In this document: positions 1-64,000 of the stretch, piece by piece | Layout: every line of letters begins with the position of its first letter | Position numbering within the stretch: position 1 is the stretch's first letter | Assembly: GCA_003135555.1 (NCBI GenBank) | Contig: PLCF01000085.1 | Coordinates: 184,589 to 248,588, forward strand | From: Vulcanimicrobiota bacterium | Lineage (GTDB): Bacteria; Vulcanimicrobiota; Vulcanimicrobiia; Vulcanimicrobiales; Vulcanimicrobiaceae | Direction of reading: 5' to 3' | Length of the DNA stretch: 64,000 nucleotides | The notes under the pieces: generated by a model | The model's input: only the letters and a program-made list of their open reading frames with translations | The model's database searches: none | What the model was told of the DNA's origin: nothing | Translations under genes and position numbers: made by a program

Positions 1-1900
1 CTGCGGGGTTCAACGACTGCGCGTTACAATATTGATAGACCTCCGCCAGCATCGCGGCGAATGCCGGAGCACCCCACGACGTTCCATATACGTGAAACCA
101 GCCTTGCTGATAGATGGCGTCATATTCGGCGGGCATGGCGATGTCAGGGACATTTCTCATTTTCGTCGATGCGACGCCGGGTAGACCGACCTGGTAGGCG
201 GGAAGGCCGAATGAGGCCGAAACGCCTCCTCCGGTTCCGGCCGGCGATCCAACCGCAGAATCGTTCCACGCGGTGGTGCTCGTCAGTGTGAATCCCGCCG
301 GACGGTACGTCTCGGTGCCGCCGACGCCGATCACGTTCGGGTCACTCGCCGGGTAGCTCGCGCCGACCTCAAAGACGTCGCATTCGTTGCCAGAATCGCC
401 CGAGGACGCGACGAACGCAATCCCGTTGCTGACGCCCTGGGCAATTACGGTGTTCATACTGTACTGGCCGACCGAGCCGGGAGATTCGCAGCCTCCGAAG
501 GACGAGTTCACGATGGCAGCGGTATGATCGGTGATGATCTGATTGTACCCATCGACTATTGATGCGTAGCTCAGGTCGGGAATGACATAGGTAGTGACGT
601 TCGCCCCAGGCGCCAGACCGGCGATCGTCTCGTTGTCGAGCGACGCTTCACCTTGGTCGGGGCCGATGCCGGCGCCGCCGTCAACCATCGTGGAAGCAAT
701 TCGGCGGCTCGTGTGCGGTGTCTGGAAGTACGACAGATATGCGGCAAGGTCGTTACCGTCGAAAGCCGAGTCTATGACGATCGCGACGGTTAGGCCCGTT
801 CCGTCGAATCCGCTCTGAACGGGAAAGTTAAACGCGTTCGCGACCGCGGTTGGCCCCCACCCATTGGTCGGACTCAGGTTCGGGCCGGCGAGCGGTGTAC
901 CGTTCCCAGGCTGCACTGTCGGGGTCGGCATCGGAGTTGGCGTGGCGTTGCTGACGGCGGTCACCGGGGCCGCATAGATCCCGCCCGCGCTCCCGATTGC
1001 ATAGACGTGCCGACTGTCCGTTGCGACGCTTACACCTCCGCCGGTCATCTGCGTCCACGTGCCCGTGTTCAAGTCGTTGTACCAAAGTGGATAGCCGTTC
1101 GGACTCGCCGGAAATCCGAGCACGAACATCCCGCCGTTGGAGGTGGGAGCCATCTCCACGCCGCCGCCGCCGAGTTGATGAAAGCCGTTGGCCGCATTGT
1201 AGTACCAGAGATCACCGGGCGTGTTCAGCACCCACAATGTTCCCGGCGTGATGGTGCCGAGGTGCGTTCCGAGGTCCCAGGATGCGGCCACGCGGATGCC
1301 GCCGCCCGGGAGTTGCGTCCATGCGCCGTTCGCGTAGTGCCAGGCTCCGCGGCCGAATGGGCCGCCGCCTTGATTCGAGATGACGTAGACCGAGCCGTCG
1401 GGTCCCACCGAGATGTCGCTGGCGCCGCCGGCGATCTGGGTCCATGAACCGGTATAGTGAAAGATCCCGCCGGCTGCCGTGACCGCCCACAGCGTGTTGT
1501 CGGGAGCCACCGCAAGGCGCGTCGCGCCGCCCGAGATGTTCGACCAAGCACCGTTCGCGTAATGCCAGATCGCTTGGTCCGGGCCGGCGCCTTGGTTCGA
1601 GAGCACCCAGATCGAGCCGTCGGGGCCGGCCGCCACGAAACTCGCCCCGCCCGGTATTTGCGTCCATCCCAGCGGCTGGATCGCAATCTGCGGCCGGATC
1701 GACGTCATGGCGGAGGGTGGCAACAGCGTCGTTCGTGCCATTGGCGGAGCGGGGATCAGCGCAGGCGAGACGGATCTGACGGTCGGCACGTCCACTGCCG
1801 GGACCGCGCTCACGCTACCGCGCTGACCGCCACAGCCCCCAACCAACAACGCGACGGCGAGGAGCGCAAGCGCTCCGAACCGGGTCCGGACTACCCGCAC
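1..1900 (-). CDS. Lipoprotein: N-terminal tectonin-like beta-propeller + S53 (sedolisin/kumamolisin) peptidase domain; 3' end runs off the window
   Basis: Not in the ORF track (no stop in window); translated by hand. GGAGG then GTG at 1900, MRVVRTRFGALALLAVALLVGGC lipobox, propeller repeats, Pro/Thr linker, then S53 motifs GEASLDNE, VASSGDSG and YGTSWGAP (Ser codon at 77-79, same frame as the start). Confidence 0.85.
   Translation of the reverse strand, partial: MRVVRTRFGALALLAVALLVGGCGGQRGSVSAVPAVDVPTVRSVSPALIPAPPMARTTLLPPSAMTSIRPQIAIQPLGWTQIPGGASFVAAGPDGSIWVLSNQGAGPDQAIWHYANGAWSNISGGATRLAVAPDNTLWAVTAAGGIFHYTGSWTQIAGGASDISVGPDGSVYVISNQGGGPFGRGAWHYANGAWTQLPGGGIRVAASWDLGTHLGTITPGTLWVLNTPGDLWYYNAANGFHQLGGGGVEMAPTSNGGMFVLGFPASPNGYPLWYNDLNTGTWTQMTGGGVSVATDSRHVYAIGSAGGIYAAPVTAVSNATPTPMPTPTVQPGNGTPLAGPNLSPTNGWGPTAVANAFNFPVQSGFDGTGLTVAIVIDSAFDGNDLAAYLSYFQTPHTSRRIASTMVDGGAGIGPDQGEASLDNETIAGLAPGANVTTYVIPDLSYASIVDGYNQIITDHTAAIVNSSFGGCESPGSVGQYSMNTVIAQGVSNGIAFVASSGDSGNECDVFEVGASYPASDPNVIGVGGTETYRPAGFTLTSTTAWNDSAVGSPAGTGGGVSASFGLPAYQVGLPGVASTKMRNVPDIAMPAEYDAIYQQGWFHVYGTSWGAPAFAAMLAEVYQYCNAQSLNPA
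968..1900 (-). repeat. Duplicated signal peptide + propeller module, copy A (paralogous to 3781-4717)
   Basis: Long near-identical stretches, e.g. gagatgtcgctggcgccgccggcgatctgggtcca at ~1410 and ~4224. Similarity ends right after the last propeller blade. Confidence 0.9.
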
Positions 1901-1960
1901 CCTTGCCTCCAAGAAAACGCCGCCGAGAAAAGGCCCGAAGAGAGCGGCTGCGGCGGGACG

Positions 1961-1999
1961 GTTCATTCTAGCCCAAGCGTGGTATGCCGTATAGCCCGA
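1961..1999 (-). promoter_or_regulatory. Putative promoter shared by the two propeller-protease genes (copy A)
   Basis: Sense TCGGGCTATA-N15-GGGCTAGAATGAAC with a TAGAAT -10-like box; same blocks and spacing at 4780-4818. Confidence 0.5.
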
Positions 2000-2128
2000 T
2001 TGGGATCATTGCCTGCGCAACACCATCGCACGGAGTCGCCGATACGAAGTAGCGGCCCCACCGAAGGGAAACAAGACCAACCTAAGCCCTCGGCCAGTTC
2101 GTGCGATGCTCTTGAGGCTACGGCTAGA

Positions 2129-4717
2129 TCAGCGCTGGACGACACCTACGCTGAGCCCGAAGCCGCCGCCGAGGTCCTTCCCCGAGAGATTTTGGTTGAG
2201 CGCGTTCGCGCCTACCGAGTAGTACGCGAACGTGCCGATGTACGGGCTCGCATTCGACGGTAAGGCGGTCGTTGCCGGGCTGCCGACCGCCAACGTGCGC
2301 CCGAACTGATCGGGGTAAGCGGTCGGCAGGCTTAGCGTGGCGATTCCGAAGCGCGGATCCGAAGTCGCGCCGGTTCCCGATGCGGCGACGGCGATCGCGA
2401 AGTCCGAGATAAGCGTCTGCGGATTCGTGCCGGTCGCCTGCTGCAGCGCCGCGTAGCCGGTTTGCGAGCCGAGCATCGCGTGCAGGTACGTGTCGCCGCC
2501 GAACCGGTCATAGAGGTAGCGCTGAAACAAATACGCCTCGCCGTAACAGCCCGAGCAGGCAGGCTGCGGCGACGCCTGGCCTGCGTCGATCCCGAAAAAC
2601 GCAGTGAGTGCGAAGTTCTGCGGCGCGCTCGTGAACAGGTTTGCGAAGTACAATGCATCGGCTGCGTCGTGGGCGAGCCCGAACTTTCGGTTCACCGCGA
2701 AGTCCTGCGCGAGCATCGACATACCTTCATTGATCCACGAATCTTCGCTGGGCGCATCGTTGAGGATCGCATGGTCGACGAAGTTGATGAGGTGCTGGAG
2801 CTCGTGCGCCGTCCCACGCACGAGATCTTCGTCGGTCTCATAGCTTGTCGAGCTGCTCGTGTTCCATCCGACATAGATGAGCGGCGCTTCGTTCGAATGT
2901 GGAATGGTCTGGGCAGTGTACGCTGGGCCGCCGCCGTTCGGCGTTGTCCCGATCAGGCAGTTCCACGCCGTTTGATAAAAGTAATCGGCGACGGTGAAGT
3001 AGCCACCCACGCCGGAACCGAGGGCGCTGGTGTTGATGACGAAGGCGTTGATCTTCGAGTCGGGCGGCACGACGAACGCGGGCACGGTGGTGCCGGTCCG
3101 CGTGCCGTTGCTGTCGCACGCAGTGTATGGACCCTGGGTGAAACCCGGCGCGGTCGCGGTGAAACCGGTGGGCCCGTAATGGGTGGTGTCGGAGGCATAC
3201 GAGTTGTCGAGGTCTGCCGCTAGCTTCGCGAGCGTCGTTGAGGTGAAAGCGGGAGTGCCGACGAGGCTGTCATCGACCCAAACGTAGCCGTTGTTTGCAA
3301 TCGCCTCGAGCGTCGCACCTACATGCACGTAACTCCCCGAGGAGGATCCGATCGCAAAGACGCTCACCCAGAACTGCGTGTGCGTCCCAACAGTCGTTCC
3401 GAGTGCGCTCGTGCGCCGGACCGCGAGCGGTCTATTCGTCCCGTTTGGTGCGCGCTGCAGCCGTGAGGTAAGCGCGGCGATCTGCACCCGAGTTTCGGCC
3501 GGTCGCTCTCTGTCGTGTCGCTGCCCCGATGGCTCCGTAACGCGCACCGACAGCGGCTGTCGGCGGGTGGAAAGCACGGTGCTGCCGAGGTTGAACGCGA
3601 GGTTGTCCGAGGTCAAACCCGAGGAACCGTCAGGGGGGAGTTCGACGGTGGAGATGCCGACCACGGTCGCGCTGCTCTGCACCGATGCCAACTTGCCGGC
3701 GAACGAACCGGTGGTGGTCGGCGCGAGGTAGCCGACGACCGGCGCTGTGGGCGTGCCGCCGCCACCGCCGCCGGTCAACGGCGCCCGATAGATGCCGCCG
3801 CCTGCCGCGATGATGTACAAGGACGACGCGCTTGCCGCGATGCCGATGGCCGTACCGGACTGCTGCGTCCACGTGCCGGTGCTCAAGTCGTTGTACCAGA
3901 TCGGATAGCCCGTCGGACCAGCGGGAAATCCGAGCACGAAGATTCCGCCATTGATGGTCGGCGCCATCTCGACGCCGCCGCCGCCCGGACGGTGGAAGCC
4001 GAAGGTCGTATTCCAGTACCAGAGGTCACCCGGCGTGTTGAGCACCCACAACGATCCCGGTGTGAGGTTGCCGAGGTAGGTCCCGGCGTCCCACGAGGCG
4101 GCGACGCGGACACCGCCGCCGGGCAGCTGGGTCCAGGCACCGTTCGCGTAGCGCCAGGCGCCGCGCCCAAACGGGCCCCCGCCCTGATTCGAGATGACGT
4201 AGACCGAGCCGTCCGGACCCACTGAGATGTCGCTGGCGCCGCCGGCGATCTGGGTCCACGAACCGGTGTAATGATAGATCCCGCCGGCTGCGTTGATCAC
4301 CCATATCGAGTTGTCCGGAGCGACTGCGAGGCGCGTTCCGCCACCCGAGATGTTCGACCATGCGCCGCCGGCATAGTGCCAGATCGACTGGTCCGGTCCG
4401 GCGCCTTGATTCGAAAGCACCCAGATCGAGCCGTCGGGCGCGGCCGCGACAAAACTCGCGCCGCCGGGGATCTGCGTGAATCCCCCGAGCGAGATCGCGC
4501 TCTTGGGCATCCGAATCGACGTCATCGCCGACGGCGGCAAGATCGCGGTGCGTGCCATCGGCGGCGCCGGGATCAGCGCGGGCGAGACGGATTGGACGGT
4601 CGGCGCGTCGACCGCCGGGATTGCGCTGACGCTGCCGTGCCGGCCGCCACAGCCTTGAACAAAAAGCGTGATTGCCAGGAGCGTGAAGCCCCCCAGCCGC
4701 GTCCGGGTCAGCAGCAC
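2129..4717 (-). CDS. Lipoprotein: tectonin-like beta-propeller + gluzincin (M30-like) Zn-metallopeptidase
   Basis: Lipobox FVQGC; repeats of type (V/I)xVxPDGS(I/V)WV...IYHY..W; Gly linker; GTAHELQHLIN (HExxH) with downstream WINEGMS. Confidence 0.85.
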   Translation of the reverse strand: MLLTRTRLGGFTLLAITLFVQGCGGRHGSVSAIPAVDAPTVQSVSPALIPAPPMARTAILPPSAMTSIRMPKSAISLGGFTQIPGGASFVAAAPDGSIWVLSNQGAGPDQSIWHYAGGAWSNISGGGTRLAVAPDNSIWVINAAGGIYHYTGSWTQIAGGASDISVGPDGSVYVISNQGGGPFGRGAWRYANGAWTQLPGGGVRVAASWDAGTYLGNLTPGSLWVLNTPGDLWYWNTTFGFHRPGGGGVEMAPTINGGIFVLGFPAGPTGYPIWYNDLSTGTWTQQSGTAIGIAASASSLYIIAAGGGIYRAPLTGGGGGGTPTAPVVGYLAPTTTGSFAGKLASVQSSATVVGISTVELPPDGSSGLTSDNLAFNLGSTVLSTRRQPLSVRVTEPSGQRHDRERPAETRVQIAALTSRLQRAPNGTNRPLAVRRTSALGTTVGTHTQFWVSVFAIGSSSGSYVHVGATLEAIANNGYVWVDDSLVGTPAFTSTTLAKLAADLDNSYASDTTHYGPTGFTATAPGFTQGPYTACDSNGTRTGTTVPAFVVPPDSKINAFVINTSALGSGVGGYFTVADYFYQTAWNCLIGTTPNGGGPAYTAQTIPHSNEAPLIYVGWNTSSSTSYETDEDLVRGTAHELQHLINFVDHAILNDAPSEDSWINEGMSMLAQDFAVNRKFGLAHDAADALYFANLFTSAPQNFALTAFFGIDAGQASPQPACSGCYGEAYLFQRYLYDRFGGDTYLHAMLGSQTGYAALQQATGTNPQTLISDFAIAVAASGTGATSDPRFGIATLSLPTAYPDQFGRTLAVGSPATTALPSNASPYIGTFAYYSVGANALNQNLSGKDLGGGFGLSVGVVQR
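3781..4717 (-). repeat. Duplicated signal peptide + propeller module, copy B
   Basis: Aligns by eye with 968-1900 at nucleotide and protein level. Confidence 0.9.
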
Positions 4718-4779
4718 CCTGTGCCCTCCGAAACTCGTCCGCCGACTTCTGCCGAGCGCAGCGTCTTGAGCGGGGAGCA

Positions 4780-4818
4780 GTTCGTTCTAGCCCCTATGTG
4801 CTACGGCCTATAGTCCGA
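4780..4818 (-). promoter_or_regulatory. Putative promoter shared by the two propeller-protease genes (copy B)
   Basis: Sense TCGGACTATA-N15-GGGCTAGAACGAAC, matching 1961-1999. Confidence 0.5.
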
Positions 4819-4868
4819 CCGTTCGGACCGGGAGAGTTTTCGTGGCCGCACGAACACCGCGGCCGGTC

Positions 4869-5882
4869 ATGGCACATCGACGCTGGCTGGTCACGGGCGG
4901 GCTCGGCTTCATCGGCTCGTCCTTCGTTCGGCTCGTGTTGGCCGAGCGCGCCGACCTCGCGATCACGGTGCTGGACGCGCTGACCTATGCCGGCAACCCC
5001 GCCAACCTCGCCGAAGTAGCCGCCGACCCGCGCTACCGCTTCGTAAAAGGCGATATCGCCGACGCCAAGGCGGTCGACGCGGCGGTCGGCGACGGCGTGG
5101 ATGCCGTGGTGAACTTCGCCGCGGAGAGCCACGTCGACCGTTCGATCCTCGACCCCGAGGCGTTCATCCGTACCGACGTGATGGGGACGCACGTGCTGCT
5201 CGAAGCGGTCCGGCGGCACGCGATCGCCCGCTTTCTCCAGGTTTCGACTGACGAGGTCTACGGCGACGTCGAGCAGGGCGCGTCGGTCGAGGACGATCCG
5301 ATCCGCCCGCGCAGTCCGTACGCCGCCTCGAAGGCCGGCGGCGACCTCCAAGTGCTGGCGTATTTCGCGACCTTCGGGACGCCGGTCCTCATCACGCGCG
5401 GCTCGAACACCTACGGCCCGTACCAGTATCCCGAAAAGCTGGTCCCGCTCTTCGTGACCAACCTCCTCGAAGGCGAGACGGTCCCGGTCTACGGTGACGG
5501 GGGCCAGATTCGGGACTGGCTCTACGTCGACGATCACGCCCGCGGGATCGCTCACGTGCTCGAGCACGGCACCCCGGGCGAGGTCTACAACCTGGGCGGC
5601 GGCAACAGCCGCACCAACCGCGAGATCACGCACGAGCTGCTGCGCCTGACCGGGCGCACCTGGGACGAAAGCGTCCGCCACGTCACCGACCGCCCGGGGC
5701 ACGACCGGCGCTACGCGCTGGACTCAGCCAAGGCGCGGACGCTGGGCTGGACGCCGCGGGTGGACTTCGCCGCCGGCCTAGCCGACACGGTCGCTTGGTA
5801 CCGCGCCCGCGAGGACTGGTGGCGCCCGATCAAATCCGGCGAGTTCCGCGACTACTACCGCCGCCAATACGCCCTCCGCTAG
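4869..5882 (+). CDS. rfbB: dTDP-glucose 4,6-dehydratase
   Basis: VTGGLGFIGS, DALTYAGN, AAESHVDRSI, VSTDEVYG, YAASK, DRPGHDRRYA; start moved to ATG 4869. Confidence 0.95.
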   Translation: MAHRRWLVTGGLGFIGSSFVRLVLAERADLAITVLDALTYAGNPANLAEVAADPRYRFVKGDIADAKAVDAAVGDGVDAVVNFAAESHVDRSILDPEAFIRTDVMGTHVLLEAVRRHAIARFLQVSTDEVYGDVEQGASVEDDPIRPRSPYAASKAGGDLQVLAYFATFGTPVLITRGSNTYGPYQYPEKLVPLFVTNLLEGETVPVYGDGGQIRDWLYVDDHARGIAHVLEHGTPGEVYNLGGGNSRTNREITHELLRLTGRTWDESVRHVTDRPGHDRRYALDSAKARTLGWTPRVDFAAGLADTVAWYRAREDWWRPIKSGEFRDYYRRQYALR

Positions 5883-6034
5883 CGAAGAATAGCCGCGCCG
5901 ATGTACAAAGCAGCATGGTGATGGACCGAGCGCAGCAGCATCTTCCGCGTACCGTCAGGTCGTTGCGAGGTCGAACCTGGGGGCCCCACGCAAAGCGTGG
6001 GGGGCGCGCAGCGAGAGCGGAGCGCCGTTAGACC

Positions 6035-6772
6035 GTGAAGGGCATCATACTCGCAGGGGGGCTCGGCACCAGGCTCCGTCCCTTGACGAAGGTCACCAAC
6101 AAGCATCTGCTGCCGATCTACGACCGGCCGATGATCTACTATCCGCTGCAGACGCTGTGCGACGCCGGGATCAGCGAGATCATGATCGTCACCGGCGGCA
6201 ACAGTGCCGGCGACTTCCTCAAGCTGCTCGGCAACGGGCGCGAGTTCGGGCTGCCGCACATCGCGTACACCTATCAAGAGGGCGAAGGCGGGATAGCCGA
6301 CGCGCTGCGGCTGTGCGAGCATTTCGCCGCCGGCGATCCGGTGGTGGTGATTCTGGGCGACAACATCATCCAGAACAGCATCGCCCCGTTCGTGCGGCGG
6401 TTCGAGAAGCAGGGCTCGGGTTGCCGCTTGCTGCTCAAGGAGGTCGAGGACCCGCAGCGCTTCGGCGTCGCCGAGCTCGACGGCGAACGGATCGTCGCGA
6501 TCGAGGAGAAGCCCAAGGTTCCCAAGAGCAACTTCGCGGTCACCGGGATCTACATGTACGACAACCGCGTGTTCGACCACGCGCGCGACCTCAAGCCGTC
6601 CGCACGCGGCGAGCTGGAGATCACCGACGTCAACAACGCCTACATCCAGGCCGGCGACTGCTGCTACGACGTGCTCGACGGCTGGTGGACCGACGCCGGC
6701 CAATTCGAGTCGCTGTACCGGGCGACGCAGCTCGTCGCCGAGGAGCGCGTGAAGAAGCTCGCGCCGGCGTGA
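6035..6772 (+). CDS. rfbA: Glucose-1-phosphate thymidylyltransferase (short form)
   Basis: MKGIILAGGLGTRLRPLT, LGDNI, EEKP, SARGELEITD. Confidence 0.92.
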   Translation: MKGIILAGGLGTRLRPLTKVTNKHLLPIYDRPMIYYPLQTLCDAGISEIMIVTGGNSAGDFLKLLGNGREFGLPHIAYTYQEGEGGIADALRLCEHFAAGDPVVVILGDNIIQNSIAPFVRRFEKQGSGCRLLLKEVEDPQRFGVAELDGERIVAIEEKPKVPKSNFAVTGIYMYDNRVFDHARDLKPSARGELEITDVNNAYIQAGDCCYDVLDGWWTDAGQFESLYRATQLVAEERVKKLAPA

Positions 6773-7656
6773 GCGCCGGCCGCATCGCGATCGTCGGCGC
6801 GTCGGGCCAGCTCGGGTCCGCGCTCGTCGCCGCGTTCGCCGGACGCGACCTCGTCACGCCGCGCCACGCCGAGGTTCCGTTCGACGATTCGAGCGCGGTG
6901 TGTAAGCTGCTCGACAAGGCGCATCCCGAAGTCTTGATCAACTGCTCGGCGTTCCACAACGTCGACACCTGCGAGCGCGAGCCCGAGCGTGCGTTCGCGG
7001 TCAACGCGCTGGCCGTCGACGGCGCTGCCGAGGCCTGCGCCGCGCGCGGGATCGCCTTCGCCACCATCAGCACCGACTACGTTTTCGAGGGTACGTCGAG
7101 CCGCCCGTATCGTGAGGACGATGCCGTCGCTCCGCGCACCGCCTACGGTGCCTCCAAGGCCGCCGGAGAGTTTCTGACCCGCCGTCACGGCCCGCGGCAT
7201 TGGATCGTGCGCACCAGCGGCGTCTTCGGGACGATCGGTACCTCGAACAAGGGCTACACGCTCATCGAGAAGGTGTTGCGCCAAGCCGAGCGCGGCGAGC
7301 CGACGCGGATGGTCTCGGACATGATCTTTTCGCCCTCGTACGCGCCGCACGTCGCCCGCGCCATCCGCGATCTCATCGATGCCGCAGCGTTCGGAACGCA
7401 CCACGTCGTCAACGTCGGGGCGTGCAGCTGGTACGAGTTCGTGCGGACCGCGTTCGTCAAGGCCGGGTTGCCCGACGCGCCGCTCGAGCCGACCACCTAC
7501 GCCTCGATGGGAAATCCGACGCTGCGGCCGATGTCCTCGGCGCTGGAGAACACGACCTTCGCGCGGGCCGAGATCGCGCCGCTGCCCGCGTGGGAGTCCG
7601 CGCTCGACGAGTTCCTCGCCGCGCGCGCCGCTCGACTCGCCGCGGCGCGCGCTTAG
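6769..7656 (+). CDS. rfbD: dTDP-4-dehydrorhamnose reductase
   Basis: GASGQLG, ISTDYVF, YGASK; GTG start overlaps the rfbA stop (3' part of ORF 6157..7656). Confidence 0.9.
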   Translation: MSAGRIAIVGASGQLGSALVAAFAGRDLVTPRHAEVPFDDSSAVCKLLDKAHPEVLINCSAFHNVDTCEREPERAFAVNALAVDGAAEACAARGIAFATISTDYVFEGTSSRPYREDDAVAPRTAYGASKAAGEFLTRRHGPRHWIVRTSGVFGTIGTSNKGYTLIEKVLRQAERGEPTRMVSDMIFSPSYAPHVARAIRDLIDAAAFGTHHVVNVGACSWYEFVRTAFVKAGLPDAPLEPTTYASMGNPTLRPMSSALENTTFARAEIAPLPAWESALDEFLAARAARLAAARA

Positions 7657-8489
7657 AGCTCGTCGACCGCGCGAGCGACCTGCTCGACGCTGATGAATGC
7701 GGCCGCCTCGTTGAGGTGGAACATGTCGTGCGCGAACTCGTCGCGCAGTCCGCCGCCGCGCTCGGTCGCGTCCCACGTGTCGATAAAGACGTTCCCGGTC
7801 TGAGCGCAGACCTCGGCCAGCAGCCCGTTGAGTATCCGGATGCTGCCGCTGCGGACGTGCAGCGATGCCTGCACGGAGAAATGCGCCGCGATCGTATCAC
7901 CCTCGAGCGGCGGCGGCATGATCGACTGCACGAACACGCGCTCGAGCCCCCATGACTTGAGCGTCGCCAGGCCGCGGGTGAAGGCGACCAGGCTGCGCCG
8001 TGCGAGCGCGGCGAACTCGTCGAGCGCCGGCTGCGGATCCGCGGCGCTGAGCCGATCCGGACCGATTTCGAGCCAGAACTGCGGTACGTCGAGCGCCCCG
8101 CACAGCAGGACGACGATCGGCGCGGTGCGCGGCCGGCCTTCGATCGTCGCGACGACGCGCCAGTGCAGGTCGGGCGATAGGTTGTAGGCGCTCAGCGTTC
8201 CGTCTGCGCCCTCCACGACGATGTTTTCGCTCAGCAGCGCTCGCATGACCGCCGGGTTGAGCGCGCCGTCCGCGCCGCTGAAGTCGGCGATGCGCAGCCC
8301 GGGACAGTACGCGGTGCGCGCGACGTAGTGCCGGGTTCGCCGTCCTTCGTACCGGTAGACCCGATCGCGGAAGATCAGCGCCGAGCTGTCGCCGATGAAG
8401 TAGATCGGCGTCGCGCGCGCGACGGTCGTGAGCGCGGCGTCGCGGTCCGGCCATGCGTGCTCGTCGGGCCGGTGGTCTTGGGCGCTCAT
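7653..8489 (-). CDS. SGNH/GDSL-like hydrolase-fold hypothetical protein
   Basis: IYFIGDSS near the N-terminus and DMFHLN (DxxH) near the C-terminus; ATG 8489 chosen; resembles 35832..36650. Confidence 0.6.
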   Translation of the reverse strand: MSAQDHRPDEHAWPDRDAALTTVARATPIYFIGDSSALIFRDRVYRYEGRRTRHYVARTAYCPGLRIADFSGADGALNPAVMRALLSENIVVEGADGTLSAYNLSPDLHWRVVATIEGRPRTAPIVVLLCGALDVPQFWLEIGPDRLSAADPQPALDEFAALARRSLVAFTRGLATLKSWGLERVFVQSIMPPPLEGDTIAAHFSVQASLHVRSGSIRILNGLLAEVCAQTGNVFIDTWDATERGGGLRDEFAHDMFHLNEAAAFISVEQVARAVDEL

Positions 8490-8576
8490 ACACGACGAGT
8501 GACGGCACGCGGCGCTCGATTCCTGCGGATACAGGTCACGGCGGAACCCGCGGCCGGCACGCGGAACAACGCCGCG

Positions 8577-9608
8577 ATGAACGTGCTGGTCACCGGCGGC
8601 GGGGGATACATCGGCCTCGAGTTGTCCCGTCAGCTCCTCGAACGCGGCGACACGGTGCGCGTCGTCGATCGCTTTTTCTTCGGAGACGCACCCTTGGCGC
8701 GGCTGGCCGAACAGAGCGGCACAGCGTTGACGTACGTTGCCGGCGACGTGCGCGAGCTCGATCCAGGCTGGCTCGAGGGCGTCGACGCCGTGTCCCACCT
8801 CGCCGGCCTGTCGAACGATCCGACCGCCGAGTACAACCCCGACGCCAACTGGCAAATGAATGCCATCGCGACGGAGCGCCTGGCCGAGGCGTGCAAGGCG
8901 CGCGGGATCGCGCGCTTCGTCTTCGGCTCGTCCGCGTCGCTCTACGACGGTATCGGTCCGGGGATGTTCGACGAGCGGACGGCAGTGCAGCCGCGCGGAG
9001 CCTACTCGTTGTCCAAGAAATACGCCGAGGACGCGCTGCTGCGCTTGGGCGACGCGCGTTTCGCGCCGGTGGTGCTGCGGCAAGGCACCGTGTACGGCTG
9101 GTCGCCGCGGATGCGCTTCGACCTCGTCGTCAACACGTTCCTCAAGGATGCGGCGACGGTCGGGAAGCTGTACCTCCACGGCGGCGGGTGGCAGTGGCGC
9201 CCGCTGGTGGACGTCGGTGACGTCGCCCGCGCGCACATCGCGTGCTTACATGCGTCCGCCGACCTCGTGGGCGGCGAGATCTTCAACGTGATGCAGGAGA
9301 ACTACCAGGTGCGCCAGCTGGCGATGCTGGTCGCCGGATCGCTGTCGCTGCGCGGCCGGGTGGTGACGCTCGAGGAAGCGCCGCTGCCCAAGCTCGTGCG
9401 CGACTACCGGATGTCGAACCTCAAGCTGACGCAGCGACTTGGTTTCACGCCCGCGGTAACGGTCCTCGAGTCGATCGACCTGATGCTGCAAAGCCTTCCG
9501 CTCGACGACGTCGCCTGGCTCGCGAACCCGCGCTGGTACAACATCGCCTGGATGAGCTTGCTCGAAGAAGTTCACGCCTCGCAGCGCCCCTTCGCGTCGA
9601 TTTACTGA
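8577..9608 (+). CDS. NAD-dependent nucleotide-sugar epimerase/dehydratase (extended SDR)
   Basis: MNVLVTGGGGYIG, LAGLSND, YSLSK, RMRFDLVVN. Confidence 0.9.
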   Translation: MNVLVTGGGGYIGLELSRQLLERGDTVRVVDRFFFGDAPLARLAEQSGTALTYVAGDVRELDPGWLEGVDAVSHLAGLSNDPTAEYNPDANWQMNAIATERLAEACKARGIARFVFGSSASLYDGIGPGMFDERTAVQPRGAYSLSKKYAEDALLRLGDARFAPVVLRQGTVYGWSPRMRFDLVVNTFLKDAATVGKLYLHGGGWQWRPLVDVGDVARAHIACLHASADLVGGEIFNVMQENYQVRQLAMLVAGSLSLRGRVVTLEEAPLPKLVRDYRMSNLKLTQRLGFTPAVTVLESIDLMLQSLPLDDVAWLANPRWYNIAWMSLLEEVHASQRPFASIY

Positions 9609-9681
9609 GCGCTCGGCAGCCGGCATGGGTTCACTAGGTGGCGCGGGGCGAAAGGATAGGGTTCCGTCACACCTTGCGGTC

Positions 9682-10401
9682 ATGACCGAAAGCCGATCAC
9701 CGATCGGCGCGTCGCTGGCGCGGCAGGTCTTGCTGACGGTTACACCCTGGCTGGCCGGGCGCCCGTTCGATCAGCTCGCCGTTCTCGACATTGGATGCGG
9801 CTTCGGGGCCACGGCGATCGCGCTGTCGCAATCGTGCCGACACGTCGTCGGGTTGGAGCCCATGGCCGGAATGGCCGAGGCGGCTCGCAACGCGGCCACG
9901 AGCTGCGCAAACGTCGACATCGTTCATGCCGACATCCTGAACTGGAACAGCGACGCGCGTTTCGATCTTGTGGTGCTCGACAACGTCTACGAACACGTCC
10001 ACGATCATCAGATGCTACTGACACAAGTCGTGAGGTTCTTGAAACCCAGCGGAGTGTTCTATATCGTCGTCCCGAACAAGCTATGGCCGATCGAAGTGCA
10101 CTACGGGCTTCCGTTCCTGAGCTACCTGCCGCTACGCTTCGCAAACCTCTACCTGAGGGCCGCCCACCGCGGCGAGGACTACACCTGGGCCAGCTTCGCA
10201 CCGACTTATTGGTCGATCCATCGCGATTTGCGCGCCTTTCCGCAATTGGAATACGCATTTACTCTTCCCGCCGACCTTTCGCTGACGGAGAGCGGCGCGT
10301 CGCCGATCTATCGCTTCGGCGCGTGGCTGATCGCCAAGAACGCGAAGTTCTGGGCGCTCTCCAAAGCATTCGTGGTCATCGGTAGGCGGCGGGAACTGTA
10401 A
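9682..10401 (+). CDS. Class I SAM-dependent methyltransferase
   Basis: VLDIGCGFG, FDLVVLDNVYEHV, LKPSG. Confidence 0.88.
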   Translation: MTESRSPIGASLARQVLLTVTPWLAGRPFDQLAVLDIGCGFGATAIALSQSCRHVVGLEPMAGMAEAARNAATSCANVDIVHADILNWNSDARFDLVVLDNVYEHVHDHQMLLTQVVRFLKPSGVFYIVVPNKLWPIEVHYGLPFLSYLPLRFANLYLRAAHRGEDYTWASFAPTYWSIHRDLRAFPQLEYAFTLPADLSLTESGASPIYRFGAWLIAKNAKFWALSKAFVVIGRRREL

Positions 10402-10402
10402 C

Positions 10403-11218
10403 GTGGATTTGCAGCGCTCCCCGCTACTGACCGTGCTGATGCGCGTCTACAATGCCGAAGACCACGTCCACGAAGCCATCCGATCGGTACTCTTGCAAGG
10501 GTTCGTTGACTTCGAACTGCTGATCGTGGAGGGCGCGTCCTCTGACAGGTCGGGCGAGATCGTACGCTCCTTCAGCGATTACCGAATCCGCATCGTGCCG
10601 CAGACCGGGCTAGGGAAGAACGACGCATTGGCGTGCGGGCTCGCCGCCGCACGAGGGCTGTATCTGGCGATCCAAGACGCCGACGACCTCAGCCTGCCCA
10701 ACAGATTCGCGCGTCAGGTGTCTGCCCTTAACGGCGATGCCGATATGGTCATCGTCGGAAGCTGGGTATCCATCATCGAAAAGCGCGGGGCCGAAATCGG
10801 CGTGCGCACATACCCACTCGACGACGCAGCGATCCGCCGCGCTATGGCGTTGTACAATCCGTTCGCGCACTCGGCAGTGATGTTCCGACTGGCTCCTGCT
10901 CGCGCTTGCGGCGGCTACACCGACACGCAGGTCCTCGAGGACTACGACTTCTATCCGCGCCTGCTCGCATACGGAACGTGCGCGAACCTACCCGAGGTGC
11001 TGACGGCATACCGGTTGCACACCTACGCGACGGCACAGCACGTAAAGTTCATCCTCAAGGCGACGCTCGATACCAAGTGGAAGATGCACACCGTTTACGG
11101 CTATCGCTGGACCTTTCGAAGCGTTGCGGTATTCTGCTCGCAGTGGCTCATGCAGCTGCTGCCATCCCGTGTCGTCAACGTGCTCTTCCGCATCATTTTC
11201 ATCAAACGCCGAAGGTAA
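10403..11218 (+). CDS. Glycosyltransferase family 2
   Basis: VLMRVYN, QDADD (DxD), EDY. Confidence 0.9.
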   Translation: MDLQRSPLLTVLMRVYNAEDHVHEAIRSVLLQGFVDFELLIVEGASSDRSGEIVRSFSDYRIRIVPQTGLGKNDALACGLAAARGLYLAIQDADDLSLPNRFARQVSALNGDADMVIVGSWVSIIEKRGAEIGVRTYPLDDAAIRRAMALYNPFAHSAVMFRLAPARACGGYTDTQVLEDYDFYPRLLAYGTCANLPEVLTAYRLHTYATAQHVKFILKATLDTKWKMHTVYGYRWTFRSVAVFCSQWLMQLLPSRVVNVLFRIIFIKRRR

Positions 11219-11270
11219 GATCGAAGCGGGCTCGCGGGGAAACGTGCGACTCCCTGCGAATGCGCTGAAC

Positions 11271-12209
11271 GTGCGTTGCGTCGTAACGGGATGCGCTGGG
11301 TTCGTCGGAAGCACGCTAACCGACCGCCTCTTGCGCGATGGGCATTCAGTGGTCGGAATCGATAATATGTCGACTGGGCGCGAATCGTTTCTGATTTCCG
11401 CCCTGTCGTTGCCGGAGTTCACGTTTCGGCGTGCCGATGTCGTCGATCGCGCGTCGATCGAGCCGCTCTTTGTGGGCGCGGAGATCGTCTTCCATCTCGC
11501 TGCCAACGCCGACGTGCGCTTCGGTACGGACCATCCCACGAGGGACTTCGAGCAAAACGCGGTCGCGACGTTGAACGTTCTCGAAGCCATGCGAGCCAAC
11601 GGCGTCCCCAAGATCGCGTTCGCCTCGACGGGCTCGGTCTACGGTGAAGCCAGCCAGATCCCGACTCCCGAAAATGCTCTGATGCCGATCCAGACCTCGC
11701 TGTACGGGGCGTCGAAAGTCGCGGCGGAGGCTTTCATCGAGGCGTACTGTGAAGGATTCGGGATGCAAGCCTGGATCTTTCGATTCGTTTCGCTGCTTGG
11801 GGAGCGCTACACGCATGGCCACGTCGTCGACTTCGTGCGGCAGCTCCGCGAGCATCCCGAACGTCTCCATGTTCTCGGCGACGGATTGCAACGAAAATCA
11901 TACCTGTATGTCGGCGACTGCATCGACGCGATCGTAGTCGCTCTCGAGCGCGCAACAGCAAAGGTGAACGTGCTGAACTTAGGCGCGGATCAGTACTGCA
12001 CCGTTAACGACTCGATCGGCTGGATCTGCGAGCGCATGGGTGTCGACCCGGCCCGCACGTATTCGGGCGGCAAACGCGGGTGGATCGGCGACAATCCGTT
12101 CATCTTTCTCGATTGCGCGTCGATGCGCGCGCTAGGTTGGCGGCCAACGCGGTCGATTCAGGCAGCGGTGCATGGCACGGTCGACTACCTACTTGCGAAC
12201 GAGCAATGA
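11271..12209 (+). CDS. NAD-dependent nucleotide-sugar epimerase (GalE-like; candidate LmbM-type)
   Basis: VTGCAGFVGS, HLAANADVR, STGSVYG, YGASK; converges on the transaldolase operon. Confidence 0.88.
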   Translation: MRCVVTGCAGFVGSTLTDRLLRDGHSVVGIDNMSTGRESFLISALSLPEFTFRRADVVDRASIEPLFVGAEIVFHLAANADVRFGTDHPTRDFEQNAVATLNVLEAMRANGVPKIAFASTGSVYGEASQIPTPENALMPIQTSLYGASKVAAEAFIEAYCEGFGMQAWIFRFVSLLGERYTHGHVVDFVRQLREHPERLHVLGDGLQRKSYLYVGDCIDAIVVALERATAKVNVLNLGADQYCTVNDSIGWICERMGVDPARTYSGGKRGWIGDNPFIFLDCASMRALGWRPTRSIQAAVHGTVDYLLANEQ

Positions 12210-12219
12210 GGGGGTGGCT

Positions 12220-12963
12220 TCACAGCGAGAAGCCGGCCGCTTTCGCATCGTCGTGGAACATCCGCACGGTTTCGAGTGAATAGGCATCCAAGTCTTTGCC
12301 GACGTTGGAAAGCTTCTTGAGGATGTCGTTCGTCGCCGTGATGATGTGGCACCCCACGGTGTCGGCCTGAAACACGTTGAGAAGCTCTCTGGGGCTGGCC
12401 CAGATCAACTCAGCTTTCGGGCGGCTTGCCATCGCGGCGAGCGACCGCCGCACGTACGGAACCGGATCGCGCCCGGTGTCCGCGATGCGGCCGGCAAAGA
12501 GCGAGACGTACGCCGGCACGTCGGCTGCGAGTGCGGCAGTCACCTCGGAAACCTGCTCGACCGTCATGAGAGCCGTGACGTTCAACTTGATTCCAGCGGC
12601 CGAAAGGCGGCGCACGATCGGCGTCGCAGACGCACCTTTCGTATTCGTTACCGGGACCTTCACGTAGACGTTCTCACCCCATGACGCGATACGCGCGGCC
12701 TGGTGCTCCATCTCGTCGAAGTCGTCGGAGAACACCTCGAACGAAATCGGGCGGTCGGCGATCTTCTCGAGCACGCCGCGCGCGAAGGTTTCGTAGTCGG
12801 CGATCCCGGCTTTGCGCATGAGCGTGGGGTTCGTAGTGAACCCGGCAATGTAGGGCAGGGCGGCCATATCCAGCATGCCGGCCAGGTCCGCACCGTCGGC
12901 GAATAACTTTACCGACAGGGCCGCCACTGACGGCGCTGCAGTCAACTCATCGGGTGCTATCAT
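12220..12963 (-). CDS. Small transaldolase (MipB/TalC subfamily; candidate LmbR-like)
   Basis: KLFADGA, GFTTNPTL, ISFEV, YVKVP (Schiff-base Lys), NVTA, SLFAGRIAD. Confidence 0.92.
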   Translation of the reverse strand: MIAPDELTAAPSVAALSVKLFADGADLAGMLDMAALPYIAGFTTNPTLMRKAGIADYETFARGVLEKIADRPISFEVFSDDFDEMEHQAARIASWGENVYVKVPVTNTKGASATPIVRRLSAAGIKLNVTALMTVEQVSEVTAALAADVPAYVSLFAGRIADTGRDPVPYVRRSLAAMASRPKAELIWASPRELLNVFQADTVGCHIITATNDILKKLSNVGKDLDAYSLETVRMFHDDAKAAGFSL

Positions 12964-13507
12964 CGCAGATCCATCTCCAAGCCTCAGTGAGCGAGGCGAC
13001 GCCAGCGTCGTGGCCGACCGGGCTGCATTCGGCGTAGGAGCGTTCGATCCACACGGTCCGGCACCTCGCGCGCCGACCGGCTTCGATGTCGCTCCACCGG
13101 TCGCCGACCATGTACGACGCGTCGAGGTCGAGACCCAATTCGCGCGCCGCCCTGAGCAGCATGCCCGGCTTCGGTTTGCGGCACGCGCAGCCGTCTTGGT
13201 TGTCGTGAACGCACGTGTAGACGGCGTCAACGCCCACCGCGGCGCGGAGGCGTTCGTTGATCGCGTCGACGGCCGCGGCGGTCGTCGTGCCGCGGGCTAC
13301 GTCCGGCTGATTCGTGACGACGACGACCATAAACCCGCGGGCGCGCAAATCGGCGACGACGCGTGCCGCATCGGAATCGATCGCGAGCTCCTCGGGCACG
13401 GTGGGCGGGTACGGTTTGCCGTCGCGCACGACCGCGGCGTTCAGTACGCCGTCGCGATCGAAGAAGACCGCCGGCTTCAGCGCGGCGTCGTCGCGACCGA
13501 CTCCCAT
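12947..13507 (-). CDS. gmhB: HAD-IIIA heptose/octose bisphosphate phosphatase
   Basis: FFDRDGVLN, VTNQ, CxH...CxCRKPKPG, MVGDRWSD. Confidence 0.9.
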   Translation of the reverse strand: MGVGRDDAALKPAVFFDRDGVLNAAVVRDGKPYPPTVPEELAIDSDAARVVADLRARGFMVVVVTNQPDVARGTTTAAAVDAINERLRAAVGVDAVYTCVHDNQDGCACRKPKPGMLLRAARELGLDLDASYMVGDRWSDIEAGRRARCRTVWIERSYAECSPVGHDAGVASLTEAWRWICDDSTR

Positions 13508-14112
13508 TTCGTCGCGGCGGCCTTTAACAAGGGGTGCGTGACCAGCAGGTGCCAGACGACCGCTTGAAAAGCCTCAGCATGGGGCGTGACGTGCTCACCA
13601 TTGATGGTTGGAATGAGAACGCAGACATCCGCAACGGTCGCCGTGTAGCCGCCGTCACGGCCGACGATCCCCACGATCGTTGAGCCGACTTCGTGTGCGT
13701 ATTCGAGTGCGCGGACGAGGTTTGGGCTGACGTTACGCTCCAGGTCGCCGCCCCCGACCGAAAAAATGAGAATCGCATCGTCGGGCCGCAGGCGGCTCAC
13801 GCGCAGCCACTCCACGAAGACGGTGGCCCAGCCCTCGTCATTCGTGCGCGCCGTCAGTTCGGAGACGTTGTCGGTCGGAGCGTATGCCTCGAACCCAGCC
13901 AACTTGCGAAAATCATTCACGGCGTGCGATGCGTTACCGGCGCTCCCGCCGACACCGAGAATAAACAGGCGTCCGCCGCGCTCGCGAGCTGCGGCCAGCT
14001 TTACCGCCAGTGACTCGATCGCCGCCGCATCCAGCCCATCGATTACCTGGCGCGACTCGCGCAAGAACGACTCGCTGAAGCTCGTTGGTCGGGCGGAAGG
14101 GGCGGTAGTCAC
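13477..14112 (-). CDS. gmhA: SIS-domain phosphoheptose(-octose) isomerase
   Basis: GVGGSAGNASH, TARTNDEG, GRDGG, HAEAFQ. Confidence 0.85.
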   Translation of the reverse strand: MTTAPSARPTSFSESFLRESRQVIDGLDAAAIESLAVKLAAARERGGRLFILGVGGSAGNASHAVNDFRKLAGFEAYAPTDNVSELTARTNDEGWATVFVEWLRVSRLRPDDAILIFSVGGGDLERNVSPNLVRALEYAHEVGSTIVGIVGRDGGYTATVADVCVLIPTINGEHVTPHAEAFQAVVWHLLVTHPLLKAAATKWESVATTPR

Positions 14113-14810
14113 TTGTCGATCCTCATACGGCGTGCTGTTTCTTCAAGGCCTGTTGGCGAACCGATCTCAAAGGGCCGCGAGTCGACGACGTATGCCGTAA
14201 GCTCGTTATCGGCGATAAGACGCTGGTTCACGACCGTGAGATCGGCCGGCTGGCCCGGTGCCAGGGTCGCGAATGCATCGGCACTGAACGCGCTAAGGCC
14301 GGAGTCGACGTACTCGGCATCGGGCCAACGGACCTGCTTGTCATAGCGCGTCACCAGTCCGCCCGAGACCGACGCGTTTGGCGCGTCGGTTCCCGAACCT
14401 CGATAACGATAGACCGCCATGAGTCCGGCCCGCCCGGACGACTCGAAGGCGCGCACCACGTCCGAGTAGTCGACGGCATGGTACACATCTCCAAACGTTA
14501 CGAGGAAGCGGTCGCCCAACAGCGGCAAGGCAGCGCGAACAGCGCCCGCCGTGCCGAGCGGCACCTCGCCATCTGAGATGTACCTGACGTGGACTCCGAA
14601 CGCGGCGCCGTCGCCGGCATACTCTGCGATCATCTCACCAAGATAGCCGGTGAGCAGCACCACATCGCAGACGCCGCGCCGCCTGAGCGAGCGCAGCAGA
14701 GGGCCCAGAAACGGTTCGCCGTTGACGTCGATCAACGGCTTGGGGACCCGCAGCGTGTGCGGGCGCATGCGGATCCCAAGTCCTCCGCACAAGATTGCAA
14801 TCGGAAGCAC
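14109..14810 (-). CDS. hddC: Sugar-1-phosphate nucleotidyl(guanylyl)transferase
   Basis: ILCGGLGIRM..PKPL, PLGTAGA, FGD. Confidence 0.8.
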   Translation of the reverse strand: MLPIAILCGGLGIRMRPHTLRVPKPLIDVNGEPFLGPLLRSLRRRGVCDVVLLTGYLGEMIAEYAGDGAAFGVHVRYISDGEVPLGTAGAVRAALPLLGDRFLVTFGDVYHAVDYSDVVRAFESSGRAGLMAVYRYRGSGTDAPNASVSGGLVTRYDKQVRWPDAEYVDSGLSAFSADAFATLAPGQPADLTVVNQRLIADNELTAYVVDSRPFEIGSPTGLEETARRMRIDK

Positions 14811-14811
14811 G

Positions 14812-15795
14812 TCAGCTCATCGAAAGAACGGTCGTTCCCTGGGAATCGAAGTCGACCCGGACCTCGGGAAGTCCGGCTTCGCGCATCGCATGACGGAGCT
14901 GCGTCTTGTTCTCGGTGTAGAACAGAAGAAAGCCGCCGCCTCCGGCGCCGATCAGCTTGCCGCCGAGCGCTCCGTTCGCTCGCGCCAGCTGATACCAGCG
15001 GTCGATGCGCTCGTTCGTCATCCCCGCGGAGCGCACACGCTTGCGTTCCCAATGCTCGTGCATGATCCCGGCGAACATCCGCAGATCGCCGCCCTCGAGC
15101 GCAGCCAAGCTGCGCTGTCCGAGCTCCTTGACGTAGTGAAGGTCATCGATCATGCGGCGGTCCGTGTTCTTCGTGCGGTCGTCCTGATCTTTGAGGATCG
15201 CCGACGCCGAGCGCGTGTAGCCGGTGAAGAAGAGCATCATGCCGTCCTGCAGGTTATCGCGCGTTTCGGTGTCGATTCGAACGGCCTTGACGTTCACCGA
15301 TCCGTCGGGTGCGAAGTCCATCATGGTGATCCCGCCGTAGGCGGCGATGTACTGGTCCTGCTTGCCGATGGGCTCACCGAGCACGTCTATCTCGAGGTGA
15401 CAGGCCTCTTCAGCGAGCCGCGCCTTCGTGACGATCTCGTGGTTCATGGCGTGCAGTGCGCCGAGCAACGCCGTCGTAAAGCTGCCGGAGGAGCCCAGCC
15501 CCGTGCCCGCCGGGATGTCGGACATGCTAGCGATCTCCAGCGAGGTGACCGGCGTTCCCGTGAGACGCAGTGCTTCGCGAATGATCGGATGGGCGATCTC
15601 CTCGACCGCCGTGACACGTTCCATTCGGGAGTATTTAATGATGCACTCTTCTACGAACGTGCGGTGCAGCGTGATGTACACATACTTGTCGATCGCGGCG
15701 GCGACCAGAAATCCGCCGTGCTCGCGGTAGTACGACGGCAGGTCGGTGCCGCCGCCGCCGAGCGAGATGCGCAGCGGCGAACGAACGATGATCAT
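14812..15795 (-). CDS. hddA: GHMP-family sugar-phosphate anomeric kinase
   Basis: PLRISLGGGGTD, PAGTGLGSSG, GKQDQY, GAGGGGF. Confidence 0.9.
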   Translation of the reverse strand: MIIVRSPLRISLGGGGTDLPSYYREHGGFLVAAAIDKYVYITLHRTFVEECIIKYSRMERVTAVEEIAHPIIREALRLTGTPVTSLEIASMSDIPAGTGLGSSGSFTTALLGALHAMNHEIVTKARLAEEACHLEIDVLGEPIGKQDQYIAAYGGITMMDFAPDGSVNVKAVRIDTETRDNLQDGMMLFFTGYTRSASAILKDQDDRTKNTDRRMIDDLHYVKELGQRSLAALEGGDLRMFAGIMHEHWERKRVRSAGMTNERIDRWYQLARANGALGGKLIGAGGGGFLLFYTENKTQLRHAMREAGLPEVRVDFDSQGTTVLSMS

Positions 15796-16784
15796 GCGCG
15801 ACCTTCCATTGCGTACACCTGTTCAACGATCGCCAGCGCTGCGGCCGCGTCCTCGAAATTCGGCTGGGGCTCCCGGTCGAGGGCGATGTCGTCGAGAAAC
15901 GCCTGGTACTCCGCGGCCCAGGAGTCGTCTCCCATGGGGTACTCGTAGATCGTAGTCGGCGGCGGACCAAGTTGGGGCGTCATCGCATAGTACGAAAGGC
16001 GCTCGACGCCGTAGCTGCCGCCCAGGCCGCCGATCTCGAGCTTCCCGGTACGCCCGAAAATCTCGAACGAGAACAGATTCTTCCATTCAGTCCACGACGC
16101 GTGCAGCGAGGCGACCTGGCCGCGCGGCGTACGCAGCAGAAAGAACGCGTTGTCTTCGACCGGAGCGGCCCAGAAGTACGTCGGAACGGCGCCCGCGACG
16201 ACGCTGAAATCGCCGAGGAACCACCGTGCGAGGTCGACCAAGTGCATCCCCTGATCGATTGCCTCGCCGCCGCCCGAGACCTCGGGGACGAAGCGCCACT
16301 CTTTCTCGTAGCCAAGCCGACCGCCGTGGCCATAGCGGCCGCGGACGTGCGTGAGCTCGCCGATGCCGCCGCGGTCGACGATCTCGCGCGCTTGCCGAAA
16401 CGCCGGATGGTAGCGGTGATTGAAGCCCACGCGGACCTTGGCTCGGCTACGCGCAACCGCGGCGCGGACCGCGCCGAGCTCGCCGCTGCGGCGCGCCGCC
16501 GGTTTCTCGACCAACACCTGTTTCCCGGCGTCCGCTGCGGCAGCGGTGATCTCCGCCAGGACGTCGTGCGGGGTCGCGACCACGACCAGATCGATGTCCA
16601 TGCGAGTGACGATCTTGCGCCAGTCGGACGCCGGCTCGGCGCCACACGCAGTCGCAAGCGCTGCTGCTCGCGATCCGTTCGAATCGCACACTGCGCGCAA
16701 GCTTCCGGGCGGCATCGCGCGCGCGCGCTTCTGACCGATCAGGCCACAGCCGACGATCGCGGCCCTCGGGATCACCAGCTCCAT
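15792..16784 (-). CDS. Gfo/Idh/MocA-family oxidoreductase (candidate LmbZ-like)
   Basis: VGCGLIG, VEKP, GFNHRYHP, GGG..DQGMH. Confidence 0.9.
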   Translation of the reverse strand: MELVIPRAAIVGCGLIGQKRARAMPPGSLRAVCDSNGSRAAALATACGAEPASDWRKIVTRMDIDLVVVATPHDVLAEITAAAADAGKQVLVEKPAARRSGELGAVRAAVARSRAKVRVGFNHRYHPAFRQAREIVDRGGIGELTHVRGRYGHGGRLGYEKEWRFVPEVSGGGEAIDQGMHLVDLARWFLGDFSVVAGAVPTYFWAAPVEDNAFFLLRTPRGQVASLHASWTEWKNLFSFEIFGRTGKLEIGGLGGSYGVERLSYYAMTPQLGPPPTTIYEYPMGDDSWAAEYQAFLDDIALDREPQPNFEDAAAALAIVEQVYAMEGRA

Positions 16785-17623
16785 CCTCGGTCTTCCGGGA
16801 CGATCCTGCGCAGCGTTAGAACGTCACCGTCGAGCTGCTCTCGCCGCGCCGGGAACGTTCGCCACGGGTCCCAGGGTGCGGACACGAGCTTCCCGGTAAT
16901 GCCGTCGGCGTCGCGCGAGGCGAGAAAGACGCACAGCTCGGCGCCCAGCGTGAGCGGCGTTCCGCCGCTCTCGCGCTGCTTGAGCGACGCCTCGTAGAAG
17001 GCGTCTCCGACGGTCGCGGGACCCGCTGCGAGCACTTCGTGCAGGAGCCGCGTATTGAGCGCGCCGGGCGCGACCATGTTGACGTCGATGCCGGCCTCGC
17101 GCAGCTCTTCGGCAAGCGTCTCGCCGTAGCGCACGACGCCGGCCTTGGAGGCCGCGTACGCACTCAGGAAAGGCAGCGGCTTTGTCGCCCCCCCGCCGGA
17201 GAGGATCACAATCTTTCCCCGCGCGCTCCGCCGCAGCGCCGGCAATGCGGCACGGGTACAGTAGACGGCGCCGAGCAGATTGATGTGGATCGCATCGACC
17301 CAGCCGCGCCAGTCGACGTCTTCGATCCCGCCCATCGGTCCGTAGATGCCGGCGTTCACGATCAGCGCGTCGAGGCCGCCGAACGCGCTGGTGACGGCGG
17401 CGACGAGCGCGTCGACGTCTTCCTCGCGCGACACATCGGCGACGCGCGCTTCGATCCGCACGCCGGGATGCTGCTCGCGCAACGCATTCGCGGCGCGCTC
17501 GAGGCCGGCCACCTCACGTGCGCAAATTGCGACATCCGCACCCGCCATGGCGAACGAGTCCGCAATCGCGAGGCCGATCCCCTGCGATGCGCCAGTAACT
17601 AGGACGCGCTGCGGTGCGCTCAC
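16772..17623 (-). CDS. Short-chain dehydrogenase/reductase (ketoreductase)
   Basis: VTGASQGIG, NAG, YAASK; GTG 17623 overlaps the upstream stop. Confidence 0.9.
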   Translation of the reverse strand: MSAPQRVLVTGASQGIGLAIADSFAMAGADVAICAREVAGLERAANALREQHPGVRIEARVADVSREEDVDALVAAVTSAFGGLDALIVNAGIYGPMGGIEDVDWRGWVDAIHINLLGAVYCTRAALPALRRSARGKIVILSGGGATKPLPFLSAYAASKAGVVRYGETLAEELREAGIDVNMVAPGALNTRLLHEVLAAGPATVGDAFYEASLKQRESGGTPLTLGAELCVFLASRDADGITGKLVSAPWDPWRTFPARREQLDGDVLTLRRIVPEDRGWSW

Positions 17624-18912
17624 TCGGACACTTCCGCGGCGCCCGCCCCGCGTCCGAACGCGACATACTGCAAGGCCGTCGTTGCGCCCAAGGACTCTTC
17701 GAGGAATCGTGCCTGGTCGACGACGATACGCCGGCGCATCATCTCGAACACCGCGGGCGGAATCTCCCGGAACGCCGGCCACCCCGTAGAGATAACCGCC
17801 GCGTCCGCGCCCGCCAAGGCTGCGGCGGCCGAGGGGACGAGCTCGGCGATTCCTGCGAGCCGCCCGTCGCCGGCCGCGATCGCCGGATCGTAGGCTACGA
17901 GCGCGACCCCATCGGCGCGCAGCCGGTGCGCCAGCGCGACCGCGTTCGACCCGCGCAGCGTGTCGGTGCCGGGTTTGTAGACGAGCCCAAGAAGTGCGAC
18001 ACGTGGCGAAGGCACATCGCGCAGTGCCTCGCGCACGCGCTCGTACGTCCAGTTCCGGTGCTGGGAGTTGCTTGCCGCAGTGGCTCGAATTTGTTGTACG
18101 GGCACCCCCGTGCGGCCGGCGAGCGCAGCGAGAAAAATCAGGTCGCGGGCCAGGGTCCCTCCGGCGAATGCCTCTCCGGCGCGAACATACGCCTTCGGGC
18201 CGATGCGAAGATCGCTCTTGAGGCCGCGCTCCACGTCGCGCGCATCGGCGTCGGTCCGCTCGCATATCGCCGCGAGCTCGTTCGCGAATACGACCGAAGT
18301 CGCCAGGAACGCATTTATCGCGTGCTTCGTCATCTCCGCCGACTCGACGTTCATGGCGACTATCGCCGGCGCGAACGCGCGTAGCGCGCGCTGTATCGTT
18401 TCGAGGGCACGTGGCTCGCGCGTGCCGACGACGAACCGGTCGGGCGAGCGGAAGTACGCGATCGCCGACCCCAGCCGCAAATTCTCCGGAACCGCGGCGA
18501 ACGCAAAGCGGCCGCCGAGCCGGTGCTCGAGCTCGGCGACGCTCCCGACGGGAAGCTGCGACGAGACGGCGACGACAGCGCCGCCCGGCAACGCGGAGAG
18601 CAGGTTCGTAGCGCGCTCGAGCACCCTATCCACGTCGGGCCGGTCGGCGTCGTCGATCGGCGTGTCATAGCAAATCCACACGAGCTCTGCATGTGCCGCC
18701 GCCTCCGCATCGGCGCGAAAGACGAGACGGCCCGCGGCGCTTTGCGCTGCGATGAGTTCGCCCAGTCCAGGTTCCTCGACCGGAAGGCGGCCGGCCTCGA
18801 TCTCCGCGACGACCTTTGGCTCGTCGAGCGCAACGACATCATGCCCCTCGGCGGCGAGGCACGCTGCGGTCACCGTCCCGAGGTGCCACAATCCGGCAAC
18901 GGCGATCTTCAC
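17620..18912 (-). CDS. UDP-glucose/GDP-mannose dehydrogenase-family protein lacking the catalytic Cys (candidate LmbL-like)
   Basis: PENLRLG, AEMTKHAINAFLA, LGLVYKPGTDTLR; FAGGTLARD where GGSCFPKD is canonical. Confidence 0.88.
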   Translation of the reverse strand: MKIAVAGLWHLGTVTAACLAAEGHDVVALDEPKVVAEIEAGRLPVEEPGLGELIAAQSAAGRLVFRADAEAAAHAELVWICYDTPIDDADRPDVDRVLERATNLLSALPGGAVVAVSSQLPVGSVAELEHRLGGRFAFAAVPENLRLGSAIAYFRSPDRFVVGTREPRALETIQRALRAFAPAIVAMNVESAEMTKHAINAFLATSVVFANELAAICERTDADARDVERGLKSDLRIGPKAYVRAGEAFAGGTLARDLIFLAALAGRTGVPVQQIRATAASNSQHRNWTYERVREALRDVPSPRVALLGLVYKPGTDTLRGSNAVALAHRLRADGVALVAYDPAIAAGDGRLAGIAELVPSAAAALAGADAAVISTGWPAFREIPPAVFEMMRRRIVVDQARFLEESLGATTALQYVAFGRGAGAAEVSE

Positions 18913-19622
18913 TCGGGCTTCCGGAAAGCGATCGTGATGAAATGCGCGTGCGTCGCGTCGAGGCGGCCGACGCTCGGAGGCAGTGGATGATAGCCCGCCC
19001 CGAGCGCGCGAACGAGTTGCAGCCCGTGCAGCGTGCCGAGTTCGATCAGGCCCCGCAAACTGAAGATGCGATGGTGCTGCATCGGAAACGGCCAGCCTTC
19101 GTCACCGCGTCGAAGGGCGAGCGGATTCCCGACGCCGGCTGCCAGGCCGCTGACATTGGTCAGAGAGAACGCTTGCCAGCCAAGCACAAGCGCGCCGATG
19201 TTGTGCCAGCTCGAGGCGTTCTCGGTCGAGACGATGACGAGGCCGCCCGGCTTCGCGATCCGAGCGTTCTCTGCGACGAAGAGGTCCGTGTCGTAAAGGT
19301 GTTCGATCACTTGATTGCTCACGACGAGGTCGAAGCTGTCCGCGGGAAACGGCAGGTGCGCGTTGAGGTCCGCTTCCGCGACGGTGAACCCGCGCCCGGT
19401 CGCTGCGCGCACGTGCGGATCGAAGACTTCGACGACCGACACGGACTCAGGCTCGAGGTCACGGGCGAGACGCACGGTGAGCGCTCCGTCACCGCAGCCG
19501 AGATCGACCATCGTCCCGCCCCGGCGAAACCCCGCTGTTTTGGCGAGCTCGGCGATGTTCCGCTCGTTGAGGGCGATCGCCTCATCCATTAGCCGCAGTC
19601 CCCAGGTCTTGAAGTTATGCAC
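18909..19622 (-). CDS. Class I SAM-dependent methyltransferase
   Basis: VDLGCGDG, LPFPADSFDLV, VIEHL, KPGG. Confidence 0.88.
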   Translation of the reverse strand: MHNFKTWGLRLMDEAIALNERNIAELAKTAGFRRGGTMVDLGCGDGALTVRLARDLEPESVSVVEVFDPHVRAATGRGFTVAEADLNAHLPFPADSFDLVVSNQVIEHLYDTDLFVAENARIAKPGGLVIVSTENASSWHNIGALVLGWQAFSLTNVSGLAAGVGNPLALRRGDEGWPFPMQHHRIFSLRGLIELGTLHGLQLVRALGAGYHPLPPSVGRLDATHAHFITIAFRKPE

Positions 19623-19901
19623 GAGCGTTCATCTTCGAGGCGAAAGTCGGAACTCCAAACAAGTCGCCTGCACGACGATGCCCTGCGACGCGCGACGCGG
19701 GTACTGAGCGACCCTTACGATAGTACTGCAAGAGAAGTTGTCCAGTCGATTTGCAAACTCGGCCCGCGTCGACGCATTCCGATGAGCTTTCAGCGCGATT
19801 TCCGGGGCTCGGCACGATGCCCTTCCTCTCGTTTTTAACAATGCCGCCGTCGCCGCGAGGTGCGGGAGGGTCGATGCAGGCCGTCGTATCCTGTCGCTCC
19901 G

Positions 19902-20744
19902 ATGCCGCCGACCCCTGGGCGCTCTCAGCCTCGCGTTACGATTCCGCCCGCGACGAGCGTATATGGAAACGTCGAACAGCACGCAGCCGCAGGCGACGGC
20001 GGCCTGCCGGCGCCAAGCGCCCGCCACAGCACAACGGCCGGCTCGGCCCACCCCCCGAAACCGTTTGCCGACCTTGCCATCGTTATCCCCGCATATGGCG
20101 AGGAGGGCAGCATCCGGGACGTCGTTGCCTCCCTTCGGGAATTCAACCCCGATGCCGTGGTCGTGGTCGTCGACGACGGATCGCGGGACGCGACTGCGGA
20201 CGCCGCGTTTGATGCGGGCGCGTTCGTGCTGCGGCATCCGATCAACCTTGGACAAGGAGCAGCGCTCCACACCGGCATCCGGTACGCCGTTCGGCGCGGA
20301 GCATCGATTGTCTGTACCTTCGACGCCGATGGTCAGCACGATCCTAGCTCGATACCCGCTATGCGCAGTCTACTGGACGATAGTCAAGCCGACGTCGTCC
20401 TGGGCTCGCGGTTCTTGGCCGAGAAACAATATGTCCCGCCGGTCCGGCGTGCGATGCTGAAAATGGCGCTTGCATTTACAAGGCTGCACACGGGTCTCGC
20501 GCTGACCGATACCCACAACGGTCTGCGGCTGATGCGCGCCCACGCGGCGCTGCTGATGCTGCCGCGTCAGGCCGGGATGGCGCACGCGTCGGAAATGCTC
20601 GACCTCATTGCGACCCACCGGCTCCGGTATGTCGAGATTCCGAGCGAGGTCAAGTATACCGGGTATTCGATGCGGAAGGGACAGCGCTCGTTCAACGCTG
20701 TGAAGATCATCTTCGAACTCGCGTACCGGCGCCTCACGAGGTAA
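19902..20744 (+). CDS. Polyprenol-phosphate glycosyltransferase (DPM1-like GT2); start uncertain
   Basis: VIPAYGE, VDDGSRD, HPINLGQG, FDADGQH, LGSRF, TDTHNGLR. Confidence 0.85.
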   Translation: MPPTPGRSQPRVTIPPATSVYGNVEQHAAAGDGGLPAPSARHSTTAGSAHPPKPFADLAIVIPAYGEEGSIRDVVASLREFNPDAVVVVVDDGSRDATADAAFDAGAFVLRHPINLGQGAALHTGIRYAVRRGASIVCTFDADGQHDPSSIPAMRSLLDDSQADVVLGSRFLAEKQYVPPVRRAMLKMALAFTRLHTGLALTDTHNGLRLMRAHAALLMLPRQAGMAHASEMLDLIATHRLRYVEIPSEVKYTGYSMRKGQRSFNAVKIIFELAYRRLTR

Positions 20745-20748
20745 CGCG

Positions 20749-21117
20749 ATGATCGTAAGCGTGCTCGTACTCTGCTTCATCATCATCGCGATCTACGTAG
20801 GAAGCCATCGGCTCAACGGCGTGCAGACGATCGCGGTGATTCTGTTCTTTCTCGTCGGTGTCGTGGTCGTCGTGTTCCCTACCGTCGCCGCCGGCATTGC
20901 CGAGCATCTTGGCGTAGGCCGCGGGGTCGATCTCGTCCTGTACCTCAGCGTCGTGGGCGGCTTGTTCGTCGCTGCGAACTTCTATTTCCGCATCAAGAGC
21001 CAAGAGGACATGCTCGGTACAATGGCGCGCGAGATCGCGCTGATGGCGCCGCGGGAGCACACGGTCCATGCCGCGCCGCCCGCGGGCGACAGGCCGGCGC
21101 CCGAAGCATCCAGTTGA
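20749..21117 (+). CDS. DUF2304-like small membrane partner of the GT2
   Basis: Three hydrophobic segments, LGVGRGVDLVLY motif, C-terminal REIAL; directly after a DPM1-like GT2. Confidence 0.8.
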   Translation: MIVSVLVLCFIIIAIYVGSHRLNGVQTIAVILFFLVGVVVVVFPTVAAGIAEHLGVGRGVDLVLYLSVVGGLFVAANFYFRIKSQEDMLGTMAREIALMAPREHTVHAAPPAGDRPAPEASS

Positions 21118-21121
21118 GCAT

Positions 21122-23233
21122 TTAGTCCACGACTTTGAGGAGCTCGACGGTCGTGCGTGTTCCGGGCTGCAGCTGTTCGGTGACGAGCCTCAGGTGCTTC
21201 CACAGTGGAGTAGCGCGCATTCCGCCAAGAGCCTCCTTCCAAACGACGACATACGTGCAGCCGGCATCACTGAGTCGCGCGTACGCATCCGGCGACGCCA
21301 GAGTCCATTCGTTGAGCGCTGCTGGGCCACCGTAGTTTGTTCCATTGAAGATCTCGGTCTGGCTGTACATGTTCATGAACTGCAGGTTGACGGCGTCGTA
21401 GATTTTGTCGCGCTGCGGGTCCAAGTGAGCGTTCGCGTACTCCAATATCGGCGCATCTTGCAACATGATCCCGCGCTCTGGCAGATTCTCATAGAGGTAT
21501 GCAAAATTCAGGTACTGGGTGCCCATTACGGCCGGCGATGTCGCCCCGCGCTGGAGCCGCGTCACCAGCCCGTTTCCGAGTGCAGAGAAGATCAGAATGG
21601 ACGCGATGAGGCCCACCTGCGCTAGGCGCGCCCCGCGCCAATCCTGGCCGAGTACGGCGTACCCTATCAAGAGGGCGACAACCGGAAGCGCGGTTTCAAG
21701 GTAACGAAACTCGACGGCGCCGCTGACGAGGACGAGCGCCGTAAACCACGCGGCGAAAGCGGATATCGGACGGATCACCTCCGTGCCCCGCCGCGCGAAG
21801 AACGGCAGGGCGGCCCAAATTGGCAGAAGCGCCAGCCAAAGGGGGCCTGGAAGGTCGCGGAACTTCAACGGGTCCATCGTCATCGCCCAAGGCAGCGAGA
21901 CGAGGTTGGCCGGATCGAGCGTCTCCATGAGTCGCCCACTGAAGGTGTTCGAAACATTCGCGCCCATTGTCGCCGCACCGTACTGAGAATGGAAAATTCC
22001 CGGCGCAAGCGGAAAAATCGGATCCCCGATCATCCATTGAGCCGTAACGAGCGCAGGAGCGGCAGCCAGCAGCGCGCAACCCGCATACGACAAGAGCTGC
22101 GCCAGCAGAGCCCTTCTCGGCGCCTGCCGCCTTTGCAGGACACGCAAGGCAACAATTCCGAGCGCGATCACGGCGAACGCGCCGAACGTCTTGATACCGT
22201 AGGTAATCCCCAGAAAAAATCCGGCGCCGCCCAATGCAAGCTTCGACTCCGTGCGTTGCCACGAAAGATAGCAATGCAGCGCCAGGATGACGAATGGAAC
22301 AGCCCCGAGGTCGTTCTTCGCGGTCGTCGCAGACCACGCGACAACGGGTGAAGCGAAGAGGATTAGGGCAGCGGTCTCGCCGATCGCGCTCGACGAGAAC
22401 CACGCTCGGGAGAACGCGATCAGTGCCAGCACGGTCATAACCGCCCCGCCCCAAGCAATGAGCTTGGCACCAATGGCCCCGACGAGGACCCACTCGAACG
22501 CGTAAACCGTTTCTTGATAGTGCGGCAGTGCGAAGGCCCAGATGCGTTCCGACGCGACGAGATTGAAAAAGCCATGGTGCTGCGCGTACCGGAACGCCTC
22601 GGCAAGATGGTAATAGCGTGCGTCGAAGCCAACCTCGGGCGTGAGTGCGGCCAACAAGCTCACGTAGAGAGAAGCTGCCAGCAGTACCCAAATCAATGCA
22701 GTTAGGAGGCGCGGCACGCGGACGGTGTCCTTGAGCCGCGGCGCATTGCGCAGCCAGCGCCAGACGGAGAACGTCGAGAACGCGAACCCCCCGAGCAAGA
22801 GCGGAACTTCGAACCGCCGATGCAGCAGATGTAGGGTTGCGAGCAGATAGGCAACCGCGATGAGCACGGCTAGGCCGGCAACCATGCCGAATGCGATTCG
22901 GTCGAATGCGTCGCGAGCTGGAATGCGAAATGCGCGCAGCAATGCATCTCCGGGGCCGATCCCCGCACCGAATGTAAGGGCGAGTGCCGAGACGAGCACC
23001 GCATTGCGAGGGATGTGGGTCAGAATCAAACCGAGGTGCGAAAGGTCGGCCCAAACGGCGCTACGGATAGCCGGATCGTCAAACGCATAAACGTGGATGG
23101 CGATCACAACGGCCCAGATCGGCAACAGGGCCGCGCCGAAGACTGCGAATCGACCCCATCGGCTGTCCAATATCGGCGTTGCGTGCAGCGGCTCGTCGGG
23201 CTGCGGGCCGCCGCGGATACTCGGCGGGGCCAA
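21122..23233 (-). CDS. Multi-pass membrane GT-C-like glycosyltransferase (ArnT/PMT-like)
   Basis: More than 12 predicted TM segments, loop motif FDARYYH, KND, FRY, soluble C-terminal domain. Confidence 0.7.
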   Translation of the reverse strand: MAPPSIRGGPQPDEPLHATPILDSRWGRFAVFGAALLPIWAVVIAIHVYAFDDPAIRSAVWADLSHLGLILTHIPRNAVLVSALALTFGAGIGPGDALLRAFRIPARDAFDRIAFGMVAGLAVLIAVAYLLATLHLLHRRFEVPLLLGGFAFSTFSVWRWLRNAPRLKDTVRVPRLLTALIWVLLAASLYVSLLAALTPEVGFDARYYHLAEAFRYAQHHGFFNLVASERIWAFALPHYQETVYAFEWVLVGAIGAKLIAWGGAVMTVLALIAFSRAWFSSSAIGETAALILFASPVVAWSATTAKNDLGAVPFVILALHCYLSWQRTESKLALGGAGFFLGITYGIKTFGAFAVIALGIVALRVLQRRQAPRRALLAQLLSYAGCALLAAAPALVTAQWMIGDPIFPLAPGIFHSQYGAATMGANVSNTFSGRLMETLDPANLVSLPWAMTMDPLKFRDLPGPLWLALLPIWAALPFFARRGTEVIRPISAFAAWFTALVLVSGAVEFRYLETALPVVALLIGYAVLGQDWRGARLAQVGLIASILIFSALGNGLVTRLQRGATSPAVMGTQYLNFAYLYENLPERGIMLQDAPILEYANAHLDPQRDKIYDAVNLQFMNMYSQTEIFNGTNYGGPAALNEWTLASPDAYARLSDAGCTYVVVWKEALGGMRATPLWKHLRLVTEQLQPGTRTTVELLKVVD

Positions 23234-23355
23234 CTTAGCGAACTCCGGATCCGGCAGAAAATTTCCCCTTGTCGTGCAGAAGGATCAGATTCGCGAAGCC
23301 TTCGCTCGAGTACGCCTTGGCTCTTGCGAGCCGATTGGTCTCGGCAGGGGCGACG

Positions 23356-24261
23356 TCAGCGCAGCGTCGCGGCGAACCCGATCTTGTTCGCGGCGCTGCG
23401 CCAGCGCAGGTGCAGGGTGTCGCCGGCGGCCTCGTAGAGCAGGTGCAGGCGGGTGACGATCTTCAAGCGCGCGATGCGCGCGGCGTGCGACCACCCGCGT
23501 GCCGCGGCGCGCTGCGCGATGAGATCGTACACCGCCGCCTCTTCGCGGAATCGGAACAGCGTCTTGTTGACCTGCGCCGTGTTCTGCGCCGGATGGCGCC
23601 GGTATTCGTACGCCGGCTCGTGGGTCCCGACGATCGTCCCGCCGCCGAAGAGGATGCGCGTGAAATACTCGAGGTCGGCGGCCTGGTACAGATCCTCCGG
23701 CCAGCGTTCGCCGGCGAGCCGCGAGCGCCGAAAGCACACCGTCGGTGCCATGATGAAGTCGGCCCGGGCCAGCGCCGCGACGCCGCCCTCGCCCGCGAGC
23801 ACGGCGGGTCCCGCGCCGTGCGAGACGATGAACCGCTTCACATAGTCGACGAACGAAAACACCGCTTCGCCCGCCGCGTCGATGATGCGCGCTCCGCAGT
23901 AGTAGGCCGCGGCATCGGGATAGTGCCGCGCGAGCGCGCGAATCGTCGTGAGATAGTTCGGTTTGATGCGGTCGTCGGCGTGCAGCAGCGCGACGAGATC
24001 GGTCTGGGCGCAGTCCATGGCCCGGTTGAAGCTGGCGCAGATGACGACGTGCGTTCCGAACGCACGCCAGGTCAGGCGCGGGTCGCCGAAGCTCGCGACG
24101 AGCGCCTGTGCCTCGGCCGCTGCAGCGGGATCGCGCGTGTTGTCCGAGACGATGAGCTGCCAATCCGCACCCTCGAGCCGCAGCGCGCTGGAGAGCGTTT
24201 CGTGCAAGTACCCGGTGCCGCCGGCGAACGGGACGACCAGGGTGATCGGTTCGGTCGTCAC
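23356..24261 (-). CDS. Glycosyltransferase family 2
   Basis: VSDN, LLHADD, YRRH. Confidence 0.85.
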   Translation of the reverse strand: MTTEPITLVVPFAGGTGYLHETLSSALRLEGADWQLIVSDNTRDPAAAAEAQALVASFGDPRLTWRAFGTHVVICASFNRAMDCAQTDLVALLHADDRIKPNYLTTIRALARHYPDAAAYYCGARIIDAAGEAVFSFVDYVKRFIVSHGAGPAVLAGEGGVAALARADFIMAPTVCFRRSRLAGERWPEDLYQAADLEYFTRILFGGGTIVGTHEPAYEYRRHPAQNTAQVNKTLFRFREEAAVYDLIAQRAAARGWSHAARIARLKIVTRLHLLYEAAGDTLHLRWRSAANKIGFAATLR

Positions 24262-25160
24262 GAGCGTAGCGCGCCGGCGGCGACGAGGTCGACCTCGGCG
24301 CCGAGCCCAGCCTCGAAGTCCAGCTGCGGCGACCAGCCCAGCGCGCGCAGCGTGGCCGGCTCTGCGATCTGGGTGTCCGGTTCGAGCCCCGAGCGCGGGA
24401 TGGCGCCGAGACGCACCAGTTCGCGTCGTTGCAGCCGCCCGGCGATCGCGAAGAGCACGTCGGCGATCGAGCGGCCCGTCCCGGTACCGACGTTCGCGAT
24501 CCCATGGTGGTCCGCGCCCACCAGGAGCGCGAGCGCCGCGGCGACGTCGCTTACGTGCACGAAGTCACGCACTTGCCGGCCGTCCGTCGCCGCGAACGGT
24601 TCACCGCGCGCGAGCGCGAGCGCGGCCTGCGGAATCAGTCGGATCGCCGGCTCGCCTGCGCCGTACACGAGGAACAGCCGCGCCCAGCTCACGGGAAACC
24701 CCTCGCGCGCCCCGTACGCCAGCGCCAGGGAACCCACGGCCCATTTCGCCGCCGTGTAGAGCACCGCGGGTGCGGCCGGCGTCGTCTCCTCGCAGACGCC
24801 GCTGAAGCTCCCGTATTCGGCGTACGTTCCCGCCGCGACCACCCGCGTTCCGCCGTTGCCCCGGAAGGCTTCGAGCAGTCGCGCCCCGCCGGCGACCCAG
24901 CGCAGATTCTCCGCCGACGTCTTGTGATCGGCGAGCGTCGTACACCACGCCAGGTGCAGCAAATGCGTCGCGCGCACCCGACCGCACAGCGCCTCGACCG
25001 CACGCTCGTCGGTGAGGTCGCAGCGATGCGTCGTGGCTCCCGCCGGGCCGGCGCCGGCGGCCTGGACGACGGCGTGCACGTCGTAGCCTGCGGCGAGCAG
25101 CAACGGAACGACGGCGGATCCCACGAAGCCGTTCGCGCCCGTGACCAGGACGCGCGGCAT
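24258..25160 (-). CDS. NAD-dependent epimerase / CDP-sugar 4-ketoreductase-like
   Basis: MPRVLVTGANGFVG, HLAW, GTYAEYG, YTAAK, RDFVHV. Confidence 0.85.
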   Translation of the reverse strand: MPRVLVTGANGFVGSAVVPLLLAAGYDVHAVVQAAGAGPAGATTHRCDLTDERAVEALCGRVRATHLLHLAWCTTLADHKTSAENLRWVAGGARLLEAFRGNGGTRVVAAGTYAEYGSFSGVCEETTPAAPAVLYTAAKWAVGSLALAYGAREGFPVSWARLFLVYGAGEPAIRLIPQAALALARGEPFAATDGRQVRDFVHVSDVAAALALLVGADHHGIANVGTGTGRSIADVLFAIAGRLQRRELVRLGAIPRSGLEPDTQIAEPATLRALGWSPQLDFEAGLGAEVDLVAAGALRS

Positions 25161-25162
25161 CG

Positions 25163-26224
25163 TCAGCGCCGCTGCCAAGCCGCTGGATAATGAAGCTGCG
25201 GATCGCGGTGATGGAGCAGCTTCGGGCTGACCCCGGGGACGATTCGGAACAGCGGGTCGTCGAGCACCGCCGCATCCTTGAGCGCGAGCATGTTGAAGCC
25301 GTGCGGCGGGCCCCCCAGAAACGCCGAGTCGGGCGGCACCAGCTCGACCGGCAGGTCGCGCATCGCGACGTGCGATTGAAAGTCGCGCACCGCGTACAGC
25401 CCGTAGCCGCACTCCTCGAGATAGCGTGCGATCTCCGTCGCGCGCAGCCCGGCGGACCAATCGACGTACGAGCGGTGGATCTCGAACACGACGTGCGGCG
25501 CGTCGGGGCGCTCCAACAACGCGCGGGCGCCGCGCAGCGCGTGCAGCTCGCTGCCTTCGATGTCGAGCATCACCAGCCCGACGGAGTCCAGCCGTTCGCG
25601 CGCGCAGTACGCGTCGATGGTGGTCACCGCGATCGCTCCGGCCGCGCTGGGTTCGGTGCGCGCGAGCTCGTCGGCGCCGGCGAACTTCAGCCGCGTGCTC
25701 TCGTCGTCCCACAGTCCCAGCGCGATCCCGCGCACGTTGGTCAGCCCGTTGCGCCGCGCGTTCTCCTCCAGCATCGCGAGTTGGCGTGCGTTGGGCTCGA
25801 AGGCGTGCACCGTGCCGCCGGACGGCGCGAGCGCCGCCGCGATCAGGACGGCGTGGTCGCCCGAGTACGCGCCGCCGACGATCACGTTGCGCGCCCCCGC
25901 CGCGAGGTGGAGCAGCAGCTTGGTGGTCTGCGGTTCGAAGACGTGGTCGGGATGCTCTTCGGCCCGCATGGCGAGGTCGCGTGCGATTTGACCGCTGTAG
26001 AGCGCGCTGAACGTCAACCCGTCCGCGAGCTGAACCTCGACGCGTTCGACGCCGGCGTGCAGCGCGTCGACGATCGGACCGGTGATCTCGGTGCGCACGT
26101 TTTGGCCGGGCTGGGCCAGCAGCGGCTCGACGTCGCGAAGCGTCGCGGTGAGTGCCGCGCGAGCCTCGGCGTTGGCCCCGAGCGCACGTAACGCGCGCAC
26201 GACTGCGGCAGGTTCTACATTCAT
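25163..26224 (-). CDS. FkbM-family methyltransferase
   Basis: GGAYSG, VHAFEPN, MLDIEGSELHALRGA. Confidence 0.85.
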   Translation of the reverse strand: MNVEPAAVVRALRALGANAEARAALTATLRDVEPLLAQPGQNVRTEITGPIVDALHAGVERVEVQLADGLTFSALYSGQIARDLAMRAEEHPDHVFEPQTTKLLLHLAAGARNVIVGGAYSGDHAVLIAAALAPSGGTVHAFEPNARQLAMLEENARRNGLTNVRGIALGLWDDESTRLKFAGADELARTEPSAAGAIAVTTIDAYCARERLDSVGLVMLDIEGSELHALRGARALLERPDAPHVVFEIHRSYVDWSAGLRATEIARYLEECGYGLYAVRDFQSHVAMRDLPVELVPPDSAFLGGPPHGFNMLALKDAAVLDDPLFRIVPGVSPKLLHHRDPQLHYPAAWQRR

Positions 26225-26290
26225 GGTCGCGCCTGCCGTACGGGCCTGCAGCGCGCGGGTCCTTCCGCGGTGTTTCGCGGGGAGGTAAGC

Positions 26291-27115
26291 ATGCCGGACG
26301 TGTCGATCCTACTGGCGGTGAAGGTTGTGATCCTTGCCGGGGGACTCGGGACCCGAATGGGTGACGAGACGCTGGTGCGGCCCAAACCGCTCATCGAGAT
26401 CGGCGGACACCCGATCCTGTGGCACCTCATGAACGTCTATGCGGCGTACGGTTTCGATGAGTTCGTGCTGGCCCTGGGATACCGGGGCGATTTGATCAAG
26501 GACTACTTCCTCAACTTCGAAGCCCGCAACAGCGATTTGACGATCGATCTCGGCAGCGGCGCGGTCGAGGTGCTCGAGCGGCGCCATCCACGCTGGAAGG
26601 TCCATCTCATCGACACCGGCCTCGACACCCAGACGGGCGGACGGCTCCTTCGCCTGCGCGAGCTGATCGGCGAGCAGCGCTTCATGTTGACGTACGGTGA
26701 CGGGCTCGCCAGCGTCGACGTGCGGGCGCTCGTGCAAGCGCACGAGTCGCGCGGGGCGCGTGCGACGTTGACGGCGGTCCGGCCGCCGGCGCGGTTCGGC
26801 AACATTCGTTTGGCTCACGACGGTGCCCGGATCGAAGACTTCACCGAAAAGCCGCAGACCGACGCGGGCTGGATCAACGGCGGTTTCTTCGTGTTCGAGC
26901 CGGCGATCTTCGACTACATCGACGGCGATGCGACGGCGCTGGAACGCGAGCCGCTCGAACGGCTGGCCGCCGACGGCGGGCTATACGCGTTTCGCCATGA
27001 AGGCTTCTGGCAGCCGATGGATACGCTGCGCGAGCGCCGTCTGCTCGAAGAGCTGTGGGACTCGGGGCGCGCGCCCTGGAACGTCTGGAACGACCTGCCC
27101 TCGCCCACGGCGTGA
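26291..27115 (+). CDS. rfbF: Glucose-1-phosphate cytidylyltransferase
   Basis: GGAGG RBS before ATG 26291; ILAGGLGTR, DTGLDTQTGGRL, TYGDG, INGGFF, FWQPMDT. Confidence 0.93.
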   Translation: MPDVSILLAVKVVILAGGLGTRMGDETLVRPKPLIEIGGHPILWHLMNVYAAYGFDEFVLALGYRGDLIKDYFLNFEARNSDLTIDLGSGAVEVLERRHPRWKVHLIDTGLDTQTGGRLLRLRELIGEQRFMLTYGDGLASVDVRALVQAHESRGARATLTAVRPPARFGNIRLAHDGARIEDFTEKPQTDAGWINGGFFVFEPAIFDYIDGDATALEREPLERLAADGGLYAFRHEGFWQPMDTLRERRLLEELWDSGRAPWNVWNDLPSPTA

Positions 27116-27137
27116 CGGCGCGCCGGCCGAAGCGCTC

Positions 27138-28256
27138 GTGCTGATCTCCGCATTCGATTTCCGCCACAATGCGATAGGATTCTTGCGTCTTGCGTTCGCT
27201 GCGCTGGTGGTCTTCTCGCACGCTTTCACGCTGGGCGGGTTCGGCGACGACCCGGTCAGCCGCTGGAGCGGCGAGCACGAGGACTTGGGCAACATCGCGG
27301 TCGCCGGGTTCTTCGTGCTTAGCGGGTTTCTCATCACCCGCAGCGCGGAGCGCGCCCGCACGGTGCCGCGTTTCTTGTGGCACCGGTTCTTGCGCATCTT
27401 CCCAGCCTTCTGGGTGTGTCTCGTCGTTACCGCGCTCGTGCTCGCGCCGGTCGTCGCGCTGCTCGAAGGCCGCAGCCTTGCGGGATACGTCGCCGCTGCC
27501 GGCGATTCGCCGTGGCGGTACCTCGTGGTGAACGCCGATCTGACGATGCGCCAATACGGGGTCGCCGGGTTGTTGTCGCAGGTGCCGTATCCGCGCGCCT
27601 TCGACGGCTCGCTGTGGACCCTGCGGTTCGAGTTCGGTTGTTATCTCGCCGTCGCGGTGCTGGCCGCGGTCGGACTCGTACGCCGCAGGCGCTCGGTCGT
27701 CGCGGCGCTGACGGCCGCCCTCTATCTGGCCTACGCGGTTCCGGTCGCGCTCGACGGCGTCGTGAAGCTGCCGTTTCCGTTCGACGTCGTGGTGCGCGGC
27801 AACGACCGCCTCGTCGCCGAGTTGATCGTGTACTTCTTCGCCGGCGCAACGGCGTATCTGTACCGCGACCGGATCCGCTTGACACGCGCGCTGGGCATCG
27901 CGGGCGTGGTGATCTCCGCGGTGGCCCTGCACTACCCGATCTACGGGCTGGTCCTGCCGATCGGCTTCAGCGCGGCGACGCTGTGGCTGGCGGCGGAGCT
28001 TCCGTTGCGCGACGTCGACCGGCGCTTCGACCTGTCGTACGGGTTGTACATCTACGCGTTTCCGTTGCAGCAGATCGCGGCCGAGTGCGGTTTGTCGCGG
28101 CTCGGCGTCGCGGTCTCCACCGCCGTGCCACTCGCCGGTGCGCTGGCGATGGCCGCGGGGAGCTGGGTGCTCGTCGAGCGTCCGGCGCTCGCGCTCAAGG
28201 AAGCGACGCCGCCGGCGTTGCGCTGGTTGCTCGAGCCGCGGCGGGCGCGCCCGTGA
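27138..28256 (+). CDS. Acyltransferase_3 (OafA-like) membrane O-acyltransferase
   Basis: LRLAFAALVVFSH, FFVLSGFLI, RFLRIFP, LWTLRFE, SYGLYIY, VERP. Confidence 0.9.
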   Translation: MLISAFDFRHNAIGFLRLAFAALVVFSHAFTLGGFGDDPVSRWSGEHEDLGNIAVAGFFVLSGFLITRSAERARTVPRFLWHRFLRIFPAFWVCLVVTALVLAPVVALLEGRSLAGYVAAAGDSPWRYLVVNADLTMRQYGVAGLLSQVPYPRAFDGSLWTLRFEFGCYLAVAVLAAVGLVRRRRSVVAALTAALYLAYAVPVALDGVVKLPFPFDVVVRGNDRLVAELIVYFFAGATAYLYRDRIRLTRALGIAGVVISAVALHYPIYGLVLPIGFSAATLWLAAELPLRDVDRRFDLSYGLYIYAFPLQQIAAECGLSRLGVAVSTAVPLAGALAMAAGSWVLVERPALALKEATPPALRWLLEPRRARP

Positions 28257-29308
28257 CCTGGAGCGGCAAGCGCGTCCTCGTGACCGGCCACACCGGGTTC
28301 AAAGGCGCCTGGCTGGCGTGGTGGTTGTCGCGTTCCGGCGCCGCGGTGACGGGCTACGCCCTGCCGGCCGACGAGGGCCGGCCCAACCTCTTTCGCGCGC
28401 TGCGCCTCGACGCGGCGATCGAATCGGCGCTCGGCGACGTGCGCGACCGCTCCGCCGTCCGGCGGTTCGTCGAGCGGGTCAAGCCCGACGCCGTGTTCCA
28501 CTTGGCCGCGCAGGCGCTGGTGCGGGCGGCCTATGCCGATCCCGCCGGCACGTTCGAGACCAACGTGGCCGGTACGGCGGCGCTGCTCGACGCGGTCCGC
28601 ACCAGCGACTCGGTGCGCGCGGTCGTGGTGGTGACCTCCGACAAGTGTTACTTGCCGCGCAGCTCGGGCGCGCCGTACCGCGAAGACGATCCGCTGGGCG
28701 GCTACGATCCGTACGGCGCGAGCAAGGCGGCGCAGGAGATCGTCGCAGCCGCGTACCGGTCGTCGTACTTCGCCGCCGGCCCGCTGCTGGCGACCGTTCG
28801 CGCGGGGAACGTCATCGGCGGGGGCGACTGGTCCGCCGACCGTCTCGTCCCCGACGCGATCGATGCGCTCCTTGGCAAGGCACCGCTGGTGCTGCGCTAC
28901 CCCGACGCGGTACGGCCGTGGCAGCACGTGCTCGAACCGCTGCATGCCTACCTGGTCGTGGCGGAACGCCTGCTCGGCGGTGATGCCGAAGTCGCGTCGG
29001 CGTTCAACGTCGGCCCGGGCGAGTCAGGGCATCGCACCGTCGCCGAGGTGATCGACCTGCTCTACGCCGCCTGGGGACGCGCACCGGCGTGGGAGCGCGC
29101 CGCCGGCATCCAACCCGCGGAGGCCCCGGTGCTGCGACTCGATGCCGGCAAGGCGGCGCGCGCGTTGAGTATCGTCCCGCGCTTCGGCCTCGAGGTCGCG
29201 TGTCGCCGCACGGCGGAGTGGTACCGCGCATGGTCACAGGGCGCGGATGCGCGCGCGTTGTGCGACGCCGACATCGATGCGTTTGCGGGGCCCGCGTGCA
29301 ACGCTTGA
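28253..29308 (+). CDS. rfbG: CDP-glucose 4,6-dehydratase
   Basis: VTGHTGFKGAWL, HLAAQALVR, TSDKCY, RAGNVIGGGDW, RPWQHVLEPL. Confidence 0.95.
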   Translation: MTWSGKRVLVTGHTGFKGAWLAWWLSRSGAAVTGYALPADEGRPNLFRALRLDAAIESALGDVRDRSAVRRFVERVKPDAVFHLAAQALVRAAYADPAGTFETNVAGTAALLDAVRTSDSVRAVVVVTSDKCYLPRSSGAPYREDDPLGGYDPYGASKAAQEIVAAAYRSSYFAAGPLLATVRAGNVIGGGDWSADRLVPDAIDALLGKAPLVLRYPDAVRPWQHVLEPLHAYLVVAERLLGGDAEVASAFNVGPGESGHRTVAEVIDLLYAAWGRAPAWERAAGIQPAEAPVLRLDAGKAARALSIVPRFGLEVACRRTAEWYRAWSQGADARALCDADIDAFAGPACNA

Positions 29309-30528
29309 CCTGCCGAGGCTGCGGCGCCGTGGTGAGCGAGTCGCTGGTCGATCTCGGGATGCAGCCGCTGGCGAACGCCTACATCGCTCCGGAGCACGCC
29401 GCGAGCGCCGAGACGTTCTACCCGTTGCACCCCATGGTGTGCGGGCGGTGCTACTTCGTGCAACTCGGCGTGTTCGAAACGCCGGAGCGCATCTTCGGCG
29501 ACTACGCGTACTTCTCGTCGTTCTCGACCTCGTGGCTCGAGCATAGCCGCGCGCACGTCGAGCGCGCGATCGGCCGGCTCGGCCTGGGCGCCCGCTCGTT
29601 CGTAGTCGAGGTCGGCAGCAACGACGGCTATCTGCTCAAGGCGTTCGTCGAGCGTGACATCCCGGTGCTGGGCGTCGAGCCGGCAGCCAACGTCGCGGAG
29701 GAGGCCCGCCGCAACGGGGTTCCGACGCGGACCGCCTTTTTCGGCGCCGCCGAGGCCGACCGCATCGTCGCGGAGCACGGACGCGCCGCGATGATGATCG
29801 CGAACAACGTGCTGGCGCACGTGCCCGACATCCACGACTTTGTCGAAGGCTTCCGCCGCGTGCTGGCGCCCGAAGGGATAGCGACGTTCGAGTTTCCGCA
29901 CCTGCTGCTGCTGCTCGAGCAGACGGAGTTCGACACGATCTATCACGAGCATTTCAGCTACCTCTCCCTGCTCGCCGTCGAGCCGGTGTTCGCGGCGCAT
30001 GGTTTGCGCGTTGTCGATGCGGAGCGCATCCCGACGCACGGCGGCTCGTTGCGGCTGTGGGTCGGGCACGCGGGAGCGGCCCGCGCGCCGGCACCGGCGG
30101 TCGAGGCGCTGCGAGCGCTCGAGCGCGAGGGCGGCTTGGCCGATCTGCGCACCTACGCCGCGTTCGCGCCGCGGGTCCACGCGATCAAGAACGAGCTCCT
30201 GCGCTTTCTCATCGACGCCGCTGCGAACGGGAAACGCGTCGTAGGCTACGGCGCGGCGGCCAAGGGGAACACGCTGCTCAACTACTGCGGGATACGCAGC
30301 GACCTGGTGCCGTTCGTGGTCGATCGCAACCCGCACAAGCAGGGCTGCTTGCTGCCGGGGAGCCGGCTGCCGGTCGAGGCGGTCGAACGCCTGCGCGAGG
30401 CGCGCCCCGACTACGTGCTGGTCCTGCCCTGGAACCTGACCGCCGAGATCACCGCGCAGATGGCCTTCGTGCGCGGCTGGGGCGGACGCTTTGTGACGGC
30501 GGTTCCACACTTGGCGGTGTTGCCGTGA
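29296..30528 (+). CDS. NDP-sugar C-methyltransferase (TylC3/NovU-like)
   Basis: CRGC and CGRC Zn motif, DLGMQPLAN, EVGSNDG, YHEH, GYGAAAKG, LPWN. Confidence 0.9.
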   Translation: MQRLTCRGCGAVVSESLVDLGMQPLANAYIAPEHAASAETFYPLHPMVCGRCYFVQLGVFETPERIFGDYAYFSSFSTSWLEHSRAHVERAIGRLGLGARSFVVEVGSNDGYLLKAFVERDIPVLGVEPAANVAEEARRNGVPTRTAFFGAAEADRIVAEHGRAAMMIANNVLAHVPDIHDFVEGFRRVLAPEGIATFEFPHLLLLLEQTEFDTIYHEHFSYLSLLAVEPVFAAHGLRVVDAERIPTHGGSLRLWVGHAGAARAPAPAVEALRALEREGGLADLRTYAAFAPRVHAIKNELLRFLIDAAANGKRVVGYGAAAKGNTLLNYCGIRSDLVPFVVDRNPHKQGCLLPGSRLPVEAVERLREARPDYVLVLPWNLTAEITAQMAFVRGWGGRFVTAVPHLAVLP

Positions 30529-31073
30529 CCGTGTCGCCGACGGCGATCCCGGGGCTCGTGGTGATCGACGTCGAGGTCCATCGCGACGAGCGCGGCAGCT
30601 TCGCCCGCGTCTTCGACCGCGAGGTCTTCCGCGCGCACGGGTTGTGCGCGGACTACCCGCAGCACGGGTGGGCGACCAACTCGCAGCGCGGCGTGGTCCG
30701 CGGCCTGCACTATCAGACCGCGCCGTTCGCCGAGCACAAAGTCGTGCGCTGCACGCGGGGAACGGTGTGGGACGTCGTCCTCGACGCGCGCCGCGGCTCC
30801 CCGACCTACGGCCGCTGGGAGGCATTCGAGCTGGACGGCGAACGACCGCGGATGCTCTATCTGTGCGCCGGGCTGGCCCACGGCTACCAGACCCTCAGCG
30901 CCGAGTCCGAGCTGCACTACCTCCTTTCGGCGCCGTATACGCCGGCGCACGCGGCCGGCGTGCACTGGCGCGACGCCCGGCTGGCGATTCCCTGGCCGCT
31001 CCCTGCCACGGTGGTCGGCGCGCGCGACGAGGCGCTTCCGCAACTCGCCGACGCCCCGGATTCCACGCCGTGA
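30525..31073 (+). CDS. rfbC: NDP-4-keto-6-deoxyhexose 3,5-epimerase (RmlC cupin)
   Basis: DERGSF, RGLHYQ, KVVRC, DARRGSPTYG, AHGYQ. Confidence 0.88.
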   Translation: MTVSPTAIPGLVVIDVEVHRDERGSFARVFDREVFRAHGLCADYPQHGWATNSQRGVVRGLHYQTAPFAEHKVVRCTRGTVWDVVLDARRGSPTYGRWEAFELDGERPRMLYLCAGLAHGYQTLSAESELHYLLSAPYTPAHAAGVHWRDARLAIPWPLPATVVGARDEALPQLADAPDSTP

Positions 31074-32137
31074 TCGCCTGCGTGATCCCCGCTTACCGCG
31101 CGGGCGGTACCGTCTGCGCGGTCGTGCGCGACGCGCTGCGCCACTGCGACGTGGTCGTGGTGGTGGACGACGCCTGTCCCGACCACAGCGGCGACCTCGT
31201 CGCAGCCGAGTTCGGCGCGAACGACGCGGTGCGGGTGGTGCGCCACGAACGCAACGGCGGCGTGGGGCGCGCCATGAAGTCCGGCTTCGCGGAGTGCATT
31301 CGGATCGGGGCGTCGATCGTCGTCAAGATCGACGCCGACGGGCAGATGGACGTCGGGTACATCCCGCGCGTCGTCGAGCTGTTCGAGGCCGATCCCGATC
31401 TCATCTACGTCAAGGGCAACCGCTTCGCCAACACCGACGTGCTCGGGCGCATGCCGAAGCTGCGCCTCTTCGGCAACGCCATGCTCTCCCTGCTCGTCAA
31501 GTTCAGCTCGGGCTACTGGAACCTGCTCGACCCGACCAACGGCTACATCGCCTTCAACGGGCTGGCGCTGGCCGAGATGGACCTCGAGCAGTTCGCCGAC
31601 TCGTTCTTCTTCGAGATCAGCGTGCTGTGCGCGCTGGGATTGAAGAACGCGCGCATCGCCGAGCTGGAGATGACCACGATCTACGGCGACGAGCAGAGCT
31701 CGCTTTCGATCCGCAAAGTTGCGCTGGAGTTTCCGCCCCGGTTGCTGGGGAGGTTCTTGCGCCGCATCCTGCTGCGCTACTTCGTGTTCGACGTGAACTT
31801 GGGGACGCTGTACCTCGTCTTCGGCACGCTGCTGCTGGTGGGCGCCGGCGGGCTGGGGATCGTCGAATGGATCCAGTCCGCGGTCACCGGGCTACCACGC
31901 TCGACCGGCACCGTGATGCTGGTCGTGCTCCCGTTTCTGATCGGGGTGCAGCTGTTCCTCAACGCGCTGATGTACGACGTGCAGTTCGCGCCGCGTTCGG
32001 ATCACGTCTTCGCGCTGCGCCGTCCGCTGGTGCGGGTGCGCGCGCAGGCTCGCCCGGCCGCCGAACGCGACCGGGACGAGCAGCGACCAACTGGGGATTC
32101 CCTACAACGGCGAGCTGATCGGCACGACGACGCTTGA
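31070..32137 (+). CDS. Polyprenol-phosphate-type GT2 with two C-terminal TM helices
   Basis: VIPAY, VDDACPD, NGGVG, KIDADGQM, KGNRF, DPTNG. Confidence 0.88.
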   Translation: MIACVIPAYRAGGTVCAVVRDALRHCDVVVVVDDACPDHSGDLVAAEFGANDAVRVVRHERNGGVGRAMKSGFAECIRIGASIVVKIDADGQMDVGYIPRVVELFEADPDLIYVKGNRFANTDVLGRMPKLRLFGNAMLSLLVKFSSGYWNLLDPTNGYIAFNGLALAEMDLEQFADSFFFEISVLCALGLKNARIAELEMTTIYGDEQSSLSIRKVALEFPPRLLGRFLRRILLRYFVFDVNLGTLYLVFGTLLLVGAGGLGIVEWIQSAVTGLPRSTGTVMLVVLPFLIGVQLFLNALMYDVQFAPRSDHVFALRRPLVRVRAQARPAAERDRDEQRPTGDSLQRRADRHDDA

Positions 32138-32214
32138 GACGAATAGCGGCGGCACGTCCGTCTGGCGGCGGAGGTTCCCAGACCGGAAATCGGCATCAGT
32201 AGATGAGACGCGCC

Positions 32215-33048
32215 CTAGGGCGCAGAGGCCAACGCGCGTATAACCATCTGTGCGATGAGCCCTTGTCCGTCGGGGGTGGGGTGAATAAATGGCGGCCCGG
32301 ATTCGATCAACGCGAGGCCGCCGTTGTTCGCGATGGCTGCGTAGGTGTCGGCAAAAGCGACGCCGTTGCGCGCTGCAACCGCGCGGGCCGCAGCGTTGAA
32401 GTCTGCCAGCGCCTGCACCCGCGACGACCAATACGTCGGAGACTCGTAGCTGATCCCCGTCACGACGATGCACGAGCGCGGGGTTCCCTTCGCGATAAGC
32501 GCCGCGATCACGGTATCGTAGACCACGCCGAAGTTCGTCGGGTTGAGGTCGTTGGGATAGAGCGGCGAGGCGTTCACGTCGTTCATTCCGTACGCGAGCA
32601 CGAAGCACGACTTCGGGCCAGCGTACGAGACAAGGTCGCCGGGATTGCGAAAGCGGGCCAGCCCCGACGCCGCATCGTTGGCGCACTGATCGGCGGGAGC
32701 GCACGTTTCGAGCGTCGTGCTGCCGATGCCAAGGTTGACTTCGTGCCCGAAACCGAGTGATGTCGCGACGCGATCGAGGTAACCGGGGCCGTTTCCGGGC
32801 AGTGAGGGCGTGAAACTCGGATACTGCGAGTACTGCGCGGTGATGCTGTCGCCCCAGCCGATGATCGTCCAGTCGGAATAGCCGTCACCCAGCGAGACGA
32901 GGACGCCGCTCGCGGGGGTCATCGCCACGGGCGAGGTCAGCGCGACCCCGACATCGTGCCGGGCCTCGCGGAGCGGCAGCGCGCGGGCGTCGGCGCCGCA
33001 GGCCGCGAGGGCGACGCTCCCCACCAGCGTCGCGAGTAGGAGTTTCAC
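32215..33048 (-). CDS. SGNH/GDSL hydrolase lipoprotein
   Basis: AGGAGG RBS, GTG 33048, LAAC lipobox; GDSIT, NLGIGS, YGMND, IHP. Confidence 0.85.
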   Translation of the reverse strand: MKLLLATLVGSVALAACGADARALPLREARHDVGVALTSPVAMTPASGVLVSLGDGYSDWTIIGWGDSITAQYSQYPSFTPSLPGNGPGYLDRVATSLGFGHEVNLGIGSTTLETCAPADQCANDAASGLARFRNPGDLVSYAGPKSCFVLAYGMNDVNASPLYPNDLNPTNFGVVYDTVIAALIAKGTPRSCIVVTGISYESPTYWSSRVQALADFNAAARAVAARNGVAFADTYAAIANNGGLALIESGPPFIHPTPDGQGLIAQMVIRALASAP

Positions 33049-33287
33049 CGCTGTCCTCCTGGCTCGTGGTCGATGTGTTCTTGGGGCGCGGTTACGGACC
33101 CGATCATAGCCGATCCCTCGGGCCCATGCTCGCCACAGGACTGCGACGCGCGGGCCGCTGTGTCGGCACACCTTCACGCCGACATCCCTCACGGTCCGAA
33201 CGACAACGGAATAGGTGTGGACCAAACACGCCTGCCACCCTATAAGCGCGACACCCGCGACTCCCTCATCGCGGAGCGTCGAAGGAC

Positions 33288-34637
33288 TCAGAGCGCGCCG
33301 ATGGTGTTGGGCGTGCCCCAGCCCGTCGGTCCGTCTTGCCCCGGTGCGGCGGTGCAGTAGTAGGTCTGCGCAAGGCAGTACGTGCCGCCGCTGCCGTTGT
33401 TTCCCGACACGATGTCGTTGAGCGCGGCGGTGTGCGTGTACATGTAGTTGTTGGTGATCGACTGCCCGTTGAGCGCAACGCCGACGATCCCGGCGATGAG
33501 CGGCGCCGAGACGCTGGTGCCGCCGACGACGACCCACTGTTGACCCAGCGGCGCCAAGTAGCTGTCGTAGACGAAGACGCCGGTGTTCGGGTCGGCGACC
33601 GCCGAGATGTCGTTCCCGAACCGGAACCCGCAGTTCTGGTCGACCTGCCACGCGGGCTTGGGCTCGAACTTGCTGCAGCCGCCGCCCGTCCCGCTCCACG
33701 CCGTCTCGGTGAAAAGTCGCGCGCTGCCGACCGAGCGGTTGAGGGTCGTTCCGCCGACCGACATCACGTACTGCGAGATCGCCGGATAGTTGGGTCCGAC
33801 GGTGCCCCCCGAGTCGCCGGACGAGGCGATGAACAGGTTGCCGCCGGCGCCCGGCGGGTTGGCACCGCTACTGAAAAATTGGTCGAGCGACAGCTGTTGG
33901 TCCGAGAGGCGCTCCACGTGGCCGAAGCTCATCGAGATCGCGTCGGGGTGGGCCGACGCGGCCAGCACGCCTGCAGCGTGGTAGAGGTTGGTCGTCGTAT
34001 TGTCGTTGGCTTCGACTAAGTTGATGTTGCAGTGCGGGCACATCGCCGAGACCATGTCGAGGTCGAGCGACGTCTCCACGGCCCAGCCGCTGCCGCCGGC
34101 CGGGTCGGGCGGCGGATAGCGGCCGACCACGCCGTCCTGGTTGTACTTGTGGAAGCAGCCGTTGGCGGTCGAGCACGTCGGCAGGTTGAAGGCGTTGCGA
34201 TAGATCTGCAGATCCGCTTCGGCGGTGGGATCGTCGTACGCGTCGACGATCCAGATCGAATGCCCGGAGCCGCTGTAGACCGCGTCGAGATACGTGTTGT
34301 ACGCCGTCCACAGGTCCATCGGGATGTACGGTGCGCCGCCCGGGTAGCTGCGAATCGCGCGGCTGCTCGCCGACGTTCCGACCTTGCCCGGCCCGACGAC
34401 GCCCAGCGCGACGATGATCGAGTGGCACTGCTCGCGTCCGGGCTGCGGGACCGCGCACGCTGGGATCTGGGTGCCGAAAGCGACCGGTGCGCCGGTGAGT
34501 CGGTTCACGACGCCGGTCACGGTATCGCCGCCGTTGCCGGAGCCCGCCGCCGCCGGAACGACTTTTGACGCACCGCCCGCGCAGCCCGCGAGCAAGAGTG
34601 CGCTGAGGAACACCAATGAAATACGTCCGGTAATCAT
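33288..34637 (-). CDS. S53-family serine-carboxyl peptidase lipoprotein
   Basis: LAGC lipobox; ETSLDLD, ASSGDSG, GGTSVSAP, C-terminal DGPTGWG. Confidence 0.92.
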   Translation of the reverse strand: MITGRISLVFLSALLLAGCAGGASKVVPAAAGSGNGGDTVTGVVNRLTGAPVAFGTQIPACAVPQPGREQCHSIIVALGVVGPGKVGTSASSRAIRSYPGGAPYIPMDLWTAYNTYLDAVYSGSGHSIWIVDAYDDPTAEADLQIYRNAFNLPTCSTANGCFHKYNQDGVVGRYPPPDPAGGSGWAVETSLDLDMVSAMCPHCNINLVEANDNTTTNLYHAAGVLAASAHPDAISMSFGHVERLSDQQLSLDQFFSSGANPPGAGGNLFIASSGDSGGTVGPNYPAISQYVMSVGGTTLNRSVGSARLFTETAWSGTGGGCSKFEPKPAWQVDQNCGFRFGNDISAVADPNTGVFVYDSYLAPLGQQWVVVGGTSVSAPLIAGIVGVALNGQSITNNYMYTHTAALNDIVSGNNGSGGTYCLAQTYYCTAAPGQDGPTGWGTPNTIGAL

Positions 34638-34770
34638 ACCGTTTCGAACCTTTCCGAACCCAACGACGAGTATAGCGATGCCTTCCCGGGCGGACCCACT
34701 ATAGCGTATTCTGGTCGGGTCGAGAAGGTCGAAACGGGGATTTTACCGACCCGCCATGCGCGGTCACGCG

Positions 34771-35835
34771 TCAGGCTCGGCTGTTCTCCTCGAGGAAACG
34801 TTCAAAATAGACCTCGTCGCAGACGTCGTTCTCGGGCTTGGGTACGACCGCTTGCGGCAGGAGCGCGGCGGGCGGTCGTTGCCCTTGCGCGGCGTAGGCG
34901 TGAAAGAACGACAGCATCACCCGGTCGACGGCCGGCGTGCTCACCGAACGCCGGTCGGGCTCGAAGCCGTCGTGCCCGTCGAAGCCGCCGGCGACGATCT
35001 CGTACGACGGGAAGTAGTCGACCGCTTCGTGCCGGCGGCGAATCTCTTCGGCCGCGACGCGCAGCACCGATTTCGACCACACCGTGGACTGCACGACGTG
35101 CCGCGGTTCCATCGTCGCGGCCAGCGGGACCGGCGAGACGGTGAGGATGACGCGCAGACCGGGATTGAGGCGCCACGCGATCTGCAAGAACGCTTCGAAG
35201 TAGCGCACGTTCTCGTCGACGGTCAGGTTTCTGAACGCATAGCGCTGCGCGTCGAAGGCCCCGATCCCGGCGCCCGGACACAGCGGCAGCGCGGTATCGT
35301 CCGCGGTGCAGCACCACGTCTCGGTGAGCCCCATGGTGAAGACGAAGACGTCGCTCTCGGCGAGCATGCGCCGCACCGCCGCGAGGTGCTCGGCGCGATC
35401 GGCTTCGAGCTCGGCCGGCGACGCGAAGCCCTGCGGCTCGACGCGCGGCCGCAGCGGATCCACCACGCCGCCTTTGAACGGCCAGGGCGGCTCTTGCGGC
35501 GAAAACTCGCCCACCGCGCGCTGGACCAGCTGCAGCAGCTGCAGGGTCGTGTAGATGTCGCCGAAGCGGGCCGAATAGGCGCCGAAGCTGCGCGCCGCCA
35601 GCTCCTCGGGCGTTTCCCACATCGGGCCCGGCTCGGTGACGAAGTAGTTGTATCCGGCGTCGCGCAGCCGTTCGGCGATGCGCTGCGCGAAGCAGCTGCC
35701 GGCCGACGAGATGCGCAGGTTGCGGTCGATCGTGAAGCGCGCGGCGTGTTGCGGGTCGATGAAGCCTTCGGGCCGATCGGCGACCGCGCGCGCCCAGATC
35801 TGGAAGTTCGGCAACCCGGCGTAGGGAAACTTCAC
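34771..35835 (-). CDS. GSCFA-domain protein (SGNH-like)
   Basis: SAGSCFAQ, FTMGLTE, LTVSPVPL, SKSVLR, YFPSYE. Confidence 0.9.
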   Translation of the reverse strand: MKFPYAGLPNFQIWARAVADRPEGFIDPQHAARFTIDRNLRISSAGSCFAQRIAERLRDAGYNYFVTEPGPMWETPEELAARSFGAYSARFGDIYTTLQLLQLVQRAVGEFSPQEPPWPFKGGVVDPLRPRVEPQGFASPAELEADRAEHLAAVRRMLAESDVFVFTMGLTETWCCTADDTALPLCPGAGIGAFDAQRYAFRNLTVDENVRYFEAFLQIAWRLNPGLRVILTVSPVPLAATMEPRHVVQSTVWSKSVLRVAAEEIRRRHEAVDYFPSYEIVAGGFDGHDGFEPDRRSVSTPAVDRVMLSFFHAYAAQGQRPPAALLPQAVVPKPENDVCDEVYFERFLEENSRA

Positions 35836-36650
35836 GGCACGCTCACCTCCAGGACCAGAGTGCGTAACTGCTGCAGCACCGCTTCGGCGCCTTCGGGGCC
35901 GAAATGCAACCCGTCGACGAGGTAGCCCGGCTTGACGACGTTGTCGTCGGTGACCTGTTCCCAGGTGTCGATGAAGATCGTATCCGATTGCGTGCAGTAC
36001 GTGCGCAGCAGTGAGTTGATGAAGAGGTGCACGGCATAGCGGCTGCGCGCGCTGCAGCGCACGCCGGTCAAGCGGAAATACTCGTCGTCGTCGGGGGTGG
36101 GCGGCGGCAAGCTCGCCAGCGCGATCCGTTCGAGGCCCAGCCGCTTGAGCTTCTGCAACATCGAGAAGAGCGGGCGAAACGTCCGCACGATGCGCTCCTG
36201 CAGCACCGCGGCCGGGACCGGAGCGCCCGCGCCCGTCGACGGCAAGGCGGAGAGGTCGGCTTCGAACGGCAGCAACGGTTCGGCGTCGCCCGGGATCGAT
36301 GCAACGATCTCCCGCGCGTCGAGCTCGCCGGCGAGGAACAGGACGGGTGCGGTCTTGGCCAGGAAGCTCGCGGTAAAGTGCCGGTCGCCCAGTTTCACCT
36401 TCACGGCGTCGCCGGTGTAGTCGTACGACAGCGATCGCAACAGATGGAAGCCCGCCAATGCGGCGATGACGGCGGTATGCGGCTCACCGTCCGGTTGCAG
36501 GGCCGTGCGCGTCGACAGCCCTTGCACGCACCACGCCTGGCCGAACGTATCGGGCTCGCCGGTCGCCGGATCGACCAGTATCAGCCCGTTGAGCGGGCCG
36601 CTATGGCTGTCACCGATGGCGCGGAGCGGACGCAGGTAGCGAAGCGGCAT
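35832..36650 (-). CDS. SGNH/GDSL-like hypothetical protein
   Basis: AIGDSH, AGELD, DGLHF; paralogous layout to 7653..8489. Confidence 0.65.
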   Translation of the reverse strand: MPLRYLRPLRAIGDSHSGPLNGLILVDPATGEPDTFGQAWCVQGLSTRTALQPDGEPHTAVIAALAGFHLLRSLSYDYTGDAVKVKLGDRHFTASFLAKTAPVLFLAGELDAREIVASIPGDAEPLLPFEADLSALPSTGAGAPVPAAVLQERIVRTFRPLFSMLQKLKRLGLERIALASLPPPTPDDDEYFRLTGVRCSARSRYAVHLFINSLLRTYCTQSDTIFIDTWEQVTDDNVVKPGYLVDGLHFGPEGAEAVLQQLRTLVLEVSVP

Positions 36651-36704
36651 GTGAGGTCAAGACTACTGTGCGCCTCGGGCGCGCGCCTCCGCGAGCGAGC
36701 AGCC

Positions 36705-38612
36705 CTACGGTTCCGAGCTGCGAACGCGGTCCAGCTCGGCCGCGATCTCGCGCCGGCTGCGTTCGGTGCGAGCCAACGTGTCGGTCAACTCCGCGATGCG
36801 CGCCGCGGCATGCTGATCGCGCTGTTCGGCGAGCATGCGTGCCTCACGGTTTTGTTCGGCCGTCCGGCCCAGCACGGACTCGAGCCCGGCGCGGGCCGCG
36901 CGCTCCCTCGTCAACGCGACCGCGAGGTCCAGCCGTTCCTGTTCGAGGCTTTCCAGCGTCCGGCTCGGGCGTTCGAACGTCGCGTCGACCGCCAGCAGCA
37001 GGTCCCCGCCGCGCACCAGCACTTGGAAGTTGCGCTCGCGAGCCAGGAATTCGCCGCGGCGCGCGGCCTCGATCCCCGCCCGGTCGAAGAGCTCCTGCGG
37101 GTCGAGCACCCCCGCGATGAGCGCGTGGCGTTTCCACACGAAGTTCTCGAGTCCGCGCGAGAGCACGAAATCGGCTGAGACCGGATCAGAGCGCCGCCAT
37201 TCCACGTCGATGAGCCACCACACACCCTCCGCGTCGCAAATCAAGTTGTCCAGCGTCAGGTCGAGGATCCCCGAGGTCAGGACCAGTCCGGGCGTACCGT
37301 CGTCACCGAAGCCGCGAACGCCGTTCGACGGACTCGAAAGGTCGCGCACCAGGCTTGCGAAGAGGCCGACCGCGGTGCGCGCTCCCTCGCGATCGTGCCG
37401 CAACAGCGCATCGACGAGGATCGACTCCAGGCTCGTGCCCGCGACGTAACGCACCTCCGCGGCGCCGTCGCGCAGCGTAGCCTGCGGGACGCGCAACGGC
37501 CCGGTGAGCACCTGCAGCGCTTGGTGGTGCGCGACGATCGCGGCGACGTGGGCGGCGCCCGAGGGCTCGAGCGCGCGTTTGCGCACGACGATCCCGGCGG
37601 CGGTCTCGACGATCCGCGTCTCGATGCGGTATTGAGGTAGGCGGCTGCGCGAGTAGCGCGCGAACAGCACGCTCTCTTCCGCGTCGCGCGCGACGGCGGG
37701 CGTGCCGCCGCGTTGCGCCACGACCAGAAACGAGTTGGCGAAGAAGGGGAAGGCCCCGCTCTGCGCGATGCCGTCGAGTACCGCGCGCTCGTCGAACAGA
37801 CGCAGCCGCTCGCGATCCCAATTCGGGAACGGCCGTGCGATCTCGCCCGGCTCGGGGGGACGCTCCTCCGAGTAAATGTCCTGGGGAAGCTTGTAGTCGG
37901 GCATCGGAAAGAAGAATTGCATCGAACCGAAACCGGCCCGCCGCAGCAGCTGCTCGATTCCGTGGCGGCCGTACGTCCGCACCGAGGCGCGCTGCACGTA
38001 GCCCTCGATCCCCTCGAAGGGCACGCCGGTGTGATCCTCCGGCGCGCCGGCCCAGTATTTGAGACCGAACCGGTTTTCGATCGCGATCATCAGCGTGCCG
38101 CCGGGCACCAGATGCTGCGCGACGACTTTGAGCAGGTCCGCGGCGGGATCGGGCCCCGGCATGAAGCTCGGAGCGTACTCCAGCACGCCGACGAGCGTCG
38201 CCAGGTCGAACGGCTCGCCGGCCGGGAGCGCGCGGACGTTGCCGACGGCGATGGTGAGGTTGCGGTGCGCCTGATGGCGAGCCCCAACGATCTCGGCGCG
38301 CTTGCGCGAGAGCTCGACCGCCATGACCGCGCGCGTTCGTTCGCACAGCAGCCCGGTCAGCGCGCCGCAGCCGGCGCCGATCTCCAGCGTGCGCCACGCC
38401 GGATCGAACGGGAACCACTCGAGCAGGTTGCGGCGAACGTCGGACAAGTGGTAGAGCGCCGGCCAGCTCCGTTCGAGCGCGAGGATCTCGGCGGGCGTCT
38501 CACCGCGCCGCAAGCTCGCGAGGATGGCGTCCTCCACCGGTCCGTCGCTGTAGGAGTCGCTGCCCGCGCCCGGCAGCTCGATCAGCGGAACGCTCTCCTC
38601 GGCGCGCATCAC
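36705..38612 (-). CDS. SAM methyltransferase + kinase-like domain + C-terminal coiled coil (WbdD-like)
   Basis: LEIGAGCG, GVLEY; DLTLDN and LIDVE kinase-like motifs; heptad-rich E/R/L tail. Confidence 0.75.
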   Translation of the reverse strand: MMRAEESVPLIELPGAGSDSYSDGPVEDAILASLRRGETPAEILALERSWPALYHLSDVRRNLLEWFPFDPAWRTLEIGAGCGALTGLLCERTRAVMAVELSRKRAEIVGARHQAHRNLTIAVGNVRALPAGEPFDLATLVGVLEYAPSFMPGPDPAADLLKVVAQHLVPGGTLMIAIENRFGLKYWAGAPEDHTGVPFEGIEGYVQRASVRTYGRHGIEQLLRRAGFGSMQFFFPMPDYKLPQDIYSEERPPEPGEIARPFPNWDRERLRLFDERAVLDGIAQSGAFPFFANSFLVVAQRGGTPAVARDAEESVLFARYSRSRLPQYRIETRIVETAAGIVVRKRALEPSGAAHVAAIVAHHQALQVLTGPLRVPQATLRDGAAEVRYVAGTSLESILVDALLRHDREGARTAVGLFASLVRDLSSPSNGVRGFGDDGTPGLVLTSGILDLTLDNLICDAEGVWWLIDVEWRRSDPVSADFVLSRGLENFVWKRHALIAGVLDPQELFDRAGIEAARRGEFLARERNFQVLVRGGDLLLAVDATFERPSRTLESLEQERLDLAVALTRERAARAGLESVLGRTAEQNREARMLAEQRDQHAAARIAELTDTLARTERSRREIAAELDRVRSSEP

Positions 38613-38667
38613 GTCCCCACATCAGCGTCCGCTCGCTGTTTCCCCTGCGCGCCGCCGAGGCGGCAAG

Positions 38668-39795
38668 TTACCCGCAGGCCGTGCGGCACAGCTCCGCGAC
38701 CCGCTCGATGGCCGCTAAGGAAAGGTCGGGCGAGCACGGCAGGCCCAGCGTCACCGCGGCGAGCGCGTCGGTCACGGGGAGCGGCAAGGACGGATATCCC
38801 GCGAAGGCGCGTTGCCGGGCGAGCCCATCGCCCCACCATCGGCGAGTCGCGATACCGTGTGACGCGAGGGCGTCTTCGACGGTCTCGAGGCGGGCGGTAG
38901 GCACTTCCACGATCGCCGTCGCGGACACCCACTCGGTGCCGTAGCCGGCCGCGAACCGGACCGCAGGAACGCTCTCGAACGCTGCCAGATAGGCGCGCGC
39001 AACGCGCTCGAACGCGGCCCGCGTCGCGGGCCACTCGTCCAGTGCCGCAAGACCGACCGCGGCCGAGTACTCCGGCAGCTTCGCGTTGATCGCCGCGCTG
39101 CGGGCTTCACGAGAGTCGACAAAGCCGAAGTTGAATCGCGCCCGAATGCGGTGGACGAGCGCCGCATCGGTACACGCGACGAAGGCTCCTTCGCCGATGC
39201 CGAGCACCTTGGTCGCGTGCAGGCTCACCACCGTGGGAACCGGCGAGGCGCGCACGACGTCGAAGGCGGCCGCGGCGTCGAGCACCACCGGCAAGCCGGT
39301 GACCCGCGTGAACGCATCCCACTCCGCGGTAGCGACCGGGCTCCCGAACGGGGAGACAGCGACAATCGCACCCAACGGTCGTGGTGCTGCAGCTGCGAAT
39401 CGCGAGGCCGCCGCGGCGCGCAGCATCCCGTCTGCATCGACGTCAACGAGCCACGGCACGAGCCCTGCGCCGACAATGGCGTGGCCCGAAGCGGCAAACG
39501 TCCAGGCCGGAACCATGCAGAGACTCCCGGCCGGGATCCCCAGCGCCATCAGCGTTGCGGTGAGCGCCGCGGTTGCGTTGGAGGCGACTGCGACCTGCTC
39601 GTCATCGTGCGCCTGAACGTGCGCAGCGAGGCGCGCCTCGAAACGGCGTGCCAGCGGGCCGTGATTCGAGTACCAGCGGGATGCATCGATCTCGCGCAGG
39701 TAGGGCAGAATCTCGCCGGCCGGCGGCAGCCTCGGCTTGCACACGGGCACGCTGACTTCGCCTGCGCTTGCCGTCCAGGCGCGAGGGCGCTTCAC
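38668..39795 (-). CDS. DegT/DnrJ/EryC1/StrS PLP-dependent sugar aminotransferase
   Basis: PAWTFAAS, DAAAAF, SLHATKVLGIGEG (PLP Lys), NAKL. Confidence 0.9.
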   Translation of the reverse strand: MKRPRAWTASAGEVSVPVCKPRLPPAGEILPYLREIDASRWYSNHGPLARRFEARLAAHVQAHDDEQVAVASNATAALTATLMALGIPAGSLCMVPAWTFAASGHAIVGAGLVPWLVDVDADGMLRAAAASRFAAAAPRPLGAIVAVSPFGSPVATAEWDAFTRVTGLPVVLDAAAAFDVVRASPVPTVVSLHATKVLGIGEGAFVACTDAALVHRIRARFNFGFVDSREARSAAINAKLPEYSAAVGLAALDEWPATRAAFERVARAYLAAFESVPAVRFAAGYGTEWVSATAIVEVPTARLETVEDALASHGIATRRWWGDGLARQRAFAGYPSLPLPVTDALAAVTLGLPCSPDLSLAAIERVAELCRTACG

Positions 39796-39808
39796 GTAAC
39801 GTTACCGT

Positions 39809-40714
39809 CTAGTCGAAGAAGCATCGTTTGATGACGTCGCTTTCGCATCGACCGAATAGGAGCGGCCGCTGCAACTGCACGGTCAGCGGCGCGTGCCCGA
39901 CCAACTCGTGAAACTCGAGCGCCATCGCGTCCCAGATCGTCGGGCCCTCCGGCGACTCGCGTTGGCGCACGCCGCCGGCCCGTGTCGAGTTGCCATAGTG
40001 TACTTGGTGAAACGTCCCTTCGCCGATGAGCACCACGGGCGTGATCGCATCGTCTTTGACGACGCGCTCGAAGAACTCGAACGCCGCCAGCCCGCCGCCG
40101 CGGTAGCGAAATCCCTCGTGAAAGCCCCCCAGACGTTCGAAGCTCGAGCGCTGCATCACGAACGCCGTGGCCTCGGGAAACGGGGAGAAGACGCCTTCGC
40201 GATGTGATTCGCCGCGCGCGCAGATCTCGAAGAGCCGGTAGCCGTCGGCGGGCCAGCCGATTGCGCCCAGCAGCCGATCCTCGACCTCCGGCCCATAGCC
40301 CTTCGTCAGCGAGACTTGCTGGGGCTCGTGGCCCAAATGAAAGCCCATTGCGGCGACGAACACGTCGTCGGCCAGTCGCATCGCCGTGCGGGCGCGCGCG
40401 AGCAACCCCGGGCTGCCGAGTCGCGCACCGTCGATCAGAACGGCGAGTTGTGCGCCGCGCGCAGCGGCGACGCCGGCATTGACCGCCGCGCACGGCGACG
40501 GGTTCCCGGGCGGAAACCGAATGATTCGCACGTCTGCGGCGACGCCTTCGAACCACGCCGCATCGACCGGTTCGCTCGATCCGTTGTCGACTACGATGAT
40601 CTCGAGGCGCGCCGGATCGATCCCGTCTTGATACGGCGGCGAGAGCGACTGCACCGTCCGCGGAATCTCTCGGCGCAGATCGTGAGCCGACACGACGACG
40701 GACAGGTCGATCAC
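39809..40714 (-). CDS. Glycosyltransferase family 2-like
   Basis: IIVVDNGS, LIDGAR, LGGFHEGF, HQVH. Confidence 0.8.
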   Translation of the reverse strand: MIDLSVVVSAHDLRREIPRTVQSLSPPYQDGIDPARLEIIVVDNGSSEPVDAAWFEGVAADVRIIRFPPGNPSPCAAVNAGVAAARGAQLAVLIDGARLGSPGLLARARTAMRLADDVFVAAMGFHLGHEPQQVSLTKGYGPEVEDRLLGAIGWPADGYRLFEICARGESHREGVFSPFPEATAFVMQRSSFERLGGFHEGFRYRGGGLAAFEFFERVVKDDAITPVVLIGEGTFHQVHYGNSTRAGGVRQRESPEGPTIWDAMALEFHELVGHAPLTVQLQRPLLFGRCESDVIKRCFFD

Positions 40715-40766
40715 GCCTGCTTGCTTGCACCGGCCCGCGCCGAAAGACCTTCGGTGGCGGCCGCCG

Positions 40767-41696
40767 CTACTCGAGGCGCGCCTCGATTTCGCTCCAGCTG
40801 CGCTGCGTCATCCGCCGGATGCGCTCGGCGCACGCCGGCGAGGCTCGAAGCGGTTCGGCGCGCTCGCCCATGAGACGGTCGAGCTCGAGCACGAGCCCGG
40901 CCGCGACGGCCTTGGGCTGAGGCGGCAAGTCATACCGGTTCACGACGCGCATCAGGTCGACGCCGGCCGTGCGCAGCGAGGCGTGCACGTCGGGCGGGTT
41001 CTGCGCGGGCGGCTCGGCGCCGAGCGCGCGGAAGATGCGCTCCACGATGTCCGGGCCGTACCGGAAGAGCCGCTGGCGGCCGGTGCCGATGACGGCTTCG
41101 GCTTCGTGGACGAAGCCGAGATAGTCGAGGCGTTGGGCGAACCACGCGTTGTCGAGGATCTCGTCGAGCCCGACGTCGAGGCCGTACGCCGGCGAGTACA
41201 GCCGCGGGTTACGCAGCAGCTGCGCGTACTGGCTGAGCGCAAAGGCGAGCGGCTCCCGAAAACACGTCCACATCTCGAGCTCGAAGAGCGTGCTGAGGTG
41301 ACGCAGTAACGCTTTTCCCTCCGGCGGATAGTCCCACCAGCCGTTGAACAAGCCTTCGGCCGACAAGACGATCGTGCGCGTCCGGGGCGGCGCGCCGGCG
41401 ACAATCTCGTCGAACGCTTCCGCGAGTGCGCCCGCATCCGCGCTGGTAAAGGCTTGCACGAGGTAGTGATGCTTCTTCTCGACCGGGTCGACGCGCATCG
41501 GCGGATACCAGACGCCGTGCTCGAGCAACGCGTCGCCGTGGCGGAACAGCGCCTGCTGGAGGGCCGTGGTCCCGGTCTTGGGCGTACCGGTGTGAAGTAT
41601 CAGGTGCGGGAGCTTCGCGCACGCTCGCGCCCAACGGTTGCCGGCGACCGCCAATGCATTCTCGGCTCCCAGCGTAGGCAAGCGTCCAGACGTCAT
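40767..41696 (-). CDS. P-loop sulfotransferase-like protein
   Basis: LILHTGTPKTGTTALQ (PAPS-binding-like), LSAEG, FREP. Confidence 0.6.
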   Translation of the reverse strand: MTSGRLPTLGAENALAVAGNRWARACAKLPHLILHTGTPKTGTTALQQALFRHGDALLEHGVWYPPMRVDPVEKKHHYLVQAFTSADAGALAEAFDEIVAGAPPRTRTIVLSAEGLFNGWWDYPPEGKALLRHLSTLFELEMWTCFREPLAFALSQYAQLLRNPRLYSPAYGLDVGLDEILDNAWFAQRLDYLGFVHEAEAVIGTGRQRLFRYGPDIVERIFRALGAEPPAQNPPDVHASLRTAGVDLMRVVNRYDLPPQPKAVAAGLVLELDRLMGERAEPLRASPACAERIRRMTQRSWSEIEARLE

Positions 41697-41697
41697 A

Positions 41698-42588
41698 CTA
41701 TTCGAACTGACCCGCGGGCGCCCCGAGTCTCCCGGGGACGCGGTCCAGGATCCAGCATCCGGCCGCCCGCAGCGCGGCGATCCTCTGCGCTGGATCCTTG
41801 GTGCGCCGCACGTGCTTCACGAACGAACGAGCGTCGCGGTCTGTGTCGCGCTGAAACAGGTGATGCGGCAACAGCCCGATCGAGAGGTCCAGCGCCGCGC
41901 ACCGTCCCGGTAGGATAGTCTCGAAGCACGTGAAGTCGTACCCGGAAACGGATCGGCGATAGCTTATCAGATTCGTGTCGTTCCACACGGTTCCTAACTC
42001 GTCGAGCATCACGTTGAGCACCCATTGGCAATCCGTTGCCGCGATGCGGTCACTTTGACGGCGCATCTCGGAAAGGAGGCGCTTTGTTGCCGTGGTTGAC
42101 CGGGCGTGGAAAAAGCCCGTACACAACACGAAGCCCCACCGGTCGAGCATCTCGACCGGGTGAAATGTACCTTCCGAACCGAGAACGTCGTATGGGGAGT
42201 TCGCGAAGAAGCCCGGTATCGGATCTCTGAGCCAGACGGCGTCCATGTCACTTTGAATGAAATCGATGTCGTGCCGGGCGAGGAAATCCCACACCAGCAT
42301 CCGCTGCCGAACGAAGTCGGGGTAGGTCCCGTCCCAATCGCAGCGCGCAGAGCCGATACCGGCATCAACGAGCCGGCCCATCAGCGGCTGGTCCAATGCG
42401 ACGACGAGATACCGTTCGATCCCCAGCGCCTCGAGGTGGCAAATCCAGTTGTCGAGGAGGCGCGCGTAGGGGTCCGTCGCGACCACGACCGGCAGCGGTC
42501 CCGAGCCCCCAACCCCCGACAACGCGCGCTCGAGATCGGCCTCGGCAGCGCTCGACAAGGATGCAGTGGCGCTCCCCACGACGTGCAT
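41698..42588 (-). CDS. Nucleotide-diphospho-sugar transferase (GT77/Nucleotid_trans-like)
   Basis: NW...YLVVALD, SDMDAVWLRDP, CTGFF, DCQWVLN. Confidence 0.75.
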   Translation of the reverse strand: MHVVGSATASLSSAAEADLERALSGVGGSGPLPVVVATDPYARLLDNWICHLEALGIERYLVVALDQPLMGRLVDAGIGSARCDWDGTYPDFVRQRMLVWDFLARHDIDFIQSDMDAVWLRDPIPGFFANSPYDVLGSEGTFHPVEMLDRWGFVLCTGFFHARSTTATKRLLSEMRRQSDRIAATDCQWVLNVMLDELGTVWNDTNLISYRRSVSGYDFTCFETILPGRCAALDLSIGLLPHHLFQRDTDRDARSFVKHVRRTKDPAQRIAALRAAGCWILDRVPGRLGAPAGQFE

Positions 42589-42599
42589 GCCGGCCGCCC

Positions 42600-43862
42600 C
42601 TACGCCGGACGACCGCCGTCGCTCACGTGGCCATCACGCGTCCACGCGATCAACCGATCGGCCGCCGTGAATATCTCCGCAGCGAAGTCCATTTCGCGCG
42701 CGAAGCGGCAGCCCGCTTCTGCAATCGCGTGAGCTGCATCGTCGTTCGAAAGCACGAAGCGCACTTTTTCGTCGAAATCGGAAAGGTCCGCTTTCACGGG
42801 GACGTAGTGTACCCAGGGCTCGAGCCGGTCATAGTACCACTGGCGGAAACCGAGTTCGGATTCGATTTTGATCACACATGCGCCGGAGAGCAGGCTCGTG
42901 AAGAGCCCGCTCCACGCGTTGCTGTTGCCGTCGATATCAATCACCGCCTTGAACTGCGCAAATGACGCCTTTTCTACGGGTGGGCGCATTAGCGTGGCAA
43001 TGCGGCTCGCGGCCGATGCGATATGGTCCGGCGGTACCTGAACCAATGTCGTGATTCCGACGTCGCAGATGTTGGCCAGGTCCGGAGCTTGCGCTCGCGT
43101 ACACAGGTCAAGTCGCGGCAACCAATGCAGATCGCCCGGACCGGTCGGAGGCCAGTAGCGTTTGATCCCACTGGTCGAACCTCTCCAAAACACCTGACGT
43201 ATCCGCGACTTCCACGGCGTCGTCTCCGTCGTTTGGTCGCGAAAGTGGCTGTAGCCGCCGCTAGCAAAAAACTCCGAGTCCGGAATGAGGCACGCCGCTT
43301 CATGACACGCTGAGAACGACACGACCGGCCAAAAGCCCGGATCGCCGAGCAAACACGTGAAATCGGCGACGAGCCGCGGCTCCCTCTCGAGGGCTCTCCC
43401 GAACAGCCACACGAGCACAGGGATTCGGGTGAGAAGACGGAGGTTCCCGACGCGGAAGAAGCTGGAGTTCACGACGATGTCGAATCCGATTTCGCCGGCG
43501 ACTCGAACGACGCAGGTGAAGTGCTGCGTGGTAGCGGGTAAGTCCCGTACTCGTGGCAGGTCGGCCGGCGCGAAGCGCACCGCAATGCTTCTCGACCACC
43601 CGAAGCGGCGTGCGAGGATTGCGACGGAGCGGGTCAGATTCTCGGCTACGACGTCCGGATTCAGCGTTGTCAGCGATTCATCGAGGTCGTGAAGCTCTGA
43701 GGCGAACGAACTCGCGGCAGCGCTGAGAACGGCCGGGTCGCTGGTGAGTGCGGTCGTGCCGGGGTACGTCTGGAAATACTGCGCCAAGCGATCGTAGTCG
43801 TTCCCCACGCCGAGTACGCGGTTCGCGATCCCTGCAGTGTTATCCCGGCCCGGAGAAAACAA
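42600..43862 (-). CDS. GT90/CAP10-domain glycosyltransferase; start uncertain
   Basis: PW..R...FWRGSTSG, IDIDGNSNAWS, WYYDRLEPWVHYVPV..DLSD. Confidence 0.82.
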   Translation of the reverse strand: MFSPGRDNTAGIANRVLGVGNDYDRLAQYFQTYPGTTALTSDPAVLSAAASSFASELHDLDESLTTLNPDVVAENLTRSVAILARRFGWSRSIAVRFAPADLPRVRDLPATTQHFTCVVRVAGEIGFDIVVNSSFFRVGNLRLLTRIPVLVWLFGRALEREPRLVADFTCLLGDPGFWPVVSFSACHEAACLIPDSEFFASGGYSHFRDQTTETTPWKSRIRQVFWRGSTSGIKRYWPPTGPGDLHWLPRLDLCTRAQAPDLANICDVGITTLVQVPPDHIASAASRIATLMRPPVEKASFAQFKAVIDIDGNSNAWSGLFTSLLSGACVIKIESELGFRQWYYDRLEPWVHYVPVKADLSDFDEKVRFVLSNDDAAHAIAEAGCRFAREMDFAAEIFTAADRLIAWTRDGHVSDGGRPA

Positions 43863-43896
43863 TCGCGACGAGCTCGTTTCTGAGCCCGTCGCGATT
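43854..43896 (-). terminator. Intrinsic terminator after beta-helix copy 1
   Basis: AATCGCGACGGGCTC-loop-GAGCTCGTCGCGATT followed by GTTTTCT. Confidence 0.75.
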
Positions 43897-43917
43897 TTGG
43901 AGGTTGCCGGAAGAAAG

Positions 43918-44862
43918 TTAGAGGATCGTGACCGACCCGGTCTTGGTCCCGTCGCCGCCCGCGTTTGCGCCGAGCCAGTTGTTGTTCCCGGTCAGCATCG
44001 TGCTGCCGGCGTCGGTCGACATGCCGATGCCGTTGTTGAAGTAGATGCTCGTGTTGGTCACGCGCATCGTCCCGCTGGCGGTCGCGTGCACGCCGAAGAC
44101 TTGATTGTTCGACACCGTCGACAAATCGATGCTGATCAAGCTGGTTGCGCCGTTGGCTTCGACGCCGCCGCCCGCATTGTTCGAGACCATCGAATTGTGG
44201 ATGTTGACGTCGCTGTTCGACGTTGCCTGAACCCCAAGGCCCGAGCGCTGGATCGTCGACTTCTCGACGTTAATACGATTCGTACCGCTGGTCGTGGACG
44301 ACTTGATGCCGCCGCCCGCGCAATTTTCGAGATTCGTACTGTACATGATGAGGTTCATGGAGTTCGCCGGCTGGAAGTTGACGCATTGCTGCGTGAAGTT
44401 CTCGATGTCGACGTGCTCGAGGGCGACGTTCTTGCCTTGCAGCACGTTGATCCCAACCAATCCGGTAACGCTGCCGTTGCCGGCGCCGTTGATGTCGAGG
44501 TTGCGGATGACGTCGTAATTGCAGTTCACGCTCGAGTTGTTGATGATGATCCCGTTCGTGCCGCTGGCCAGAATCGACGCGACCATACCGGCTTCGCCGC
44601 CGCCGCCGTCGATCTTGATGCCCTTGGTGATGGTGACCGCGCCGAACCCGCCCGGATCGAGCGCGTCGATCTCACCGCAGTCGGCGGTCTTGGAGATGGC
44701 GCCGGCAAAGGTCTTGCACGGTGCGGTGCGGCTGCACGGGTTGACGTCGTCGCCGACGCCCGAAACCCACGTGCGGGTGGCCTGCGCCGACGCGTGCGAC
44801 GTCATGGCTAAGAAGCACAGGGCAAACGCCGCAAAGACAAAGGAGAAAATGCTACGCTTCAT
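43918..44862 (-). CDS. Secreted right-handed parallel beta-helix (pectin-lyase-fold) protein, copy 1
   Basis: Sec signal ending ASA; QATRTWVSGVGDDVNPCSRTAPCKT; Asn/Ser/Gly-rich stacking repeats. Confidence 0.85.
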   Translation of the reverse strand: MKRSIFSFVFAAFALCFLAMTSHASAQATRTWVSGVGDDVNPCSRTAPCKTFAGAISKTADCGEIDALDPGGFGAVTITKGIKIDGGGGEAGMVASILASGTNGIIINNSSVNCNYDVIRNLDINGAGNGSVTGLVGINVLQGKNVALEHVDIENFTQQCVNFQPANSMNLIMYSTNLENCAGGGIKSSTTSGTNRINVEKSTIQRSGLGVQATSNSDVNIHNSMVSNNAGGGVEANGATSLISIDLSTVSNNQVFGVHATASGTMRVTNTSIYFNNGIGMSTDAGSTMLTGNNNWLGANAGGDGTKTGSVTIL

Positions 44863-44888
44863 GGTCATCCTCTTTGAAAACATTGGCT

Positions 44889-44952
44889 TTGGGAAAGTGG
44901 GCAACCTAAGGGGGGCCTGACTTCGTTTGCCGAGCCCTGACGCCTTCCGCTC
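44889..44952 (-). promoter_or_regulatory. Conserved 64-bp upstream element, copy 1
   Basis: Ungapped match to 46030-46093 and 47174-47237. Confidence 0.7.
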
Positions 44953-45001
44953 CCGCTGACACCCTGGGCTGGGGTAGCGCACGACCGCTCGGTGGGTGGG
45001 C

Positions 45002-45041
45002 AAAAAAAACCGCGACGAGCTCGGCCGAGCCCGCCGCGATT
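45002..45041 (-). terminator. Intrinsic terminator after beta-helix copy 2
   Basis: ATCGCGGCGGGCTC-GGCC-GAGCTCGTCGCGG followed by T8. Confidence 0.85.
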
Positions 45042-45060
45042 CGGGTCGTACGCGAAGACG

Positions 45061-45993
45061 TTAGAGAATCGTGACCGACCCGGTCTTGGTCCCGTCGCCG
45101 CCCGCGTTTGCGCCGAGCCAGTTGTTGTTCCCGGTCAGCATCGTGCTGCCGGCGTCGGTCGACATGCCGATGCCGTTGTTGAAGTAGATGCTCGTGTTGG
45201 TCACGCGCATCGTCCCGCTGGCGGTCGCGTGCACGCCGAAGACTTGATTGTTCGACACCGTCGACAAATCGATGCTGATCAAGCTGGTTGCGCCGTTGGC
45301 TTCGACGCCGCCGCCGGCATTGTTCGAGACCATCGAGTTGTGGATGTTGACGTCGCTGTTCGAGGTCGCCTGAACCCCGAGGCCCGAGCGCTGGATCGTC
45401 GACTTCTCGATGTTGAGGCGGTTCGTGCCGCTGGTGGTGGACGACTTGATGCCGCCGCCCGCGCAGTTTTCGAGATTCGTGCTGTACATGATGAGGTTCA
45501 TCGAGTTCGCCGGCTGGAAGTTGATGCATTGCTGCGTGAAGTTCTCGATGTCGACGTGCTCGAGGGAGACGTTCTTGCCCGCGACCACGTTGATGCCGAC
45601 CGTCCCCGACTGGACGCCGTTGATGTCCAGGTTCCGGATAACGTCGAATTGGCAATTCGGGCTACTGTTGTTGATGGTGATCCCCGGGACGCCGGCGGCC
45701 AGAATCGACGCGACCTGGCCGGCTTCGCCGCCGCCGCCGTCGAGCTTGATGCCCTTGGTGATCGTGACCGTGCCGAACCCGCCCGGATCGAGCGCGTCGA
45801 TCTCGCCGCAGTCGGCGGTCTTGGAAATCGCGCCCGGCCACGTCTTGCACGGTGCCGTGCGGCTGCACGGGTTGGCGTCGTCGCCTACGCCCGAAACCCA
45901 GGTCCGGGTGGCCTGCGCCGACGCTTGCGACGTCATCGCGCAGAAGCACAGGGCAAACGCCGCAAAGACAAAGTAGAAAATGCTACGCTTCAT
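45061..45993 (-). CDS. Secreted parallel beta-helix protein, copy 2
   Basis: Paralogue of copies 1 and 3; MKRS start. Confidence 0.85.
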   Translation of the reverse strand: MKRSIFYFVFAAFALCFCAMTSQASAQATRTWVSGVGDDANPCSRTAPCKTWPGAISKTADCGEIDALDPGGFGTVTITKGIKLDGGGGEAGQVASILAAGVPGITINNSSPNCQFDVIRNLDINGVQSGTVGINVVAGKNVSLEHVDIENFTQQCINFQPANSMNLIMYSTNLENCAGGGIKSSTTSGTNRLNIEKSTIQRSGLGVQATSNSDVNIHNSMVSNNAGGGVEANGATSLISIDLSTVSNNQVFGVHATASGTMRVTNTSIYFNNGIGMSTDAGSTMLTGNNNWLGANAGGDGTKTGSVTIL

Positions 45994-46029
45994 GGACATC
46001 CCTCTTCGAAAATCGGTTTGAAAAACCGG

Positions 46030-46093
46030 TTGGGAACGTGGGCAACCTAAGGAGAGGCTGACTTCGCTTACCGAGCCCTGGCGCCTTCCGCTC
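46030..46093 (-). promoter_or_regulatory. Conserved 64-bp upstream element, copy 2
   Basis: GAGCGGAAGGCGCCAGGGCTCGGTAAGCGAAGTCAG...TAGGTTGCCC...CCAA. Confidence 0.7.
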
Positions 46094-46132
46094 GGGGTAC
46101 CTCGCGACGGACGGCGCGTAACACGCGGTAAC

Positions 46133-46176
46133 AAAAAGGAATCCGCGCCGAGCTCGCGTGAGCCCGTCGCGGATTC
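46133..46176 (-). terminator. Intrinsic terminator after beta-helix copy 3
   Basis: GAATCCGCGACGGGCTC-ACGC-GAGCTCGGCGCGGATTC followed by CTTTTT. Confidence 0.85.
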
Positions 46177-46199
46177 GGATCGAACCGAAGGTTAGCGGA

Positions 46200-47147
46200 T
46201 CAGAGGATGGTGACCGATCCCGTCTTCGTCCCGTCGCCGGAGGCGTTTCCGCCTAGCCAATTGTTGTTACCGGTCAGCATCGTGCTGCCGGCGTCGGTCG
46301 ACATGCCGATGCCGTTGTTGAAGTAGATGCTCGTATTGGTCACGCGCATCGTCCCGCTGGCCGTCGCGTGGACGCCGAAGACCTGATTGTTCGACACCGT
46401 CGACAGATCGACGCTGACCAGGCTGGTGACGCCGTTGGCCTCGACGCCGCCGCCGGCGTTGTTCGAGACCATCGTGTTGTGGATGTTGACGTCGCTGTTC
46501 CCGGTCGATTGCACGCCGAGCCCCGACCGCTGGATCGTCGACTTCTCGATGTTGATGCGGTTGGTTCCGCTGCTGGTGAACGTCTTGACGCCGCCGCCGG
46601 CGCAGTTCTCGAGGTTCGTGTTGTACATGATGAGGTTCATCGAACTCGCCGGCTGGAAGTTGATGCATTGCTGCGCGAAGTTCTCGATGTCGACGTTCTC
46701 GACGCTGACGTTCTTGCCCGCGAGCACGTTGATGCCGATCGTCCCCGATCCGCTGGCTGAACCCGCGATCCCGTTGATGTCGAGGTTGCGGATCACGTCG
46801 AATTGGCAAACAGCGCTGCTGTTATTGATGGTGATCCCCGGGACGCCGACGGCCAGAATCGATGCGACCTGGCCGGCTTCGCCGCCGCCGCCGTCGAGCT
46901 TGATGCCCTTGGTGATCGTGACCGTGCCGAACCCGCCCGGATCGAGCGCGTCGATCTCGCCGCAGTCCGCGGTCTTGGAGATCGCGCCCGGCCAGGTCTT
47001 GCACGGTGCCGTGCGGCTGCACGGATTCGCGTCGTCGCCGACGCCCGAAACCCAGGTCCGGGTGGCTTGCGCCGATGCGAGCGACGTCATGGCGAAGAAG
47101 CACATGGCAAACGCCGCAAAGACAAAGGATAAAATACTACGCTTCAT
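46200..47147 (-). CDS. Secreted parallel beta-helix protein, copy 3
   Basis: Paralogue of copies 1 and 2; start trimmed to MKRS. Confidence 0.85.
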   Translation of the reverse strand: MKRSILSFVFAAFAMCFFAMTSLASAQATRTWVSGVGDDANPCSRTAPCKTWPGAISKTADCGEIDALDPGGFGTVTITKGIKLDGGGGEAGQVASILAVGVPGITINNSSAVCQFDVIRNLDINGIAGSASGSGTIGINVLAGKNVSVENVDIENFAQQCINFQPASSMNLIMYNTNLENCAGGGVKTFTSSGTNRINIEKSTIQRSGLGVQSTGNSDVNIHNTMVSNNAGGGVEANGVTSLVSVDLSTVSNNQVFGVHATASGTMRVTNTSIYFNNGIGMSTDAGSTMLTGNNNWLGGNASGDGTKTGSVTIL

Positions 47148-47173
47148 GGACACCCCTCTTGAATCGAAAGTGG

Positions 47174-47237
47174 TTGGAAAAGCCGGCAACTTACGGGAAG
47201 CCCGACTTCGTTTGCCCACACCTGACGCCTGGCGCTC
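47174..47237 (-). promoter_or_regulatory. Conserved 64-bp upstream element, copy 3
   Basis: GAGCGCCAGGCGTCAGGTGTGGGCAAACGAAGTCGG...TAAGTTGCC...CCAA. Confidence 0.7.
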
Positions 47238-47338
47238 CTGATCACACTTTGCCGTAGTATCCTCAAGCGCGTTCACGGCCGCAGTACGTTCATCGGCACG
47301 CTCCCCGGTCGAAGTATGGACCGCGGCAATGTCGCGCA

Positions 47339-47366
47339 GCTTACGTGCGCTTACGACAGCATTACG
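47339..47366. promoter_or_regulatory. Three TTACG direct repeats at 10-11 bp spacing (candidate regulator site)
   Basis: GCTTACG-TGC-GCTTACG-ACA-GCATTACG in the divergent intergenic region. Confidence 0.4.
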
Positions 47367-47463
47367 AAGCGACAATTGTTCGCAGCGCCGAGCGGCGAGC
47401 CGGGCGCGGCCGAACGATTCGGTGGCGGAACGCGCCCGGCGGGCCCGGAACGCTCGGGTCTTC

Positions 47464-49008
47464 ATGGAACTGCGGATCGATCGTGAGGCGGTCGCGCGGG
47501 CGCGCCGGCTCGCCGGTGCGATCGTCGACCCCGTCGAGGACTTCATCGAGCGCCACTCGACGGTAAGCGTCGAGCGGGCGGTTGCCCGTTTGTGCGGCGT
47601 CGACGGCGTCGACGCCGCCGGCGTTCCGCTCGCCAACCGGTTGATCGACGCCCTTCCGGCGCGCGAGGCCGGCGTCGCCCGCGCGCTCGGCGCGGCGATC
47701 GCCGAAAGCGGCCGAACGCCGCAGCAGGTCGCCGCTGCGGTCGCCGCCGGCGAGGCGCTGCCGGACCCGGCGGGCACGCCCGAAACGGCGCTGCGGGCCG
47801 CGCTGCGCGTTCACATCGATGCCGGGCTGGCGCGCATCGACGCGGCGCGGGCGCTGCGGACCGCGCTGCTGGCCCGGCTGCCGCAGGGCGAGCCGCCGCT
47901 GCTCTACGTGATCGTCGCGAGCGGCAACATCTACGAAGACCGCACCGCCGCGGTCGCCGCGGCCGAAGGCGGCGCACAGATCGTGGCCGTGATCCGCTCG
48001 ACGGCGCAGTCGCTGCTCGACTACGTTCCGTTCGGCGCCACGACCGAGGGCTTCGGCGGAACCTACGCGACCCAGGAAAATTTCCGCCTCATGCGCGCCG
48101 CGCTCGATGAAGCGTCGGAGCGGTTGGGGCGCTACGTGATGCTCACCAACTACGCCAGCGGCCTGTGCATGCCGGAGATCGCGGCGCTGGCGGCGCTCGA
48201 GCGGCTCGACATGCTGCTCAACGACTCGATGTACGGCATCCTGTTTCGCGACATCAACATGCAGCGGACGTTCGTCGACCAGCACTTCTCGCGCCAGCTC
48301 AACGCGCGTAGCGGGATCGTGATCAACACCGGCGAGGACAACTATCTCACGACCGCCGATGCGGTGGAGCAAGCGCCCGCGGTGCTGGCGTCGCAGTTCG
48401 TCAACGAAGCGTTCGCACGCCGCGCCGGGCTCCCCGCCGCTCAGATGGGTCTGGGCGACGCCTATGAGATCGACCCCGACCTCGAGGACGGGTTCTTGCT
48501 CCAAGTCGCGCAAGCGCAGCTGACGCGGCAGATCTTCCCCGACGCGCCGCTCAAGTACATGCCGCCGACCAAGCACATGACGGGGAACATCTTCAAAGGC
48601 CACTTGATCGACGCCATGTTCAACCTCACGTCGGTCATGACGCATCAAACGATCCACCTGTGCGGGATGCTGACCGAGGCGATTCACACGCCGTTCCTGG
48701 GCGACCGCGCGCTGGCGCTCGAGAACGCGCGTTACGTGATGACCACGGCGCGCCACTTCGGGGACGAGATCGAGATCAAGGCCGGCGGGCGGATCGAGCT
48801 GCGCGCCCGTGACGTGCTCAGCGGGGCGGTCCGCATCCTCGACGGCGTCGCGCAGCGCGGATTGATGCGGGCGATCGAAGACGGGACGTTCGCCGACATT
48901 CGGCGGCCGCGCGACGGCGGCCGCGGTTACGACGGCGTGTTCGCGAAGGACGCGGCGTATTGGAACCCGTTCGCCGACGCGCTCGCCGGCGGTGCGGTCC
49001 CGGCGTGA
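47464..49008 (+). CDS. kamD: Lysine 5,6-aminomutase alpha subunit
   Basis: HSTVSVER, YVIVASGNIYED, IRSTAQSLLDY, NYASGLCMPE, INTGEDNY, KYMPPTK. Confidence 0.93.
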   Translation: MELRIDREAVARARRLAGAIVDPVEDFIERHSTVSVERAVARLCGVDGVDAAGVPLANRLIDALPAREAGVARALGAAIAESGRTPQQVAAAVAAGEALPDPAGTPETALRAALRVHIDAGLARIDAARALRTALLARLPQGEPPLLYVIVASGNIYEDRTAAVAAAEGGAQIVAVIRSTAQSLLDYVPFGATTEGFGGTYATQENFRLMRAALDEASERLGRYVMLTNYASGLCMPEIAALAALERLDMLLNDSMYGILFRDINMQRTFVDQHFSRQLNARSGIVINTGEDNYLTTADAVEQAPAVLASQFVNEAFARRAGLPAAQMGLGDAYEIDPDLEDGFLLQVAQAQLTRQIFPDAPLKYMPPTKHMTGNIFKGHLIDAMFNLTSVMTHQTIHLCGMLTEAIHTPFLGDRALALENARYVMTTARHFGDEIEIKAGGRIELRARDVLSGAVRILDGVAQRGLMRAIEDGTFADIRRPRDGGRGYDGVFAKDAAYWNPFADALAGGAVPA

Positions 49009-49739
49009 GCCTCGTGCGGCCGTACGGCGACACGCGGGACGACGGCGCCGTCCAGCTGTCGTTTACCCTGCCGATCGCGTGGGACGAAGCCGCGGACGAA
49101 GCGGCGCGCCAGCTCGTAGCCAAGATGGGGTTCAGCGACGTCTCGGTCGTCGAGGGCCGGGCGATCAGCGCCGGCTTCTCGTTCTTCGTCGTCTACGCGC
49201 GCACGCTGGTCGCCGTCGACGCCTCGACGATCCGAGCGCCGTCCGCGACCGGCGCCGCCCTGTCGATCGAGCAGGTCGACGAGCTGATCGCGCGGCGGGT
49301 CGGCCGCAAGCTCAAGGTCGTCGGCGCGTGCATCGGGACGGACGCGCATACGGTAGGGATCGACGCGATCCTGAACATGAAGGGCTACAAGGGCGACTAC
49401 GGTTTGGAGCGGTATCGCGGGTTCGAAGTGTTCAATCTGGGCAGCCAGATCGCGGTCGAGGATCTCGTGCGGTTCGCACGCGAGCGCGACGTCGATGCCA
49501 TTCTGGCCTCGCAAGTCGTCACCCAGAAGGGCAGCGACATCGCCAACTTCACCGCGCTCGCAGAGCTGCTGGAAGCCGAAAACATGCGCGAAGGGCTGGT
49601 ACTGATCGCCGGCGGACCGCGCGTGACGAACCTGTTGGCCGCCGAGCTCGGTTACGACGCCGGATTTGGCCGCGGGACCATGCCCGGCGATGTCGCGAGA
49701 TTCATTGCGTTGCGGATCGCGTCAGCGCGTAACGCCTAG
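49005..49739 (+). CDS. kamE: Lysine 5,6-aminomutase beta subunit (AdoCbl-binding)
   Basis: RPYGDT.DDG.VQLSFTLP dimerisation domain; DAHTVG (DxHxxG); NMKG PLP Lys. Confidence 0.93.
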   Translation: MSLVRPYGDTRDDGAVQLSFTLPIAWDEAADEAARQLVAKMGFSDVSVVEGRAISAGFSFFVVYARTLVAVDASTIRAPSATGAALSIEQVDELIARRVGRKLKVVGACIGTDAHTVGIDAILNMKGYKGDYGLERYRGFEVFNLGSQIAVEDLVRFARERDVDAILASQVVTQKGSDIANFTALAELLEAENMREGLVLIAGGPRVTNLLAAELGYDAGFGRGTMPGDVARFIALRIASARNA

Positions 49740-50438
49740 CTCGCAGAGCATTTGGCCTTCGAAGAAGAACCGCTTCGTTCGGCCTGCATAGTCGATGAAG
49801 TAACGCTGTTTGATGTGTAGCCCCGCCTCGCGTATCAATTCTGTGAATTCGTTCGGCGTGAAGGCGTGCGTTTGGGTCGGAATCTGCTCGCCCCCGACCG
49901 ACCAGATCATATCGATGTCGCCGTTACAATCGGACGGAAAGATGGTGTCGTAGATCGCACGCTGCAACGTGGGAAACCACCCGTACCAGCGGGCGTTGTA
50001 GCGATTGTGCACGTCAACGAAAATCGAGCCATCGACTGCCAGCAGCGAGCCCATCCGACGCAGCGCTGTGACACGCGCTGCGCGTGGGGAGACATGTGCC
50101 AGGACGTTCCAGAGGCATGTAATGACGTCGAATCGTTCATTTGATTGGGGCAAGTCCTCGGCTCTTACGGGCCACACGTCGGCCGCGCCACGTTGGCGGC
50201 ATTCGCGAAGCATCGCGGCGCTTGGCTCGACCAGGACCAGCCTCGACAATCCGCGTGCACGAGCGATGCGGACCCCGCGAATACCGTCGGCCGCGCCGAC
50301 GTCTAGCATCGAACGGGCGCCGCAGGGAATATCTCGCGTAATGATAGCGTCGACGGCGTCGATATAGGCGGCGCGCCGCTCGGCGTAAGCCCTGAAGTGC
50401 GGTGCGAAGCGGTCGTAGGCACTTTCCGAGTCACGCAT
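49722..50438 (-). CDS. Class I SAM-dependent methyltransferase
   Basis: MLDVGAADG, VEPSAAM, FDVITCLWNVLAH. Confidence 0.8.
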   Translation of the reverse strand: MRDSESAYDRFAPHFRAYAERRAAYIDAVDAIITRDIPCGARSMLDVGAADGIRGVRIARARGLSRLVLVEPSAAMLRECRQRGAADVWPVRAEDLPQSNERFDVITCLWNVLAHVSPRAARVTALRRMGSLLAVDGSIFVDVHNRYNARWYGWFPTLQRAIYDTIFPSDCNGDIDMIWSVGGEQIPTQTHAFTPNEFTELIREAGLHIKQRYFIDYAGRTKRFFFEGQMLCELGVTR

Positions 50439-50600
50439 CGTTCGACTGCCCTCGTCCACCGCTTCGTTGTTTCACAAATGCTGCCGCCGGCCCTCGGTGA
50501 TGTCGCGGCCGGTCGGGCCGACGCTCTCACCAAAGGGTTGTTCGCGCTCGCCGTGCAGGCGAAGGCGGATCGACGAGTCCCCGAGATGAAAGCGGCCGCC

Positions 50601-52169
50601 ATGTACGGGAGCAGAGTTCGGGTGGTACGGCGTCTCGTTGGGGTGGCAGTCGCGGCGACCATCGTTGCGGTATTTGCCGCGCCCGCCGGCGCCGTCGATC
50701 GCAGCCTGGGTGCCGGCATTGCCAAGCCGGTCGCCGCGGGGGCGCAGTGGACCGATGCCGAGATCGCCTCGCTATCGGCCAACGTCGACGTCTTGCTCGC
50801 CGGCGCGAAGACGCTGGGCGGCGCGCACGTCGGGATCTACGCGATCGGTGCGCGCGACGGGCGCGTGCTGTATGCGCGCAACGCCGACGATCTGTTCCAG
50901 CCGGCGTCGACCCTCAAGCTGCTCGTCGGCAGCGCCGCGCTCGACAAGCTGGGACCGGGTTTCCGGTTCACGACCGAAGCGTTCGTGCCGGGGTCGGCGA
51001 GCGTGGTCGACGGCGAGGTGAAGGGATCCGTGATGCTGCGCGGCGGCGGCGACGTGCTGCTCGACGATGCCGCGCTCGCGGAGCTCCCGGCCGCGTTGCG
51101 GGCGGCCGGCGTCGTCGCGGTGCACGGCGTGAGCTTCATCGACGATCGCCGCTTCCCGCCGTATCTGCCGGGTTGGTCGTGGGACGATTTCCCCTGGTAC
51201 TACGCTGCGCCGGTGACCCCGCTGAGCCTCAACGACAATACGGTCACCCTCGACGTGACGCCGGGCGAGCGGCCGGGCGCGCCGGTGAGCGTCGCGGTGC
51301 GGCCGTGGGGCACTGCGTGCATCGTGGCCACGCCGTGCCGCGCCGATCTCGGCTTCGCGATCGACGTGCGCGCGACGACCGGCGAGAAGGGGAGCGCGTC
51401 GACGCTCGACGTCACGCGCGACGTACCGTCCGGCGGCCTCGACCGGGTGACGTTGATCGGCTCGCTGGCAGCCGGGGCCGATGCGGAGCACCTCGACATC
51501 GCGGTGCCCTGGCCGCCGCGGTACGCGGCCGCCGCCGCAACGCGCGCGCTGACGCGCGCCGGTTTCCGGGTGTTGCCCGACCTCAGCGCCGCGCCGCCGG
51601 CCGCGGCACCGGGCAACGACCGCATCGTCTGGACGCACAACTCGGCGCCGCTCTCCGACGTGCTCGGCGACCTGTGGCAGCCCAGCGACAACATCCTGGC
51701 CGAGCAGTTGTTGCGCGCGCTGGGCGCCCCCGACGGTGCGCGCCAAGGCCCCAGCGCGGCGGGGATCGCGTGGGAGAAGACGTGGTTGAAAAAGCTCGGC
51801 ATCGACGCCGAGGCGGTCGCGCTCGAGGACGGCAGCGGCTTGTCGGTCTACGACCGCATCACCCCGCACGATCTCGTCACCATCCTCAAGTACGACTGGG
51901 ACGGTGCCAACCGCGACGTGGTGCTCGACGATCTTCCGCTCGCCGGCGTGCGCGGCACCCTCAAAGCGTCGTTCACCGGGACCGCGGCGGAGCAGCACGT
52001 GTTCGCCAAGACCGGGACGCTCGCGCACGCCAGCGCGCTCGCCGGCTACGCCGCCAACGCCAAGCACGGTGCGGTGATCTTCGCGTTCACGGTCGACGAC
52101 TGGATCGGCGAAGCGGCGGCGCTGCGCGAACTGCGCGGTCGCGTGCTGTCGCACTTCGTCGAGGACTAG
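50601..52169 (+). CDS. dacB: D-Ala-D-Ala carboxypeptidase/endopeptidase (PBP4, S13); start approximate
   Basis: Signal peptide; PASTLK (SxxK), SDN (SxN), DGSGLS, AKTG. Confidence 0.92.
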   Translation: MYGSRVRVVRRLVGVAVAATIVAVFAAPAGAVDRSLGAGIAKPVAAGAQWTDAEIASLSANVDVLLAGAKTLGGAHVGIYAIGARDGRVLYARNADDLFQPASTLKLLVGSAALDKLGPGFRFTTEAFVPGSASVVDGEVKGSVMLRGGGDVLLDDAALAELPAALRAAGVVAVHGVSFIDDRRFPPYLPGWSWDDFPWYYAAPVTPLSLNDNTVTLDVTPGERPGAPVSVAVRPWGTACIVATPCRADLGFAIDVRATTGEKGSASTLDVTRDVPSGGLDRVTLIGSLAAGADAEHLDIAVPWPPRYAAAAATRALTRAGFRVLPDLSAAPPAAAPGNDRIVWTHNSAPLSDVLGDLWQPSDNILAEQLLRALGAPDGARQGPSAAGIAWEKTWLKKLGIDAEAVALEDGSGLSVYDRITPHDLVTILKYDWDGANRDVVLDDLPLAGVRGTLKASFTGTAAEQHVFAKTGTLAHASALAGYAANAKHGAVIFAFTVDDWIGEAAALRELRGRVLSHFVED

Positions 52170-52175
52170 CCGCCC

Positions 52176-53171
52176 ATGCTCGGCGCGCACTTCGAAGCCG
52201 AGATTCGCGAGCAGCCCGAGGTGTGGCGCCGCCTCGCCGCATCCGACGGCGCGCAGCGCCTCGCCGCGGCGGTCGCCGGACGCGATGTGCTGTTCGTCGG
52301 CAGCGGCAGCTCGCTGTTCGTGGGGATGCTCGGCGCGCTCGCCTTTCGGCGGCGCGGGATTCGCGCCGCGGCGCTGGCCGCGACCGAAGCGCGCTTCGAC
52401 CGCAACGCCTACCGCGACGCGTGCGTGGTCGCGCTGTCGCAGAGCGGCCGTTCGACCGACCTGCTCGACGCGATCGAGCTGCTCGCCCCGGCGCGGCTCG
52501 TCGCGCTGACCAACGATGCCGCCGCGCCGCTGGCCCAGCGGGCCGCGGTGACGATCGATTGCCTGGCCGGACCCGAGCTGGCCGTTCCGGCGAGCAAGAG
52601 CGTAACCTCGATGGCGGCGCTCCTGTTGTCGGCCGCGGCGTTGTGCGGCGGCGCCCACAACCGGACCGCGGCGACGTTGCTGGAAACGGCGGCGGAGGTG
52701 CGCGCGTGGCTCGCCGGCGACGGCGGCGGCGTCGTCGAAGCCGCCGCCCGGCGCATCGCGCGCTGCCGCAGCGTCGCGGTGGTGGCGGCCGGCTACGGCG
52801 TCCCGGTCGCCTACGAGCTCGCGCTCAAGATCAAGGAAGCCAGCTACGTTCACGCCGAGGGCTTCCCGGCCGGCGAGTTCCGGCACGGCAGCTCGGCGAT
52901 GCTCGACGCGTCGACCGCGATCGTCGGCATCGTGGACGAAGCCTCGCGCGACATCGTCGAGCGCCCGCTCGCCGCAGCGGGCGCGGCCGGAGCGCAGCGC
53001 TACGTCGTCGGCGCGCCCAGCGGCGACGTCACGTTGCTGGGTCCCGTCACGGGCGAAGCCTTCAACACGCTGGCCTGGCTGGTCGTCGGACAATACCTCG
53101 CCCTGAGCATCGGGCGCGCGAATGCCGTCGACTCCGACGCGCCGCGCGGTTTGCGCAAGTGGCTCCGGTGA
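52176..53171 (+). CDS. Double-SIS sugar-phosphate isomerase/deaminase (GlmS C-terminal-like)
   Basis: EIREQP, GSGSS, LSQSG, ELALKIKE, EFRHG; no glutaminase domain. Confidence 0.85.
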   Translation: MLGAHFEAEIREQPEVWRRLAASDGAQRLAAAVAGRDVLFVGSGSSLFVGMLGALAFRRRGIRAAALAATEARFDRNAYRDACVVALSQSGRSTDLLDAIELLAPARLVALTNDAAAPLAQRAAVTIDCLAGPELAVPASKSVTSMAALLLSAAALCGGAHNRTAATLLETAAEVRAWLAGDGGGVVEAAARRIARCRSVAVVAAGYGVPVAYELALKIKEASYVHAEGFPAGEFRHGSSAMLDASTAIVGIVDEASRDIVERPLAAAGAAGAQRYVVGAPSGDVTLLGPVTGEAFNTLAWLVVGQYLALSIGRANAVDSDAPRGLRKWLR

Positions 53172-54691
53172 ACGGCCTGCGCGCGCCGTTCGCTGCGCTC
53201 GTCCTCGTAGCGACGGCGCAGAGTCCCGCGCCGTACTCGTGGCCGGTGCCGTTGGCGACGAGCGCGCCGGCGCCGCAGCCCACCGAGCTGTGGAGCGGTG
53301 CGCCCGCGGCGTCGTTCGCGCTCGACGTGCGACCGCTCGGCGTCAGCCCCGACGGCGAGGCGCGAGCGCTGGTGCGCGTCGTCTTGCGCGACGCCGGCGG
53401 CAACGTCGTGCGGATCAGGCGCGGCGCCGACTTCGACTTCTTCGCGACCCCCGGGACCGCGCAGTGGCAGACCCGGCTGCGCTTCGGCGGGCCGGCCGCG
53501 ATCGTCGCGGTTCGCGACGACGGCCCCGTCGCGGTGCGCGTGGTCTGCAATCGGCCCGCCGGTCTGGGCGAGCAGCGCGCCGCATTCGACTCGCGCGGCT
53601 GGCGCGTTGCGCGCGTCGTTGCCGCCGCCGTGGGGCCGCATCTCGTGCGCATCGGCTGGTTTCCGCGAGCGCGCACCGGCGCGGTGCGCGTGTATCGCGT
53701 GGATGCGCGCGGGCGCCGCACGCTCGCCGCGATGCTCGCGGCGCCGGCGTCATCGTGGGACGATCGCGTGGTAGAGCCCGGGCGCGTCGCCCGCTATGCC
53801 GTTGTCCGCCCGCGCAGTGCGCCGGCGCTGGTGCACGCCGATGTGCCACCGGAGTTGCCGCCGAGCTCGGTCGACGCGCTGCGCGGCAAGTCGGCGTGGC
53901 TCGCGTTTTCGGGCGATCCGCTCGACGACGAGTCGTATGCGAAGCTCGACGTCGACGCGATCGTCGGGGCGGCCGTGCACGCCGGGCTACGCTCGATCGA
54001 GCTGCGGTTGGCGTACGGCGCCTTCGACGAAGTGACGCCCGAGTCGAAAGCGACGATCGACCGGTTGATCGACGGCCTCGTCGCGCACCACGTCGCGGTC
54101 ATCGGGTGGACGGTCCCGCGCACGCCGTCCTTCGAAGATCTGGCGCGCGACGCGCAGGTAGCGGCGTACCGCACGCCGGGCGGCAGCGCGATCAGCGGGC
54201 TCGCGGTCGATCTCGAGCGCGGCGGCGAGTTTCTCGGCAACGGTCCACTCGGCTACGCCGCGCTGCGCGACTATCTCGGCGTGTTGCGTCGCGCGGTCGG
54301 TCCGCGCGTGCTGCTCGTCGCCACCGTCGAAGACCCGTACCTCGAGCATCTCGATGCCGCGAAATTCCCCTACGCGGCGATCGCGCGCGACGCCGACGTG
54401 CTGCAGCCGATGACGTACTGGCGCATGCTCGGCGCCGCGGACTCGCCCGCCGCGGTGCGCGCCGCCGTCGGCGAATCGATCGGCCTGGTCCGCCGCCTCG
54501 CCGGCCGCCCGATCCCGATCGACGTTGGAGCGCAGACGGGCGTCCTCTCCAAGCGCGGCGCGCCGTCGGGCGACGAGGTCGGCGCAGCGGTGGAGGCGAG
54601 CCGCCGTAGCGGCGCGATCGGGATCGCGTTCTACGATCTCACCGGCACCGGGCCCGAGCAGTGGGACGCCATCGCACGGGCGGCCTGGTGA
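53168..54691 (+). CDS. Secreted protein with Fn3-like domain and glycoside-hydrolase-like TIM barrel
   Basis: GTG overlaps the SIS stop; signal-like N-terminus; W..YRV..D..V.PG..Y Fn3 pattern; AVDLE and QPMTYW (3' part of ORF 50747..54691). Confidence 0.6.
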   Translation: MNGLRAPFAALVLVATAQSPAPYSWPVPLATSAPAPQPTELWSGAPAASFALDVRPLGVSPDGEARALVRVVLRDAGGNVVRIRRGADFDFFATPGTAQWQTRLRFGGPAAIVAVRDDGPVAVRVVCNRPAGLGEQRAAFDSRGWRVARVVAAAVGPHLVRIGWFPRARTGAVRVYRVDARGRRTLAAMLAAPASSWDDRVVEPGRVARYAVVRPRSAPALVHADVPPELPPSSVDALRGKSAWLAFSGDPLDDESYAKLDVDAIVGAAVHAGLRSIELRLAYGAFDEVTPESKATIDRLIDGLVAHHVAVIGWTVPRTPSFEDLARDAQVAAYRTPGGSAISGLAVDLERGGEFLGNGPLGYAALRDYLGVLRRAVGPRVLLVATVEDPYLEHLDAAKFPYAAIARDADVLQPMTYWRMLGAADSPAAVRAAVGESIGLVRRLAGRPIPIDVGAQTGVLSKRGAPSGDEVGAAVEASRRSGAIGIAFYDLTGTGPEQWDAIARAAW

Positions 54692-54737
54692 ACAACGTGG
54701 GCGGGAACGGCCCGAAACTGCGCCGTAACGGCGTGGG

Positions 54738-56555
54738 GTGCCGGTTCCTTGCAAATATGCCGCATTGCTCGCGGACTGGCTCTGCGACCTCGGCTACACC
54801 CACTGCTTCTTCGTCGCCGGCGGCAACATCATGCATCTTCTGGATGCTGCTCGAACGCGCTTCACCTGCGTCGCGGTCGTGCACGAGGTTACTGCCGGAG
54901 TCGCGGTCGAGTACTTCAACGAGATTCGCGGCGCCCAAGGCGGCCGCGCGTTCGCCTTGGTCACCGCCGGTCCCGGCCTTACCAACATCGTCACGGCCTT
55001 GGCCGGAGCGTTCCTGGAGAGCCGCGAGCTCTTGGTGCTCGGTGGCCAGGTCAAGTCGACCGATCTCGCCGGCCCGACGTTGCGTCAGCGCGGGATCCAG
55101 GAGATCGACGGCATCGCGCTCGCGAAGCCGGTGACCGTCGTCGCCGAACGGATCGAACGGCCGGTGGACCGCGCAACGTTCACGCGACTCGTCGGACGCG
55201 GCGAACAAGCGCGAAAGGGACCGGTCTTTCTCGAGATCTGTCTCGATGCGCAAGGCGCCCCCGTCGATCGCAGCGACCTCGAACGCAACGACGCGTCGCG
55301 TCCCCCCGCCGTGGGTGCAAAGCAGGCCGCTGCAGCGCGGAGCGCTGCGCCGCAGGTTGCGGCGCTGGTTCGCGACGCTGCGCGTCCGGTGGTCTTGCTG
55401 GGCGGAGGGTTCTCGCGCGCGGCCGCATCGCGGCTGCGCGCCTCACTGCGCTCGATGGACGTCCCGGTGATGACGACGTGGAACGCCACCGATCGTGTCG
55501 ACGCGCGCGATCCGCACTACGCGGGACGGCCGAACACCTTCGGCCAGCGTTCTGCCAACGTGCTCATCGCGCAAGCCGATTGCATCGTCGCCGTAGGCAC
55601 CCGGCTGGGGCTGCAGCAGACGGGGTTCAACCACGAGGCGTTCGCGCCGCTCGCCACGGTGGTGCAGGTCGACATCGACGAGGCCGAGCTGACGAAGGGT
55701 CATCCGAGGGTCGACGTCGCGGTGCCCGGCGATGCGGACGCGTTCATGGAGGCGCTCCTCGAGCACGATCTGGGCAGGCATGGCGAGTGGCTCGCGTTTT
55801 GCCGCTTCGTGCGCACGCGCTTGCCGCCGGCGGACCCCGAGAACGTGCATTCACCCGAATACCTCGATCCGTTCGCGTTCATGCAAACCTTGTCGCGGCT
55901 GTGCGACGAGCGCGATCTCATCGTCCCGTGTTCGAGCGGCGGCGCGTTCACGACGGCGATGCAAGCGTTCGATCAGCGCTTCGGCCAAGCCGTGGTGACC
56001 GACAAAGGACTTGCCGCGATGGGGTACGGGCTCCCCGGAGCGATCGGGGCGGCGTTTGCGGGGGGCGGACGCCGGACGATTCTCTGCGACGGCGACGGCG
56101 GCTTCAGCCAAAACCTCCAAGAGCTTGCCACCGTTGCCGTCAATCGGCTGCCGATCAAGATCTTTCTCATGAGCAACGAAGGGTACGCCTCGATCCGAAT
56201 GACCCAGCGGAACTACTTCGAAGGCGGCTATCTCGGCTGCGACATACAGAGCGGGCTGGGTTTCCCGAACTGGGACATGCTGTTCCGCGCGTACGACGTT
56301 CCGCTGTTCGTGCTGGGCGCGGACTGGGAACACGACCCTGCGATCCGCAGCGCGATGCGATCCGACGGGCCGGCTGGATTCCTGGTGCCGGTGGATCCCG
56401 AACAGACGTACTACCCGAAGATCACCAGCCGCGTCACCGCGAGCGGCTCGATGGAGTCCGCTCCGCTTCACCTCATGAGTCCGCCGCTGGCGCCGGACGT
56501 CTCGGCCGACGTGCTTCCGTACCTCCGCGCCCACGAGAGCCCGATACCGTCGTGA
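54738..56555 (+). CDS. ThDP-dependent carboligase (acetolactate synthase/YerE-like)
   Basis: VHE catalytic Glu, [20 protein letters not shown]...SNEGY ThDP motif. Confidence 0.9.
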
Positions 56556-57355
56556 ACAAGACCGAGCGCCGGATGGTCGAGATCCTCGAGCAAGGCGCCG
56601 GCGCGTACGGATACGTCTCGGTCAAGGCCGAGTTCGAAGCCGAGGGGACGCGTCCCGACGAGCTGCTGCGGCTCGTCGAGATCGCGTCGCGCGCCGGCCT
56701 GCCGCTGACGGTCAAGATCGGCGGCTGCGAAGCGATGCGCGACCTGCTCGAGGCCAAGCAGATCGGCGTCCGTTACATCGTCGCTCCGATGGTCGAAACG
56801 CCGTACGCCCTTTCGAAATACATCGCCGCGAAGGAGACGGTATTCAACCCGGACGAGGCGCAGGATGCGGACTTCCTCTTCAACCTGGAGACGATCACCG
56901 GCTACCAGCATCGCGCCGCCTTGGTCGAGCTCGCCGCGGCGCGTCCCGGCGTCGACGGCATCGTGTTCGGCCGGGTCGACTTCGTCGGCTCGACCGGCCG
57001 CGACCGCATGACCATCAACGACGACGACGTCACGAACCACGTGCTCGAGACGGCGAAGCTGTGCCGCGCGGCCGGCCTCGACTTGGTCGTCGGCGGCGGC
57101 ATCTCGCGCGATGCCGTTCCGGCGCTGCGGCGGGTTCGGAGCGAGCACTTGACGCGCTTCGAGACGCGCAAGGTGGTCTTCGGTGCGGCCGCCCTGGACG
57201 GCCCCGGGATCGAACAGGGGCTGCTCAACGCGGTGCACTTCGAATTGCTCTGGTTGATCAACAAGCGCGAGTACTACGGTGCGATCCACGGCGAGGACGC
57301 GCGGCGCATCGACATGCTGGAGAGCCGTTGGAACGTTCTGAAGCAACGGACGTAG
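56552..57355 (+). CDS. HpcH/HpaI aldolase/citrate lyase-family protein
   Basis: [35 protein letters not shown] overlaps the upstream stop. Confidence 0.75.
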
Positions 57356-58029
57356 GGGCGGCGCCCGGATCGGTTTTCATCACCGGCGCGGCGCGCGGGC
57401 TCGGCGCGGCGATCGCGCGCCGCTTCCGCGCCGCGGGGCGCACGGTCGTCGCCCCAACGCGGGCCGAGCTCGACCTCGCCGACCCGGAGTCGGTGCGCCG
57501 TTTCATCGGGCGTCCCGATCTCGAGGCGGTGGATGTCTTGATCAACAACGCCGGCGAGAACGTGTTGGGGACGATCGAGGCTCTGCCCGAAGCGCAGCTG
57601 CGCCGGATGTTTGAGACCAACGTCCTCTCCGCGTGGTCGCTGACGCGGGCGTTGGGCGGGATGATGTGCGCGCGCGGGCGCGGGCACATCGTGAACATCG
57701 CCTCGGTCTACGGGATCAAGAGCCGCCGTGCCCGGGGCGCGTACACCGCGACCAAGGCTGCGCTCATCGGGTTCACGAAGTCGGCCGCCATCGAATTCGG
57801 TCCGCACAACGTCTTGGTCAACGCCGTCGCGCCAGGTTTCGTCGACACCGAGCTGACGCGCAGGAACAACACGCCGGAGCAGCTCGAAGCGCTGTGCGGG
57901 ATGGTGCCGCTCGGGCGGCTGGCGCAGCCCGACGAGATCGCGCACCTGGTGTATTGGCTGTGCTCCGCGGAGAACACGTACGTCACGGGGCAGACGGTGG
58001 TGATCGACGGGGGATTCTTGGTTCAATGA
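57328..58029 (+). CDS. SDR oxidoreductase (FabG-like); start approximate
   Basis: [28 protein letters not shown]. Confidence 0.9.
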
Positions 58030-59108
58030 CGTCGACCGACGCGTTCATCGTCGCCTCCGCGCAGGGCGACTATCGGGTCGACTCGTTCGACCGCCTCGAC
58101 GCCCTGCTGGCCGAAATCGTCCGGATCGACGGCGCCATCGTGGTCGCGGACGAGCGCGTGGCCGAACTCTACCGCGACGCGTTTGCCGCGCTCGGCGACA
58201 TCCCGGTTTACCGGCTGGCCGCGACCGAGCGCGAGAAGACCCTCGCCGGCGTCGAGCGCGTGATGCTATCGATGCAGGCGACGGGTGCCGGCAAGCGCAG
58301 CGTCGTCGTCGGCATCGGCGGCGGGATCGTTCAAGACGTGGCGACGCTCGCTGCGCACCTCTGGTTTCGCGGTATCGAGTTCGTCTTCGTTCCCACGACG
58401 CTCTTGGCCATGGCCGACAGCTGCATCGGCGCTAAGAGTGCGGTGAACCTGGGAGCTTTCAAGAACCAGATCGGCACGTTTCACTCACCGTCCCGCGTGC
58501 TGATGTGCCACCGGTTCGCCGCCACGCTTTCGGACGACGACGTCCGGTCCGGCTATGGTGAGATGGTCAAGCTCGCGATCATCGACTCCGCGGCGCGGTT
58601 CGCCGAGCTCGAGCGCGACGTCGAGGCGGGCGGATTTCGCGGACCGCGTCTGGATCGGCACATCCGCGCCAGCCTCGAGACCAAGCGACGGATCATCGAG
58701 GTCGACGAGTACGAGCGCGATCTGCGCCGAGTGCTCAACTACGGTCACACCTTCGGCCACGCGCTGGAATCCGTCACCGACAACGCCGTACCGCACGGGT
58801 TGGCCGTCGCATGGGGCGTCGACGTCGCAAACTTCATTGCCATGCGCAACGGGTACTTCGCCGAGGCCGGCTATGCGCAGGTACACCGCTTCCTGGCGGC
58901 AGCCTTCGCGCTGCGCCCGGCCGCCGCGTACGGCGCCGCCGGACTGCTCGAGGCGATTCGGCGCGACAAGAAAGCCGCATCGGGAAGCGTCAAGCTCATC
59001 CTGCCCTACGGCTGCGGCGACGTTCGCGTGGTTTCGACGGCGATCGATGCGAAGCTCGAAGCGCACATCGATGCGTACCTCCGCACCGACGACATCTTTG
59101 CGCGCTGA
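58026..59108 (+). CDS. AroB-related sugar-phosphate cyclase (3-dehydroquinate synthase family)
   Basis: GGGIVQD, PTTLLAMADSCIGAKS, KNQIG, GEMVK, LNYGHTFGHALE, PHG. Confidence 0.88.
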   Translation: MTSTDAFIVASAQGDYRVDSFDRLDALLAEIVRIDGAIVVADERVAELYRDAFAALGDIPVYRLAATEREKTLAGVERVMLSMQATGAGKRSVVVGIGGGIVQDVATLAAHLWFRGIEFVFVPTTLLAMADSCIGAKSAVNLGAFKNQIGTFHSPSRVLMCHRFAATLSDDDVRSGYGEMVKLAIIDSAARFAELERDVEAGGFRGPRLDRHIRASLETKRRIIEVDEYERDLRRVLNYGHTFGHALESVTDNAVPHGLAVAWGVDVANFIAMRNGYFAEAGYAQVHRFLAAAFALRPAAAYGAAGLLEAIRRDKKAASGSVKLILPYGCGDVRVVSTAIDAKLEAHIDAYLRTDDIFAR

Positions 59109-59109
59109 C

Positions 59110-60150
59110 ATGCCGGACCTCGCAACTCCCCGCCCGCGCAAGCTGATCTCCATCGTCACGCCGCTCTACAACGAGAGCGCGAACGTGGAGGAACTGGCGC
59201 GACGCCTGGGTGCCGTATTCGACCTGTGCGCGGAGCGCTACGACTTCGAGGTGATCGCGGTCGAGAACGGGTCGGCCGACGACACCTATGAGAAGCTCCT
59301 CGCCGTGCGCGCGCACGACCCGCGCTGGAAAGTCATCCAGCTTTCGCGCAACTTCCAGATGGAGGGCGGCATGACCGCGGGGCTGTCCGCGGCGCAGGGT
59401 GACGCGGCGGTGATCATGGCGGCCGACCTGCAAGACGCCCCCGAGCTCATCCCGCGCTTCATCGAGAAGTGGGAGGCGGGCTACGAGAACATCTATCAGG
59501 TAATCAGCCGGCGCCCTGACGAAAGCCGGTTCCGGCGCTTCGCCGCAGCGACGTTTTACCGCATCATCAACCGGGTCAGCGACACGCCGGTACCTCGGAA
59601 TGCCAGCGACTTCCGGCTTGTCGACCGGCTCGTGTACCGCGCCTTCAACCGGCTCGGAGAGCGGAACCGCATGGTGAGAGCGATGTGGGGGTTCATCGGT
59701 TTTCGCTCGTGCGGCATCGAGGCCGAACGTGCGCCTCGGCACGGCGGCAGATCGAGTTACAACTTTCTTCTGTCCGTGTCGTTCGCGCTGCGGGGAATTC
59801 TGTCGTCGTCCAACGTTCCGCTCAAGATCATCCCGTTCTTGGGGGCGGCGTGCGCGCTGCTGTCGTTCGTGATCCTGGTGGGCGTCGTCGCGCGCGCCTA
59901 CCTCTACGGCGTGCCGTTCGATGGCTTCGGAACGATCACCGGGCTGATGCTGATGCTCTTCGGTTTCTTGTTCCTGCTGCTCGGACTCGTTAGCGAGTAC
60001 ATCGGCATGATCTACCACGAGACGCGCCACCGTCCGTCGTTCATCGTGCGCTCGGCCCACGGCTTGGCGACGGAGGATTTGCTGGGGGAACCTTTAGGTG
60101 ACGGCGCCGCGGTGCCAGCGCAGCGTTCGGTCGAGAGCGCCGGCGAGTGA
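59110..60150 (+). CDS. Undecaprenyl-phosphate glycosyltransferase (GtrB/ArnC-like GT2)
   Basis: VTPLYNE, ENGSAD, LSRNF, AADLQDAP, SDFRLVDR, two C-terminal TM helices, EYIG.IY.E...RP. Confidence 0.9.
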   Translation: MPDLATPRPRKLISIVTPLYNESANVEELARRLGAVFDLCAERYDFEVIAVENGSADDTYEKLLAVRAHDPRWKVIQLSRNFQMEGGMTAGLSAAQGDAAVIMAADLQDAPELIPRFIEKWEAGYENIYQVISRRPDESRFRRFAAATFYRIINRVSDTPVPRNASDFRLVDRLVYRAFNRLGERNRMVRAMWGFIGFRSCGIEAERAPRHGGRSSYNFLLSVSFALRGILSSSNVPLKIIPFLGAACALLSFVILVGVVARAYLYGVPFDGFGTITGLMLMLFGFLFLLLGLVSEYIGMIYHETRHRPSFIVRSAHGLATEDLLGEPLGDGAAVPAQRSVESAGE

Positions 60151-61134
60151 GGTGCGTTCGCGCAGGCCGAGCTCCGCGCGCGCGCGTGCCGTCGACGGGA
60201 CGTAGCGATGGGCCGGCCCCGATGCCTCCGCTGGGCCGCGGATCTCGATCTGCGGACTGCGGCCCGAGGCGCTGGCCACGGCTTGGGCGAGCTCGACGAC
60301 CGATACGCCGTGTTCCGAACCGACGTTGTAGGCGCGACCTGCCGAACCTCGGGCCAGGATTCGCCACAGCCACGTCGTCAAGTCCGCGGCGTAGAGATAA
60401 GACCTGACCGCGTTTCCGCTGCCGCTCACCACGATCGGCCCCGACCCGATTGCGTCGCGGATGAAGTTCCCGACGGCGAAGTGCGTGTCGATCGGAAGAT
60501 ACGGCCCCACGAAGGTGAAGAGGCGCGCGACCTTCACGGCCGGCCCGCCTGACGCGGCTGCGATCGCGCCGAGCAGTTCGGCGCAGCGCTTCCCTTCGTG
60601 ATAGGCCTCGCGCGGTTGGAGCGGATCCGGGCCGCCGCCGTATTCCTCGCCGACATGTGAGAGATCGGCCGGCTGGCGGCCGTAGACGGCGCCCGAGCTG
60701 GTGAACAGAAATGGAATCGCGCCGCTGCGCGCCGCGACGGCGAGGGTCGCACGCTGACCGGCCACGATCGTGTCGATCATCTCGGCGGGCCGGCTCTCGT
60801 TGAGCGCCGCGCTGGCCGGCGTTGCGGCATGCAAGACCGCGTCGTACGTTCCACGGTCGGGCGCCGCGTCGCGGACGTCACCGCGAATCAGCGTGACCCC
60901 CGGCGCGTTCGCGATGGCCGGCGAACGGCGCGCAAATGCGTCCGGGTCACGGGTCAGCACGTCGAGGCGGATCGACGTCGCGAGATGGTTGTTTGCGTGC
61001 ACGGCCGATGCCAGAAACCAGGTGCCGACGAACCCGGTTCCACCGGTGACGTAGAACCGCGTTCCGCGGAACACCGCGATGTCCGATTCGGCATCCTCGA
61101 CGACCTCGTCCAGGTCGGAGGCGAGCGAGATCAC
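60094..61134 (-). CDS. NAD-dependent epimerase/dehydratase (extended SDR)
   Basis: [31 protein letters not shown]. Confidence 0.88.
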
Positions 61135-62474
61135 TTCGAGACGTCGGCCGTAGCGGGAGCTTCCACGATCGCGCGAGCGATGAACTCGATCTCCGGGTCG
61201 CCGAGGCCCGGAAAGGTTCCAACCCAGAAAACGTCGTTCATGATCACGTCGGCGTTCACCAGTTCGCCGACGCTGCGATAGGCAACGTTCGCGTACGCGG
61301 GCTGATGCACGAGGTTGCCGGCGAAGACGAGCCGCGTTCCGATCTTGCGATCGGTAAGGCGCGCGACGAGCGTGTTGCGATCGATCGGCGCGCCCGGCAG
61401 GACGCGGATCGGAAAGCCGAACCACGACGACGATCCACCCTGCGCTTCGCCCGGAAGCCCCACCCATGGGACGTCGGAGAGCAGTCCGAAGAGCCGTTGC
61501 GCATTGCGCTTGCGGTCCGCGATGAAGCCGTCGATCTTCTCGAGCTGTGCGACGCCGACCGCGGCTTGCATGTCCGTCAGCTTGAGGTTGTAGCCGAGAT
61601 GGGTGTACGTGTACTTGTGGTCGTAGCCGTAGGGCAAATCGCCGAGCTGCCAGTCAAAGCGCTTGCCGCACGTGTTCTCCTTGCCCGGCGCACACCAGCA
61701 ATCGCGTCCCCAGTCGCGGAACGATTCCACGATCTTGCGGAGTTTCGGCGAGCGCATCAGCACCGCTCCGCCCTCGCCCATCGTCAGATGATGCGCCGGG
61801 TAGAAGCTGACGGTCGCGAGATCGCCGAAGGTCCCGACCTGCGCGCCGTTCCAGGTCGCTCCCACCGCGTCGCAGGTGTCCTCGATCATCCAGAGGTCGT
61901 GCCGGCGGCAAAAGTCGCGCAGCGCTTCGGGATCGTACGGATTCCCCAGCGTGTGCGCGAGGATGACGGCCTTGCTGCGGGGCGATATCGCGCGCTCGAA
62001 CTGCGTGAGATCGGCATTGTACGTCGTCAGCTCGCTGTCGACGAAGACCGGGATGCAGCCGGCTTGCACGATCGGGTTCACGGTGGTGGGAAAACCCGCC
62101 GCCGCCGTGATCACCTCATCCCCCGGGCGTAGCCGGCGTTCGCCCAGTTCCGGCGACGTCAGCGCCATCAAGGCGCACAGATTCGCCGACGACCCCGAGT
62201 TCACGAGGACGCACTCGCGCACGCCGAACCAGCTTGCAAACTCCTTCTCGAAGCGCGACGCGTAGCGACCGGCGGTCAGCCAGAAGTCGAGCGAGGCGTC
62301 GACGAGCGCCACCAGCTCGCGTTCGTCGAACGTTCGCCCGCTGACGGGGACGGCGTCCTCGTCGGGTCTGAAGCTGCGCTCCTCGTACGCCGCGCGGAAG
62401 TACGTCCGCGTGCGGGCGAGGATGTCGTTGCGAAGACGTTCGGCCTCGGAGCTGTTGCTCTTGTCGCGAAGCAT
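61131..62474 (-). CDS. rfbH: CDP-4-keto-6-deoxyglucose 3-dehydrase (E1, DdhC)
   Basis: [22 protein letters not shown] (His in place of Lys), WGRDCWC....NTC Fe-S motif, YDHKY. Confidence 0.95.
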
Positions 62475-62612
62475 CAGGTGAGTCGCGTGGTACCCGGGAG
62501 ATCGAGGGGGTCGAAGCCGTTCACGCGGCCGGTATTCTGCGGCCTCGTGCTGATCGCCCGCGCCGCCCCCCCGGGACTTCCGATGCCGCACGGCCAAAGT
62601 CACCCGCTAGCT

Positions 62613-64000
<1,388 letters not shown>

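Follow-up and report, generated by a model that had tools for sequence, protein, structure and literature searches.

The best described relatives of the gene set considered here belong to the GDP-octose pathway for the lincosamide sugar, encoded by Streptomyces lincolnensis (Lmb proteins) and S. caelestis (Ccb proteins). In the passage of PMC5854111 devoted to it, LmbR forms an octulose from ribose-5-phosphate and either fructose-6-phosphate or sedoheptulose-7-phosphate, and in the corresponding passage of PMC12945683, GDP-octose is converted to GDP-lincosamide by LmbM, LmbL, CcbZ, and CcbS. A second known route leads to GDP-D-glycero-alpha-D-manno-heptose and employs GmhA, HddA, GmhB, and HddC. 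The GDP-6-deoxy-heptose pathway of the DmhA/DmhB type involves a GDP-heptose 4,6-dehydratase and a 4-keto reductase. As for the octose pathway, the reaction of the CcbL/CcbZ-type pair requires a C8; the term 6,8-dehydration reportedly stems from Wang et al. 2020 (PNAS). A further system is the O-antigen region of Coxiella burnetii (around cbu0674-cbu0678). The portion of PMC5843353 that treats it lists two epimerases, a phosphoheptose isomerase, and a functionally uncharacterized, reversed nucleotidyltransferase/kinase, the last being required for full-length LPS.

How does the locus reported here compare? It lies in a window (the whole stretch of DNA analyzed) of 64,000 nucleotides from a Vulcanimicrobiota bacterium. 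The cassette shares eight of nine enzyme families with the lincosamide pathway, as well as derived residues in the L, N, and Z proteins, but has a short-chain dehydrogenase/reductase (SDR) in place of the aminotransferase, a transaldolase of another subfamily, and a kinase that stands apart from CcbP. It also lacks a carrier domain and CcbC, CcbD, CcbT, CcbV, and CcbQ and sits in a glycan island. With the GDP-manno-heptose pathway it has in common the logic of isomerase, GHMP kinase, HAD phosphatase, and nucleotidyltransferase, yet all four enzymes score far under the NCBIfam equivalog cutoffs, the isomerase differs in loop and clade, and there are additional transaldolase, L-type, Z-type, and SDR genes. 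The likeness to the Coxiella region, as far as the published excerpt goes, is one of annotation only (isomerase, epimerases, and nucleotidyltransferase/kinase); the Coxiella kinase is of the HldE type, whereas that of the cassette is a GHMP kinase, and the sugars reported for Coxiella are virenose and dihydrohydroxystreptose. One locus, L126, has a layout similar to the Coxiella region and includes a transaldolase, a Gfo protein, and a Cys-less UGD-like gene. Presumably, the Coxiella region also carries a transaldolase and a UGD-like gene; excerpts of the Coxiella literature contain no transaldolase annotation.

Layout and setting of the cassette

Positions 11271..18912 hold nine ORFs, all intact and all of the families proposed in a preliminary description of this DNA (Table 1). 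That description had also claimed a coupled operon with a convergent epimerase, and this is what is seen, with neighbors among the eight minus-strand genes overlapping or sitting 1 base apart. A methyltransferase gene extends the same run; no match to it was found beside the cassette in any other fetched locus (E 1e-12). The surroundings form a large glycan island with glycosyltransferases, rml genes, and an ABC-2 exporter, and glycan genes flank the cassette in other genomes as well as in this one, a Wzx-type flippase being the neighbor in a related locus. The genes from 19980 to 23233 possibly constitute a lipid-carrier route, which might handle the cassette sugar.

Table 1. Cassette genes and selected neighbors in the window
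Predicted product	Position	Strand	Length (aa)	Remarks
LmbL/CcbL-type UDPGDH-fold protein	17620..18912	-	430	
Classical SDR	16772..17623	-	283	SGGG and YxxxK motifs
CcbZ/LmbZ-type Gfo/Idh/MocA oxidoreductase	15792..16784	-	330	Without carrier domain
HddA-like GHMP sugar-phosphate 1-kinase	14812..15795	-	327	33% to CcbP
Sugar-1-phosphate nucleotidyltransferase	14109..14810	-	233	36% to CcbO; GTP presumed
CcbN/LmbN-type SIS isomerase	13477..14112	-	211	SV[GH]GG loop
HAD-IIIA bisphosphate phosphatase	12947..13507	-	~186	Start uncertain; 52% to CcbK
Transaldolase, TIGR02134 type	12220..12963	-	247	29% to CcbR
CcbM/LmbM-like NAD-dependent epimerase	11271..12209	+	312	Convergent; 40% to CcbM
Class I SAM methyltransferase	18909..19622	-		4-base overlap with UDPGDH-like gene; same run
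GT2 glycosyltransferase	10403..11218	+		Directly upstream of epimerase; candidate sugar user
PpgS-like GT2	19980..20744	+		Part of possible lipid-carrier route
DUF2304 protein	20749..21117	+		Part of possible lipid-carrier route
GT-C/PMT-like membrane protein	21122..23233	-		Part of possible lipid-carrier route
DegT-type aminotransferase	38668..39795			
DegT-type aminotransferase	61131..62603			

Relationship to the lincosamide enzymes

The proteins compared were those of the celesticetin (ccb) cluster plus LmbL, the Ccb proteins standing in for the other Lmb proteins. (A published lmbN primer, scanned across the species-genome collection, gave 10 unrelated matches, with S. lincolnensis not among them.) For CcbK, L, M, N, O, P, R, and Z, the best match in the entire genome falls in the cassette, at identities of 29 to 52%. 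The cassette contains no aminotransferase and has the SDR instead; CcbS finds its best match on another contig (39%), and the DegT-type protein at 61131-62603 reaches only 30%. A family-for-family correspondence had been proposed for the whole set. It stands for L and N, which group with their counterparts in phylogenies, and for Z, by shared motifs; the epimerase falls in one well-supported group with CcbM. It does not stand for the transaldolase and the kinase. For L, N, and Z, and probably for the epimerase, the link to the lincosamide enzymes is thus closer than the family level.

The UDPGDH-like protein is 39% identical to CcbL and 37% to LmbL. Thr253 occupies the position of the catalytic Cys, and the NAD motif GxGYVG reads GLWHLG, so that both marks of a canonical UDP-glucose 6-dehydrogenase (the Cys of GGSCFPKD and GxGYVG) are absent. 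Seven substitutions are common to this protein and CcbL (G9W, Y10H, G83D, T119Q, F144N, C253T, and K256R); six of them occur in 117/117 aligned homologues and the remaining one, D83, in 116, while canonical rows have them in 0/17. The subfamily marks WH, D83, Q119, PENL, and TL.RD were defined here from this alignment, and LmbL also carries WH, PENL, and TL.RD. In a tree, the 30 rows without the Cys, among them LmbL and CcbL, separate from the 10 canonical ones with an SH-aLRT of 100; the window protein belongs to a subgroup that is sister to the LmbL group, outside the LmbL group proper. Judged by its derived residues and its grouping apart from canonical Ugd, it is a member of the LmbL/CcbL subfamily. 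The fold is that of UGD (TM 0.90 to BceC). Like the UDP-glucose/GDP-mannose 6-dehydrogenases BceC, UgdG, and E. coli Ugd, the protein has three domains and retains Glu143, Lys196, Asn200, and Asp257, but unlike them it is without the catalytic Cys, the Gly and Tyr of the NAD motif, Thr119, and Lys256. The protein is therefore unlikely to oxidize its substrate in two steps to a uronic acid.

The isomerase has, in common with CcbN, an SV[GH]GG loop and an insertion where GmhA has STSGN; it does not show the GmhA combination of this loop with a Glu at the metal site. An unrooted tree separates the isomerases of the cassettes and the lincosamide clusters from 12 others (GmhA, DiaA, and further isomerases) with support of 99/98, and the cassette enzyme is by these marks of the CcbN type. 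Matches of TAL effectors to the SIS protein were rejected as chance. The Gfo protein, 38% identical to CcbZ, shares with it motifs that are missing from 22 outgroup Gfo proteins; tree support for the grouping is only 92, and it is the motifs that assign the protein to the CcbZ type. The epimerase and CcbM fall in a 27-row group with support of 100, which also includes 4 rows from other loci. Support for grouping the phosphatase with CcbK is only 94, and that for the nucleotidyltransferase with CcbO only 93, with one other row inside.

Distribution and gene co-occurrence

Could the gene set be a chance assembly? It is not, because it recurs, rearranged, in other genomes: on plasmid 3 of Lawsonia intracellularis, in Rhizobium jaguaris, and at many other loci. 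The cassette is thus widespread, without restriction to this genome. The preliminary description saw an SDR where the lincosamide producers have an aminotransferase, and the same exchange is evident across loci. The SDR adjoins the UDPGDH-like gene in 18 of 20 non-Streptomyces loci and the aminotransferase in none of the 20, whereas in the Streptomyces loci the aminotransferase is beside it in six of six and the SDR in none of the six. Not one locus in either group has both. The transaldolase is similarly faithful to isomerases with the SV[GH]GG loop, which it adjoins in 22/22 loci.

Other members are less constant. A close relative of the epimerase is present in only 11 of the 20 loci, two loci (L168 and L169) have Gfo and SDR proteins that differ from the cassette types, and a five-gene core is frequently found without the L/Z/SDR trio. 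In close relatives, the epimerase gene lies directly upstream of the UDPGDH-like gene or is fused to it (P0022). A 741-aa Atlas cluster labeled "SDR + UGD" was considered as an SDR fusion and rejected, P0022, of equal length, being an epimerase fusion. A profile of the UDPGDH-like protein gave 519 to 625 bits for cassette members and 399 to 470 for lincosamide-type proteins; in 301 proteobacterial genomes it found no clear member, the matches being dominated by canonical Ugd (best, 388 bits).

The predicted sugar and its alternatives

What would such a cassette make? The route is best read as that of the lincosamide sugar, closing with a reduction rather than an amination. Starting from the genes, coupling, subfamily membership, and co-occurrence established here, we infer the carbon number, nucleotide, stereochemistry, receiving glycan, and every reaction of the pathway. 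An octose of some kind is the likely product, and, with somewhat less assurance, an NDP-8-deoxy-octose (probably GDP linked) for a surface glycan is the form we favor. The extra transaldolase would add a C3 unit from fructose-6-phosphate or sedoheptulose-7-phosphate to ribose-5-phosphate, giving octulose-8-phosphate, which the CcbN-type isomerase would turn into octose-8-phosphate. Kinase, phosphatase, and nucleotidyltransferase would then yield NDP-octose, and the CcbM-like epimerase and the CcbL/CcbZ-type pair a 6-oxo-8-deoxy intermediate. Within this pair, the Gfo protein may carry out NAD-dependent redox steps, and the UDPGDH-fold protein, in which the NAD motif is broken and the Cys missing, may promote loss of the C8 hydroxyl. 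The SDR, in the place of CcbS/LmbS, is the proposed C6-keto reductase. Finally, the neighboring GT2 would deliver the sugar to the surface, possibly via a lipid carrier and the GT-C protein or on an ABC-exported glycan. Judged by titles and abstracts, none of the papers returned by full-text searches describes the cassette or a deoxy-octose in surface glycans, and the searches brought up neither a product nor an enzyme assay or glycan structure for any cassette carrier.

Does the transaldolase really make an octulose? A modified GDP-heptose, with the transaldolase only boosting sedoheptulose-7-phosphate, is the foremost alternative, and we regard it as unlikely. On this reading, the Cys-less UDPGDH-fold protein would oxidize a secondary C6 hydroxyl, and the SDR, Gfo protein, and epimerase would set an unusual stereochemistry or strip a hydroxyl. 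The transaldolase itself speaks for the heptose: it scores 350 bits against TIGR02134 (cutoff, 282) and keeps the canonical Glu, Lys, and Phe, where CcbR has Gln and Trp in place of Glu and Phe, and it belongs to a TIGR02134 clade (support, 99) that excludes CcbR. Clade, active-site residues, and 29% identity all argue against its being a CcbR orthologue. Nested among the cassette transaldolases is one from a non-glycan operon on a Streptomyces plasmid. The cassette kinase groups with non-lincosamide kinases, and a single clade of cassette kinases with CcbP was rejected (p-AU 0.0015; LG+G4, 41 rows). For the kinase, the isomerase, and the phosphatase alike, the top NCBIfam label is that of a heptose enzyme, though below cutoff in each case, and absence of the Cys is compatible with any secondary alcohol at C6, be it of a heptose or an octose. 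Against the heptose, the isomerase groups with CcbN and not with GmhA-type enzymes, the transaldolase occurs in none of 12 loci having other isomerases, and CcbL- and CcbZ-type genes, whose joint reaction needs a C8, travel together. GmhA-like and GmhB-like genes, moreover, are present elsewhere in the genome (C21). The genome also has a second PF00923 gene (C31), making the cassette transaldolase an extra copy (an equally strong PF00923 match exists in four of four same-genus genomes searched), and a canonical Ugd (C58:159721); the presence of these ordinary genes elsewhere counts in favor of the octose.

Improbable, and more so than the heptose, is an octose other than the simple 8-deoxy form, namely a 6-amino, undehydrated epimer, or O-methylated sugar. 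Two DegT-type aminotransferase genes in the window, the methyltransferase coupled to the operon, and the frequency of the five-gene core on its own would suit such products, but the best CcbS match lies outside the window's contig, the SDR is kept in nearly all non-Streptomyces loci, and the methyltransferase in none examined. That the sugar is bound for a secreted lincosamide-type small molecule rather than the cell surface is highly improbable: where relatives of L, N, and Z have been characterized, they do all come from antibiotic clusters, but the thiol S-glycosyltransferase CcbT, the adenylation-domain protein CcbC, the condensation enzyme CcbD, and also CcbQ and CcbV are unmatched in this 84%-complete genome (E 1e-3), CcbF has a weak and partial match only, the Gfo and SIS proteins have no extra carrier domain, and the neighbors are glycosyltransferases, rml genes, and an ABC-2 exporter, with a Wzx-type flippase at the related locus.

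If the cassette does make an 8-deoxy-octose for surface glycans, a straight-chain aldo-octose would join the known building blocks of such glycans, and a large set of proteins currently labeled UDP-glucose dehydrogenase would gain a function. A wider reading can be offered tentatively, as a combination somewhat short of an even chance: many bacteria have a straight-chain 8-deoxy-octose in their surface glycans, the UDPGDH-fold protein is a cofactor-free dehydratase, and the lincomycin pathway derives from an envelope pathway, having arisen, just as tentatively, by exchange of the SDR for an aminotransferase. The lincosamide sugar pathway would in that case have a plausible source, the direction of the change being our supposition. 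On the same reading, the sugar would have been overlooked because an O-methyl-heptose has the same residue mass (206.08, by hand arithmetic). In Lawsonia intracellularis, a pig pathogen, the plasmid cassette may shape a surface antigen. The set of nine enzymes, together with Rhizobium jaguaris as a harmless carrier available in culture, makes a direct test of the octose idea possible.

The cassette and its glycan island

The nine cassette genes encode a UDPGDH-like (L-type) protein, an SDR, a Gfo/Idh/MocA (Z-type) oxidoreductase, a GHMP kinase, a nucleotidyltransferase, an SIS (N-type) isomerase, a HAD phosphatase, a transaldolase, and an M-like epimerase. All are intact and of the families named in the preliminary description, and the operon with a convergent epimerase claimed there is borne out: eight genes share the minus strand, with neighbors overlapping or one base apart. 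The epimerase belongs with them because it precedes the L-type gene in close relatives and, in P0022, a 741-aa protein, is fused to a UDPGDH-like protein that lacks the catalytic Cys ("Cys-less").

Features of the window
Feature	Position	Strand	Remark
Eight cassette genes	18912 -> 12220	-	
Epimerase	11271-12209		convergent with the eight genes
Methyltransferase	18909-19622		overlaps first of the eight genes
Nucleotidyltransferase	14109-14810		cassette gene
Sugar gene group	26270-31073		nucleotidyltransferase, acyltransferase, epimerase/dehydratase, C-methyltransferase, RmlC-like
Three beta-helix proteins	43918-47777	-	adjoining
D-lysine 5,6-aminomutase alpha subunit	47329-49008		beside beta-helix genes
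3-Dehydroquinate-synthase family	57633-59108	+	flanked by SDR and GT2

On contig C58 the cassette forms part of a glycan island about 95 kb long, which also contains rml genes, genes for GT2 and GT4 enzymes, numerous methyltransferases, a permease/ATPase pair of the ABC-2 type, a canonical Ugd, a Gmd-like gene, and a membrane protein resembling GT-C enzymes. Homologues that carry organism names indicate Eremiobacterota (Ca. Elarobacter, Ca. Velthaea). Elsewhere in the genome (84% complete) are a separate transaldolase on C31, with a counterpart matched in all four same-genus genomes searched, and GmhA-like and GmhB-like genes on C21. The cassette thus supplements housekeeping metabolism. The island also holds the 3-dehydroquinate-synthase-family gene, possibly a sugar-phosphate cyclase, and the sugar gene group in the table is probably a branched deoxysugar pathway.

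Kinship with the lincosamide proteins

In a Streptomyces-type genus sample of 401 genomes, the kinase was matched in 14, and 6 of these carry the K-L-M-N-Z-P-O-S-R set. One locus, L095, is the celesticetin (Ccb) cluster: PDB 7YN3 matches the carrier domain of its CcbZ exactly, its L protein has the same sequence as the record named CcbL, and the lengths tabulated for CcbN, Z, P, O, and T in supplement 1 of PMC4351081 agree with its own. Four others (L098-L101, from G486, G682, G515, and G417) add a CcbT-like glycosyltransferase (32-34%), with CcbC, D, F, Q, and V not matched within the 20 kb fetched; we take them to be lincosamine-type sugar clusters.

Eight Ccb proteins find their best genome-wide match in the cassette, namely CcbK (52% identity), M (40%), L (39%), Z (38%), O (36%), N (33%), P (33%), and R (29%). 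The best match of the aminotransferase CcbS lies on another contig.

The L-type protein keeps the UDPGDH fold (predicted structure, pLDDT 92; TM 0.90 to BceC) and retains Glu143, Lys196, Asn200, and Asp257. Seven positions set it apart from canonical enzymes: W9 (canonical G), H10 (Y), D83 (G/N), Q119 (T), N144 (F), T253 (C), and R256 (K). CcbL has all seven substitutions. Six of them occur in every one of 117 aligned homologues (the 119 nonself rows among the best 120 of 6712 matches, after 2 short rows were dropped) and D83 occurs in 116; they are absent from all 17 canonical rows. A database search with CcbL, which also returned the lincomycin protein LmbL (P0123), gave 72 Cys-less proteins among 77 matches, the 5 weakest being canonical. 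In a mixture-model tree, 30 Cys-less rows, LmbL and CcbL among them, part from 10 canonical rows (SH-aLRT 100), and the window protein falls in a sister subgroup outside the LmbL group. The canonical rows include L039, which the residue pattern had mislabelled. By sequence, then, it is a member of the LmbL/CcbL-type subfamily. A large metagenome group (P0127-P0182) is 46-54% identical to CcbL, and the seven members placed in the tree all fall within the LmbL/CcbL group.

The window isomerase and CcbN have in common an SV[GH]GG loop and an insertion, and cassette and lincosamide rows split from 12 others with support of 99/98 in an unrooted tree of 33 rows (a set of 46, thinned by 14, plus E. 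coli DiaA). The window Gfo protein and CcbZ share the motifs YG.G.R.GY..EW and [DE]QG.H, absent from 22 outgroup rows. Judged on these features, the N and Z proteins are of the same subfamilies as CcbN and CcbZ. Groupings of Gfo, HAD, and nucleotidyltransferase with Ccb reach a support of only 92-94.

The family-for-family match proposed earlier is partly supported: it extends to the subfamily for L, N, and Z but not for the kinase or transaldolase, which had been likened to LmbP and LmbR. A single clade of cassette kinases with CcbP was rejected (p-AU 0.0015; 41 of 52 rows used). The window transaldolase lies inside the TIGR02134 clade and CcbR outside it. The window enzyme has the usual Glu/Phe, CcbR has Gln/Trp there, and the L098-L101 enzymes also have Gln and Trp.

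Distribution and co-occurrence

The full set, rearranged, occurs on Lawsonia intracellularis plasmid 3, on a Rhizobium jaguaris plasmid, and in metagenome and viral-collection contigs. The L-type protein was matched in 15 of 151 genomes of the phylum (E 1e-60; 5 Cys-less, 10 canonical) and TIGR02134 in 5 of 301 proteobacterial genomes. A five-gene core (transaldolase, SIS, HAD, kinase, nucleotidyltransferase) is often present without the L/Z/SDR trio. Short UDPGDH-like proteins of about 220-330 aa (L173-L192, which are viral-collection contigs, and L042 and L043) have neither the C-terminal domain nor the Cys, and several adjoin an SDR or Gfo gene. Against its closest relatives the cassette nucleotidyltransferase is 45-47% identical, HAD 56%, and most other genes 66-84%; the nucleotidyltransferase may have been exchanged.

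Isomerases were present in 34 of 42 loci examined. Transaldolase accompanies all 22 with the SV[GH]GG loop and none of the 12 with other isomerases; 4 of the 22 are on contigs that a search with transaldolase had also reached, and related loci do not count as independent. Among 20 non-Streptomyces loci with a Cys-less protein, some short or near-duplicate, SDR is found in 18, Gfo in 15 (13 with the CcbZ motif), a close epimerase relative in only 11, and aminotransferase in none. Streptomyces loci reverse this (aminotransferase 6/6, SDR 0/6), upholding the idea that an SDR stands in place of the aminotransferase.

A candidate product

What sugar might the cassette make? Wang et al. (2020) reportedly took GDP-octose to GDP-lincosamide by 6-epimerization, 6,8-dehydration, 4-epimerization, and 6-transamination. 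The main argument for an octose is that L- and Z-type genes are retained jointly and 6,8-dehydration needs C8. The L-type protein would be the dehydratase and the Gfo protein its redox partner, as the former's degenerate NAD motif suggests. With a reductase replacing the aminotransferase, a C6 hydroxyl is predicted, and hence NDP-8-deoxy-octose, which we regard as the probable product. LmbM, LmbL, CcbZ, and CcbS carry out the GDP-octose to GDP-lincosamide conversion (PMC12945683), and LmbR joins F6P or S7P with ribose-5-P to give D-glycero-D-altro-octulose (PMC5854111).

A modified heptose, the earlier rival, is unlikely given the joint L/Z retention. On carbon number the transaldolase sequence is uninformative, because a transaldolase from a Streptomyces plasmid operon unrelated to glycans falls among the cassette copies. 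In two cassette loci (L033, L038) a TalC-like enzyme replaces the TIGR02134 type; the slot is therefore conserved, the family not. Another octose is less likely still. A secreted product is very improbable, and a glycan is favored over an antibiotic, because CcbC, D, Q, T, and V were not matched in the 84% complete genome. In its presumed working the cassette comes closest to the lincosamide octose sub-pathway, but it is no lincosamide cluster.

A full-text literature search (listings and abstract starts; subscription journals thinly covered) found no description of the cassette or of a surface-glycan deoxy-octose. The Coxiella O-antigen region is possibly related, a likeness drawn from its published annotation; it is required for full-length LPS (PMC5843353). 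A variant in L126 (6892-17879) and L149 resembles that region in layout, with E1 alpha/beta genes, SIS, transaldolase, epimerases, a 540-aa PfkB kinase, Gfo, and a UGD-like protein that reads GGNLERD.

Follow-up and report, generated by a model that had tools for sequence, protein, structure and literature searches.

The five-gene operon described here, together with the neighboring rfbH and extended SDR genes and the more distant rfbF and rfbG, probably encodes a pathway to a caryophyllose-type acyl-branched sugar that includes a step of a DHQ synthase (DHQS)-like enzyme. The predicted product is most likely of the caryophyllose type and would be a 3,6-dideoxyhexose carrying a long branch at C4, because the same genes occur in matching order in the annotated caryophyllose sub-locus of Mycobacterium marinum. 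This type of pathway is already in print, and the cassette is widespread in bacteria, where it most likely provides an uncommon surface sugar that carries a long carbon side chain.

Gene organization of the locus

The window, a 64,000-nucleotide stretch of DNA from a Vulcanimicrobiota bacterium, contains five translationally coupled genes that form one operon at 54738-60150 on the + strand. The features, with the basis of each assignment in brackets, are as follows.

54738-56555, + strand: g1, predicted YerE-like ThDP-dependent carboligase, 605 aa (three TPP_enzyme domains, PDB relatives)
56552-57355, + strand: g2, putative divergent HpcH/HpaI-family class II (pyruvate) aldolase, 267 aa (profile and structure)
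57328-58029, + strand, TTG start: g3, classical (FabG-like) SDR, 233 aa (Pfam adh_short_C2)
58026-59108, + strand: g4, DHQS-like protein of the TIGR04425 clade, 360 aa (profile, tree, residues)
59110-60150, + strand: g5, predicted GT2 of the GtrB/ArnC/PgfS type (polyprenyl-phosphate glycosyltransferase), 346 aa (PF00535)
60094-61074, - strand: g6, extended SDR, candidate NDP-sugar ketoreductase with a YerF-like role (Pfam Epimerase)
61131-62474, - strand: g7, predicted RfbH (E1), CDP-4-keto-6-deoxy-D-glucose 3-dehydrase, 447 aa (NF011936)
about 26318-27088 (HMM match coordinates), + strand: rfbF, predicted glucose-1-phosphate cytidylyltransferase (TIGR02623)
about 28259-29284 (HMM match coordinates), + strand: rfbG, predicted CDP-glucose 4,6-dehydratase (TIGR02622)

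The junctions from g1 to g5 consist of overlaps of 4, 28, and 4 nt followed by a 1-nt gap. The coupled five-gene operon reported in an earlier sequence-only reading is thus real, and the ends given there, 54738 and 62474, are exactly the starts of g1 and rfbH. That reading had the operon converging on rfbH and an extended SDR. The convergence was observed, with the 3′ ends of g5 and g6 overlapping by 57 nt, but the gene that first faces the operon is g6, with rfbH behind it. The reading also requires a correction, as rfbF and rfbG are present in the same window, 26-29 kb into it and approximately 30 kb away from the operon. In agreement with its statement that no other shikimate genes or ilvN are nearby, a Pfam scan detected none of these families among 57 ORFs of the window, an ORF set that is not exhaustive.

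Predicted functions of the encoded proteins

In g1, all three TPP_enzyme domains were detected by Pfam, and no NCBIfam AHAS model exceeded 225 bits (cut-offs 538-738). Its best relative in the PDB was 8rph (293 bits over 584 residues), named as JanthE (PMC12188165); 5ahk and E. coli AHAS I (6lpi) scored 186.7 and 176.6 bits, respectively. These matches support a YerE-like, ketone-accepting ThDP lyase for g1 over an AHAS. JanthE, for which no physiological substrates are known (PMC12188165), and g1 are members of one superfamily of decarboxylases containing a middle domain, but the ThDP motif of JanthE is CDG (PMC12247030), whereas that of g1 is GDG.

The score of g2 with Pfam PF03328 was 22.8 bits, slightly below the cut-off of 25. 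This domain was found in most of the 120 g2 homologs listed, some of which are named 'aldolase/citrate lyase family protein' by NCBI. When the PDB was searched with the g2 family profile, HpcH/HpaI aldolases accounted for ten of the 12 matches, and the invariant residues E113 and D143 line up with the metal-ligand motifs. The AlphaFold model of g2 (pLDDT 91) had SbnG, HpcH/HpaI, GarL, and YfaU as its top Foldseek matches; together with the profile search, this supports an HpcH/HpaI aldolase fold.

Of the two SDRs, g3 matched Pfam adh_short_C2 (156 bits), with NCBIfam SDR models below cut-off only, and g6 matched Pfam Epimerase (113 bits) and, weakly, the 4,6-dehydratase (90 bits) and GalE (59 bits) models. 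Two ketoreductions would be needed in the pathway, which fits the presence of one SDR of the small-molecule type (g3, coupled to g4) and one extended SDR of the NDP-sugar type (g6).

The DHQS-like protein g4 scored 326.8 bits with TIGR04425 (cut-off 400) and 247.3 bits with the aroB model TIGR01357 (cut-off 305). In the tree, g4 and all cassette homologs formed a single clade (support 0.992 and 0.973) corresponding to TIGR04425, whose NCBIfam name includes '(cyclizing)'. As the sequence-only reading had noted, g4 has an intact Gly-rich NAD motif and intact metal ligands, and all DHQS catalytic and substrate-binding positions are retained. The equivalents of K152, N162, K250, R264, N268, H275, and K356, the DHQS sites that bind the phosphate and carboxylate of DAHP, are kept in g4 and in all 19 clade members first examined; two other DHQS-family paralogs differ at the K250, R264, N268, and K356 positions. 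Compared with AroB (TIGR01357; PDB 3clh, 3qbd, 1dqs), g4 shares the fold family, the NAD and metal motifs, and the substrate-binding residues, but it falls under the aroB cut-off and into a separate clade with its own invariant residues (Q103, S132, C133, G178, E228, Y239, and F243). It is also accessory, patchily distributed, and coupled to sugar genes, and the genome has a true aroB as well. This separate housekeeping gene, for which a check had been proposed, was found on another contig, C22 (312.8 bits against the TIGR01357 cut-off of 305) and supports the view that g4 is not the aroB of the genome.

Of 301 genomes from the phylum, 12 gave a match, and seven of these 12 show the cassette context. 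In three low-GC genomes of this phylum (G022, G033, and G037), no DHQS-family gene other than a clade member was found, and this gene has a housekeeping context; in G015 the DHQS-like gene of the cassette itself is the only one found. All four genomes have aroC, three have aroA above cut-off, and type II DHQS was not found in any of the four. Accordingly, the clade is presumably able to form dehydroquinate, i.e., to cyclize. No DHQS-family member is known to stop before cyclization.

The g5 protein matched PF00535 (87 bits), and its best NCBIfam models were PgfS (209 bits) and ArnC (135.7 bits), both under cut-off. It has two C-terminal hydrophobic segments (236-254 and 270-288), and its relatives adjoin genes for GtrA-like and 7-12-TM proteins; no GtrA-like or GT-C gene was found next to g5 in the window. 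The profile matches and hydrophobic segments support a polyprenyl-phosphate-type GT2, in line with the lipid-carrier loading suggested in the sequence-only reading.

The score of g7 with NF011936 was 667.5 bits (cut-off 423), and g7 matched E1 (PDB 3bcx/3bb8) over its full length with 514 bits, whereas ColD reached 181 bits. Its alignment shows conserved SFYPAHH and C-x-C-x7-C stretches and, judged by sequence, g7 is a true E1 ortholog. The rfbF (TIGR02623, 366.2 bits, cut-off 300.25; G000:C58:210906-211676) and rfbG (TIGR02622, 418.2 bits, cut-off 278.45; G000:C58:212847-213872) matches were both above cut-off. As predicted enzymes, RfbF, RfbG, and RfbH (E1) can supply CDP-4-keto-3,6-dideoxy-D-glucose. 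One FNR-like query detected no E3 reductase in the genome.

Distribution of the cassette and the caryophyllose locus

The ThDP-aldolase-SDR-DHQS core was found in 24 loci of many phyla, including Eremiobacterota, Microcystis, Myxococcota, and Verrucomicrobiota. The SDR was present in 24/24 loci, the ThDP enzyme in 21, the aldolase in 19, NeuB in 3, the GT2 in 19, the extended SDR in 13, and RfbH in 9. A g3 homolog lay no more than 12 kb from the DHQS-like gene in all 24, and in each gene-mapped locus it was the immediate upstream neighbor of that gene. The order ThDP, [aldolase], SDR, DHQS-like and the tight coupling are preserved in distant phyla, the GT2 sits within the operon in L004 and its kin, and the ThDP enzyme and aldolase form one fused protein in L010. 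Since the same genes are found together in 24 loci of several phyla, the arrangement is far beyond chance.

Within the phylum of the window, rfbF and rfbH directly adjoin the cassette in L096, L097, and L098, as does rfbG in two of the three, and L099 carries rfbF-G-H with NeuB replacing the aldolase. Aldolase and NeuB alternate, and an FGGY kinase adjoins the DHQS-like gene in two of the three NeuB loci, as a sugar kinase does in M. marinum, which fits the production of a 7-phospho keto acid and subsequent elimination of its phosphate. A true RfbH was found in only one of five cassette genomes without a nearby rfbH (MAGs, which may be incomplete), suggesting that the acceptor sugar is not always 3-deoxygenated.

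The caryophyllose sub-locus of M. marinum (MMAR_2327-MMAR_2336, in the LOS cluster) has the same gene set as the window, as matched by annotation names and gene order. It encodes a ThDP-binding protein (MMAR_2332), an aldolase/citrate-lyase family protein (MMAR_2331), a short chain dehydrogenase (MMAR_2330), a DHQS-family protein (MMAR_2329), a GT2 (MMAR_2333), rfbF (MMAR_2334), RfbH (MMAR_2335), and CDP-glucose 4,6-dehydratase (MMAR_2336), in addition to a sugar kinase (MMAR_2328), which adjoins the gene of the DHQS family, and a GT87, which is a GT-C (MMAR_2327) (PMC12395582). The order 2332-2331-2330-2329 equals g1-g2-g3-g4 provided that these genes run in the same direction; for MMAR_2330 and MMAR_2333, the annotation gives the complement strand. 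As in the genome of the window, the housekeeping aroB is elsewhere (MMAR_2177; PMC12395582). The window differs in having no sugar kinase beside g4, rfbF and rfbG about 30 kb off the operon, and an extended SDR beside rfbH; the two organisms belong to distant phyla, and the carrier glycan in M. marinum is LOS. Caryophyllose, whose side chain is linear, 2′-deoxy, and 6′-deoxy (PMC5706390), is absent from the mmar_2331, 2332, and 2333 mutants (PMC9306805; PMC5706390).

Proposed pathway and alternative explanations

In the 'unifying scheme' of Steitz et al. 2022 (PMC9306805), acyl-branched sugars arise from an aldolase-made keto acid, a ThDP enzyme, and a CDP-keto-sugar; the scheme covers erwiniose (ErwE/F/I/J), gastriose (MyGE/MygI/MygF), yersiniose A (YerE/YerF), and the C6-branched sugar of R. 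palustris. The window shares with it an aldolase-made α-keto acid, a YerE-like ThDP enzyme, CDP-4-keto-3,6-dideoxyglucose, and an NAD(P)H reductase, all as predicted functions, and the general logic of the earlier idea that the ThDP enzyme and aldolase extend the CDP-keto-sugar is that of this published scheme. The aldolases differ, ErwI being of the BphI type and g2 of the HpcH type. A DHQS-family enzyme is mentioned zero times in the main text and supplement of PMC9306805, where the caryophyllose donor is proposed to come from pyruvate and a ready-made C4 aldehyde.

By analogy with what has been published for ErwE, MMAR_2332, and MyGE, the aldolase would yield a γ-hydroxy α-keto acid. The ThDP enzyme would decarboxylate this acid and attach the acyl anion at C4 of the CDP-keto-sugar, and the branch ketone would then be reduced, here probably by g6. 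We infer that g2 joins pyruvate and erythrose-4-phosphate or a similar aldehyde into a DAHP-like 3-deoxy-heptulosonate 7-phosphate, a condensation that a NeuB-like enzyme would perform in other loci. Like DHQ synthase, g4 may oxidize its substrate with NAD, eliminate the phosphate, and reverse the oxidation, and the coupled g3 would reduce the resulting 6-ketone, converting the phosphorylated end into CH3-CHOH. The 3,7-dideoxyheptulosonate would serve as the ThDP donor and give a 1,3,4,5-tetrahydroxyhexyl branch; the 2′-deoxy, 6′-deoxy chain of caryophyllose is what such a donor would give. Finally, g5 would put the finished sugar on polyprenyl phosphate, from which it would pass to a surface glycan. 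Several observations count against this pathway: the L010 fusion fits a direct hand-off from aldolase to ThDP enzyme better than two intervening steps; the complete DHQS residue set and the apparently cyclizing clade members argue against g4 halting before ring closure; and the lack of an E3 reductase match with one FNR-like query, the missing GtrA-like or GT-C gene beside g5, and the low frequency of RfbH in genomes without a nearby copy are further points against it.

The interpretation in the sequence-only reading was partly supported as a whole. It had the AroB-like enzyme either deoxygenating or cyclizing the chain; deoxygenation is the best reading of g4, whereas cyclization runs counter to the M. 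marinum locus, in which the same ThDP, aldolase, SDR, and DHQS families make a linear-chain sugar. The caryose- or bradyrhizose-type product offered there was thus not supported, and no evidence favors a carbocyclic product. Such a product, a glycan unit whose cyclohexane ring would make it similar to caryose or bradyrhizose or give it a quinate-like branch, formed by cyclization of a phosphorylated chain, either as a free DAHP-like acid or attached to the sugar, is unlikely. It would accord with the full catalytic set of g4, the clade members that are apparently the sole DHQ synthase of their genomes, the '(cyclizing)' name, and the description of the bradyrhizose genes as unknown in 2016 (PMC4743980). 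However, cyclized dehydroquinate is not an α-keto acid and cannot be a ThDP donor, no cassette-conserved enzyme could join it to a sugar, and 73 related loci included no Bradyrhizobium or Burkholderia in a peptide-pattern search that can miss distant relatives.

Ordinary primary metabolism, with g4 as the shikimate AroB and g1 as acetolactate synthase, is highly improbable: the Pfam and NCBIfam superfamily placements of both proteins agree with it, but aroB lies above cut-off on contig C22, the scores of g4 (247 against 305) and g1 (225 against the AHAS cut-off of 738) are too low, and the genes lie in a glycan locus, coupled to a GT2, with ilvN and shikimate genes not seen nearby. It is also quite unlikely that two unrelated modules are merely adjacent, with RfbF/G/H, the extended SDR, and the GT2 making an ordinary 3,6-dideoxyhexose (or an acetyl-branched sugar resembling yersiniose if the ThDP enzyme takes part), and the aldolase, DHQS-like protein, and SDR making a separate dehydroquinate/quinate-type metabolite. 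The absence of RfbH from four of the five genomes above, the possibility that g6 is a plain CDP-4-keto-3,6-dideoxyhexose reductase, and the presumed DHQ synthase activity of the clade would suit such a split. The constant order and coupling across distant phyla, the intra-operon position of the GT2 in L004 and related loci, and the ThDP-aldolase fusion all argue against it, as does the loss of caryophyllose in both the aldolase and the ThDP mutants of M. marinum (PMC9306805).

Operon layout and glycan context

Seven genes were assigned to the locus, five of them on the forward strand and converging on two reverse-strand genes.

Genes of the locus (window coordinates; from the ORF listing, start-codon inspection, and family scans)
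54738-56555, +, g1, ThDP enzyme with all three TPP domains
56552-57355, +, g2, HpcH/HpaI-like aldolase
57328-58029, +, g3, classical short-chain dehydrogenase/reductase (SDR)
58026-59108, +, g4, dehydroquinate synthase (DHQS)-like protein
59110-60150, +, g5, GT2 glycosyltransferase
60094-61074, -, g6, extended SDR
61131-62474, -, g7, RfbH

The junctions from g1 to g5 consist of overlaps of 4, 28, and 4 nt, the first being that of g2 with the ThDP gene g1, followed by a 1-nt gap, and g5 and g6 share 57 nt at their 3′ ends. In this operon, g3 and g4 are located downstream of g2; MMAR_2330 and MMAR_2329 are annotated beside the aldolase gene in the caryophyllose sub-locus of Mycobacterium marinum.

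The window is a single large surface-glycan region containing rmlA/rmlB, heptose-type genes, many GT2s and methyltransferases, a sugar C-methyltransferase, and a second polyprenyl-phosphate glycosyltransferase; the glycan genes stop after gmd, downstream of the window. RfbF, RfbG, and RfbH all scored above their NCBIfam cut-offs inside the window, the first two at the following positions.

CDP-sugar genes distant from the operon (window coordinates)
~26.3-27.1 kb, rfbF, above the NCBIfam cut-off
~28.3-29.3 kb, rfbG, above the NCBIfam cut-off

Both genes adjoin an Acyl_transf_3 ORF and a TylCIII-type sugar C-methyltransferase (PF08421/PF08484) within 26318-30528, and these neighbors suggest either a further CDP-sugar that is C-methylated or that the branched sugar itself is methylated. 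On the reverse strand at 12220-16784, a transaldolase-like gene, an SIS isomerase, a nucleotidyltransferase, an HddA-like GHMP kinase, and a Gfo/Idh/MocA oxidoreductase form a block that looks like an NDP-heptose pathway. The second polyprenyl-phosphate system, at 19860-23233, comprises a PpgS-like GT2 (207.5 bits, below the cut-off), a DUF2304 gene, and a Pfam-less 703-aa protein with nine hydrophobic segments.

Family assignments of the encoded enzymes

The best PDB match of g1 was 8rph (293 bits), followed by 5ahk (186.7 bits), which we take to be YerE of Pseudomonas protegens, and entries for acetohydroxyacid synthase (AHAS) ranked lower. The 8rph entry is JanthE, a YerE-like lyase that accepts ketones and has no known physiological substrates (PMC12188165). 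With both entries ranking above AHAS and the AHAS equivalog models far below their cut-offs, g1 has the features of a YerE-like ThDP carboligase. Its assignment as an acetohydroxyacid synthase (IlvB) was rejected, as the best AHAS model gave 225 bits vs a cut-off of 738, and no small-subunit (ilvN-type) family was found among the window ORFs scanned.

For g2, a plain-sequence PDB search gave no meaningful match, and it took a family profile and fold prediction to place the protein. Pfam, these two lines, and the names in the source records all back its membership in the HpcH/citrate-lyase family. The family is a very large one, with 6958 of 8000 scored candidates reaching E <= 1e-5; identity was at least 69% in the best 120 homologues listed, most of which carried PF03328, and some of them are named 'aldolase/citrate lyase family protein' by NCBI. 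HpcH/HpaI aldolases made up 10 of the 12 PDB matches of a 20-sequence profile, in whose alignment the invariant E113 and D143 of g2 lined up with the metal-binding motifs of these aldolases. The predicted model (pLDDT 91) gave SbnG, HpcH/HpaI, GarL, and YfaU as structural matches.

The g7 protein matched 3bcx/3bb8 over its full length with 514 bits vs 181 bits for ColD, and its His-for-Lys stretch and cysteine cluster are conserved; judged by these features, it is an E1 orthologue. A search for the reductase E3, which together with RfbF, RfbG, and RfbH would supply CDP-4-keto-3,6-dideoxyglucose, used a single FNR-like query and found none in the window's genome, a 3.57-Mb assembly of 98 contigs that is 84% complete. 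The g5 protein consists of a GT2 domain and two C-terminal hydrophobic segments and resembles PgfS and ArnC, both models being below the cut-off. No GtrA flippase or GT-C partner adjoins g5 in the window, and searching the window with the GtrA, GT-C-like, NeuB, FNR-like, and kinase-like genes of relatives gave no homologues.

One check named with the proposal made from sequence alone, of a pathway to a branched or carbocyclic higher-carbon sugar, was for a separate housekeeping aroB. The genome was found to carry a separate aroB on contig C22, which scored 312.8 bits on TIGR01357 (cut-off 305), vs 247.3 bits for g4, and g4 was rejected as the sole or housekeeping AroB. The best model for g4 was TIGR04425, a hypothetical equivalog named 'AroB-related putative sugar phosphate phospholyase (cyclizing)', with 326.8 bits, below its cut-off of 400; seven of nine other cassette members tested passed (403.7-472.1 bits), and g4 shares a clade with members above the cut-off. 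FastTree placed all cassette proteins in one clade, with support of 0.992 in a 76-sequence tree (19 cassette proteins, 39 AroB-like, and 17 other sequences, with the own-genome aroB included) and 0.973 in a second tree. In the former, the 19 cassette proteins were separate from the AroB-like and other sequences, including the genome's own aroB.

The g4 protein keeps the equivalents of R130, D146, K152, N162, E194, K197, K250, R264, N268, H271, H275, H287, and K356; the numbering of Aspergillus nidulans DHQS and the catalytic, metal, phosphate, and carboxylate roles of these positions are those we take to apply. All of these ligand positions are invariant in the cassette clade, which has further invariant residues of its own (Q103, S132, C133, G178, E228, Y239, and F243). 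The retention of NAD and metal motifs claimed in the sequence-only reading was borne out. As for its envisaged placement against DHQS, EEVS, and DOIS, the protein fell in the cassette clade apart from AroB, and its PDB scores were 112-148 bits for DHQS entries, 120 for BtrC, 108 for ValA, and 91 for DDGS. With DHQS entries reaching the highest score and the DHQS ligand positions named above unaltered, EEVS, DDGS, EVS, and DOIS types were rejected for g4.

A true aroB was additionally present in each of the genomes G001, G002, and G004, and two further non-AroB paralogues, from G001 and G002, differ at the K250, R264, N268, and K356 positions, unlike g4. Since the DHQS ligand positions are invariant in the clade and altered in these two paralogues, the substrate of the clade is most likely DAHP-like, that is, a 3-deoxy-2-ulosonate 7-phosphate. 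A separate DHQS-family group with its catalytic residues kept was observed at 17 loci within L057-L075, mostly from Bdellovibrionota and Acidimicrobiia; its invariants are W126, H134, and Q168 in g4 numbering.

Distribution of the cassette and its counterpart by annotation in Mycobacterium marinum

A scan with g4 of one genome per prokaryote species matched 146 stretches, 73 of which encode a relative. By tblastn with nine window proteins, 18 of these 73 loci (L003-L019 and L040) had operon neighbors; they belong to Eremiobacterota, Chloroflexota, Sericytochromatia, five Microcystis, Verrucomicrobiota, Myxococcota, Oligoflexia, and Gemmatimonadota. Seven loci (L038, L043, L052, L053, L058, L059, and L069), in which a second weak match (DegT, SDR, or ThDP; 25-31% identity) lies kilobases away, were not counted as cassettes. 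Within the window's phylum, 12 of 301 sampled genomes had a TIGR04425 match at E <= 1e-80, and their regions added five cassette loci; L103 was excluded as it lies on the same contig as L004. In the resulting 24 cassette loci, including the window, a gene was counted if it lay no more than 12 kb from the DHQS-like gene and above bit thresholds, and the absences are soft because several contigs are short.

Genes near the DHQS-like gene in the 24 cassette loci
SDR, 24/24
ThDP enzyme, 21/24
Aldolase, 19/24
NeuB-family gene replacing the aldolase, 3/24
GT2, 19/24
Extended SDR, 13/24
RfbH, 9/24
GtrA-like, 7/24
rfbF, 5/24
rfbG, 5/24

In three loci of the window's own phylum (L096, L097, and L098), rfbF and rfbH immediately adjoin the cassette, as does rfbG in L096 and L098, and the gene order in L099 is rfbF-rfbG-rfbH-NeuB...GT2-SDR-DHQS-kinase-ThDP. 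Of five cassette genomes with no RfbH copy nearby, a true RfbH turned up in just one, and the acceptor keto-sugar probably varies among cassette genomes. The GT2 gene of relatives neighbors GtrA-like genes and Pfam-less proteins with 7-12 hydrophobic segments, or a GT87; a GT2 with GtrA-like and polytopic or GT87 proteins is the usual make-up of polyprenyl-phosphate sugar decoration systems. In two NeuB-type loci, an FGGY-family kinase gene lies beside the DHQS-like gene (L099:7940-9259, -, 48.6 bits, above the cut-off; L005:5402-6454, +, 24.1 bits, below the cut-off), and no FGGY kinase gene was found in the window. A single 875-aa ORF in a Verrucomicrobiae MAG (P0121; L010:4703-7330, +) encodes both the ThDP enzyme and the aldolase, a natural fusion of the g1 and g2 homologues. 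In an Eremiobacterota MAG (L003:3780-7980), the homologues of the ThDP enzyme, the aldolase, and the SDR each appear as two HSPs in different reading frames, reflecting frameshifts or assembly errors.

The caryophyllose sub-locus of M. marinum, in which MMAR_2332 is the ThDP enzyme, MMAR_2331 the aldolase, MMAR_2329 the DHQS-family protein, and MMAR_2334 rfbF, has the window's gene set in matching order, a likeness based on annotation and synteny rather than alignment.

Further M. marinum genes (supplementary tables of PMC12395582)
MMAR_2327, GT87
MMAR_2328, putative sugar kinase
MMAR_2330, short chain dehydrogenase
MMAR_2333, GT2
MMAR_2335, RfbH
MMAR_2336, CDP-glucose 4,6-dehydratase
MMAR_2177, aroB, elsewhere in the genome

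Sampling 401 Actinomycetota genomes to reach mycobacterial loci yielded one partial match. The main texts of the M. marinum and M. kansasii papers checked do not mention MMAR_2329 or MMAR_2330. For the carbocyclic sugar bradyrhizose, no link to the present cassette was found. The 2016 paper (PMC4743980) states that the genes are unknown; an 11-gene cluster is named in it, but DHQS, thiamine, and aldolase do not occur as words in the text.

A proposed route and a possible outcome of the DHQS-like step

The pathway type is already published. In the unifying scheme for acyl-branched sugars (Steitz et al. 2022, PMC9306805), aldolases make alpha-keto acids that act as donors, with CDP-4-keto-3,6-dideoxyglucose or a compound mimicking it as acceptor, and according to a review (PMC12247030), more than 200 YerE-like BGCs have been cataloged. 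Caryophyllose is 3,6-dideoxy-4-C-(D-altro-1,3,4,5-tetrahydroxyhexyl)-D-xylo-hexopyranose (PMC5706390), and its side chain is the one that a 3,7-dideoxyheptulosonate donor would give.

In the route that we propose, the aldolase (with pyruvate) or NeuB (with PEP) would give 7-phospho-3-deoxyheptulosonate, the FGGY kinase acting next in two of the three NeuB loci. The DHQS-like enzyme g4 would then carry out C5 oxidation, phosphate elimination, and re-reduction, and the adjacent SDR g3 would reduce the 6-ketone. The ThDP enzyme g1 would attach the chain, the extended SDR g6 would reduce the branch ketone, and the GT2 g5 would load the sugar, which would be a 3,6-dideoxy-4-C-(polyhydroxyalkyl)hexose, on polyprenyl phosphate. 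The family assignments are the observed part of this route, and we infer what g2 acts on, that g4 does not cyclise, and which step each reductase carries out.

We tentatively suggest, at a likelihood a little short of even, that the DHQS-like enzyme of the TIGR04425 clade and its coupled SDR act on sugar acids as a 'terminal deoxygenase' that does not cyclise its substrate. This substrate, a DAHP-like 7-phospho keto acid, would be oxidized, lose phosphate, and be re-reduced as with DHQ synthase, and the 6-keto intermediate would be reduced before ring closure to give 3,7-dideoxyheptulosonate. The ThDP-aldolase fusion in L010 ties the g1 and g2 homologues together and would fit a direct hand-off between them better than two intervening steps.

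The opposing possibility, that enzymes of this clade form the ring, draws on members found outside any cassette in four low-GC genomes of the phylum (G022, G033, G037, and G043), three of which were scanned for context.

Solo DHQS-like genes
L100:9725-10789, genome G022
L101:8906-10207, genome G033
L102:7633-8946, genome G037

The contexts of these three genes are housekeeping, beside an NAD(P)HX repair gene or ProRS; two of the three directly follow the NAD(P)HX repair (Nnr) gene, and two of the three have an N-terminal extension of about 80 aa. The solo genes nest inside the cassette clade and retain its special residues. In G022, G033, G037, and G015 (89-99% complete), the sole DHQS-family gene found is a clade member, which in G015 is the cassette gene itself. 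Among G015, G022, G033, G037, and G043, aroC was present in four of five and aroA above the cut-off in four of five (three of three and two of three, respectively, in G022, G033, and G037). No type II DHQS was found in these genomes. Because the lone DHQS-family gene occurs together with aroC/aroA and no type II DHQS, the clade is presumably able to supply dehydroquinate. Bartlett and Knowles reportedly observed that the released DHQS intermediate cyclises to dehydroquinate unaided. Although compatible with the proposed route, the solo low-GC genes do count against an enzyme that strictly avoids cyclisation. A NeuB-like gene as the sole DAHP synthase of G015 was considered and then discarded, since every genome of the f13 set carries a PF00793 gene.

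No published role for the DHQS-family gene was found: the literature search gave no paper joining caryophyllose and dehydroquinate, 'dehydroquinate' is absent from Steitz et al. 2022 (PMC9306805) and the review PMC12247030, and searches on the AroB-related phospholyase and on DHQS with acetolactate synthase and aldolase in O-antigen returned unrelated papers. The interest of the system lies in what a DHQS-family enzyme does in a pathway known to end in a product without a carbocycle. If true, the non-cyclising outcome would add a type of reaction new to the sugar-phosphate-cyclase superfamily and would provide the missing origin of the methyl end in caryophyllose-type side chains from Mycobacterium to Microcystis. 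Long-branched sugars such as caryophyllose are surface antigens, and in M. marinum, long-branched surface sugars have been reported to modulate host responses. Eremiobacterota, Microcystis, Myxococcota, and Verrucomicrobiota are among the uncultured bacteria of soil and water in which caryophyllose-type chemistry is probably common. For annotation, 'acetolactate synthase' and '3-dehydroquinate synthase' beside rfbH and a GT2 should be read as sugar enzymes, not amino-acid enzymes.

Three further features were observed in the window.

Other features (window coordinates)
43918-46134, -, two tandem paralogous right-handed beta-helix proteins of 361 and 357 aa
47329-49739, +, D-lysine 5,6-aminomutase alpha (772 bits) and B12-binding beta subunit, in the middle of the glycan region
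62478-63284, +, PilZ-domain protein (58.9 bits) between rfbH and gmd

In the close relative L097, rfbF occupies the place of the PilZ-domain gene, whose product is a possible c-di-GMP link to glycan synthesis.
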